Origin: Corallococcus sp. AB045
GTDB taxonomy: Bacteria; Myxococcota; Myxococcia; Myxococcales; Myxococcaceae
Direction of reading: 5' to 3'
Length of the DNA stretch: 48,830 nt
Assembly: GCF_003668895.1 (NCBI RefSeq)
Contig: NZ_RAWN01000061.1
Location: 1 to 48,830 of the forward strand
Shown here: one piece after another, positions 1 through 48,830 of the stretch
Layout of the letters: each line of letters begins with the position of its first letter
Numbering within the stretch: the first letter of the stretch is position 1
Translations under genes and position numbers: made by a program
The notes under the pieces: model-generated
Database searches by the model: none
The model's input: the letters and a program-made list of their open reading frames with translations, nothing else
Told to the model about the DNA's origin: nothing

Positions 1-65
1 GAGGGGGACCGCCTTGAGGTCCGGGGGCTTGGCGCGGGACGCCATGGCGGGGATGACGCGCTGAG

Positions 66-76
66 CTGTCCGACAG
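66..76. promoter_or_regulatory. 11-nt palindrome CTGTCCGACAG upstream of the first gene of the plus-strand operon. The same core sits inside the 27-bp palindromes of the 110-bp repeats at the operon's far end.
   Basis: Sequence read directly: tgagCTGTCCGACAGgaag at 62-80. The identical 11-mer occurs in each repeat unit at 19.5-19.8 kb (aacCTGTCCGACAGtcggacagg). A palindrome suggests a dimeric DNA-binding protein site. There is no experimental support. Confidence 0.3.
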
Positions 77-188
77 GAAGTTCGGGACCTCCGAGCCATG
101 CCTCGCCGTGGTGGGCCGACGGCCACCGCGTCAGGGCGGGCTCCCGTGGCCGCGACGCAAGGCTGTTCCTCGTGGAGGTGCGGACCCC

Positions 189-3100
189 ATGAGCCGGCCC
201 TCCCAGCGACTGATCCAGCTCCTCCCCGGCCTCTACACGGCGCGGGACTCCACGCTCGCGGACCAGCCGCTCCTCAAGCTGCTCGCCGTGCTGGGCATGG
301 AACTGGACGCGTTCGCGAGCGCGGTGGACCAGCTCTGGGATGATCACTTCGTGGAGCGTGCGGGCCCGCAGGCGCTGCCGTTGCTCGCGGAGTTGATGGG
401 CGCACGGCTGATCACCGACGACCCTCGCGTGCAGCGCGGCGTGGTGGCTCGCGCGGTGGCGTGGCGCAGACGGAAGGGCACGCTCGCGTCGCTGGAGGAG
501 GTGCTCTCCGTCACCAGCCTCTGGGACGCGGAGGTCGACGAGTCCTTCCGTTCGCTGCTGGAGACCCAGGACCTCAATGACCTGCTGCCCTGGCGCGGTC
601 GCAGCGCGGTGATGTGGGATCCCATCGGCCTCGCGGATCCGCTCACCCGCCGCTCACCTGGCATCGAGCGTCCCCGCGACGGTGTCCCGGAGCGTGGCCC
701 CTTCATTGGCATCGCGCCGGGAGAGACGCTGGATCAGGCCTTGCGCCGGTTGGGGAGCGCGGATGCGGGCCGTGTCGCCGCGACGCCGCGCACGCTGGAC
801 CTGCTGGGCTGGGCACGTCCGGACGTCGCCCTCATCCGCACCGCGCGCCTGACGCCCGTGGAGTTGGAGGACGTCACCCCAGCCACCGTGCAAGCGCTGC
901 CCAACGGCTACCGGGGTTTCCGCGTGGATCCCCTGGACCGCGATGGTCCCCTGGTGTGGCTCAAGCCCCTGGAGCGCGCGGACCTCACCGGAGGCCTCAC
1001 CGCGCGCCATGAGCCCGCGCCTCCGTCGCTCGCCACGGGACGCACGGCGGCGATGCTGCTCACCCCCACCGCGCTGGCCGAGGACGCCGACGCCGCCGAA
1101 CGCGCGGATGCCATCACCGTCTCCGTCGACGGCATTCCGCTGGTGGGGCCGGAAGCCCTGCCGCTCCTGCGCGGACCGCTGCCCACCGCGCCCGTGGGGC
1201 CCGCGCCCACGCTGCGGTTCGCGGACCGGGGCAGGCCTTCGCCCGGAGACACCTGGCGACTGACGCTGCTCGCCGCGCGTGAGAACTCGGACACGGTGCT
1301 CCTGTCCACCGAGCTGGTGTCGGACGCCCTGAACACCGTCACCGTCACGCCGGAGGCGAACCAGCTCCTGGGCGGCACCACGGCGGCGCTGCTCGTCGAA
1401 CGCGTGAGCGGTGAGCCGCGCCTGCGCGATGTGGACGGTACGTGGCGCACCCTCGCCGTGGGCCTGCGCCAGGGGCCTCCTCGCAGCAACGCCGTCCGTG
1501 TGGACCTGGCCGGTGCGCCATGGGTCGCGCGCATCGAGCAACACCTCGCGGACGGCAGCCTGCGCCTTGCCCGCTTCGACGCGAGCGCCGACGGTGCGCC
1601 ATGGCAGGTGGTGGAGCTCAGCGGCGCGTTGCCTCCGGAGGGTCCCGGCATGTCCCTGGCCGCGGCTGGCGACTCGCTGTTGCTGGTGGCACCTGACGGT
1701 ACGGGGAAGCTGGGCGTGTGGTCGGTGACAGGCGTGGACACCGCGACTCCGACGGGGACGCGGCTGGACACCGCGAGCCCTCGGCAGCCCGCGGCGCGAC
1801 TGGCCCCCAGCCTGTGCGTGCGCGGCGGCCGGCTCTTCGTCTTCGGCGGTGACCTGGGTGGCGCGCCCACCGGAGACCTCTGGTCGCTGCCGGTCACGGG
1901 CGGACCGTGGCGTCCCCATGCGGTGCGCAACCGCCAGGAGCGCAAGGCCGCGACGCTGCTGAGCACGGCGCAAGGACTGATGCTCCTGGGCGGCGAGGCC
2001 GTGACGGGAGAACTGGCCGTGCCGGTGATGTCCTGCGACCCGGCCTCCGCGAGCCCTGTCTGGCGTTCCCTGGCCCCGCTGCCCATCACCGCGAACCTGC
2101 CCGGCACGCTCGTGGCCACCACCACCGCCGACGGCGTGGAGGCGCTCGTCTGGGCGGACACGACGCGTCCTCAATGGATGACGCTGAAGGCAGGCGAGGG
2201 TGCCTGGGTCGCGGGACTGCTGGAGCCCTCGGGCTCGAACCCGCCGGTTCCGGGTGAAGCGCTGTACGTCGATGGTCGCGTGCTCCTCGTGGATCCGGCG
2301 CCGCTGCCCGCGTCGGAGGTCGTCTTCTCACTGGGTGGGCGCGGCTACCTGGCGTTCCTGCCAGAGCTGGCCCTGCTCCCGGATGAGCTCCTGCGCTTCA
2401 ACGTCGCCAACGACGGCGCCGCGTTCATCGAGCCTCGCGAGGGCCAGCCGCTCCCGCTCGATTCCCGGCCCGGTGGCGCGTACCACTCGCGGGATGCCTC
2501 CGTCGCAGGTGGCGCGCGGCGCTACTCGGTGCCAGGACGGCTGCGGCGCCATCCGTTCCAGTTGCGCCAGCGAAGCCTGGGCCCGTGGACGACGCTCGCT
2601 CCGAGCATCGCCTCCGGCATCGTCGCGGTGGATCCGCGCCTGGGCCGCGTCGTGCTCCAGGACGACGCGCCCGTGGGCCGCGTCACCCTCTCCGCGCGGG
2701 TAGGGCGGGGCGCCTCATTGGGAGCGGGGCTGCTTCCGCCGGACCGCCGTCCGCCCGCGGCGTGGGCGGAGCCGGACTTCCCATTCATCGACCCACCGGA
2801 CCGTCCTGGCGACCGCTCCAGCACCGGCCTTCCTGTCACCGCGTGGATCTCCCCGGAGCGCGCGGGCGGAGTGCTGGCGGCCGGAGGCCAGGAGCGGCCC
2901 ATCGTCGCGACCATCGAGCAAGGTCTCGACTCCGGCGCGTCCGTGGTGCTGGCGACTGGAGGCCAGGCGCGACCCATCGGCTCGGTCGGCGCACAAGGTC
3001 TCGACTCCGGCGCGTCCGTGGTGCTGGCGACTGAAGGTCAGGTGCCGCCGGATATCGCGAACCTCGCAGAAGAGAGCCCATCCGGATCGCCGCCGATTCT

Positions 3101-3980
3101 GGGCCTCATCGGTTCGCCGCGTCTGGCTCCGGAGCGCCTGTCACAGGGGCTGGACTACGGGCTGTCCCTCTTCGCCGCGGACACGGGCGCGGTGCCCTGC
3201 ATCGGCGCGGACGAGCACGGCCTCTCGCTGGCGCTCTACCCGGGCTTCGGAGGCAGCGCGGCCACGCGTGTGTGGCTCGCGGGCCTGTGGCTCGCGGGAC
3301 GGCTGGACCTGGTGCTCGCTCGGGGACAAGCGGACCTGCGCTGGTGCAACCTGGGCGCGCCCGGACAGGTGGGACTGTGGATGCCCGGCGGTGGGCACCA
3401 GGACATCAGCGCGCGGCGCTCCCTGCCTCCCGCTGATGTGGAGCTGCGCCTCTACGGCTGCATGGTGGGCGCCATCGAGCTGCCGCCCTGGGTGCACCTC
3501 ATCGCCGCGGGCTGCACCTTCGACGCGGGGGACCGTGACGCCGTCGCCATCCGCGCGGCGGGCGCGAGCGTTCGGCTGCGGCACTGCACGGTGCTGGGCG
3601 CCACGGAGGCGGGCGTGCTGGAGGCGTCCTCCTGCGCCTTCGCGGGCGAGGTGCGCACGGACAGGCCGGACCTGGGCTGGCTGCGCTACAGCCTTCTCGC
3701 GCGCGGTGGACAGCCTCCGGTGTCGCACCAGTCGCGGGTGCACACCGTGTCCTTCCAGTCGAACCGCCAGACGGACCCGAGCTACCTCGTCCTGGGCGAC
3801 AACAACGGCCCCGAAGCGCTCCACGCCTCCGAGCGCGGCGGAGTCCCCGGTGCCCACGACGAGCGCTCCAACCACGAGCGCGAACTCCAGGCGCGCACCG
3901 ACGACAGCATGCCCATTGGCATCACGCCCTTCCACGCCGACCGCAGCCAGGACGACCTCGTCCGGATGAGCCGACCATGA
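189..3980 (+). CDS. Baseplate wedge-like protein (1263 aa). The N-terminal domain resembles phage P2 tail protein I (gpI family), fused to Kelch-type beta-propeller repeats and a long C-terminal region. Alternative upstream start at 108.
   Basis: ORF 108..3980. An internal ATG at 189 has GGAGGTG 8 nt upstream, so it is preferred. The N-terminus (LLPGLY...LWDD...ALPLLAELMG...RGVVARAVAWRRRKGTLASLEEVL) matches from memory the conserved pattern of P2 gpI (LLP...LLPWLAW...KRAVIRDA..HCHKGTIGAIRRVV). The middle has Kelch-like repeats (LFVFGGDLGGAPTGDLWSL, LMLLGGEAVTGEL). The stop TGA overlaps the start of the next gene (ATGA). Confidence 0.7.
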   Translation: MSRPSQRLIQLLPGLYTARDSTLADQPLLKLLAVLGMELDAFASAVDQLWDDHFVERAGPQALPLLAELMGARLITDDPRVQRGVVARAVAWRRRKGTLASLEEVLSVTSLWDAEVDESFRSLLETQDLNDLLPWRGRSAVMWDPIGLADPLTRRSPGIERPRDGVPERGPFIGIAPGETLDQALRRLGSADAGRVAATPRTLDLLGWARPDVALIRTARLTPVELEDVTPATVQALPNGYRGFRVDPLDRDGPLVWLKPLERADLTGGLTARHEPAPPSLATGRTAAMLLTPTALAEDADAAERADAITVSVDGIPLVGPEALPLLRGPLPTAPVGPAPTLRFADRGRPSPGDTWRLTLLAARENSDTVLLSTELVSDALNTVTVTPEANQLLGGTTAALLVERVSGEPRLRDVDGTWRTLAVGLRQGPPRSNAVRVDLAGAPWVARIEQHLADGSLRLARFDASADGAPWQVVELSGALPPEGPGMSLAAAGDSLLLVAPDGTGKLGVWSVTGVDTATPTGTRLDTASPRQPAARLAPSLCVRGGRLFVFGGDLGGAPTGDLWSLPVTGGPWRPHAVRNRQERKAATLLSTAQGLMLLGGEAVTGELAVPVMSCDPASASPVWRSLAPLPITANLPGTLVATTTADGVEALVWADTTRPQWMTLKAGEGAWVAGLLEPSGSNPPVPGEALYVDGRVLLVDPAPLPASEVVFSLGGRGYLAFLPELALLPDELLRFNVANDGAAFIEPREGQPLPLDSRPGGAYHSRDASVAGGARRYSVPGRLRRHPFQLRQRSLGPWTTLAPSIASGIVAVDPRLGRVVLQDDAPVGRVTLSARVGRGASLGAGLLPPDRRPPAAWAEPDFPFIDPPDRPGDRSSTGLPVTAWISPERAGGVLAAGGQERPIVATIEQGLDSGASVVLATGGQARPIGSVGAQGLDSGASVVLATEGQVPPDIANLAEESPSGSPPILGLIGSPRLAPERLSQGLDYGLSLFAADTGAVPCIGADEHGLSLALYPGFGGSAATRVWLAGLWLAGRLDLVLARGQADLRWCNLGAPGQVGLWMPGGGHQDISARRSLPPADVELRLYGCMVGAIELPPWVHLIAAGCTFDAGDRDAVAIRAAGASVRLRHCTVLGATEAGVLEASSCAFAGEVRTDRPDLGWLRYSLLARGGQPPVSHQSRVHTVSFQSNRQTDPSYLVLGDNNGPEALHASERGGVPGAHDERSNHERELQARTDDSMPIGITPFHADRSQDDLVRMSRP
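2919..3049 (+). repeat. In-frame tandem duplication inside the gpI-like gene: 2 copies with a 75-bp period, encoding QGLDSGASVVLATxGQ twice.
   Basis: caaggtctcgactccggcgcgtccgtggtgctggcgactg occurs at 2919 and again at 2994. The first 40 nt are identical and the similarity then decays. Confidence 0.8.
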
Positions 3981-6900
3981 CCGTGAAAGCGTACACCTCC
4001 AGGTCCCGCTTCGACGAAGCCCGGCGATTCTCCGGCGTCTATCAGCAGATGGGGCGCATGAGCCTCGACGCCGACTGGAACGAGGAGGTGCGGCTGCGCA
4101 CCGTGGACGCGCGCCGCCGCTCCGCCGATGTCGCCGAGGGCTCGCCTGATGACGGCTTCCGCATCGTCGACACGTACCTCGTGGACCCCATCCGCAACGT
4201 GCTCGGCTGGACAGGGCAGGGCCTGCCCGCGGACGACGAGCGCACCATCCCGCGCGAGCTGCGCCTGGACCGCTACGACACGGAGACGCTGCCCTTCGTG
4301 GTGCGCAGCCGGGGCCACGTCGCGCTGCGCCGCACGCTGCCCGCGCCGTTGGATCTCACGGCCGTGCCGCGCTCGGACGGCACCGCCTTCACCGCCTCCG
4401 CGCTCGTCATCAGCTTGCGCTTCGAACGGCCGCCCACCGACGATGAGTTCATCGACCTGCAAGTGGTCGTCGCGGACACGGAAGGGAACGAGACGGTCCT
4501 CTCCGCCGGTCTGGGCCAGCGACCCACGGGCTGGAACGACGTGCGCTTCCCCGTCGCCGCGTTCGCGAGCGTGGACCCGGCGAAGCTGAGCTCCTGGGGA
4601 GTGCTGGGCCTGCCGCCCGTGGCCCGCACGTGGGTGGCCGCGCTGCGCGTGGAGGACGCGGCGCTGGGCGCCGATATCATTATAAGAGGCGGTGACGGGA
4701 CGCTGCCGGGCGCGGGCCGCATGCTGCTCGACGGCGTGCGCGTCTTCCTGGAGCAGGACCTGCGCTACTCCGCGCAGCCGGACCTGCCAGAGGCGCCTCC
4801 GCTGGCGGCGCTGCCCACGGACGGCTCGCGGCACCACTTCTTCTTCCTCGACTGCTGGGAGCAGACCACCACCCAGTACGACGACGCGTTCCTGGAGGAG
4901 CCCGCGCTGGACGGCCAGGACACCACCGTACGCCTGCGGCTCGTCACCCAGGTGCGCGCGCTCCAGGGGCTGGCCGCAACCGACGCGGAAGACCTGCCCA
5001 CGCCCACCAGCGGCGCACGCCTCACCACCAACATCCCGAAGGGCGCGCTACCGGACCGCTTCCCACCGGAGCCGCTGGACCCCTGCCGCGACCGCTGCCT
5101 GTCCACGGAGAACGCCTCCACGGGCGAGGGCTACACGGGCTCCGACAACCTCCACTTCCGCGTGGAGTTCTTCCGGGGCGGCGCGCAGCCGGTGGTGCTG
5201 TGGTCGCGAGACAACGGCTCCATGGTGCTCCCGCTCACCGCAGCCGCGGCGGCGGACGCGATGACGCTCCAGGTCTCCCCCGCGAGCGCCGCGAAGCTGC
5301 GCGCGGGTGACCTCGTCGTCATCGAGGACAGCGTCACCCGACTCCAGCCGGAAGGCCCATCACTGCCAGTGCTGCGGAGGCTGCGAGGCGTCCAGGCGGA
5401 CACGGGCACGCTGGAGCTGGCGGACGCGAGCGCCGTGCTCACCACCGACCCCGTGCCGCTCCCCGTGGGAGGCACGCTGGGCCGGGCCTTCAGTCCGGAG
5501 CAGGGCGCGGTGGTGCGCCGGTGGGACGGCGGCGACCTGCTGGTGCCCGGCGTGCGCTACCGCTTCGACGACGGCATCACCCTGGCCTTCGCCAACACGG
5601 AAGGGCGCGCGACCGAATACTGGTCCTTCACCGTGCGAGTGCGCGCGGCGGACGGCGCGGCCCGGGGGGAAGTCGAGCAGCTCACGGACGCGCCCGTGCA
5701 CGGCCCGGTGCACCATTGCGTGCCACTGGCGCGCGTAACAGGCGGCGCGACGCGGAGCTTCGAGGACCTGCGCCCGCGCTACCTGCCGCTCGCCCAGGTG
5801 CGAGACAGATTGGTGGAGCTCTCCGAGCGTGTCATCGGCCCGGGTGTCTTCACGGTGGTGGTGGGCGACGGCGTGCGCAGCTTCGGCGACGTGGACCAGG
5901 ACCTGCTCGAAGGCATCACCGGCGACGAGGCGCTCCAGGCCGCGGTGGACAGCATGGGCGGGCAGGGCGGCTCCATCTTCGTGCGAGCCGGCCGCTACAA
6001 GTTGGAGCACCCGGTGCTGCTGCGCAACCTGTCCTCCGTGCACCTCCTGGGCGACGGCGAGGCCACCGAGCTGCGCACCCAGGGCTCCGGCGGAGCCTTC
6101 TTCGTGGACCGCTGCGGCCTGGAAGGCGACCTGCGCATCGAGGACTTCAAGCTGGTGGAGGCGCCCTTCGAGGACGTGGTGATTGGCGGCGGCCTCCAGC
6201 CCGTGGTGAAGGCCGTGAAGGCGAGCGTGGCCTTGACGAACGGCCAGCGCTTCGTGCCGCTGGCGGAGGTGGACGACGACCGGGTGCTGGAGGAGGACGA
6301 CGTGAAACACCCGTCCGCCGAAGCCGACTTCGTGGACGTGGTCGTCGACCGCATCAAGGCCATCGTCCCGGGCCAGGGCCGCGCGGCGGGCTCCGTGGTG
6401 GCCACGCTGGTGCAGTTGCGCAAGCTTCAACGCCAGCATCCAGGCCAGCCACTGGAGGACGTGCCGGAGGCGAAGCCGCTGCTCGACGCGCTGGCGGCGC
6501 TGCCGCACGGCGTGGTGACGCTGGCGGACTCCAGCGGCGTGACGCTGCGCCGCTGCCACATCCAGGCGAACCAGGCCGGCTCGGAGGCGACAGGCGTGCT
6601 GGTGACGGGCACCTGCGAGCGCATCGTCATCGACGAGAACCGCGTCGGCGCGGCGACAGGCATCGCGGTGGCGCCGTATGCCCCGTATCTCGCGGAGCGC
6701 TTCCTCGCGTCCTTCCCGCGCGCGGGCCTGTTCGTGGACGCGCTGGCCATCACCAACAACCGGCTTGAGCCGCTGGGAGACGCGACCACGGGCATCCACG
6801 TGGCGGACGGGCTCCTCGCGGGCGTGGAGGTGCGCGGCAACCGCATCCAGGGCTTCCTCGTGGGCATCCTGGTGCAGGACCTGGCGGAAGGGGGGCTCGC

Positions 6901-9900
6901 GGGGCCGGTGGACCGCGTGGTGGTGGCGGAGAATCAGATCCTCGGCTCCGCGGCCGTGGGCATCCAGGTCGCGGGCGACGGCGTGGACATCGTGGGCAAC
7001 GAGATCCGCAACGCCGTGTCGGACAGCCTGTTCCAGGTGGGCATCCAGCTGGCGGGCCGGGCGCTGCGCGTGCGCGAGTCGTGGATCTCCCTGCCGGCCG
7101 TGCCCGCCGCGTCCGTGCTGGGCGTGGTGGCCGGCATCGTCGTGGGCGACGGCCTGGATGACGGCGCGTCCAACGGCCGCCCCGCCTCGGACGTGGAGGT
7201 GGTGGACAACCGCATCGAGGGAGACGGCGAGTCCACACCGGGCTTTGGCATCCTGCTGGGCGGTCCGCAGCCGGTGTTCGACGTGCGCATCCGAGGCAAC
7301 GTGGTGCGCGCGCTGGGGGACTCGGCCGTGCGCACCTGGGGCACGGGCGGCGCGGTGGGGCGCCTGCGCGTGGAGGACAACCGCTTCGAACAGGTGGCGC
7401 TCGCGGACGTGCCGTCGCAGGAGGACAACACGCTGGCGCTGTCCCGCCTGGACCCGGGCCTGGAGGCAGTGCTGAGCGCGGACGCGAAGGCCCGTCCCCG
7501 CCCACTCGTGGAAGCGCTCCTCGCCAACGCCACGACCCGCGTGCGCGCCCCCCTGGACGCTGCGCTGCGCTGGCTGGAGAGGCTGACGCTCCGGGGCGCG
7601 GTGGTGCTCTCGGGCGTGGACGAGGCGCAGGTGCGCGGCAACCGGCTGCTCCAGGTGGGGCGGACGGAGGCCTACGGCGCGCCCGGGCTCCCGGACGCGG
7701 AGGTGCGCGCGGCGGGCATCGCGGTGGTGTCCGGCTCCGGCATCACCGTGGAGGGCAACGAGGTGGACGGCGTGCACGCGCCGGTGACGACGACGCAGCC
7801 GCCGCCGGTGCCAGGGCCCGTGAAGCTGCCGCCCATCACCGTGGTGCTCCAGCAACTCAGTGTCACGAGCACCACCGTCCGCCCGGAGCGCGCGGACGTG
7901 CACGGCGCCGTGGTGGGCATGTACGGCACCCTCTTGCAGTACACGGGCGCGAACGTGGACGGGCGCCAGAAGATCGGCCGGGGCCTGTACGGCCCGCTCG
8001 ACACCCTGGTGGTGGAGCTGGAGGACCTGGGGACCGTGCCCGACTCCGTCCTCAATGCGCTGGTGACGGACGTGGCGGATCTGCGTACCGCCCAGGGCTT
8101 CAACGATCACACCCAGACCTCGCACGCGGTGCGCTCGTCGCTGGCGCGCGCCTCCAGCTTCACCGCCCCGGAGCCTGTGTCCCAGGAGGCGTGGGACATG
8201 GTGGCGCAGTTCGACCTGGCCACCGTGTCCGGCAAGGACGCCGTGGCGAGCACCGCGGACCGCATCAAGGGCGCCTTCGACTCGCTGGTGCAGGGGCTGC
8301 CCTCCGACACGCAGGATTTCCTCCTCAAGGCCCTGGCCCGGGTGCAGGGCGGGCCGGGTGACCTGGCCGCGATCGTCATGCTGGCGGGGGCGTTGAGCCA
8401 GGTGGCTCTGCTGCGCGAGGCGCAGGCGCAGCGCGCGCGGCAGCCCGTCATCGGCCAGGCGGTGGGCCCCAAGAAGACCATCATCGGCACCTTCGCCCAG
8501 GCCGCGTTGCAACAGCTGCCGCTCCAGCCGGGCACCCGGGGCGCGACGGCCAACACGGACGTGCTCGTGCAGCTGCGCACGTCCAAGGACGCCCTGACGG
8601 ATCAACTCCAGGAGCTCCACCCCGCGCTGGCCTCGCAGGTGGAGGCGGACTACCGCGACGTGGAGCGCACGGGCGGCCAGCTGCAGCCGGTGGTGGACCG
8701 CATGCGCGCCACGCTCCAGCAGGTGCTGGACTTCACCACCGGCGTCCTGCCCTCGTCGGACGTCACGCCGGAGGACGGCGCGCGCGTCGCGGCGCAGGGG
8801 CTCACCGCCACCATCGGCCTGTACGCCACGAATCTGGACCGGCAGGCGGCGGGCCTCGTCACCGAGTCCGACGACACGGTGGAGAAGCAGCTGCGCGCCT
8901 TCGGCACCGCGGTGGGACAGCTGGGCGAGCTGGTGAGCGGCGACGCGGAGCTGTCCGCGCTCTCGTTGCAGGCGCACCAGGCGGTGATCAACGCCATCGC
9001 CCAGCCGCAGAATCGGTTGGAGCAGGTGTCCATCGCCCGGGGACTGCTGGACCGCATCCGGGTGCAGACGCTGGACGTGCTCCCGGTGCCCACGCCCCTG
9101 CCGCCCGTGCCGGTGCAGGCGGAGCCGCTGGAGCGCTGGGTCTCCGCCCTGGGCGCGTTGGTGCTGGCGGTGCGCGGCATGGCGCCGGGGCCGGTGCTCA
9201 GCGGCTCGTTGCAGCTCTACCTCTCCCAGTACGACCGCGTGCTGGACATCGCGGGCGTCCAGGGGAAGCTCCGCACGCTGGCGCTCCAGCGCGTGAACGA
9301 CGCCATCACCGCGCTCACCAGCGGCAACGGCGACGTGCCCGCGCGTCAGGCCCTGCACCTGCTGGTGGACGAGCCCGCCACCACCGCCGCGGAGGCCGTC
9401 GCCAGATCCAGCGCGGTGACGGCCGAACTGGACGCCGCCGCGGTCCTGCTGCGCGCCGTGGAGCAGGCCCTGGACCCCGCCGAGGACGACGCGTCGCGAG
9501 TCGCGAGGCTCCAGGAGTACCTGCGCCAGCGCGCCGACAAGGTCTCCGCGTCGCTCGTCGCCGTCGTCACCGGCATGCAGGCGCTGGACGCCATCCTGGA
9601 CATGCTGCGCAAGTCGCTGGAGCAGCTGGCGCGCGGCGAGGCGCCGGACCCCGGAGACCTGGTGGACCCCGTCTTCGACACCTTCCCGTCGCCCGCGGAC
9701 GGCCTCTTCGTGTCCGGCGTGCAGGGCCGCGTGCGGCTGGCGGACAACACCGTGCGCGACACCGCCACCGGCATCACCGCCCTGGGCGCGGCGGGCCACC
9801 TGCTGACGGAGGCACCGACGGATCCTGGCTCGCTGCTGGACGTGGATGGCAACCGGCTGGAGGGCTGCGCGGTGGCGGGCCTGCGGCTCTTGCCGGACCT

Positions 9901-11590
9901 GTCCGTGACGGTGGTCTCCGACAACCACCTCTTCGCCTGCGCGGGCCTGCCCACGGCGGGCGAGCCCGGACTGGGCCAGGCGGTGGCCTCCTTCGTGGGC
10001 TCCGGCGAGCTGGTGGTGAAGGGCAACGTCTTCCTGGAGAGCGGCAACACGCTGCCGCAGGCGGTGCTCCACGAGGTGGCCATCGACTGGCGAGGCGAGA
10101 CGGTGGTGCGCGGCAACACCGTGCGCCACGCGGGCGGCGGGGGCGGAGGCGCGGGCGTCCTCGTCGTCACGGACACGCTGCCTCCGGGCCTGGTGGCGAA
10201 GCTGTCGCGCGTGCCCTTCCTCGCCACGGATCCGGTGCCCAAGCCGAGCACGGACGGCCGCGCGGTCCTCGGTAAGCCCGCGCCGTCCGCCGTGGCCACG
10301 CTGGCCTCGGTGCCTCGCGTGGAGGACCTGGTGCAGCTGGGTTCGCTGAAGCAGAAGTTCGCCTCGGGGCCGGTGCTCAACCGCGCGCTCACGGTGACGG
10401 CCGCGGACTTCGCGCCCAGCCTGAGCGCCAGCGCGGCGGCCTCGCGCTACCTCTCGGCGACGACGGCGCTGGTGCAGCCCGCGCTGGTGGACTTCCTCGT
10501 CAAGCCCATCCCCATCCTCCCGAGCCCGGTGGTGAAGGAGAAGAGGGGCGTGCAGGTGGAGGGCAACGACATCACCGCGCGAGGCCCGGCGCTGCTCCTG
10601 CTGGGCAACGGCGGCGCGGTCATCTCCGCCGCCGTGTCCGGCAACGAGCTGCGCAGCGAGGGCGCCGTGGGCGCGGTGTACCTGCGCCGCGCGGACTCCA
10701 CCGTCTTCAGCGGCAACCGGTGCCAGTGCCTGGACGCGGTGAACGTCGTCGTCCTGCGCGTGGAGCGCGCGCCGGTGACCTTCACCGGCAACGTGGTGCT
10801 GGGCGCGGAGACGGTGACGCCGCCCCGCCCGGTGCTGCGCCCCCAGTGGCTGATGCCCTCGGACACGCTCACGCTCCAGATTCCCGTGGGCGGAGGCTCC
10901 ACCCTGGGCGTGCCCCTGGACCAGGAGCTGCTCCTGGGCGGCCTCCAGCGCCGCCGCGACGTGGCGAGCGATGCCTTCTCCACGCTGCTCGCGGAGCTCG
11001 TCACCCAACCCGTTCCCCTCCCGCCCCAGGCCGGGCCGGAGTTCCCCTCCAAGGGCGTGCTGGACCTCCCCACCATGCAAGACGTCCGCTCGAAGCTGCC
11101 CGCGACCATGGACGTGACCATGGCGGCCCGGACGCTCTACGGCATCGCGGTGACGAAGGACGACTCACCCACGAGCGCGCTGCGGGACCTGGTGGACCGC
11201 GTCGCGATGCACGCGGACAGGCCCGAGGACGTGCAGGGCCAGGTGCGCTCCGTGCTGGCCGCGGCGGAGGGCGACCCGAAGAAGGCGCTCCAGTTGGTGG
11301 ACAAGAGCGTGCTCGGCATCGACTCGGCGGCGTCCACGGTGAAGGAGAGCATCCTCAACGTCTCCGTGCTGCACGAGGTGCTGGCGGACTCGTTCTACAC
11401 GGGCGACACCTCCGGCCCCAAGCCGGTGCAGGACGCGGGCATCCGGCCCCTCCCGCCGGAGCCGCCGCCGGATCCGTATGCCCACTCCGTCATCATCCTG
11501 GGCGGCTCGCGCGTGGCCGCCGTCGGCAACGCGACCACCTCCGGCGTGCACGTCCAGGAAGCCGACGCCGTGGTGGAGCTCAACCCGTAG
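3977..11590 (+). CDS. Giant (2537 aa) right-handed parallel beta-helix repeat protein. It is a tail-fibre/adhesin-like baseplate-associated protein with a conserved N-terminal module (YTSRSRFDEARRFSGVYQQMGRMSLDADWNE).
   Basis: ATG 3977 overlaps the stop of the gpI-like gene (ATGA). Many PbH1-type repeats are present (NRIEGDG, IRGNVVRALG, VEDNRFEQV, VRGNRLLQVG, VEGNEVDGV, VEGNDITARG, VSGNELRSEG, FSGNRCQC, FTGNVVLG). The composition is protein-like, whereas the antisense ORF 5360..11080 is Arg/His/Gly-rich junk. Its position after a gpI-like gene mirrors P2 gene order (I then fibre H). Confidence 0.75.
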   Translation: MTVKAYTSRSRFDEARRFSGVYQQMGRMSLDADWNEEVRLRTVDARRRSADVAEGSPDDGFRIVDTYLVDPIRNVLGWTGQGLPADDERTIPRELRLDRYDTETLPFVVRSRGHVALRRTLPAPLDLTAVPRSDGTAFTASALVISLRFERPPTDDEFIDLQVVVADTEGNETVLSAGLGQRPTGWNDVRFPVAAFASVDPAKLSSWGVLGLPPVARTWVAALRVEDAALGADIIIRGGDGTLPGAGRMLLDGVRVFLEQDLRYSAQPDLPEAPPLAALPTDGSRHHFFFLDCWEQTTTQYDDAFLEEPALDGQDTTVRLRLVTQVRALQGLAATDAEDLPTPTSGARLTTNIPKGALPDRFPPEPLDPCRDRCLSTENASTGEGYTGSDNLHFRVEFFRGGAQPVVLWSRDNGSMVLPLTAAAAADAMTLQVSPASAAKLRAGDLVVIEDSVTRLQPEGPSLPVLRRLRGVQADTGTLELADASAVLTTDPVPLPVGGTLGRAFSPEQGAVVRRWDGGDLLVPGVRYRFDDGITLAFANTEGRATEYWSFTVRVRAADGAARGEVEQLTDAPVHGPVHHCVPLARVTGGATRSFEDLRPRYLPLAQVRDRLVELSERVIGPGVFTVVVGDGVRSFGDVDQDLLEGITGDEALQAAVDSMGGQGGSIFVRAGRYKLEHPVLLRNLSSVHLLGDGEATELRTQGSGGAFFVDRCGLEGDLRIEDFKLVEAPFEDVVIGGGLQPVVKAVKASVALTNGQRFVPLAEVDDDRVLEEDDVKHPSAEADFVDVVVDRIKAIVPGQGRAAGSVVATLVQLRKLQRQHPGQPLEDVPEAKPLLDALAALPHGVVTLADSSGVTLRRCHIQANQAGSEATGVLVTGTCERIVIDENRVGAATGIAVAPYAPYLAERFLASFPRAGLFVDALAITNNRLEPLGDATTGIHVADGLLAGVEVRGNRIQGFLVGILVQDLAEGGLAGPVDRVVVAENQILGSAAVGIQVAGDGVDIVGNEIRNAVSDSLFQVGIQLAGRALRVRESWISLPAVPAASVLGVVAGIVVGDGLDDGASNGRPASDVEVVDNRIEGDGESTPGFGILLGGPQPVFDVRIRGNVVRALGDSAVRTWGTGGAVGRLRVEDNRFEQVALADVPSQEDNTLALSRLDPGLEAVLSADAKARPRPLVEALLANATTRVRAPLDAALRWLERLTLRGAVVLSGVDEAQVRGNRLLQVGRTEAYGAPGLPDAEVRAAGIAVVSGSGITVEGNEVDGVHAPVTTTQPPPVPGPVKLPPITVVLQQLSVTSTTVRPERADVHGAVVGMYGTLLQYTGANVDGRQKIGRGLYGPLDTLVVELEDLGTVPDSVLNALVTDVADLRTAQGFNDHTQTSHAVRSSLARASSFTAPEPVSQEAWDMVAQFDLATVSGKDAVASTADRIKGAFDSLVQGLPSDTQDFLLKALARVQGGPGDLAAIVMLAGALSQVALLREAQAQRARQPVIGQAVGPKKTIIGTFAQAALQQLPLQPGTRGATANTDVLVQLRTSKDALTDQLQELHPALASQVEADYRDVERTGGQLQPVVDRMRATLQQVLDFTTGVLPSSDVTPEDGARVAAQGLTATIGLYATNLDRQAAGLVTESDDTVEKQLRAFGTAVGQLGELVSGDAELSALSLQAHQAVINAIAQPQNRLEQVSIARGLLDRIRVQTLDVLPVPTPLPPVPVQAEPLERWVSALGALVLAVRGMAPGPVLSGSLQLYLSQYDRVLDIAGVQGKLRTLALQRVNDAITALTSGNGDVPARQALHLLVDEPATTAAEAVARSSAVTAELDAAAVLLRAVEQALDPAEDDASRVARLQEYLRQRADKVSASLVAVVTGMQALDAILDMLRKSLEQLARGEAPDPGDLVDPVFDTFPSPADGLFVSGVQGRVRLADNTVRDTATGITALGAAGHLLTEAPTDPGSLLDVDGNRLEGCAVAGLRLLPDLSVTVVSDNHLFACAGLPTAGEPGLGQAVASFVGSGELVVKGNVFLESGNTLPQAVLHEVAIDWRGETVVRGNTVRHAGGGGGGAGVLVVTDTLPPGLVAKLSRVPFLATDPVPKPSTDGRAVLGKPAPSAVATLASVPRVEDLVQLGSLKQKFASGPVLNRALTVTAADFAPSLSASAAASRYLSATTALVQPALVDFLVKPIPILPSPVVKEKRGVQVEGNDITARGPALLLLGNGGAVISAAVSGNELRSEGAVGAVYLRRADSTVFSGNRCQCLDAVNVVVLRVERAPVTFTGNVVLGAETVTPPRPVLRPQWLMPSDTLTLQIPVGGGSTLGVPLDQELLLGGLQRRRDVASDAFSTLLAELVTQPVPLPPQAGPEFPSKGVLDLPTMQDVRSKLPATMDVTMAARTLYGIAVTKDDSPTSALRDLVDRVAMHADRPEDVQGQVRSVLAAAEGDPKKALQLVDKSVLGIDSAASTVKESILNVSVLHEVLADSFYTGDTSGPKPVQDAGIRPLPPEPPPDPYAHSVIILGGSRVAAVGNATTSGVHVQEADAVVELNP

Positions 11591-11621
11591 CGCTGGAAGC
11601 CCCTTTCGCGAGGACACCCCC

Positions 11622-11963
11622 ATGCCCGACCCCTTCGCCCTCAGTGGCCGCGTCGCCCTCCAGCGCACAGCGCTGCCCGAAGTCACGCTCTCCGCCACGC
11701 CGGACGCGCCCGACGCGAAGGCCGCGGCGCTGGAGAACCTGTCCGGCACGCGCGCGAAGCTGGACCTGGACACCACGGTGCTCCGAGCGCTGGACGTGCG
11801 CATCTCCCGCCTGCCGCCGGTGCCCGCGGTGCCCGTGACGCTCCAGGACCTGGTGCGCGCCGCGCGCCGCAGGCTCGCCTCCGAGCGCCAGCGCGACGTG
11901 GGCGTCTGGGTGGACACGCGCGTGAAGCTGGCCACGCGGCTGGTGCAGAAGCTGGAGGAGTGA
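11622..11963 (+). CDS. Hypothetical protein (113 aa), upstream of the spike gene.
   Basis: ATG at 11622 lies 32 nt after the fibre gene stop. The six-frame ORF 11478..11963 extends upstream but would overlap the fibre gene. No recognisable domain. Confidence 0.5.
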   Translation: MPDPFALSGRVALQRTALPEVTLSATPDAPDAKAAALENLSGTRAKLDLDTTVLRALDVRISRLPPVPAVPVTLQDLVRAARRRLASERQRDVGVWVDTRVKLATRLVQKLEE

Positions 11964-12172
11964 TGCGCAAGCTGCTCGAAGCCAGCATGGGGCAGCGCTG
12001 CTACCTCTTCACCACGCTGGGCCAGGTGTACGTGGGCCTGGTGGTGGAGCTCATCGACGACGTCGTCCACCTCACCGGGCCGGATGGCGCCACACCCGTC
12101 TACATCAACCTGTCGGACGTCTCTGGCGTGCGCCAGTACGACGAGGACGACGACCTGGGGAGCGCGCGATGA
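11963..12172 (+). CDS. Small hypothetical protein (69 aa), acidic C-terminus, immediately preceding the spike gene. No PAAR motif.
   Basis: ATG 11963 has GGAGG 4 nt upstream and overlaps the previous stop (TGATG). An alternative GTG start lies at 11960. The stop overlaps the spike start (ATGA at 12169-12172). Confidence 0.5.
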   Translation: MRKLLEASMGQRCYLFTTLGQVYVGLVVELIDDVVHLTGPDGATPVYINLSDVSGVRQYDEDDDLGSAR

Positions 12173-13356
12173 TCGAACAACTGCTGCAGCAGCTCATCGA
12201 ACGCACAGAGAGCCGCTACTTCGGCAAGTACCGGGGCTACGTGACGAACGTCTCGGATCCCCTCAACCTGGGGCGCATCCAGTGCGTGGTGCCGCGCCTG
12301 ATGGGAGACGTGGCCACGGGCTGGGCCATGCCGTGCACGCCGTACGCGGGGCCGGATCAGGGTCTCTTCGTGGTGCCGGACGTGGGCGCGGGTGTCTGGG
12401 TGGAGTTCGAGGGCGGAGACCTGACCCAGCCCATCTGGAGCGGCATGTGGTGGGGGCAGCCCGCGCTCGCGGACCTGGGCCAGCCGGACTCCACCGCGCG
12501 CGTGGCCCCGGACGTCAGTGAGATTCCCAAGCACGACTATCCGCCCCAGTCCGCGGTGCCGGGCGTGCGGATGCTCAAGTCCGCCACGGGCCACTACATC
12601 GTCCTGGACGACCGGCCGGAGACAGCACGCGTGGAGATCCACGACCGGCAGGGCAACCGCGTCATCCTGTCCGCGGAAGGCCTGGACCGGCTCATCAGCA
12701 ACGAGCGCACGGTGAACGAGGGCAACCGCTCCGCGGAGGTGGACGGCGACGACCACCTGGAGGTGGCGGGCAACCAGGACGAGACGGTGGACGGCAGCCA
12801 CACCCGCGACGTGGGCGGGGACGTGTCGCTGCACGTGACGGGGTCGCTGACGGAGAAGGTGGACGTGGCGGGCTACTCGCGCACGGTGGGCGGCAGTGGC
12901 CTGAAGGAGATCGTCGGCGGTCCGCGTGAGGACCGCATCCAGGGCAGCCACACGCGCATCGTCTCCGGCGCGTCGCAGGAGACGGCGGTAGGGGGCTTTG
13001 GCGTCACGTCCGGGGGCAACATGAACCTGGCAGCGGGCAAGGCGGTGAAGGTGGCCGCGGCGATGCCGGACCTGCCGGGACCGTCGCTCAACGCCGTCTC
13101 CATTGACGCGCTGGCGGGCAACGTGTCCATCAACACGATGCTGGGCGTGTGCCAGGTGGGAGGCCTCTCCGCCATCTCGCCCATGGTGCTGGGGGACGGG
13201 CTGGCCATCCACTTCACGATGCTGGCGCAGATCCTCAAGGCGGTGAACCCGCTGACGGTGGCCGCGTACGGGCCGCTCCTGGATGTCTGGGCGGCGATGA
13301 CGCCGATGCTGGACTGGTCCTACTTCGGCTTCGTCAAGCGCATGCCGGTGGGGTGA
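12169..13356 (+). CDS. Baseplate central spike/hub protein, phage gpV / gp5 / VgrG-like. It has an N-terminal OB-fold and a beta-helical repeat region.
   Basis: N-terminus GYVTNVSDPLNLGRIQCVVPRLMGDVATGWAMPCTPYAGPDQGLFVVPDVGAGVWVEFEGGDLTQPIWSG is the classic Phage_base_V/gp5 OB-fold signature. It is followed by short VxGxxxxxV-type repeats. 395 aa. Confidence 0.8.
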   Translation: MIEQLLQQLIERTESRYFGKYRGYVTNVSDPLNLGRIQCVVPRLMGDVATGWAMPCTPYAGPDQGLFVVPDVGAGVWVEFEGGDLTQPIWSGMWWGQPALADLGQPDSTARVAPDVSEIPKHDYPPQSAVPGVRMLKSATGHYIVLDDRPETARVEIHDRQGNRVILSAEGLDRLISNERTVNEGNRSAEVDGDDHLEVAGNQDETVDGSHTRDVGGDVSLHVTGSLTEKVDVAGYSRTVGGSGLKEIVGGPREDRIQGSHTRIVSGASQETAVGGFGVTSGGNMNLAAGKAVKVAAAMPDLPGPSLNAVSIDALAGNVSINTMLGVCQVGGLSAISPMVLGDGLAIHFTMLAQILKAVNPLTVAAYGPLLDVWAAMTPMLDWSYFGFVKRMPVG

Positions 13357-13360
13357 CGCG

Positions 13361-13555
13361 ATGAAGGAGCCCGGCTGGAAGCCACTGGAAGCTTCGGTGC
13401 TGCGCGAGCGGCTGGAAGAGGTGAAGGCCTTGCTGCTCCAGGCGGCGGCGGTGGGCGTGGCCCAGGACGCCGAGCGGCTGGAGAAGCTGATGGAGCTGGA
13501 ACAACGCACCCGGGAGGACGCGCGTGGCCGAGTTCAACGACGCCGCTATCGCTGA
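13361..13555 (+). CDS. Small charged helical/coiled-coil protein (64 aa).
   Basis: ATG 13361 lies 5 nt after the spike stop. It overlaps the next gene by 32 nt in another frame. The composition is coiled-coil-like (LRERLEEVKALLLQ...ERLEKLMELEQRTRE). Confidence 0.4.
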   Translation: MKEPGWKPLEASVLRERLEEVKALLLQAAAVGVAQDAERLEKLMELEQRTREDARGRVQRRRYR

Positions 13556-15134
13556 GCTCCACGGCGCGCTGGAGGTCTGCTGCGAGGAGCTGGCGAAGGC
13601 GCTGGAGGATGCGGAAGGCACGGACACCACCGGCGCTGACGCCGGGGCCGGGCCTGCGTGGCGGCCGCTGCTGATCGGCGTGCCGCCGGGGCTGGAGCAG
13701 CTGGTGGGCATCGTCAAGCCGCCGCTGCAGATCATCATCGCGGTGCTCCAGTTCGTGCAGGCGCTGCTCCAGGCGCTGGCGGCCATCCTCCTGGGGCTGC
13801 CGGATCCGTTCCGGGCGCTCATCCTCGCGGCCTACGAACTGCTCAAGGACATCATCAACGACCTGCTCAACGCGGGTGCGTACCTCTACGCGGACGCGCC
13901 GGGCATCAGTCCCACGGAGACGAACCTGGCGGAGACGGGCTTCATCCCGAACATCCCCAAGGACTTCAAGGCGGGCTTCGCGCTGGAGCGCCCGCCGGTG
14001 ACGCCGGATGGCTTCGCGCGCTGGGCGGGGCGGTTCGTCGCGTCCTTCGATGATCCGGGGGACGACTCGCGCCCGACGGTGACGGATGGCGCGCCGGTGC
14101 AGGCGGTGTTCATCGTGATGGCGGCGCCGTCGCTGGATGCGCTCCGGCAGGCGCTGTACCTGCTGGGCAAGCTGCTCAACATCAGCGCGTTCAAGAAGGC
14201 GTTCGAGAAGTACCCCAAGGGCGCGTTGGATCCGCGCCGCAGCCGGGCGCGTGGCCGGCCGGTGAAGCCGGATTGGAAGTCCGCGCGCATGCGCGACCTG
14301 TTCCCGGACCTGGAGAAGCTGCTCATCCTCCCGGAGGCGCTCAGGGCGCTGCTCCTGTCGGTGGACAACCTGGCGACGCTCCTGCGGAGCCTCGCCGCCG
14401 CGATGCAGGACAAGGTGCAGGTGTTGATGAAGCTGGCGCAGGCGGTGCAAGCCATCATCGACCTGCTGAACGCGCTCAAGTCCGCGGGCATGTACGCGCT
14501 GCCGGTGTCCACGACGGGCGGCGTGGCGGGGTTGAAGCAGGCCTTCCTCACTGCGACGAACCGGCCGCCGGGCGGCTACGTGGGAGGCATCTGCCTGCTG
14601 GCGGCGGGGCCCAACCTGGCGAAGGCCGCGATGCTCTGGGAGCTGCTGGGCCTGTCCGCCGCGATGGAGCTGGCGTCGGGAGACCTCACGCTCCAGGACG
14701 TGAAGAAGGCCCTGGAGGAGAGCCAGGCGGCGCAGGTGCTGGAGGCGAACACGGACGAGGTGAAGGACGCCTGGGGCAACCTGAAGACGACGGCCCAGAA
14801 GCAGGCGGACAAGTTCGTGAACGCGGTGGAGAAGGCGCCTGAGAGGTTCGTGAAGGCGGTGGGGCGCACGCCAGATGAACTGAAGGCCGCCGCCGAGCGA
14901 GGCCGCTCCACGCTGGTGGAGGTGCTGGACCAGTCGAAGGAGCACGTGGAGGAACAGAAGGAGATCCTGGAGGGCATGCTGTCCACGAAGCACTCCCAGC
15001 GTCGGGGAGGGCGTTCGCTGGCGATCGGCTTCGGAGGTCCCGGCGCGTCCGAGCGCCCGCCGAGTCCGCAGCCCCCCGCGGCTGACACGTCCACGCCGAC
15101 ACCGACCCCGCCGAAGAAGGGAAGCGGCCCGTGA
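13524..15134 (+). CDS. Hypothetical predominantly alpha-helical protein (536 aa). A tape-measure/assembly-like role is speculative.
   Basis: GTG start 13524 with GGGAGGA 8 nt upstream. It is Leu/Ala-rich and helical with a C-terminal Pro/Thr-rich tail. The stop overlaps the next start (GTGA). Confidence 0.6.
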   Translation: MAEFNDAAIAELHGALEVCCEELAKALEDAEGTDTTGADAGAGPAWRPLLIGVPPGLEQLVGIVKPPLQIIIAVLQFVQALLQALAAILLGLPDPFRALILAAYELLKDIINDLLNAGAYLYADAPGISPTETNLAETGFIPNIPKDFKAGFALERPPVTPDGFARWAGRFVASFDDPGDDSRPTVTDGAPVQAVFIVMAAPSLDALRQALYLLGKLLNISAFKKAFEKYPKGALDPRRSRARGRPVKPDWKSARMRDLFPDLEKLLILPEALRALLLSVDNLATLLRSLAAAMQDKVQVLMKLAQAVQAIIDLLNALKSAGMYALPVSTTGGVAGLKQAFLTATNRPPGGYVGGICLLAAGPNLAKAAMLWELLGLSAAMELASGDLTLQDVKKALEESQAAQVLEANTDEVKDAWGNLKTTAQKQADKFVNAVEKAPERFVKAVGRTPDELKAAAERGRSTLVEVLDQSKEHVEEQKEILEGMLSTKHSQRRGGRSLAIGFGGPGASERPPSPQPPAADTSTPTPTPPKKGSGP

Positions 15135-17293
15135 GCGCGGTGACACGCCTGAGCATGGAGCTGGACGGCTGGCAGGCGGCCTGGAAGCAGCTGGAGGCGT
15201 TCCTGGACCGCATGGACGGGGTGGCGGAGCAGGACGCGCCGCACGTCCAGACCGTGTGCGCGCTCCTGCCCGTGTTCAATGTCATCGAACGGGCCCGCCG
15301 ACGCGCGGTGGGCATCGCGTTAGCGCCAGCCCTGGCCGCCGCGCCTCGGGGTGAAGGACTGCCGACGGTGTCCGCCGGTTCGCTCGTGGGGAGTGAGAGC
15401 CGGCTGCCGGGAGTGGAGGAGCTGGAGTTCGCGGTGGGCACCATCGGAGCGGATGGAGACGGAAAGCTCACGGGGTCGGCGTTGCTCGCGGGCACGGTGA
15501 CGCTGTTCGCGTTCCGCGACGAGAAGCACGGCGGCGAAGTGGCGGTGCGCGTGCCCACGTATGACTTCGGGCCCCTGTCGGAGAGCGGCAGCGTGGAGGA
15601 CGCCATCGACGCGGGGCTCTTCACCACGGGCCAGCGGAAGGACGCGGCGGAGAGCGGAGTCGCGGAGCTGGGGACCTGGACGGGCCTGCGCACCACGAGG
15701 CGTGCGGAGCTGAAGACGACGTCGGAGACGGTGTCCCTGAGCAGCGTGCTGGATGGGTTGAGCGTCTCGTCGGCGTCCAGCGCGTTCGGCCCCGTGGCGT
15801 CAGGCGCCGCGACGCGCCAGGGGGAGTGCCTGGCGGACCGGAACGTGCTGCTCCAGGCGAAGGCCACGTTGGAGGAGCAGGGTGCGGCCCCGGAGCTGAC
15901 GGATGCGCTCCAGCGCGCGGCGGATTCTCTACAGGCGTCGGCAACGGACTACGGAGCGGTGGCCACGGCGCTCCAGCCGCCACGCACGGTGATTGCGTCC
16001 GTGCCGGGGCTGGCGTCGTTGAAGACCACGCTGAGGCGGGCGGATTCACCCGGCATCCCCGGGCAGCTGTCCAACGAGCTGACGACGTTGGACATCGAGG
16101 CGGGGAAGGGAATGGACGAAGCGGTGGCGTCGCGGCTGGCGTATCCGGACGGTTCGTTGCGGATGCTCCGGACGCTGGAGTGGTCGCTGCGCTTCCACTG
16201 GGTGTTCCGTCAGCGATGGTTCGACGCACGCAACCGGGCCGCGCTGGCACCGCTGCTGAAGCTCGTGCTCAAGCCGTTCTGCGACAGCCTGACGCGGCTG
16301 CTCGCGGGACAGTCCACGGGAATCCCGCTGGTGGGAGCGGTGGCCCTGGTGAAGGACACGCTCACGCAAGCGACGGCGCTGTCAGTGACGCCCACGGTGG
16401 ACCTGGGACAGGTGCAGCCGGGCCACGTGGCGCACGTGGGAGGGGACCGGCCCACGCTGGCGCTCGTGCTGGGCTGGGAGGTGAAAGGGGCCGAGAAGCG
16501 TCTGCGAATCGCACCGCTGAATGTGTCCATCGCGACGGACGCGAAGCTGCCGGGTGTCGCCGGACTGGTGAGGAGTGGCTCGCCCGTGGACGGGAGCGCG
16601 GTGTCGGTGTCGTCACAGGAGCTGATGGACGGGCACGCGGCGGCAGGGCCGCAAGCGGACGGCGTGGTGCAGGAGATCATCGCCCTGGGCGCGAAGCTGA
16701 ACCTGATCCTGGGGCAAGGCGGAGGCGCGCTGGGATTGGTGCCTCCGGCGGTGGCCGCGCCGTATGCAGGCCAGACGTTCCAGTTGCTGCCGCCGGTGGA
16801 GGTGGGAGCGACACGACTGTTCCTGGATGGCATCCCGCTGACGAGTACGTCTGGAACGAGCAAGCCGGTGCAGGTGGCGAGGCCGGGGGAACTGCTGCTC
16901 GTGCGCGGAGCGGACGACGAAGGCACCTGGTGGCAGGGCGTGGCCACCGTGGACACGGTGGACGTGCGCACAGGCGCGGCGGCCCGAGCGGACGACGAGG
17001 TAACGGCGACGCCCACGCCACTGTGCTGCGAGGACGACGAGGAGGTCGTGGTCATCACGCTGCGCGACCTGCAGCTGCCCAAGGCGCTGGTGCGCGACGT
17101 AACGCTGCGGCGCGACTTCAAGGGCTTCGGAGGCCCGAGCCTCGCCACGGGAGTGATGCTCCCCATCGAGCTGGACTCAGGCACGGCGAACCTCACGGTG
17201 CAGGACGGCGGCGTGACGAAGACGGTGCTGAGGGACCCGGAGTTGAGGGCCGCGACCACGGTCCTCAAGTCCTGGCTGGGAGTGCCGACATGA
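15131..17293 (+). CDS. Hypothetical protein (720 aa), co-operonic with the baseplate genes.
   Basis: GTG 15131 overlaps the previous stop. The composition is protein-like and the antisense frames are junk. The stop overlaps the next start (ATGA at 17290-17293). Confidence 0.6.
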   Translation: MSAVTRLSMELDGWQAAWKQLEAFLDRMDGVAEQDAPHVQTVCALLPVFNVIERARRRAVGIALAPALAAAPRGEGLPTVSAGSLVGSESRLPGVEELEFAVGTIGADGDGKLTGSALLAGTVTLFAFRDEKHGGEVAVRVPTYDFGPLSESGSVEDAIDAGLFTTGQRKDAAESGVAELGTWTGLRTTRRAELKTTSETVSLSSVLDGLSVSSASSAFGPVASGAATRQGECLADRNVLLQAKATLEEQGAAPELTDALQRAADSLQASATDYGAVATALQPPRTVIASVPGLASLKTTLRRADSPGIPGQLSNELTTLDIEAGKGMDEAVASRLAYPDGSLRMLRTLEWSLRFHWVFRQRWFDARNRAALAPLLKLVLKPFCDSLTRLLAGQSTGIPLVGAVALVKDTLTQATALSVTPTVDLGQVQPGHVAHVGGDRPTLALVLGWEVKGAEKRLRIAPLNVSIATDAKLPGVAGLVRSGSPVDGSAVSVSSQELMDGHAAAGPQADGVVQEIIALGAKLNLILGQGGGALGLVPPAVAAPYAGQTFQLLPPVEVGATRLFLDGIPLTSTSGTSKPVQVARPGELLLVRGADDEGTWWQGVATVDTVDVRTGAAARADDEVTATPTPLCCEDDEEVVVITLRDLQLPKALVRDVTLRRDFKGFGGPSLATGVMLPIELDSGTANLTVQDGGVTKTVLRDPELRAATTVLKSWLGVPT

Positions 17294-48830: not shown

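What the first reader, a model, noticed from the sequence alone, without database searches (positions are those of the whole stretch)
62..80. Same palindromic core (CTGTCCGACAG) at the 5' end of the operon and in the 3' repeat array
The 11-nt palindrome 30 nt upstream of the first ORF start is identical to the core of the 27-bp palindromes at 19.5-19.8 kb. Chance occurrence of a specific 11-mer in about 100 kb of search space is on the order of a few percent. Bracketing the operon suggests a common DNA-binding regulator or RNA element acting at both ends.
Basis: seen in the sequence. Interest (0 to 1): 0.5.

Follow-up and report, generated by a model that had tools for sequence, protein, structure and literature searches.

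The report
Genus-wide extragenic palindrome repeat, FadR-type
The 11-base motif is one box of a palindromic repeat found in over a hundred copies between genes in Corallococcus genomes, so it is not a control element specific to this phage-tail-like locus, although it looks like the binding site of a greatly expanded family of FadR/GntR regulators.

Summary
The sequence observation holds: CTGTCCGACAG occurs at 66-76 and once in each unit of a 3 x 110-bp tandem array (19491-19820). Within the window this is weak evidence. Some 11-mer of the 27-bp palindrome recurs by chance in 38% of randomisations.

The "operon bracket" reading fails.
- The window starts inside a contractile-injection-system (eCIS) operon.
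- The site lies in an internal 380-815-bp spacer, which holds 2-5 full palindrome copies in every ortholog examined.
- The array lies between two convergent eCIS operons.
- Copy number at the orthologous positions varies from 0 to 5.

The 27-mer AAACCTGTCCGAC-W-GTCGGACAGGTTT is a dispersed repeat in Corallococcus: at least 114 copies in one genome, and about 90% of copies are extragenic. It occurs singly or in head-to-tail arrays.

Its conservation pattern matches two overlapping FadR-type boxes (GTC-N-GAC). It shows no hairpin covariation. All 24 examined members of a Corallococcus-specific FadR/GntR paralog family carry a copy about 80 nt (or about 50 nt) upstream of their start codon.

Best reading: this is a REP-like repeat family that doubles as the operator of these regulators. 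Binding is inferred, not shown. The lone box at 66-76 is probably (about 70%) a degenerate family member.

The parts
66..76 (.). Lone box CTGTCCGACAG. The extended 17-bp frame 63-79, GAGCTGTCCGACAGGAA, matches the perfect 17-bp palindrome AACCTGTCCGACAGGTT at 13 of 17 positions. It is a single FadR-type GTC-N-GAC box and probably a degenerate member of the repeat family.
   Evidence: Searches give the sequence. Searches show no significant extended similarity; the box is identical in AB011P, reads CTGTTCGACAG in C. coralloides DSM 2259, and the roughly 100-nt segment that carries it is absent in C. exiguus and C. interemptor; partial copies cluster next to full copies, including the recurrent internal-deletion form CCTGTCCGACAGGTTT.
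1..188 (+). The 3' part of a long internal spacer of the eCIS operon. The spacer is about 490 nt in the nearest relative and lies between an 833-aa baseplate-region gene and the Tail_P2_I-like gene. By comparison with AB011P, the window starts about 20 nt after the last full palindrome copy.
   Evidence: All other gene junctions in the operon overlap or are tight. Only this spacer (380-815 nt) varies, and it varies with the number of repeat units. The frame-1 ORF that is open over 1-192 is spurious: the orthologous upstream gene stops about 490 nt before the ATG.
189..3980 (+). Tail_P2_I-like / Kelch-repeat baseplate gene (1263 aa), the first complete gene of the window.
   Evidence: PF09684. 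P0001 is 99% identical at 1263 aa..
19226..19447 (+). Last gene (73 aa) of the + strand eCIS operon. Its stop codon lies 44 nt before the array.
   Evidence: It is conserved with the C. exiguus gene call.
19491..19820 (+). Head-to-tail array of three 110-bp units at 19491-19600, 19601-19710 and 19711-19820. Each unit holds the 27-bp palindrome plus a second 10-bp-stem inverted repeat (GAGGAGCTTC...GAAGCTCCTC).
   Evidence: nhmmer E = 1e-13 against the family profile. C. exiguus has one orthologous unit, so the array arose by local tandem duplication.
19524..19550 (.). 27-bp palindrome, copy 1 (two overlapping GTC-N-GAC boxes).
   Evidence: 12-bp stem, -19 kcal/mol.
19634..19660 (.). 27-bp palindrome, copy 2.
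19744..19770 (.). 27-bp palindrome, copy 3.
19879..21393 (-). FGE-sulfatase-like gene, the last gene of the convergent minus-strand operon. That operon also encodes a 2713-aa annexin-repeat protein and an AAA+ ATPase with a Pvc16_N region. The array therefore lies between two convergent operons of one eCIS locus.

Best explanation
The motif is the core box of a dispersed, extragenic palindromic repeat family specific to Corallococcus and a few close Myxococcaceae.

The conserved part is the 27-bp palindrome AAACCTGTCCGAC-(A/T)-GTCGGACAGGTTT. It sits in asymmetric units of about 70-150 bp. These units occur singly or as head-to-tail tandem arrays of up to 13 copies in all kinds of intergenic gaps.

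In this locus, units have settled in the two sizeable non-coding gaps of an eCIS gene cluster.
- One is the internal spacer in front of the Tail_P2_I-like gene. Its full copies lie just outside the window. The box at 66-76 is a lone, probably degenerate, copy.
- The other is the gap between the two convergent operons, where one ancestral unit was tandemly triplicated.

Copy number changes quickly between species and strains, by slippage or unequal exchange.

Shown: repetition, extragenic location, turnover at orthologous sites, the position-specific conservation pattern, and the fixed association with FadR/GntR paralog genes.

Inferred: the palindrome is kept intact because it is the operator of that expanded FadR-like regulator family. 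It would consist of two overlapping GTM-N-KAC boxes 8 bp apart. Each paralog would autoregulate through the copy about 80 nt upstream of its start. The many extragenic copies would be additional binding sites of the same proteins. Any effect on the eCIS genes would be a by-product of this genome-wide system, not a dedicated switch.
For: Dispersal
- There are 300 copies with up to 7 mismatches to the 27-mer in those loci.
- C. exercitus SDU142 has at least 114 copies at 38 or more loci, a lower bound.

Extragenic location
- 10.6% of copies lie in a coding mask that covers 78% of the sequence.
- Copies occur in convergent, tandem and divergent gaps: 26/40/16 against a baseline of 119/284/89.

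Arrays
- Period modes are 69-73, 92 and about 138 nt, with runs of up to 13 copies.
- Flank orientation is the same within an array.

Turnover at this locus
- The upstream spacer holds 2 copies (AB011P), 4 and 3 (two C. exiguus strains), 5 (DSM 2259) and 3 (C. interemptor).
- The 3' gap holds 3 copies (window), 1 (C. exiguus), 1 variant copy (C. exercitus) and 0 (C. interemptor, C. macrosporus).

Protein-site signature
- GTC/GAC triplets are 94-99% conserved (only position 13 falls below 97%).
- The variable positions are the N of each GTC-N-GAC (positions 10 and 18), the K position (6/22, T to G) and the centre (A 144 : T 151).
- Mismatches are one-sided, not compensatory: 64 against 4 at pair 6-22, and 46 against 2 at pair 10-18.
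- This matches the FadR-subfamily consensus GTM-N0-1-KAC with TKGT/ACMA boxes, 3-nt GT..AC spacing and frequent extra half-sites 7-12 nt away (PMC4494728).
- It also resembles E. coli FadR sites such as ATCTGGTACGACCAGAT and AGCTGGTCCGACC (PMC4259882).

Gene association
- 23 of the 120 loci carry a FadR/GntR paralog (PF00392, E = 2e-13). About 1.6% would be expected, an estimate assuming about 20 paralogs in a 10-Mb genome.
- In all 23, a copy is centred 77-83 nt or 49-52 nt upstream of the ATG (62 nt for one paralog whose start was only approximated).
- In three of them the proximal copy is a variant that did not cause the ascertainment.
- One paralog fetched independently of the palindrome (DSM 2259, L130) has four copies upstream, the last 81 nt before its ATG.
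- The palindrome is the best conserved upstream block among 9 paralogs.

The regulator family
- It gives 363 clusters. The best 120 are all at least 70% identical, and every one that carries a source name is Corallococcus (a few are unnamed metagenome sequences). More than a dozen distinct paralogs lie on one chromosome.
- It aligns with E. coli FadR over both domains, with R45, T47 and R49 conserved.

Negative control
- None of 80 metagenome loci with distant GntR genes carries the palindrome or the 11-mer.

No other gene family recurs next to the copies: at most 2 of 102 neighbouring ORFs share a family.
Against: - No binding experiment exists. The link to the FadR-like proteins is correlative.
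- That link is partly explained by gene duplication carrying the upstream region along.
- The 23 paralog loci were ascertained through an exact 21-mer somewhere in the 8-kb block. Only four observations are free of that bias.
- 26 of 82 occupied gaps are convergent and have no promoter to regulate. Most copies therefore cannot be classical operators.
- How the units spread is unexplained, because GntR proteins have no transposition chemistry.
- 16 loci from MAG MFD05674 carry the palindrome with different flanks and no paralog nearby.
- For the site at 66-76, no statistic from the sequence itself separates it from chance. Its core is also not conserved in DSM 2259 (CTGTTCGACAG).
- The genome scan was truncated, so copy numbers and taxonomic range are lower bounds.
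Confidence: 0.7

Rival explanations
1. A locus-specific cis element (operator or RNA structure) at both ends of the tail-like operon co-ordinates its expression through one dedicated regulator.
For: The same 11-mer occurs in the two largest non-coding gaps of the + strand gene set. Full copies also occur in the upstream spacer of every ortholog examined.
Against: - The sites do not bracket the operon.
- The element has at least 114 copies in one genome, and only 1 of 120 sampled loci is a tail-like locus.
- Copy number is 0-5 at orthologous positions, and two species lack it entirely at the 3' gap.
- The lone box is mutated in its core in DSM 2259 and absent in C. exiguus and C. interemptor.
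Confidence: 0.04
2. The match at 66-76 is a coincidence. The array is a member of the repeat family, but the lone 11-mer is unrelated sequence.
For: - Some 11-mer of the 27-mer is shared with the rest of the window in 38% of randomisations, and a second such match lies inside a gene at 25142.
- Profile E = 2.1.
- The flanks carry no extra similarity, p = 0.75.
- The site does not fold.
- Its core is not conserved in DSM 2259.
Against: - It lies about 100 nt from a full copy in the same spacer.
- Partial matches are 15-25 times enriched within 250 nt of full copies. Even core-only matches are enriched about 4-fold; that figure is a hand count from the site lists.
- The 12-mer CTGTCCGACAGG is exactly what an 8-nt slippage deletion between the GACAG direct repeats leaves. 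That derivative recurs at L026, L038, L081 and L101.
- The segment that carries it is an indel relative to C. exiguus, of unit-like length.
Confidence: 0.3
3. It is a classical REP/REPIN-type or MITE-type mobile element. The palindrome is the hairpin recognised by a transposase (for example a RAYT) that copies the units. The FadR-like genes merely inherited a copy in their upstream region when they duplicated.
For: - High copy number, extragenic location, strong hairpin (-19 kcal/mol, z = -4.2), presence/absence polymorphism and clustering.
- One orthologous copy carries symmetric arm changes: AACTGGTCCGAC-T-GTCGGACCAGTT in C. exercitus.
- The MAG variant is embedded in a longer inverted repeat, which is MITE-like.
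Against: - There is no conserved GT(A/G)G head, and the arrays are head-to-tail rather than alternating as in BIMEs.
- Compensatory changes are rare overall, and variation sits at the degenerate positions of a FadR box.
- No transposase-like family recurs among 102 neighbouring ORFs, though the sample is truncated.
- The exact palindrome is retained at a fixed distance in paralogs that are only 65-70% identical in protein. Simple hitch-hiking does not predict this.
Confidence: 0.22
4. The units act at the RNA level, as 3' hairpins that terminate transcription or protect upstream mRNA from exonucleases (as E. coli REPs do). That would set the ratio of expression upstream and downstream of the spacer and insulate the two convergent operons.
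For: - Stable hairpins form on both strands, flanked by A3/T3, and the units fold better than shuffles, z = -2.6 and -2.9.
- The positions fit: after the last gene of an operon and between co-directional genes.
- There is a slight excess in convergent gaps, 32% against 24%.
Against: - There is no U-tract and no terminator-like call, and no Rfam family matches.
- There is no covariation.
- 20% of occupied gaps are divergent, and copies sit upstream of 24 of 24 paralog genes.
- This does not exclude the DNA-binding model, and both may hold.
Confidence: 0.2

Closest known systems
REP / BIME elements of Enterobacteria, Pseudomonas and Xanthomonas (RAYT-associated repetitive extragenic palindromes)
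   Same: Both are short palindromes present in over 100 copies per genome and overwhelmingly extragenic. Both occur singly or in clusters, both inside operons and between convergent genes. Copy number differs between strains. Classical REPs are also known to serve as protein-binding sites (PMC2817692).
   Different: This palindrome is perfect, not imperfect, and has no GT(A/G)G head. Its arrays are head-to-tail tandem duplications of 70-150-bp units rather than alternating REPs. No RAYT was found nearby. The only recurrent neighbouring gene is a FadR/GntR regulator.
FadR-subfamily GntR operators (E. coli FadR sites such as fadBA ATCTGGTACGACCAGAT; consensus GTM-N0-1-KAC with TKGT/ACMA boxes)
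   Same: The core is GTC-N-GAC with 3-nt GT..AC spacing. The central N and the K position are degenerate. A second box lies 8 nt from the first. A copy lies upstream of the regulator's own gene. The internal-deletion derivative AACCTGTCCGACAGGTT is a 17-bp palindrome with the same architecture as a FadR site.
   Different: Ordinary operators occur a few times per genome at promoters. This one occurs in hundreds of copies, in tandem arrays and in promoter-less convergent gaps. The cognate candidate is not one regulator but a family of more than a dozen paralogs per genome, with variable low-complexity tails. Binding is untested.
Bacterial MITEs carrying protein-binding sites (for example Neisseria Correia elements or enterobacterial ERIC/IRU; comparison from general knowledge)
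   Same: They are small, structured, non-coding repeats in intergenic DNA that can influence neighbouring genes.
   Different: No terminal inverted repeats plus target-site duplication were defined here. Growth appears to be mainly by local tandem duplication.
CRISPR arrays
   Same: Both show a regularly spaced palindromic repeat of about 25 nt with a period of about 70 nt.
   Different: The inter-repeat segments are homologous to each other: whole 110-bp units are 97% identical. There are no cas genes nearby, and copies are scattered at more than 100 loci.

Membership tests
REP/BIME (RAYT-associated repetitive extragenic palindromes) | A short palindromic sequence in high copy number (over 100 per genome), predominantly extragenic | tested here: met
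   C. exercitus SDU142 has at least 114 copies, a lower bound because the scan was truncated. 10.6% of copies lie in a coding mask that covers 78% of the sequence.
REP/BIME (RAYT-associated repetitive extragenic palindromes) | A conserved GT(A/G)G tetranucleotide at the 5' end of an imperfect palindrome | tested here: not met
   The consensus of 147 oriented copies is ..gCcGCggaAACCTGTCCGAC-W-GTCGGACAGGTTTGGAg.. It has no GTAG/GTGG head, and the palindrome is perfect. The definition is from PMC2817692.
REP/BIME (RAYT-associated repetitive extragenic palindromes) | Clusters (BIMEs) with REPs in alternating orientation | tested here: not met
   All units within an array share one flank orientation, for example L034, L033, L017 and the window array. 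Whole units repeat head to tail.
REP/BIME (RAYT-associated repetitive extragenic palindromes) | A RAYT (Y1/HUH transposase) gene flanked by the REPs | tested here: inconclusive
   A Pfam scan of 102 ORFs within 500 nt of copies showed no recurrent family and no transposase among the families listed. However, only 120 loci were sampled and only the top 25 families were displayed.
FadR-subfamily (GntR family) operator | A palindrome of the form NyGTM-N0-1-KACNy with 3-nt GT..AC spacing and TKGT/ACMA boxes | tested here: met
   Each arm is GTCCGAC or GTCGGAC. GTC and GAC are 94-99% conserved (only position 13 falls below 97%), while the N and K positions vary. The consensus is from PMC4494728, and E. 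coli sites are from PMC4259882.
FadR-subfamily (GntR family) operator | Located in the upstream region of the regulator gene or its targets | tested here: met
   In 23 of 23 paralogs in the sampled loci, and in 1 of 1 fetched independently, a copy is centred 77-83 nt or 49-52 nt upstream of the start codon (62 nt for one paralog whose start was only approximated).
FadR-subfamily (GntR family) operator | Specific binding by the cognate regulator dimer | not testable with these tools
   This needs EMSA, footprinting or ChIP. What is shown is only that the candidate protein is FadR-like over both domains and keeps the equivalents of FadR R45, T47 and R49.
Intrinsic (Rho-independent) terminator | A G+C-rich hairpin followed by a U-tract | tested here: not met
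   The hairpin is present (12 bp, -19 kcal/mol), but only TTT follows it. No terminator-like sites were called in 19300-20000.
CRISPR array | Identical repeats separated by unique spacers, usually with cas genes | tested here: not met
   Whole 110-bp units are 97% identical, 'spacers' included. Spacers in other arrays are diverged copies of one another. No cas domains occur in the window genes.
Known RNA families (Rfam 15) | A match at the gathering threshold | tested here: not met
   There are no matches in the whole window.
Extracellular contractile injection system (eCIS) locus (context of the finding) | Tube, gp25-like, baseplate (P2_I-like), spike (VgrG/gp5-like) and AAA+ ATPase with Pvc16-like genes in one cluster | tested here: met
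   The cluster contains PF19266 CIS_tube and PF04965 GPW_gp25 upstream in L121. It contains PF09684, PF04717 and PF22178 in the window. It contains AAA plus Pvc16_N at 30888-33329. No sheath gene was seen in the stretch examined.

The most novel reading that the evidence does not exclude
A regulator-operator pair has been co-amplified in one genus. A FadR/GntR-type regulator gene, together with its own palindromic operator, expanded to more than a dozen paralogs per Corallococcus genome. The operator also escaped as a REP-like repeat and multiplied to hundreds of extragenic copies and tandem arrays. The paralogs, which differ mainly in their low-complexity C-terminal tails, would then form a genome-wide DNA-binding network. 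That network could act as a decoy or titration system, in chromosome organisation, or as a roadblock. It would touch many loci, including this eCIS cluster. This would be a REP-like family whose partner protein is a transcription factor rather than a transposase.
Probability: 0.35. Interest if true: 0.75.

Novelty: new variant of a known kind. Interest (0 to 1): 0.45.

Why it matters
For the eCIS locus the result is deflationary. The motif is not a dedicated switch, and annotation of such loci in Corallococcus should treat these gaps as repeat insertions.

The repeat family itself was not found described in the searchable literature. Searches on Corallococcus/Myxococcus with REP, REPIN/RAYT, MITE and GntR terms found nothing relevant.

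The family has an unusual property. Its conserved positions are those of a FadR-type operator, and its only recurrent neighbour is a lineage-specific, highly expanded FadR/GntR paralog family. If binding is confirmed, this gives a tractable case of how a transcription-factor site turns into a dispersed genomic repeat, or the reverse. It would also show what REP-like elements can be for when no RAYT is involved.

In practice, the arrays are hypervariable markers between closely related strains. C. exiguus strains differ by one 69-bp unit.

Tried and rejected
- Coding hypothesis for 66-76. Frame 1 is open from 1 to 192 and ends in an ATGA overlap with ATG 189, which looked like translational coupling. 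It was rejected because the orthologous upstream gene stops about 490 nt earlier in AB011P and the spacer is non-coding in all orthologs.
- Rfam at gathering thresholds gave nothing.
- Consensus promoter and terminator scans at the array, at window 1-260 and upstream of a paralog gave nothing. They are uninformative at 70% G+C.
- An nhmmer family profile against the window found only the three array copies as significant.
- My hand alignment of window 62-88 to a unit with an 8-nt deletion looked persuasive but failed a flank-shuffle test, so it is not used as evidence.
- The CRISPR reading was rejected because the spacers are homologous.
- A phage or plasmid origin is unsupported: no exact core matches in IMG/VR contigs and no blastn hit in PLSDB.
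- Exact-protein look-ups with the window's own proteins found nothing on record, so the source genome itself is not in that index. Two paralog look-ups also failed.
- The metagenome scan for close relatives of the FadR-like family returned only distant GntR genes (25-47% identity). It served as a negative control and not as the independent test I wanted.
- An MrpC/CRP-type site (GTGTC-N8-GACAC, from memory) was considered. The spacing here is N9, the flanks differ, and no such regulator gene is associated. It was not pursued.
- The literature held no description of 'Mx-rep' or of Corallococcus repeats.
Full report
**1. The observation**

CTGTCCGACAG occurs four times in the window: at 66-76 and at 19528, 19638 and 19748. 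The last three sit inside perfect 27-bp palindromes AAACCTGTCCGACAGTCGGACAGGTTT. Each palindrome belongs to one unit of a 110-bp x 3 head-to-tail array at 19491-19820, 97% identical.

The specific 11-mer is expected 0.01 times by chance. The fair question is different: how often does any 11-mer of the 27-mer recur? That happens in 38% of order-1 Markov randomisations (mean 0.6). A second such match is present inside a gene at 25142.

The 66-76 site shares nothing more with the palindrome.
- It does not match the 27-mer with up to 3 mismatches.
- It scores E = 2.1 against a profile of 147 family members, like chance half-sites inside genes.
- Its flanks are no more similar to repeat units than shuffled flanks.
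- It does not form a notable hairpin, z = -0.45.

From the window alone, the match is not distinguishable from chance.

**2. Where the two sites really are**

The window (70% G+C) begins inside a contractile-injection-system (eCIS) cluster of a Corallococcus.

The first complete gene is a Tail_P2_I/Kelch protein. Its start is ATG 189, not the GTG at 108. The 99%-identical ortholog in Corallococcus sp. AB011P is 1263 aa.

In AB011P, C. exiguus and C. coralloides the same strand carries tube (PF19266), gp25 (PF04965), a 1255-aa gene and an 833-841-aa gene upstream. All are tightly overlapping, except for a 380-815-nt gap directly in front of the P2_I gene. The site at 66-76 lies in that internal gap, so it is not at the operon's 5' end. 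An apparent coding frame across 1-192 is spurious.

Downstream, the + operon ends with a 73-aa gene at 19226-19447.

The array follows. Then comes the end of a convergent minus-strand operon (19879-33329). That operon encodes an FGE-like protein, a 2713-aa annexin-repeat protein and an AAA+ ATPase with a Pvc16_N region. The array is therefore in the middle of the eCIS locus, between two convergent operons.

**3. The palindrome is a genus-wide dispersed repeat**

A scan of one genome per species for CCTGTCCGACNGTCGGACAGG stopped at its 120-locus limit. Nearly all hits are Corallococcus species. There are a few from a Myxococcaceae MAG, an Archangium MAG and Hyalangium, and 16 from one 'delta proteobacterium' MAG.

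These 941 kb hold 162 exact cores and 300 copies with up to 7 mismatches. C. exercitus SDU142 alone has at least 114 copies at 38 or more loci, and these are lower bounds.

Only 10.6% of copies fall in a crude coding mask that covers 78% of the sequence.

Copies occupy convergent, co-directional and divergent gaps in roughly baseline proportions.

88 occurrences are solitary. The rest form head-to-tail arrays of 2-13 units, with period modes at 69-73, 92 and about 138 nt.

Asymmetric flanks (..CCGCACG/GCGGA-AACC...GGTT-TGGAGGACC..) define an orientation that is constant within arrays.

There are no matches in IMG/VR viral contigs or PLSDB plasmids, and none in Rfam.

**4. Orthologous loci: rapid turnover**

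The spacer before the P2_I gene contains:
- 2 copies in AB011P;
- 4 and 3 in two C. exiguus strains, which differ by one 69-bp unit;
- 5 in C. coralloides DSM 2259;
- 3 in C. interemptor.

Aligning AB011P shows that window position 1 lies about 20 nt after the last full copy. The lone box is about 100 nt downstream of that copy. It sits in a roughly 100-nt segment that is also present in DSM 2259, where the core reads CTGTTCGACAG. That segment is missing from C. exiguus and C. interemptor.

At the 3' gap:
- C. exiguus has one orthologous 110-bp-type unit;
- C. exercitus has one unit with symmetric arm changes (AACTGGTCCGAC-T-GTCGGACCAGTT);
- C. interemptor and C. macrosporus have none, and carry other genes inserted there.

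The window's array is therefore a local triplication.

**5. Is the lone box a family member?**

In the 120 loci, 11-mer fragments of the palindrome that lie outside full copies are 15-25 times denser within 250 nt of a full copy than elsewhere. Counted by overlapping 11-mers the densities are 0.59 against 0.023 per kb. Counted by distinct sites they are about 13 in 73 kb against about 10 in 860 kb.

Core-only fragments like the one here are still about 4-fold enriched. That figure is a hand count from the site lists.

A recurrent derivative, CCTGTCCGACAG|GTTT, is what an 8-nt slippage deletion between the two GACAG direct repeats produces. It occurs at L026, L038, L081 and L101. The window's CTGTCCGACAGG fits that form.

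Given its position in a repeat-bearing spacer, I put about 70% on a degenerate family member and about 30% on coincidence. This is an inference from context and is not shown by the sequence itself.

**6. What the palindrome looks like functionally**

Position-specific conservation over 300 copies is highest at G7T8C9, G11A12, G15T16C17 and G19A20C21 (97-99%); C13, which completes the first GAC, is 94%. These are two GTC-N-GAC boxes, 8 bp apart.

The variable positions are the central N of each box (10 and 18), the position just outside the GT (6/22, T to G) and the centre (A 144 : T 151). The centre ratio is 73:73 in flank-oriented copies, which suggests a flip-flop.

Mismatches are overwhelmingly one-sided: 64 against 4 compensatory at pair 6-22, and 46 against 2 at pair 10-18. 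A selected RNA or DNA hairpin would not give this pattern.

It matches the published FadR-subfamily operator consensus: GTM-N0-1-KAC, TKGT/ACMA boxes, GT..AC spacing of 3 nt and frequent extra half-sites 7-12 nt from the centre (PMC4494728). It also resembles E. coli FadR sites such as ATCTGGTACGACCAGAT and AGCTGGTCCGACC (PMC4259882).

Whether the perfect box is the left or the right one depends on the A/T centre.

**7. The recurrent neighbour**

Clustering of 692 ORFs from the 120 loci revealed one family that repeatedly abuts the palindrome. Its members carry a GntR wHTH domain (PF00392, E = 2e-13).

They align with E. coli FadR across both domains: phmmer to 1e2x/1h9t gives E = 4e-4, and BLASTP gives 1e-8. 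The equivalents of FadR R45, T47 and R49 are invariant in 12 paralogs; R35 is Q and H65 is P.

tblastn finds a paralog in 23 of the 120 loci. About 1.6% would be expected, an estimate assuming about 20 paralogs in a 10-Mb genome.

In all 23, a palindrome is centred 77-83 nt upstream of the ATG, or 49-52 nt in one subgroup (62 nt for one paralog whose start was only approximated). This holds even for paralogs only 65-70% identical in protein. In three cases the proximal copy is a variant that did not cause the ascertainment.

The one paralog I could fetch independently of the palindrome (DSM 2259, L130) has four units upstream, the last centred 81 nt before its ATG.

Among nine paralogs the palindrome is the best conserved upstream block.

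The family is large and lineage-specific.
- It gives 363 clusters at E <= 1e-10.
- The best 120 are all at least 70% identical, and every one that carries a source name is Corallococcus (a few are unnamed metagenome sequences).
- More than a dozen distinct paralogs lie on the SDU142 chromosome, and several occur in AB011P.
- None is encoded in this window.

Eighty metagenome loci with distant GntR genes contain neither the palindrome nor the 11-mer.

Among 102 other ORFs within 500 nt of copies, no Pfam family recurs more than twice, and no transposase stands out.

**8. Mechanism**

Shown:
- a dispersed, extragenic, rapidly turning-over palindromic repeat;
- a conservation pattern typical of a protein-binding site;
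- a fixed association with FadR-like paralog genes.

Inferred:
- the FadR-like proteins bind the palindrome and autoregulate through the -80 copy;
- this recognition keeps hundreds of copies nearly identical across species;
- arrays grow and shrink by slippage or unequal exchange.

How units reach new gaps is unknown. Copies in promoter-less convergent gaps cannot be classical operators. They may be decoys, roadblocks, structural sites or simply selfish DNA. An RNA-level role as 3' hairpins is not excluded, but nothing tested supports it.

For the eCIS genes, any effect of the spacer units or of the array would be a side effect of this genome-wide system.

**9. Comparison with known systems**

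The family behaves like REP/BIME elements in copy number, extragenic location and clustering. It fails their defining features: the GT(A/G)G head and the alternating orientation. A RAYT association could not be established. I therefore do not file it as a REP in the strict sense.

It meets the sequence and position criteria of a FadR-subfamily operator, but binding is untested.

It is not a CRISPR array, an intrinsic terminator or an Rfam family.

I found no description of it in the searchable literature.

**10. Verdict**

- The sequence observation is correct.
- Its statistical weight within the window is low.
- The operon-bracket interpretation is wrong.
- The underlying element is an apparently undescribed REP-like family.
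- Its likely protein partner is an expanded FadR/GntR family.

As a finding about this locus it is ordinary. The regulator-repeat association is the part worth following up.

Noticed in passing
window 41214-43490 (+): A 758-aa protein gives strong matches to eukaryotic major vault protein domains: MVP_shoulder E = 5e-45, plus Vault, Vault_2, Vault_3 and Vault_4 repeats. It is a bacterial MVP homolog sitting about 8 kb from the eCIS cluster.
   Followed up: no
window 22715-30856 (-) and 30888-33329 (-): A 2713-aa protein with an annexin repeat (E = 1e-21) lies directly downstream of the eCIS-type AAA+ ATPase/Pvc16_N gene. This arrangement is conserved in four other Corallococcus species. It is a candidate eCIS cargo or effector.
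   Followed up: no
L016, L053, L068, L070, L079, L087, L042, L045, L073, L090 (C. exercitus SDU142) and others; proteins P0171-P0290: A Corallococcus-specific FadR/GntR paralog family has more than a dozen copies per genome. Its members share a conserved 255-aa core and carry highly variable, acidic, low-complexity C-terminal tails with repeats such as DDALEARPCVEE. Each gene is preceded by the palindrome about 80 nt upstream.
   Followed up: partly
All family copies, e.g. window 19537, 19647 and 19757 (centre base): The central base of the palindrome is A or T at 1:1 (73:73) regardless of flank orientation, and almost never G or C. Likewise, the centre of each 7-nt sub-palindrome flips between C and G, giving direct-repeat variants such as GTCCGAC-T-GTCCGAC. 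This suggests strand-switch 'flip-flop' events within the palindrome.
   Followed up: partly
L007, L009, L014, L015, L020, L022, L027, L029, L047 (MAG MFD05674.bin.2.184): In this MAG the same 27-mer is embedded in a longer inverted repeat: CCTCCCGGGCGCG..TTTTGAAAA-palindrome-TTTTTGAAAA..CGCGCCCGGGAGG. This is MITE-like, with different flanks from Corallococcus. No FadR-like paralog occurs in the 16 sampled loci.
   Followed up: no
window 2860-3084 (+), inside the P2_I-like gene: An in-frame 75-bp tandem repeat of about 3 copies (79-85% identical) lies in the C-terminal half of the baseplate protein. Orthologs differ in length (1213-1282 aa), possibly because of this repeat.
   Followed up: no
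L127 7805-9388 and L129 7644-8579 (orthologs of window gap 19448-19878): C. interemptor and C. macrosporus have an extra gene (527 aa and 311 aa, respectively) in the convergent gap, in place of the repeat unit. This gap is therefore a hotspot for insertions of different kinds.
   Followed up: no
window 19551-19600 and equivalents in each unit: Each 110-bp unit carries a second strong inverted repeat next to the palindrome: GAGGAGCTTC..GAAGCTCCTC, a 10-bp stem around a roughly 24-nt loop. Its sequence is not conserved across the family.
   Followed up: no

What the first reader, a model, noticed from the sequence alone, without database searches (positions are those of the whole stretch)
189..3980. 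gpI-like baseplate wedge domain fused to a Kelch beta-propeller in a 1263-aa protein
P2 tail protein I is about 176 aa. Here the recognisable gpI-like segment occupies only the first ~150 aa. It is followed by Kelch-type repeats and a further ~500 aa Gly/Ala-rich region. A propeller grafted onto a baseplate wedge protein is a plausible receptor-binding or fibre-docking adaptation and is unusual.
Basis: partly seen in the sequence, partly recalled or inferred. Interest (0 to 1): 0.55.

Follow-up and report, generated by a model that had tools for sequence, protein, structure and literature searches.

The report
Kelch propeller inserted in baseplate adaptor
A baseplate protein of a phage-tail-like injection machine in the soil predator Corallococcus has a Kelch beta-propeller inserted between its two conserved modules; this is a rare, enlarged version of a very common fibre-adaptor protein, so it is a real and undescribed variation on a known theme rather than a new kind of system.

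Summary
The ORF is real: 189-3980, 1263 aa, with a Shine-Dalgarno-like site and a conserved N-terminus. It is a conserved gene of a complete contractile injection system (CIS) in Corallococcus. Residues 26-118 pass Pfam's Tail_P2_I cutoff. The Kelch repeats are real: the family profile matches solved Kelch proteins at E=5e-15, and the AlphaFold model (pLDDT >90) matches 6-bladed Kelch domains at E~1e-10.

The Kelch propeller is therefore a ~440-aa insertion (residues 351-790) between two conserved modules. It was seen only in the roughly 30 top-scoring ~1,200-1,300-aa clusters (Myxococcota, Gemmataceae, Actinobacteria). The gene is always followed by a ~2,500-aa DUF6519 (eBAP5) beta-helix fibre that diverges at the same rate.

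Most likely it is the gpI/Tri2-type wedge adaptor, with the propeller acting as an extra peripheral docking platform. A direct receptor-binding role is not excluded. Verdict: new variant of a known kind, moderate interest.

The parts
174..180 (+). Shine-Dalgarno-like GGAGGTG upstream of the ATG at 189
   Evidence: Read directly from the sequence.
189..3980 (+). CDS of the 1263-aa baseplate adaptor (gpI-like head, connector, Kelch insertion, beta-helix tail)
   Evidence: ORF list. GC3 is 0.86 in this frame. 99% identical to Corallococcus sp. AB011P D7X30_26050, and about 75 full-length homologue clusters exist.
189..548 (+). Residues 1-120: helical gpI / Tri2 / Mu gp48-type head (Tail_P2_I)
   Evidence: Pfam Tail_P2_I on residues 26-118 at 30.4 bits, cutoff 20.6. 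TIGR02242 at E=1e-4. Helices 4-110 in the AF2 model. Most conserved part of the protein, score 0.69.
549..1238 (+). Residues 121-350: conserved connector shared with the ~700-aa class. It includes highly conserved stretches that model with pLDDT <50 (118-142, 148-159, 189-213, 264-282).
   Evidence: Short-class HMM nodes 2-285 align to residues 1-350 at E=1.5e-47. Conservation, pLDDT.
1239..2558 (+). Residues 351-790: the inserted module. The Kelch-type beta-propeller has six clear blades at about 431-730. Flanking beta segments 351-430 and 731-790 may form a stalk or a seventh blade.
   Evidence: No counterpart in the short-class HMM, falling between nodes 285 and 290. pLDDT >90. Foldseek matches Kelch domains at E~1e-10. 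Family profile against PDB Kelch proteins at E=5e-15. Invariant G553 G554 W565 and G601 G602 W625.
2559..2918 (+). Residues 791-910: small conserved beta domain (LRQRSLGPW ... VAVDPRLGR motifs) where homology with the short class resumes
   Evidence: Short-class HMM nodes 290 onward align from residue 791. Conservation.
2871..3042 (+). In-frame 75-bp (25-codon) tandem repeat, 2.3 copies, in a disordered variable linker. Copy number varies between strains.
   Evidence: Tandem Repeats Finder. The extra copies are absent from 96-98% of homologues. pLDDT <50. Orthologues of 1213, 1238 and 1263 aa have 1, 2 and 3 copies.
3096..3878 (+). Residues 970-1230: right-handed parallel beta-helix (pectin-lyase fold) with conserved cysteines recurring in successive repeat motifs (C1053, C1091, C1109, C1133, C1149)
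3879..3977 (+). Residues 1231-1263: conserved C-terminal helices
   Evidence: AF2 secondary structure. Invariant E1232, R1236, P1242 and D1251.
3977..11590 (+). Partner gene: 2537-aa tail fibre with an N-terminal DUF6519 (eBAP5 attachment domain) and right-handed beta-helix repeats. Its start overlaps the stop of the adaptor gene (ATGA).
   Evidence: Pfam DUF6519 at E=4e-9 and Beta_helix at E=1e-11. PHROG tail spike. Overlap read. Collinear and 41-42% identical to the Micromonospora and Sorangium fibres.
12169..13356 (+). Spike protein of the same system (gpV OB domain plus gp5 C-terminal beta-helix)
   Evidence: Pfam Phage_base_V at E=9e-24 and Gp5_trimer_C. Same position in all related loci.
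30888..33329 (-). AAA+ ATPase with a weak Pvc16_N-like C-terminus; candidate assembly ATPase of the system
   Evidence: Pfam AAA at E=1e-24. Pvc16_N at E=8.5e-4 is below its cutoff.

Best explanation
The gene encodes the gpI/Tri2-type wedge subunit, the fibre adaptor, of a complete contractile injection system.

Shown here:
- It is a four-part protein. It has a helical Tail_P2_I head (1-120) and connector (121-350), an inserted Kelch beta-propeller module (351-790), a small beta domain (791-910), and a pectin-lyase-fold beta-helix (970-1230).
- The head and connector, and the beta-domain and beta-helix, are the two halves of a very common ~700-aa baseplate protein. The propeller sits exactly at their junction.
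- The gene lies after two Baseplate_J-like paralogues and immediately before a DUF6519 fibre gene.

Inferred:
- By analogy with P2 gpJ/gpI and the R-pyocin (Tri1)2-Tri2 triplex, the head joins the two J-like proteins to form each of the six wedges.
- The rest of the protein projects to the baseplate periphery and holds the N-terminal DUF6519 domain of the fibre.
- The Kelch propeller is a lineage-specific peripheral platform that makes a conserved protein-protein contact. The partner is most likely the unusually large fibre or the enlarged J-like proteins of this lineage. It probably does not determine target specificity.
For: Domain identities:
- Tail_P2_I passes its cutoff.
- Kelch by family profile and by fold.

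Insertion architecture:
- The short-class HMM matches in two collinear pieces flanking residues 351-790.
- hhalign probability is 100%, E=7e-62, over 638 columns.
- No Kelch hit in 60 short-class members, 31 of which hit Tail_P2_I and 17 Phage_Mu_Gp48.

Context:
- The same order is found in Corallococcus, Sorangium, Micromonospora, Cellulomonas and Gemmataceae: sheath, tubes, CIS_tube, LysM, gpD hub, gp25, two J-like genes, this gene, DUF6519 fibre, spike.
- There is a stop/start overlap with the fibre gene.
- Literature: DUF6519 is the eBAP5 fibre attachment domain, and Tail_P2_I proteins are its predicted adaptors (PMC12923769).

Support for docking rather than specificity:
- The fibre and the adaptor show the same divergence, 41-43% between phyla, and are collinear.
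- The propeller's B-C/D-A loop face is as conserved as its strands (0.58 vs 0.56), and its most conserved loops are on that face in blades 6-7 (0.72-0.78).
- The short-class Geodermatophilus locus has a smaller adaptor (696 aa), smaller J-like proteins (793 and 911 aa) and a smaller fibre (1322 aa). The whole baseplate periphery therefore scales together.
Against: - No complex was modelled and no particle was seen. The head-to-J-like contact and the fibre contact are inferred by analogy.
- Direct comparison of the head with P2 gpI is not significant on its own (hhalign E=0.11). R-pyocin Tri2 is only a sub-threshold hit (E=0.12).
- No solved CIS baseplate chain is detectable by sequence.
- The face-conservation test used strand boundaries read from a DSSP string without coordinates. 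The difference between the two faces is not significant (p=0.10).
- The published adaptor-fibre models place fibre binding on loops of the Tail_P2_I protein, not on a propeller, which that paper does not mention.
Confidence: 0.55

Rival explanations
1. The Kelch propeller is itself a receptor-binding, lectin-like module. It would act as a second target sensor carried directly on each wedge and would help trigger baseplate firing when it touches the prey or host surface.
For: Beta-propellers are used as lectins in some eCIS fibres (PMC12923769). The propeller is an add-on at the part of the protein expected to face outward. It is somewhat less conserved than the head and the beta-helix (0.56 vs 0.69 and 0.64).
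Against: The canonical ligand face is not variable. The propeller is never swapped: all ~75 homologue clusters are collinear over 100% of the length across three phyla. Within Corallococcus the protein is 82-99% identical, whereas specificity modules usually diversify fastest. A dedicated 2,537-aa fibre is already present.
Confidence: 0.25
2. The protein is chiefly an enzyme. Its pectin-lyase-fold beta-helix would be a baseplate-borne polysaccharide depolymerase, as in phage tailspikes, and the Kelch domain would help hold the substrate.
Against: Sequence identity to all of these is only 5-15%, and no lyase or hydrolase family is detected by Pfam or NCBIfam. The beta-helix fold is also widely used as a purely structural element. 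The module is conserved in a class of up to ~2,000 clusters, as a structural baseplate part would be. Active-site residues could not be examined without model coordinates.
Confidence: 0.12
3. The long ORF is an annotation or assembly artefact, for example a fusion of separate genes or a wrong start, and not one protein.
For: At 72% GC long spurious ORFs are common. The longest ORF begins at a GTG at 108.
Against: The full-length architecture recurs in about 75 clusters from independent genomes and metagenomes at 37-99% identity with 100% coverage. Invariant residues run from P13 to D1251. The N-terminus is conserved from the ATG at 189. GC3 is 0.86 in frame.
Confidence: 0.02

Closest known systems
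Tail_P2_I-bearing fibre adaptors of eBAP3/eBAP5-type extracellular contractile injection systems (Nat Commun 2026, PMC12923769)
   Same: It has a Tail_P2_I head and lies directly upstream of a DUF6519 (eBAP5) fibre gene in a locus with sheath, tube, gp25 and Baseplate_J genes. The fibre is of the 'mega pectin lyase' type described there.
   Different: That paper does not mention a Kelch domain (0 occurrences in the main text; supplements not read). Here the adaptor is about 1.8 times the usual size because of the propeller insertion.
The ~650-900-aa 'short class' of gpI-head plus beta-helix proteins, e.g. Geodermatophilus obscurus SAMN05660350_00443 (P0078, 696 aa)
   Same: It has a homologous head and connector, and the class as a whole has a homologous C-terminal beta-domain and beta-helix (hhalign E=7e-62). 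The operon position is the same: after two J-like genes and before a DUF6519 fibre. For P0078 itself only the N-terminal ~230 residues were shown to align.
   Different: The short class has no counterpart of residues 351-790 and no Kelch hit in 60 members. Its J-like proteins and fibre are also smaller.
Phage P2 gpI, R2-pyocin Tri2 (PA0619, PDB 6u5b) and phage Mu gp48
   Same: It belongs to the same Pfam family for the head. The RRRKGT-type motif aligns with the IHCHKGT motif of P2 gpI and the HQRKGT motif of Tri2. The gene order W(gp25)-J-I-fibre is the same as in P2.
   Different: Those proteins are about 176 aa and consist of the head only. Pairwise similarity is not significant without the Pfam profile (E=0.11 and 0.12). 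This locus has two different J-like genes instead of one.
T6SS TssG
   Same: Same proposed structural role, with one copy per wedge bridging two TssF/J-like subunits. One short-class member hits the TssG Pfam model. The literature notes the Tail_P2_I-TssG resemblance.
   Different: The window protein gives no TssG hit. TssG has neither a propeller nor a beta-helix.
T4 gp7 and Afp12/Pvc12 (Cis12) of Afp/PVC-type systems
   Same: These are large wedge proteins that contribute to the core bundle and extend to the baseplate periphery, where fibres attach (established knowledge, not tested here).
   Different: No sequence similarity to any solved CIS or phage baseplate chain was detectable. The literature treats the Tail_P2_I and Afp12 types as two alternative baseplate designs.
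Kelch-repeat beta-propellers (KLHDC2, KLHL12, Keap1, LZTR1) and Kelch proteins of jumbo phages (e.g. CBB_552)
   Same: Same fold and the same GG...W repeat signature. CBB_552 shows that a Kelch protein can be a virion component (PMC5259590).
   Different: Sequence identity is only 10-16%. Here the propeller is embedded in a wedge protein, not attached to BTB/BACK domains or free-standing.

Membership tests
Tail_P2_I (PF09684) / gpI-type wedge protein | Profile match above Pfam's curated cutoff | tested here: met
   30.4 bits against a cutoff of 20.6, E=4e-7, residues 26-118, profile positions 6-96 of 139. TIGR02242 at E=1e-4 is below its cutoff.
Tail_P2_I (PF09684) / gpI-type wedge protein | Gene position after gp25 and Baseplate_J genes and before the fibre gene, as in P2 W-J-I-H | tested here: met
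   L001 and four distant loci have gp25, two J-like genes, this gene, then the fibre. P2 order from the annotated record.
Tail_P2_I (PF09684) / gpI-type wedge protein | Small single-domain protein of about 176 aa, as in P2, Mu and R-pyocin | tested here: not met
   The protein is 1263 aa with four further modules. Most listed relatives carrying this head are also large, 650-900 aa.
Tail_P2_I (PF09684) / gpI-type wedge protein | Forms a heterotrimeric core bundle (triplex) with two J-like subunits | not testable with these tools
   No multimer modelling was available. This is inferred from homology and gene order only.
Kelch-repeat beta-propeller | Match to Pfam Kelch models above the curated cutoff | tested here: not met
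   Kelch_KLHDC2_KLHL20_DRC7 scores 26.6 bits against 50 and Kelch_6 scores 14.7 against 25.3, although the first has E=4e-6.
Kelch-repeat beta-propeller | Significant profile similarity to bona fide Kelch proteins, and the GG...W repeat signature | tested here: met
   Family profile against PDB: E=5e-15 for the Kelch region of a dynein heavy chain, 2e-13 for LZTR1, 3e-11 for KLHDC10. G553 G554 W565 and G601 G602 W625 are invariant.
Kelch-repeat beta-propeller | Multi-bladed propeller fold with four-stranded blades | tested here: met
   AF2 pLDDT >90 over residues 340-750, with 30 strands. Foldseek aligns whole 6-bladed Kelch domains at E~1e-10 and TM 0.5-0.66 per target. Whether there are 6 or 7 blades could not be settled without coordinates.
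eCIS Tail_P2_I adaptor of eBAP5 (DUF6519) fibres (PMC12923769) | Lies directly upstream of a fibre gene with an N-terminal DUF6519 domain | tested here: met
   DUF6519 at E=4e-9, above its cutoff, in the ORF starting at 3977. ATGA overlap.
eCIS Tail_P2_I adaptor of eBAP5 (DUF6519) fibres (PMC12923769) | The locus encodes a complete contractile system (sheath, tube, hub/spike, gp25, J-like) | tested here: met
   The sheath and gp19-type tube genes were seen in the orthologous C. exercitus locus L009, outside the window.
eCIS Tail_P2_I adaptor of eBAP5 (DUF6519) fibres (PMC12923769) | Physically binds the fibre's attachment domain; particles are released and act extracellularly | not testable with these tools
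   In the literature this rests on AlphaFold-Multimer predictions only. Nothing here tests it.
Short-class gpI-head plus beta-helix baseplate protein (~700 aa; unnamed) | Collinear homology of both the N-terminal and the C-terminal modules | tested here: met
   hhalign probability 100%, E=7e-62. hmmsearch gives two collinear domains, E=1.5e-47 and 5e-33.
Short-class gpI-head plus beta-helix baseplate protein (~700 aa; unnamed) | The two modules are contiguous | tested here: not met
   440 residues (351-790) intervene between HMM nodes 285 and 290.
Pectin-lyase-fold right-handed beta-helix | Fold match | tested here: met
Pectin-lyase-fold right-handed beta-helix | Catalytic residues of a lyase, esterase or hydrolase family | not tested
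   No enzyme family was hit by sequence.
T6SS TssG | Match to PF06996 | tested here: not met
   No hit at E<=1 for the window protein. One of 60 short-class members hits at E=5.6e-4.
Afp12/Pvc12 (Cis12) and T4 gp7 | Detectable similarity to solved chains of Afp, PVC, AlgoCIS, tCIS or T4 baseplates | tested here: not met
   Three profile searches of the PDB sequences gave no such hit. A fold-level comparison of the head was swamped by Kelch hits.

The most novel reading that the evidence does not exclude
This lineage of contractile injection systems is shared by predatory myxobacteria, Gemmataceae and some actinomycetes. It may have a distinct 'giant baseplate' design in which six Kelch propellers, one per wedge, form an outer ring. 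That ring would act as a second, baseplate-borne sensor, binding a conserved surface ligand on the target or gating the movement of the 2,500-aa fibres, and so couple target contact to firing. This would be a trigger element with no counterpart in any solved phage, pyocin, eCIS or T6SS baseplate.
Probability: 0.2. Interest if true: 0.6.

Novelty: new variant of a known kind. Interest (0 to 1): 0.4.

Why it matters
The baseplate periphery is where contractile injection systems decide what to bind and when to fire, and it is the part people re-engineer to retarget them. This finding shows a clean, naturally tolerated insertion site in a very common adaptor protein, found in roughly 2,800 clusters. 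The site lies between the head/connector and the beta-helix tail and accommodates a whole 440-residue propeller.

It also defines a small, cross-phylum lineage in which the adaptor, the J-like proteins and the fibre are all enlarged together. No member of the Tail_P2_I adaptor class, with or without the propeller, has a solved structure. If the propeller is a docking platform, it is a handle for attaching new binding modules. If it is a sensor, it adds a new trigger element.

The host is a predatory myxobacterium with at least two CIS loci, so the system may be relevant to predation. That link is speculation.

Tried and rejected
1. I first read a minus-strand ATG at about position 45 as the start of a divergent gene. 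Alignment to the 99%-identical contig shows that window positions 1-188 are part of a ~490-bp intergenic spacer inside a co-directional operon.
I modelled it as residues 1-780 and 741-1263 instead.
3. Single-sequence PDB search gave only insignificant Kelch hits.
4. A head-only profile (A5) found nothing in the PDB even at E<=10.
5. Direct hhalign of the head against P2 gpI gave E=0.11.
6. Foldseek with the 780-residue model was saturated by Kelch proteins, so no fold-level test of the head against Tri2, TssG or gp7 was possible.
7. A literature search for Kelch plus baseplate mostly returned citations of an author named Kelch. The one real hit concerns jumbo-phage Kelch proteins.
8. My first parse of the hhalign blocks was faulty. 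I replaced it with hmmsearch of a short-class HMM.
9. 'Gly/Ala-rich low-complexity tail' was rejected on composition and on fold.
10. A prophage origin was considered. The window has no capsid or terminase genes among the ORFs scanned, and the locus is conserved as a chromosomal operon across phyla with an AAA+ ATPase nearby. A CIS is therefore preferred, but extracellular release is untested.

Full report
**The gene.** The window is 72% G+C. The ORF from the ATG at 189 to the stop at 3978-3980 encodes 1263 aa and has the third-position GC bias of a real gene (GC3 0.86). GGAGGTG lies at 174-180. Homologues from three phyla begin at the same conserved N-terminus, so the start is sound. The protein is 99% identical to a hypothetical protein of Corallococcus sp. 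AB011P. It belongs to a family of about 75 clusters, 1,180-1,300 aa long and 37-99% identical over 100% of the length. Members come from Myxococcota (Corallococcus, Sorangium, Minicystis, Kofleriaceae), Gemmataceae and Actinobacteria (Micromonospora, Cellulomonas). Invariant residues run from P13 to D1251.

Pfam Tail_P2_I matches residues 26-118 above the curated cutoff (30.4 vs 20.6 bits). Kelch models match at E=4e-6 but below their cutoffs. With a 43-sequence family profile, solved Kelch proteins are hit at E=5e-15 to 1e-7. An AlphaFold2 model of residues 1-780 (mean pLDDT 79) has a helical head at 1-110, a poorly predicted stretch at 110-220, and an all-beta region at 340-750 with pLDDT >90. 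Foldseek aligns that region with complete six-bladed Kelch domains at E~1e-10. The gpI-like head and the propeller are therefore both real.

**How unusual the architecture is.** A profile of the first 360 residues was searched against 1.84 billion cluster representatives. It found 2,823 proteins at E<=1e-3 and 1,967 at E<=1e-10. Only 36 score E<=1e-30. About 30 of these are ~1,200-1,300 aa and match all 365 positions, and the rest are fragments. The next tier is made mostly of 650-900-aa proteins that share only the first ~150 residues. A large protein with a gpI-like head is thus the rule in this group, not the exception.

I aligned 60 of the shorter proteins. Of these, 31 hit Tail_P2_I, 17 hit Phage_Mu_Gp48 and 1 hit TssG. 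None hit any Kelch model. Profile-profile comparison of the long and short families gives probability 100%, E=7e-62, with 638 aligned columns spanning positions 11-1220 of the long family and 3-664 of 673 in the short one. An HMM of the short class matches the window protein in two collinear pieces: nodes 2-285 on residues 1-350 (E=1.5e-47) and nodes 290-672 on residues 791-1247 (E=5e-33). The Kelch module (351-790) is therefore an insertion at the junction of two modules that are contiguous in the common form. That it is a gain rather than a loss in the short class is inferred from the far greater abundance and diversity of the short form. No tree was built.

**Context.** The window starts inside a ~490-bp spacer. 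In the near-identical contig L001 and in distant loci the order is CIS_tube, LysM/Tail_X, gpD-like hub, gp25, a 1,227-1,524-aa Baseplate_J-like protein, an 815-833-aa second J-like protein, this gene, a 2,450-2,705-aa fibre, two small ORFs, the gpV/gp5 spike, a small ORF, and a ~530-aa ORF. Further upstream in a C. exercitus chromosome lie a sheath gene and two gp19-type tube genes. In the window, the fibre gene starts at 3977 and overlaps the adaptor's stop (ATGA). It has an N-terminal DUF6519 domain and beta-helix repeats. The spike is at 12169-13356, and an AAA+ ATPase lies on the other strand at 30888-33329. This is a complete contractile injection system.

**Literature.** A 2026 catalogue of eCIS receptor-binding domains defines DUF6519 as eBAP5, a baseplate-attachment domain of fibres that include 'mega pectin lyase' fibres. 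It reports that eBAP3/5 systems use a Tail_P2_I-bearing gene as the adaptor instead of an Afp12 homologue. It predicts loop-mediated fibre attachment and a resemblance to TssG and to R-pyocin fibre attachment (PMC12923769). Kelch is not mentioned in its main text. Tail_P2_I was earlier listed as an eCIS 'shell' domain (PMC8213781). The only near-threshold PDB relative of the short class is R2-pyocin Tri2 (PA0619), at the RRRKGT-type motif, E=0.12. P2 gpI aligns at the same motif with E=0.11. The classical PLTS of C. coralloides (COCOR_02848-02867) is a different locus from this one, whose orthologue is COCOR_03274.

**Mechanism.** I infer that the head bundles with the two J-like paralogues to form each wedge, as gpI does with gpJ and Tri2 with two Tri1. 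I infer that the beta-helix half, common to the whole class, belongs to the baseplate periphery where the DUF6519 domain of the fibre docks. For the propeller, two observations favour a conserved protein-protein role over target specificity.
- The fibre is collinear and 41-42% identical between Corallococcus and Micromonospora or Sorangium. This is the same divergence as the adaptor, so the two are inherited as a set without module swapping.
- The B-C/D-A loop face, the usual Kelch ligand face, is as conserved as the strands (0.58 vs 0.56). It holds the most conserved loops, 0.72-0.78 in blades 6-7. The difference from the other face (0.50) is not significant, p=0.10, and strand boundaries came from a DSSP string only.

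In the short-class Geodermatophilus locus the adaptor (696 aa), the J-like proteins (793 and 911 aa) and the fibre (1,322 aa) are all smaller. The periphery seems to scale as a unit. Several highly conserved stretches of the connector (118-142, 148-159, 189-213) model with pLDDT <50, as expected of segments that fold on a partner. A lectin-like sensor role or an enzymatic role for the beta-helix remains possible.

**Verdict.** The protein is a member of a known functional class, the Tail_P2_I fibre adaptor of a DUF6519-type CIS. It carries a rare propeller insertion that I could not find described in the searchable literature, and its whole class lacks a solved structure. It is a new variant of a known kind, of moderate interest.

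Noticed in passing
window 41214-43490 (+): A 758-aa bacterial homologue of the eukaryotic major vault protein (MVP_shoulder E=5e-45; Vault, Vault_2, Vault_3 and Vault_4 repeats).
   Followed up: no
window 22715-30856 (-): A 2,713-aa protein with three annexin repeats (E=1e-21). It lies between the CIS structural genes and the AAA+ ATPase and could be a cargo or accessory protein of the system.
   Followed up: no
window 19491-19819, window 66-76, and L001 9630-9990: A 110-bp unit repeated three times in tandem (97% matches). Each copy contains the 27-nt palindrome AAACCTGTCCGACAGTCGGACAGGTTT. Its core, CTGTCSGACAG, occurs 4 times in the window against 0.03 expected. Variants also occur in the ~490-bp spacer upstream of the adaptor gene, a spacer absent in Micromonospora and Sorangium, where the genes overlap. 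It may be a REP/MITE-like element or an operator.
   Followed up: partly
window 2871-3042: An in-frame 25-codon repeat in the adaptor's disordered linker varies in copy number between Corallococcus strains. Orthologues of 1213, 1238 and 1263 aa have 1, 2 and 3 copies, and there are irregular 1256- and 1282-aa variants.
   Followed up: yes
L001 3248-7012 and 7012-9510 (just upstream of the window): Two different Baseplate_J-like genes (1255 and 833 aa) precede the adaptor in every locus examined. This suggests a heteromeric J1-J2-I wedge instead of the usual (J)2-I.
   Followed up: partly
protein P0198 (1,700 aa): In this protein the gpI-like head sits at residues 1027-1166. One member of alignment A6, probably this protein, gives a Baseplate_J hit, which would make it a natural J-I fusion and would support physical association of the two.
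   Followed up: no
window 12169-13356, and L001 1690-2874: The hub (Phage_GPD-like, 395 aa) and the spike (Phage_base_V plus gp5 C-terminal, 395 aa) are separate genes. The spike gene lies downstream of the fibre gene, an unusual order for CIS loci.
   Followed up: no
window 45208-46887 (+): A LysM plus T6SS_VgrG3-like_C protein (E=9e-53), a likely peptidoglycan-targeting enzyme, near the end of the window.
   Followed up: no
window 13524-15134 and 15131-17293 (+); 17540-22714 (-): Several conserved ORFs next to the spike have no Pfam match (536 and 720 aa, and others). Beside them is an FGE-sulfatase/HEAT-repeat protein at 19879-21393. These are candidate cargo or assembly factors.
   Followed up: no
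C. coralloides genome (literature): The PLTS catalogued in 2014 for C. coralloides (COCOR_02848-02867) is a different locus from the orthologue of this gene (COCOR_03274). Corallococcus therefore carries at least two contractile-system loci.
   Followed up: partly

What the first reader, a model, noticed from the sequence alone, without database searches (positions are those of the whole stretch)
3977..11590. 2537-aa beta-helix 'fibre' with a conserved N-terminal module
This is one of two giant genes in the window. Its N-terminal ~40 aa (YTSRSRFDEARRFSGVYQQMGRMSLDADWNE) has the look of a conserved baseplate-attachment module. The rest is hundreds of residues of PbH1 beta-helix repeats, a typical architecture for tail spikes or fibres with enzymatic (depolymerase-like) or adhesive function. 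The length is extreme for a tail fibre.
Basis: partly seen in the sequence, partly recalled or inferred. Interest (0 to 1): 0.55.

Follow-up and report, generated by a model that had tools for sequence, protein, structure and literature searches.

The report
Giant conserved injection-system tail spike
This is a real 2,537-residue gene for the baseplate-attached "fibre" of a phage-tail-like injection machine in the myxobacterium Corallococcus; its anchor domain and beta-helix folds belong to an already catalogued class, but its conserved giant size and a helical module found nowhere else make it an undescribed variant.

Summary
The ORF at 3977-11590 (+) is a genuine gene (GC3 0.95). It is identical to a Corallococcus sp. 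AB045 hypothetical protein. Its start overlaps the stop of the upstream Tail_P2_I (gpI-like) gene (ATGA).

A 2026 paper named this domain eBAP5, one of five baseplate-anchor domains of eCIS tail fibres. The full domain is present (aa 1-620) but is interrupted by a 185-aa beta-sandwich insert.

"The rest is beta-helix" is only partly right. Two beta-helix blocks make up about 31% of the protein. About 32% is alpha-helical, including a 550-aa all-alpha module found only in this family among 1.84 billion representative proteins.

The gene lies in a complete contractile-injection locus. About 84 full-length homologues (median 2,592 aa) occur in Myxococcota, Actinomycetota and Alphaproteobacteria with identical synteny. 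The protein evolves colinearly, at the pace of the core baseplate genes, with no swapped receptor-binding module.

Verdict: a tailspike-like baseplate appendage of a CIS. It is a new variant of a known kind and moderately interesting.

The parts
3977..11590 (+). Complete gene for the 2,537-aa DUF6519/eBAP5 giant tailspike-like protein (stop codon included)
   Evidence: ORF and translation; GC3 0.95; 100% identical to Corallococcus sp. AB045 protein P0001
3977..4141 (+). aa 1-55: N-terminal anchor peptide with the DADWNE motif and a long helix (aa 31-54)
   Evidence: Pfam DUF6519 aa 7-53; aligns to aa 1-50 of ordinary DUF6519 proteins; nearly invariant within Corallococcus; no non-synonymous changes against C. 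coralloides; helix in the model
4142..4696 (+). aa 56-240: family-specific beta-sandwich insert of about 185 aa, probably a CBM-like jelly-roll
   Evidence: Absent from P0092, whose aa 50 joins directly to aa 71; 49% strand and 2% helix in the model; Foldseek hits of about 190 columns to CBM4-2, CBM11 and CBM22 (E 2e-4 to 1e-3). Mapping those hits to this segment is an inference
4697..5836 (+). aa 241-620: DUF6519 core, the most conserved part of the protein
   Evidence: BLASTP to DUF6519 proteins P0091 and P0092 over aa 239-704; Pfam DUF6519 profile positions 131-179; 15.5% of positions at least 95% identical in 75 homologues; dN/dS 0.10
5837..7786 (+). aa 621-1270: right-handed beta-helix 1, with a disordered/helical insertion at aa ~738-842 and helices at aa 1152-1199
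   Evidence: Pfam Beta_helix aa 925-1029; PHROG tail spike; AF2 model; Foldseek matches to GH87, RbmB lyase, Klebsiella phage depolymerases and the Sf6, HK620 and P22 tailspikes. aa 1201-1270 were not modelled; rungs there are inferred from sequence
7787..7987 (+). aa 1271-1337: Pro/Gly-rich linker
   Evidence: 12% Pro, 12% Gly; no position at least 95% conserved; not modelled
7988..9637 (+). aa 1338-1887: all-alpha module (about 24 helices) exclusive to this family
   Evidence: AF2 model, 79% helix, pLDDT about 90; no significant solved-structure match (best Foldseek E 0.04); only 21 hits among 1.84 billion representative proteins, all the same family or fragments; 0.9% invariant positions; dN/dS 0.37
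9638..10921 (+). aa 1888-2315: right-handed beta-helix 2, with a disordered loop at aa ~2093-2185 and an invariant His/Arg/Tyr set (H1941, H2032, R2050, H2051, Y2235, R2237)
10922..11476 (+). aa 2316-2500: second helical region, the most variable part of the protein
   Evidence: 60% helix; no invariant positions; 11-26% identity and up to 35% gaps across the family; dN/dS 0.51
11477..11587 (+). aa 2501-2537: conserved C-terminal beta-strands (motif SLVVxGGxRVxAVGNxTTAG)
   Evidence: 53% mean identity across the family; conserved in all phyla; strands in the model
108..3980 (+). Upstream gpI-like (Tail_P2_I) baseplate gene with a Kelch-like propeller, the presumed docking partner. The true start is probably later than 108, for example the ATG at 189
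   Evidence: Pfam Tail_P2_I E 4.2e-7; ATGA stop/start overlap with the giant gene; same neighbour in all related loci
11622..12172 (+). Two small genes (113 aa and 70 aa) conserved directly downstream in three phyla; function unknown (assembly chaperones or small baseplate parts)
   Evidence: only weak Pfam hits
12169..13356 (+). gp5/VgrG-like spike gene of the same cluster
   Evidence: Pfam Phage_base_V E 8.8e-24, Gp5_trimer_C
30888..33329 (-). AAA+ ATPase with a weak Pvc16_N region (Afp15/16-like), an eCIS hallmark nearby
   Evidence: Pfam AAA E 1.1e-24; Pvc16_N E 8.5e-4, below the gathering score

Best explanation
The gene encodes the baseplate appendage (tail fibre or tailspike) of a complete phage-tail-like contractile injection system (CIS). 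Shown: it is co-transcribed and translationally coupled with the gpI-like wedge gene, and it carries a full DUF6519/eBAP5 module at its N-terminus. It has two pectin-lyase-fold beta-helices and no export signal, so it must be assembled in the cytoplasm as part of the particle. Inferred: the N-terminal 620 aa dock, probably as trimers, onto loops of the Tail_P2_I protein. The two beta-helices, and probably a CBM-like insert, bind surface polysaccharide on a target cell and perhaps cleave it. The alpha-helical modules act as a spacer or hinge that sets reach. Engagement is relayed through the anchor to the baseplate and triggers sheath contraction, as in phage tails and AlgoCIS. Unlike typical fibres, this one is a fixed, co-evolving component of its CIS lineage, which suggests a conserved ligand.
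Against: Nothing has been shown experimentally for any DUF6519 protein; the anchor role rests on gene position and AlphaFold-multimer models in the literature. The protein lacks the hallmark of receptor-binding proteins. It has no mosaic or hypervariable module within Corallococcus. Its length is tightly conserved (5th-95th percentile 2,438-2,698 aa). It diverges at the same rate as Baseplate_J and gpI (42-52% against 46-55% identity). Catalytic residues could not be assigned. Similarity of the N-terminal module to the solved Cis19 crown (7b5h) was not detected by sequence profile, and 7b5h was not among the top 50 Foldseek hits. Oligomeric state and copy number are untested.
Confidence: 0.65

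Rival explanations
1. It is an integral structural baseplate extension or anchor rather than a target-recognition fibre. It would be TssK-like or Cis19 'crown'-like, tethering or scaffolding the CIS on the producer's own envelope, exopolysaccharide or an internal structure. The beta-helices would then bind a self polymer.
For: It co-evolves with the core baseplate genes and is never swapped. Its length is tightly conserved across three phyla. The literature notes that eBAP3/5 systems resemble the T6SS TssG-TssK baseplate and that eBAP4 (Cis19) forms a fixed crown of six trimers in a membrane-anchored CIS. The hosts (myxobacteria, actinomycetes) include lineages in which CIS act intracellularly; that last point is from my own knowledge of Streptomyces CIS and was not tested here.
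Against: There is no transmembrane segment or membrane-anchor feature. The folds are those of tailspikes and glycan-active enzymes, which suit outward-facing binding. The cluster carries eCIS hallmarks: AAA/Pvc16_N and eCIS_core.
Confidence: 0.2
2. It is chiefly an enzyme. One or both beta-helices would be active polysaccharide lyases, epimerases or hydrolases that degrade a conserved barrier polymer (capsule, EPS or cell-wall glycan) ahead of the spike. Adhesion would be secondary.
For: The top structural neighbours are enzymes: GH87, RbmB lyase, AlgE4/AlgG epimerases, PL6 alginate lyases, GH110 and phage depolymerases. Beta-helix 2 has an invariant His/Arg/Tyr set (H1941, H2032, R2050, H2051, Y2235, R2237), and the start of beta-helix 1 has invariant Asp and Arg residues. 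His/Tyr/Arg chemistry is typical of uronate lyases and epimerases (established knowledge). A conserved substrate would explain the lack of diversification.
Against: No catalytic motif could be aligned, and sequence identity to any enzyme is only 7-17%. The same fold is used by pure adhesins, PfbA and Vag8, which score equally well. No CAZy-type Pfam or NCBIfam family is hit.
Confidence: 0.3
3. It is a free secreted or surface beta-helix adhesin unrelated to the tail machine. This is the refutation scenario the first reader proposed.
For: Beta-helix adhesins exist, and PfbA and Vag8 appear among the structural hits.
Against: There is no signal peptide, TPS domain, autotransporter barrel or transmembrane segment; maximum hydropathy in the first 60 aa is -0.63. 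The gene overlaps the gpI gene. Synteny inside CIS clusters is invariant.
Confidence: 0.02
4. The long alpha-helical module makes the protein a tape-measure-like length determinant of the tail.
For: The helical region spans about 550 aa.
Against: A separate 536-aa helical protein downstream of the spike has the (weak) tape-measure PHROG hit. The helical module is embedded between two folded beta-helices and is attached to a baseplate-periphery anchor. It resembles no tape-measure family.
Confidence: 0.02

Closest known systems
eBAP5 (DUF6519, PF20129) eCIS tail fibres, including the 'mega pectin lyase' fibre of Rhizobium grahamii (Nat Commun 2026, PMC12923769)
   Same: The N-terminal DUF6519 module is the same. 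The position downstream of a Tail_P2_I gene in a CIS operon is the same. Pectin-lyase-fold beta-helix follows the anchor in both.
   Different: This protein is 2.4 times longer than the published 'mega' example (2,537 against 1,079 aa). It has a 185-aa beta-sandwich insert after the first 50 aa, no macroglobulin shaft, two separate beta-helices and two alpha-helical modules. One of those is a 550-aa domain found only in this family. It is evolutionarily static rather than modular.
Cis19 'crown' of the Anabaena thylakoid-anchored CIS (eBAP4; PDB 7b5h; PMC8894136)
   Same: It is a bulky non-fibrous baseplate appendage, with trimers mounted on the baseplate and flexible distal parts proposed to act as small fibres. 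The literature states that eBAP5 shares a partial 'shoulder' fold with eBAP3 and eBAP4.
   Different: No sequence-profile similarity to any PDB chain was detectable. That system belongs to a different baseplate type, Afp11/12 rather than Tail_P2_I. Cis19 has no beta-helix enzyme-like domains.
Phage tailspikes and depolymerases (P22, Sf6, HK620, 9NA, CBA120 TSPs, Klebsiella and Acinetobacter phage depolymerases) and phi29 gp12
   Same: They share the right-handed parallel beta-helix body, an N-terminal particle-binding module and an assumed polysaccharide-binding or cleaving role.
   Different: The anchor module is absent from 50,697 phage genomes, and it occurs in only 2 of 2.9 million viral contigs, at least one of which looks like a CIS locus. 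This protein is 4-5 times larger, with tandem beta-helices split by a helical module.
Afp13/Pvc13 adenovirus-like eCIS fibres (eBAP1)
   Same: The operon slot after the baseplate wedge genes and the presumed function are the same.
   Different: There is no sequence or fold similarity. Afp13 and Pvc13 are beta-spiral shafts with a knob, anchored to Afp12/gp25-type baseplates.
T6SS TssK (bound to TssG loops)
   Same: The literature likens Tail_P2_I proteins to TssG and eBAP3 fibres to TssK. Like TssK, this protein is a conserved, non-swappable baseplate component.
   Different: The TssK comparison was made for eBAP3, not eBAP5, and was not tested here. TssK is about 450 aa and links to a membrane complex that this locus lacks.

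Membership tests
DUF6519 / eBAP5 fibre-anchor family | Pfam PF20129 match above the gathering score | tested here: met
   35.9 bits against a 22.4-bit cut-off, E 4.4e-9, aa 7-53. A second stretch at profile positions 131-179 appears when the protein is scanned in segments.
DUF6519 / eBAP5 fibre-anchor family | Colinear homology across the whole domain with recognised DUF6519 proteins | tested here: met
   BLASTP aa 3-52 and aa 239-704 against P0092 aa 1-50 and 71-503 (E 9e-27). The pattern is similar against P0091. A 185-aa insert interrupts the domain.
DUF6519 / eBAP5 fibre-anchor family | Gene immediately downstream of a Tail_P2_I-type baseplate gene in a CIS operon | tested here: met
   ATGA overlap with the Tail_P2_I gene. 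The arrangement is the same in L001-L003 and in 16 of 16 further testable loci.
DUF6519 / eBAP5 fibre-anchor family | Shoulder-like fold shared with eBAP3 and eBAP4 (Cis19, PDB 7b5h) | tested here: inconclusive
   The model is beta-rich and confident. 7b5h was not among the 50 listed Foldseek hits, which are dominated by beta-helices. The sequence profile finds no PDB relative.
DUF6519 / eBAP5 fibre-anchor family | Physical attachment to the baseplate | not testable with these tools
   This needs multimer modelling, pull-downs or cryo-EM.
Extracellular contractile injection system (Afp/PVC-like) locus | Sheath, tube, baseplate hub and wedge, and spike genes in one cluster | tested here: met
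   Phage_sheath_1/1C, Phage_T4_gp19, CIS_tube, Phage_GPD (weak, below the gathering score), Baseplate_J, Tail_P2_I and Phage_base_V.
Extracellular contractile injection system (Afp/PVC-like) locus | eCIS-specific markers (AAA ATPase Afp15, Pvc16_N cap, eCIS_core/DUF4157) | tested here: met
   AAA E 1.1e-24 with a weak Pvc16_N match (E 8.5e-4, below the gathering score) at 30888-33329. eCIS_core scores E 1.5e-25 in the orthologous Rhodospirillaceae locus.
Extracellular contractile injection system (Afp/PVC-like) locus | Particles released and acting extracellularly | not testable with these tools
   An intracellular or anchored mode cannot be excluded.
Pectin-lyase-fold tailspike / depolymerase | Right-handed parallel beta-helix fold | tested here: met
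Pectin-lyase-fold tailspike / depolymerase | Identifiable catalytic residues or enzymatic activity | tested here: inconclusive
   An invariant His/Arg/Tyr set in beta-helix 2 and invariant Asp/Arg residues in beta-helix 1.
Pectin-lyase-fold tailspike / depolymerase | Homotrimeric assembly | not tested
   Only monomer predictions were possible.
Afp13/Pvc13-type (eBAP1) adenovirus-like fibre | Beta-spiral shaft repeats and an eBAP1 N-terminus | tested here: not met
   No such Pfam, PDB or fold hits. The architecture is entirely different.
Secreted beta-helix adhesins (two-partner secretion / autotransporters) | Sec signal peptide, TPS domain or C-terminal beta-barrel | tested here: not met
   Maximum hydropathy in the first 60 aa is -0.63, and no transmembrane segment was found. 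There are no TPS or autotransporter Pfam hits.
Tail tape-measure proteins | Similarity to tape-measure families, and a position as the helical protein inside the tube | tested here: not met
   The helical module hits no tape-measure family. A different gene (13524-15134) carries the weak tape-measure hit.

The most novel reading that the evidence does not exclude
This is not a variable receptor-binding fibre. It would instead be the signature component of an undescribed 'extra-large' CIS lineage with an 804-aa sheath, a 1,250-1,500-aa Baseplate_J, a ~1,250-aa gpI with a Kelch propeller, and an extra ~830-aa wedge protein. That lineage has moved as a block between Myxococcota, Actinomycetota and Alphaproteobacteria. 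In this reading the 280-kDa appendage is a fixed two-enzyme 'leg'. It carries tandem lyase/epimerase-like beta-helices held apart by a family-exclusive 550-aa helical domain. It would act on, or tether to, one universal polymer, either a conserved cell-wall or exopolysaccharide glycan of targets or of the producer itself. The machine's specificity would then be set differently from all characterised eCIS.
Probability: 0.25. Interest if true: 0.6.

Novelty: new variant of a known kind. Interest (0 to 1): 0.4.

Why it matters
eCIS are being engineered as programmable protein-delivery devices, and their fibres set target range. The published catalogue treats DUF6519/eBAP5 proteins as modular, rapidly diversifying fibres, and it modelled only chains up to about 1,200 aa. 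This family shows the opposite behaviour. It is a 2,400-2,800-aa appendage that is colinear, length-conserved and co-inherited with the baseplate across three phyla. It also contains a large helical domain with no relatives anywhere else. If it binds or cleaves a conserved glycan, it would point to a broad-range or self-anchored mode of CIS targeting in predatory myxobacteria and actinomycetes. It would also offer two new beta-helix carbohydrate-active modules. If it is simply a very large spike, it is a routine member of a catalogued class.

Tried and rejected
- **PDB sequence searches.** Neither the protein nor a 31-sequence family profile gave a meaningful hit. The best hits were designed helical bundles at E about 0.005.
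- **NCBIfam.** No family matched.
- **Pfam in seven segments at E up to 1.** Only DUF6519 and Beta_helix appeared, plus noise.
- **Foldseek of the C-terminal model against PDB.** The helical module had no significant match. Tom71, alpha-catenin and vinculin scored E 0.04-0.1, with talin weaker.
- **Tape-measure idea for the helical module.** Rejected; see the rival explanations.
- **Secreted adhesin idea.** Rejected because there is no signal peptide or transmembrane segment.
- **Internal repeats in the helical module.** Self-BLAST found none.
- **Phage origin of the anchor.** There was no match in 50,697 phage genomes and no close relative in IMG/VR. A profile scan found only 2 contigs, and the one examined is a Baseplate_J-DUF6519 CIS-type locus.
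- **Diversifying selection or domain swapping.** Neither was found.
- **Presence in the published eBAP5 catalogue.** I could not establish whether this exact protein is listed. The stored supplementary tables are truncated and use IMG gene identifiers.
- **Technical failures.** The first attempts to align and submit 74-85 full-length sequences exceeded size limits, so the models rest on 31-sequence alignments.
Full report
**Observation**

The window is 67-74% GC, so long spurious ORFs abound: 174 ORFs of at least 100 aa. The ORF at 3977-11590 (+) has the codon-position signature of a real gene, GC1 0.76, GC2 0.48 and GC3 0.95. The 1,906-aa antisense ORF inside it does not pass the same filter. 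Its product is 100% identical to a hypothetical protein of Corallococcus sp. AB045, whose contig length of 48,830 bp equals the window. The ATG at 3977 overlaps the TGA of the upstream gene as ATGA, which implies translational coupling. It matches Pfam DUF6519 at aa 7-53, E 4.4e-9, above the gathering score. Beta_helix is also detected at E 1.2e-11.

**Locus**

Within the window, the upstream gene (108-3980) has a Tail_P2_I domain plus a Kelch-like propeller. A gp5/VgrG-like spike follows at 12169-13356. An AAA+ ATPase with a weak Pvc16_N region lies at 30888-33329 on the other strand.

Orthologous loci were fetched through the protein and through a Baseplate_J alignment, and they reveal the rest of the machine upstream of the window edge. 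The full gene order is:
- an 804-aa sheath
- a gp19-type tube
- a 291-aa protein
- a CIS_tube protein
- a LysM/tail-X protein
- a gpD hub
- a 1,256-aa Baseplate_J
- an ~840-aa protein with no Pfam match
- the gpI-like protein
- the giant
- ~110-aa and ~70-aa proteins
- the spike
- a ~65-aa protein
- a 536-aa protein with a weak tape-measure PHROG hit
- a 720-820-aa protein

An eCIS_core (DUF4157) protein follows in the Rhodospirillaceae locus. The giant therefore occupies the fibre slot of a complete contractile injection system.

**Family and evolutionary behaviour**

The homology search returned 90 strong hits, with E-values of 0 to about 1e-273. Of these, 84 are full-length, with a median of 2,592 aa and a 5th-95th percentile range of 2,438-2,698 aa. 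They are 36-56% identical to the query outside Corallococcus. They come from Myxococcota (Corallococcus, Sorangium, Minicystis), Actinomycetota (Micromonospora, Cryptosporangium, Cellulomonas) and Alphaproteobacteria (Rhodospirillaceae, Mesorhizobium). After these there is a sharp drop to ordinary DUF6519 proteins of 1,400-1,840 aa, which match only the N-terminus.

An alignment of 75 full-length members is colinear, with almost no gaps. Mean identity to the window protein by region is:

| Region (aa) | Mean identity |
|---|---|
| 1-700 | 50-68% (33% at 151-200) |
| 800-1250 | 37-60% |
| 1250-1900 | 22-31% |
| 1900-2300 | 33-58% (15% at 2101-2150) |
| 2300-2500 | 11-26% |
| last 37 | 53% |

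Among 11 Corallococcus orthologues there is no mosaic or hypervariable block. Against C. coralloides, dN/dS is 0.23 overall. It ranges from 0-0.2 in the anchor to 0.37-0.51 in the helical modules and never exceeds 1.

Between phyla, the giant is 42-52% identical. Baseplate_J and gpI from the same genome pairs are 46-55% identical. Every related locus that extends far enough contains the giant at the same place: 16 of 16, plus L001-L003. More distant CIS lineages, such as Yinghuangia, carry an ordinary 860-917-aa DUF6519 protein in the same slot. The giant is thus a lineage-specific expansion that is inherited with the baseplate, not exchanged.

**Anatomy**

BLASTP against ordinary DUF6519 proteins aligns aa 3-52 with their first 50 residues, and aa 239-704 with their residues 71-503. 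The full domain is therefore present but split by an insert of about 185 aa.

Two AlphaFold2 models were built, for aa 1-1200 (mean pLDDT 85.8) and aa 1338-2537 (mean pLDDT 78.2). Each used a 31-sequence alignment. They give this layout:

| Residues | Feature |
|---|---|
| 31-54 | long helix |
| ~60-240 | beta-sandwich insert |
| ~240-600 | beta-rich DUF6519 core |
| 605-616 | linker helix |
| ~626-1140 | beta-helix 1; further rungs to ~1270 inferred from sequence; disordered/helical excursion at 738-842 |
| 1271-1337 | Pro/Gly-rich linker (not modelled) |
| 1338-1887 | all-alpha module of about 24 helices |
| ~1910-2313 | beta-helix 2, with a disordered loop at ~2093-2185 |
| ~2316-2475 | second helical region |
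| 2505-2536 | conserved terminal strands |

Beta-helix rungs account for about 31% of the residues, helical modules for about 32%, and the anchor module for 24%.

Foldseek places beta-helix 1 next to GH87 glucanases, RbmB polysaccharide lyase, Klebsiella phage depolymerases and the Sf6, HK620 and P22 tailspikes, at E 3e-6 to 1e-3. Separate alignments of about 190 columns match CBM4, CBM11 and CBM22 jelly-rolls, which I assign to the insert by inference.

- AlgE4 and AlgG epimerases
- phi29 gp12
- many tailspikes
- PL6 alginate lyases
- GH110 and GH87
- the adhesins PfbA and Vag8

The 550-aa helical module has no significant structural neighbour. Among 1.84 billion representative proteins it hits only 21, all of them this family at the same position or fragments.

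Strictly conserved polar residues concentrate in the DUF6519 core, where 15.5% of positions are at least 95% identical. They also concentrate at the start of beta-helix 1, and in a His/Arg/Tyr set in beta-helix 2 (H1941, H2032, R2050, H2051, Y2235, R2237). The helical modules have essentially none. There is no signal peptide or transmembrane segment.

**Mechanism**

Four things are shown. The gene is coupled to the gpI gene. It carries a full DUF6519 module. It has two tailspike-type beta-helices. It is a cytoplasmically made, invariant component of a CIS cluster.

The rest is inferred from the literature and from phage and eCIS precedent. The N-terminal module docks onto loops of the Tail_P2_I protein (an AlphaFold-multimer proposal in PMC12923769), probably as trimers like Cis19 (PMC8894136). 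The beta-helices and the CBM-like insert engage surface glycans. The helical modules act as weakly constrained spacers. Binding starts the firing cascade, as described for AlgoCIS. I put 0.65 on this.

The main rival, at 0.2, is a fixed structural anchor of the TssK or crown type rather than a target sensor. The protein's static evolution favours that reading. A variant at 0.3, which overlaps the best explanation, is that it is primarily a lyase or epimerase-type enzyme acting on a conserved polymer. The free-adhesin and tape-measure ideas are effectively excluded.

**Comparison with known systems**

DUF6519 was defined as eBAP5, one of five eCIS fibre anchor domains, in a January 2026 catalogue. 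That paper records 658 genes, often with pectin-lyase-fold C-termini, in Tail_P2_I-type baseplates. The window protein meets the sequence and synteny criteria for that class.

It differs from what was described there in several respects:
- The 'mega pectin lyase' exemplar is 1,079 aa, and the largest modelled chains are about 1,220 aa.
- No macroglobulin shaft is present here.
- The anchor is interrupted by an extra beta-sandwich.
- There are two beta-helices and two helical modules.
- The protein is not modular.

The anchor is not a phage feature. There is no hit in 50,697 phage genomes. Only 2 of 2.9 million viral contigs are hit, and the one examined is a Baseplate_J-DUF6519 CIS-like locus. 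I found no paper on this CIS lineage in myxobacteria.

**Verdict**

The class is already published, so this is a new variant of a known kind.

What remains of interest is threefold. The giant architecture is tightly conserved across three phyla. The helical domain is exclusive to this family. The evolutionary behaviour is atypical for a receptor-binding fibre. Interest is 0.4.

Noticed in passing
window 22715-30856 (-): A second giant gene (2,713 aa, GC3 0.92) with three Annexin repeats (PF00191, E 1.2e-21). It is adjacent to the AAA/Pvc16_N gene and may be a CIS cargo or structural protein. Annexin repeats are unusual in bacteria.
   Followed up: no
window 41214-43490 (+): A bacterial homologue of the eukaryotic Major Vault Protein (MVP_shoulder E 4.8e-45, Vault repeat domains).
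   Followed up: no
window 45208-46887 (+): A LysM domain plus a T6SS_VgrG3-like_C domain (E 9.1e-53). It is probably a peptidoglycan-degrading protein, and it lies outside the CIS core.
   Followed up: no
window 13524-15134 (+): A 536-aa helical protein with a weak PHROG tape-measure hit (E 6e-5). It is encoded after the spike gene, an unusual position for a tape-measure candidate. It is followed by a conserved 720-820-aa protein with no family match.
   Followed up: partly
window 11622-12172 (+); also L001-L003: Two small genes (~110 aa and ~70 aa) are conserved directly downstream of the giant in all three phyla at 37-69% identity. They could be fibre-assembly chaperones or small baseplate parts. 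Only weak Pfam hits were found (DUF6897, E 0.015).
   Followed up: partly
L014 1-13033; L001-L003 upstream regions: The whole CIS lineage has oversized parts: an 804-aa sheath, a 1,256-1,500-aa Baseplate_J and a ~1,250-aa gpI with a Kelch propeller. It also has an extra 814-846-aa protein with no Pfam match between Baseplate_J and gpI.
   Followed up: partly
L001, L002, L003: The Micromonospora and Rhodospirillaceae clusters are closer to each other (44-69% per gene) than either is to Corallococcus (37-68%). This indicates transfer of the whole cluster between phyla.
   Followed up: partly
L036 (IMG/VR contig IMGVR_UViG_3300047160_027034): This contig is filed as viral. It carries Baseplate_J, a 1,095-aa protein and a 988-aa DUF6519 protein (E 5e-43), which is a CIS-type arrangement rather than an evident phage.
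   Followed up: partly
window 5360-11080 (-): A 1,906-aa antisense ORF lies inside the giant gene. It is an artefact of the high GC content and failed the GC3/GC2 filter, a reminder that ORF length alone is unreliable in this window.
   Followed up: yes
window 108-3980 (+): The mechanical ORF start (GTG at 108) is probably too early. The C. coralloides orthologue is annotated at 1,213 aa, and an ATG at 189 precedes the conserved 'SRPSQRLIQLLPGLY' Tail_P2_I start.
   Followed up: no
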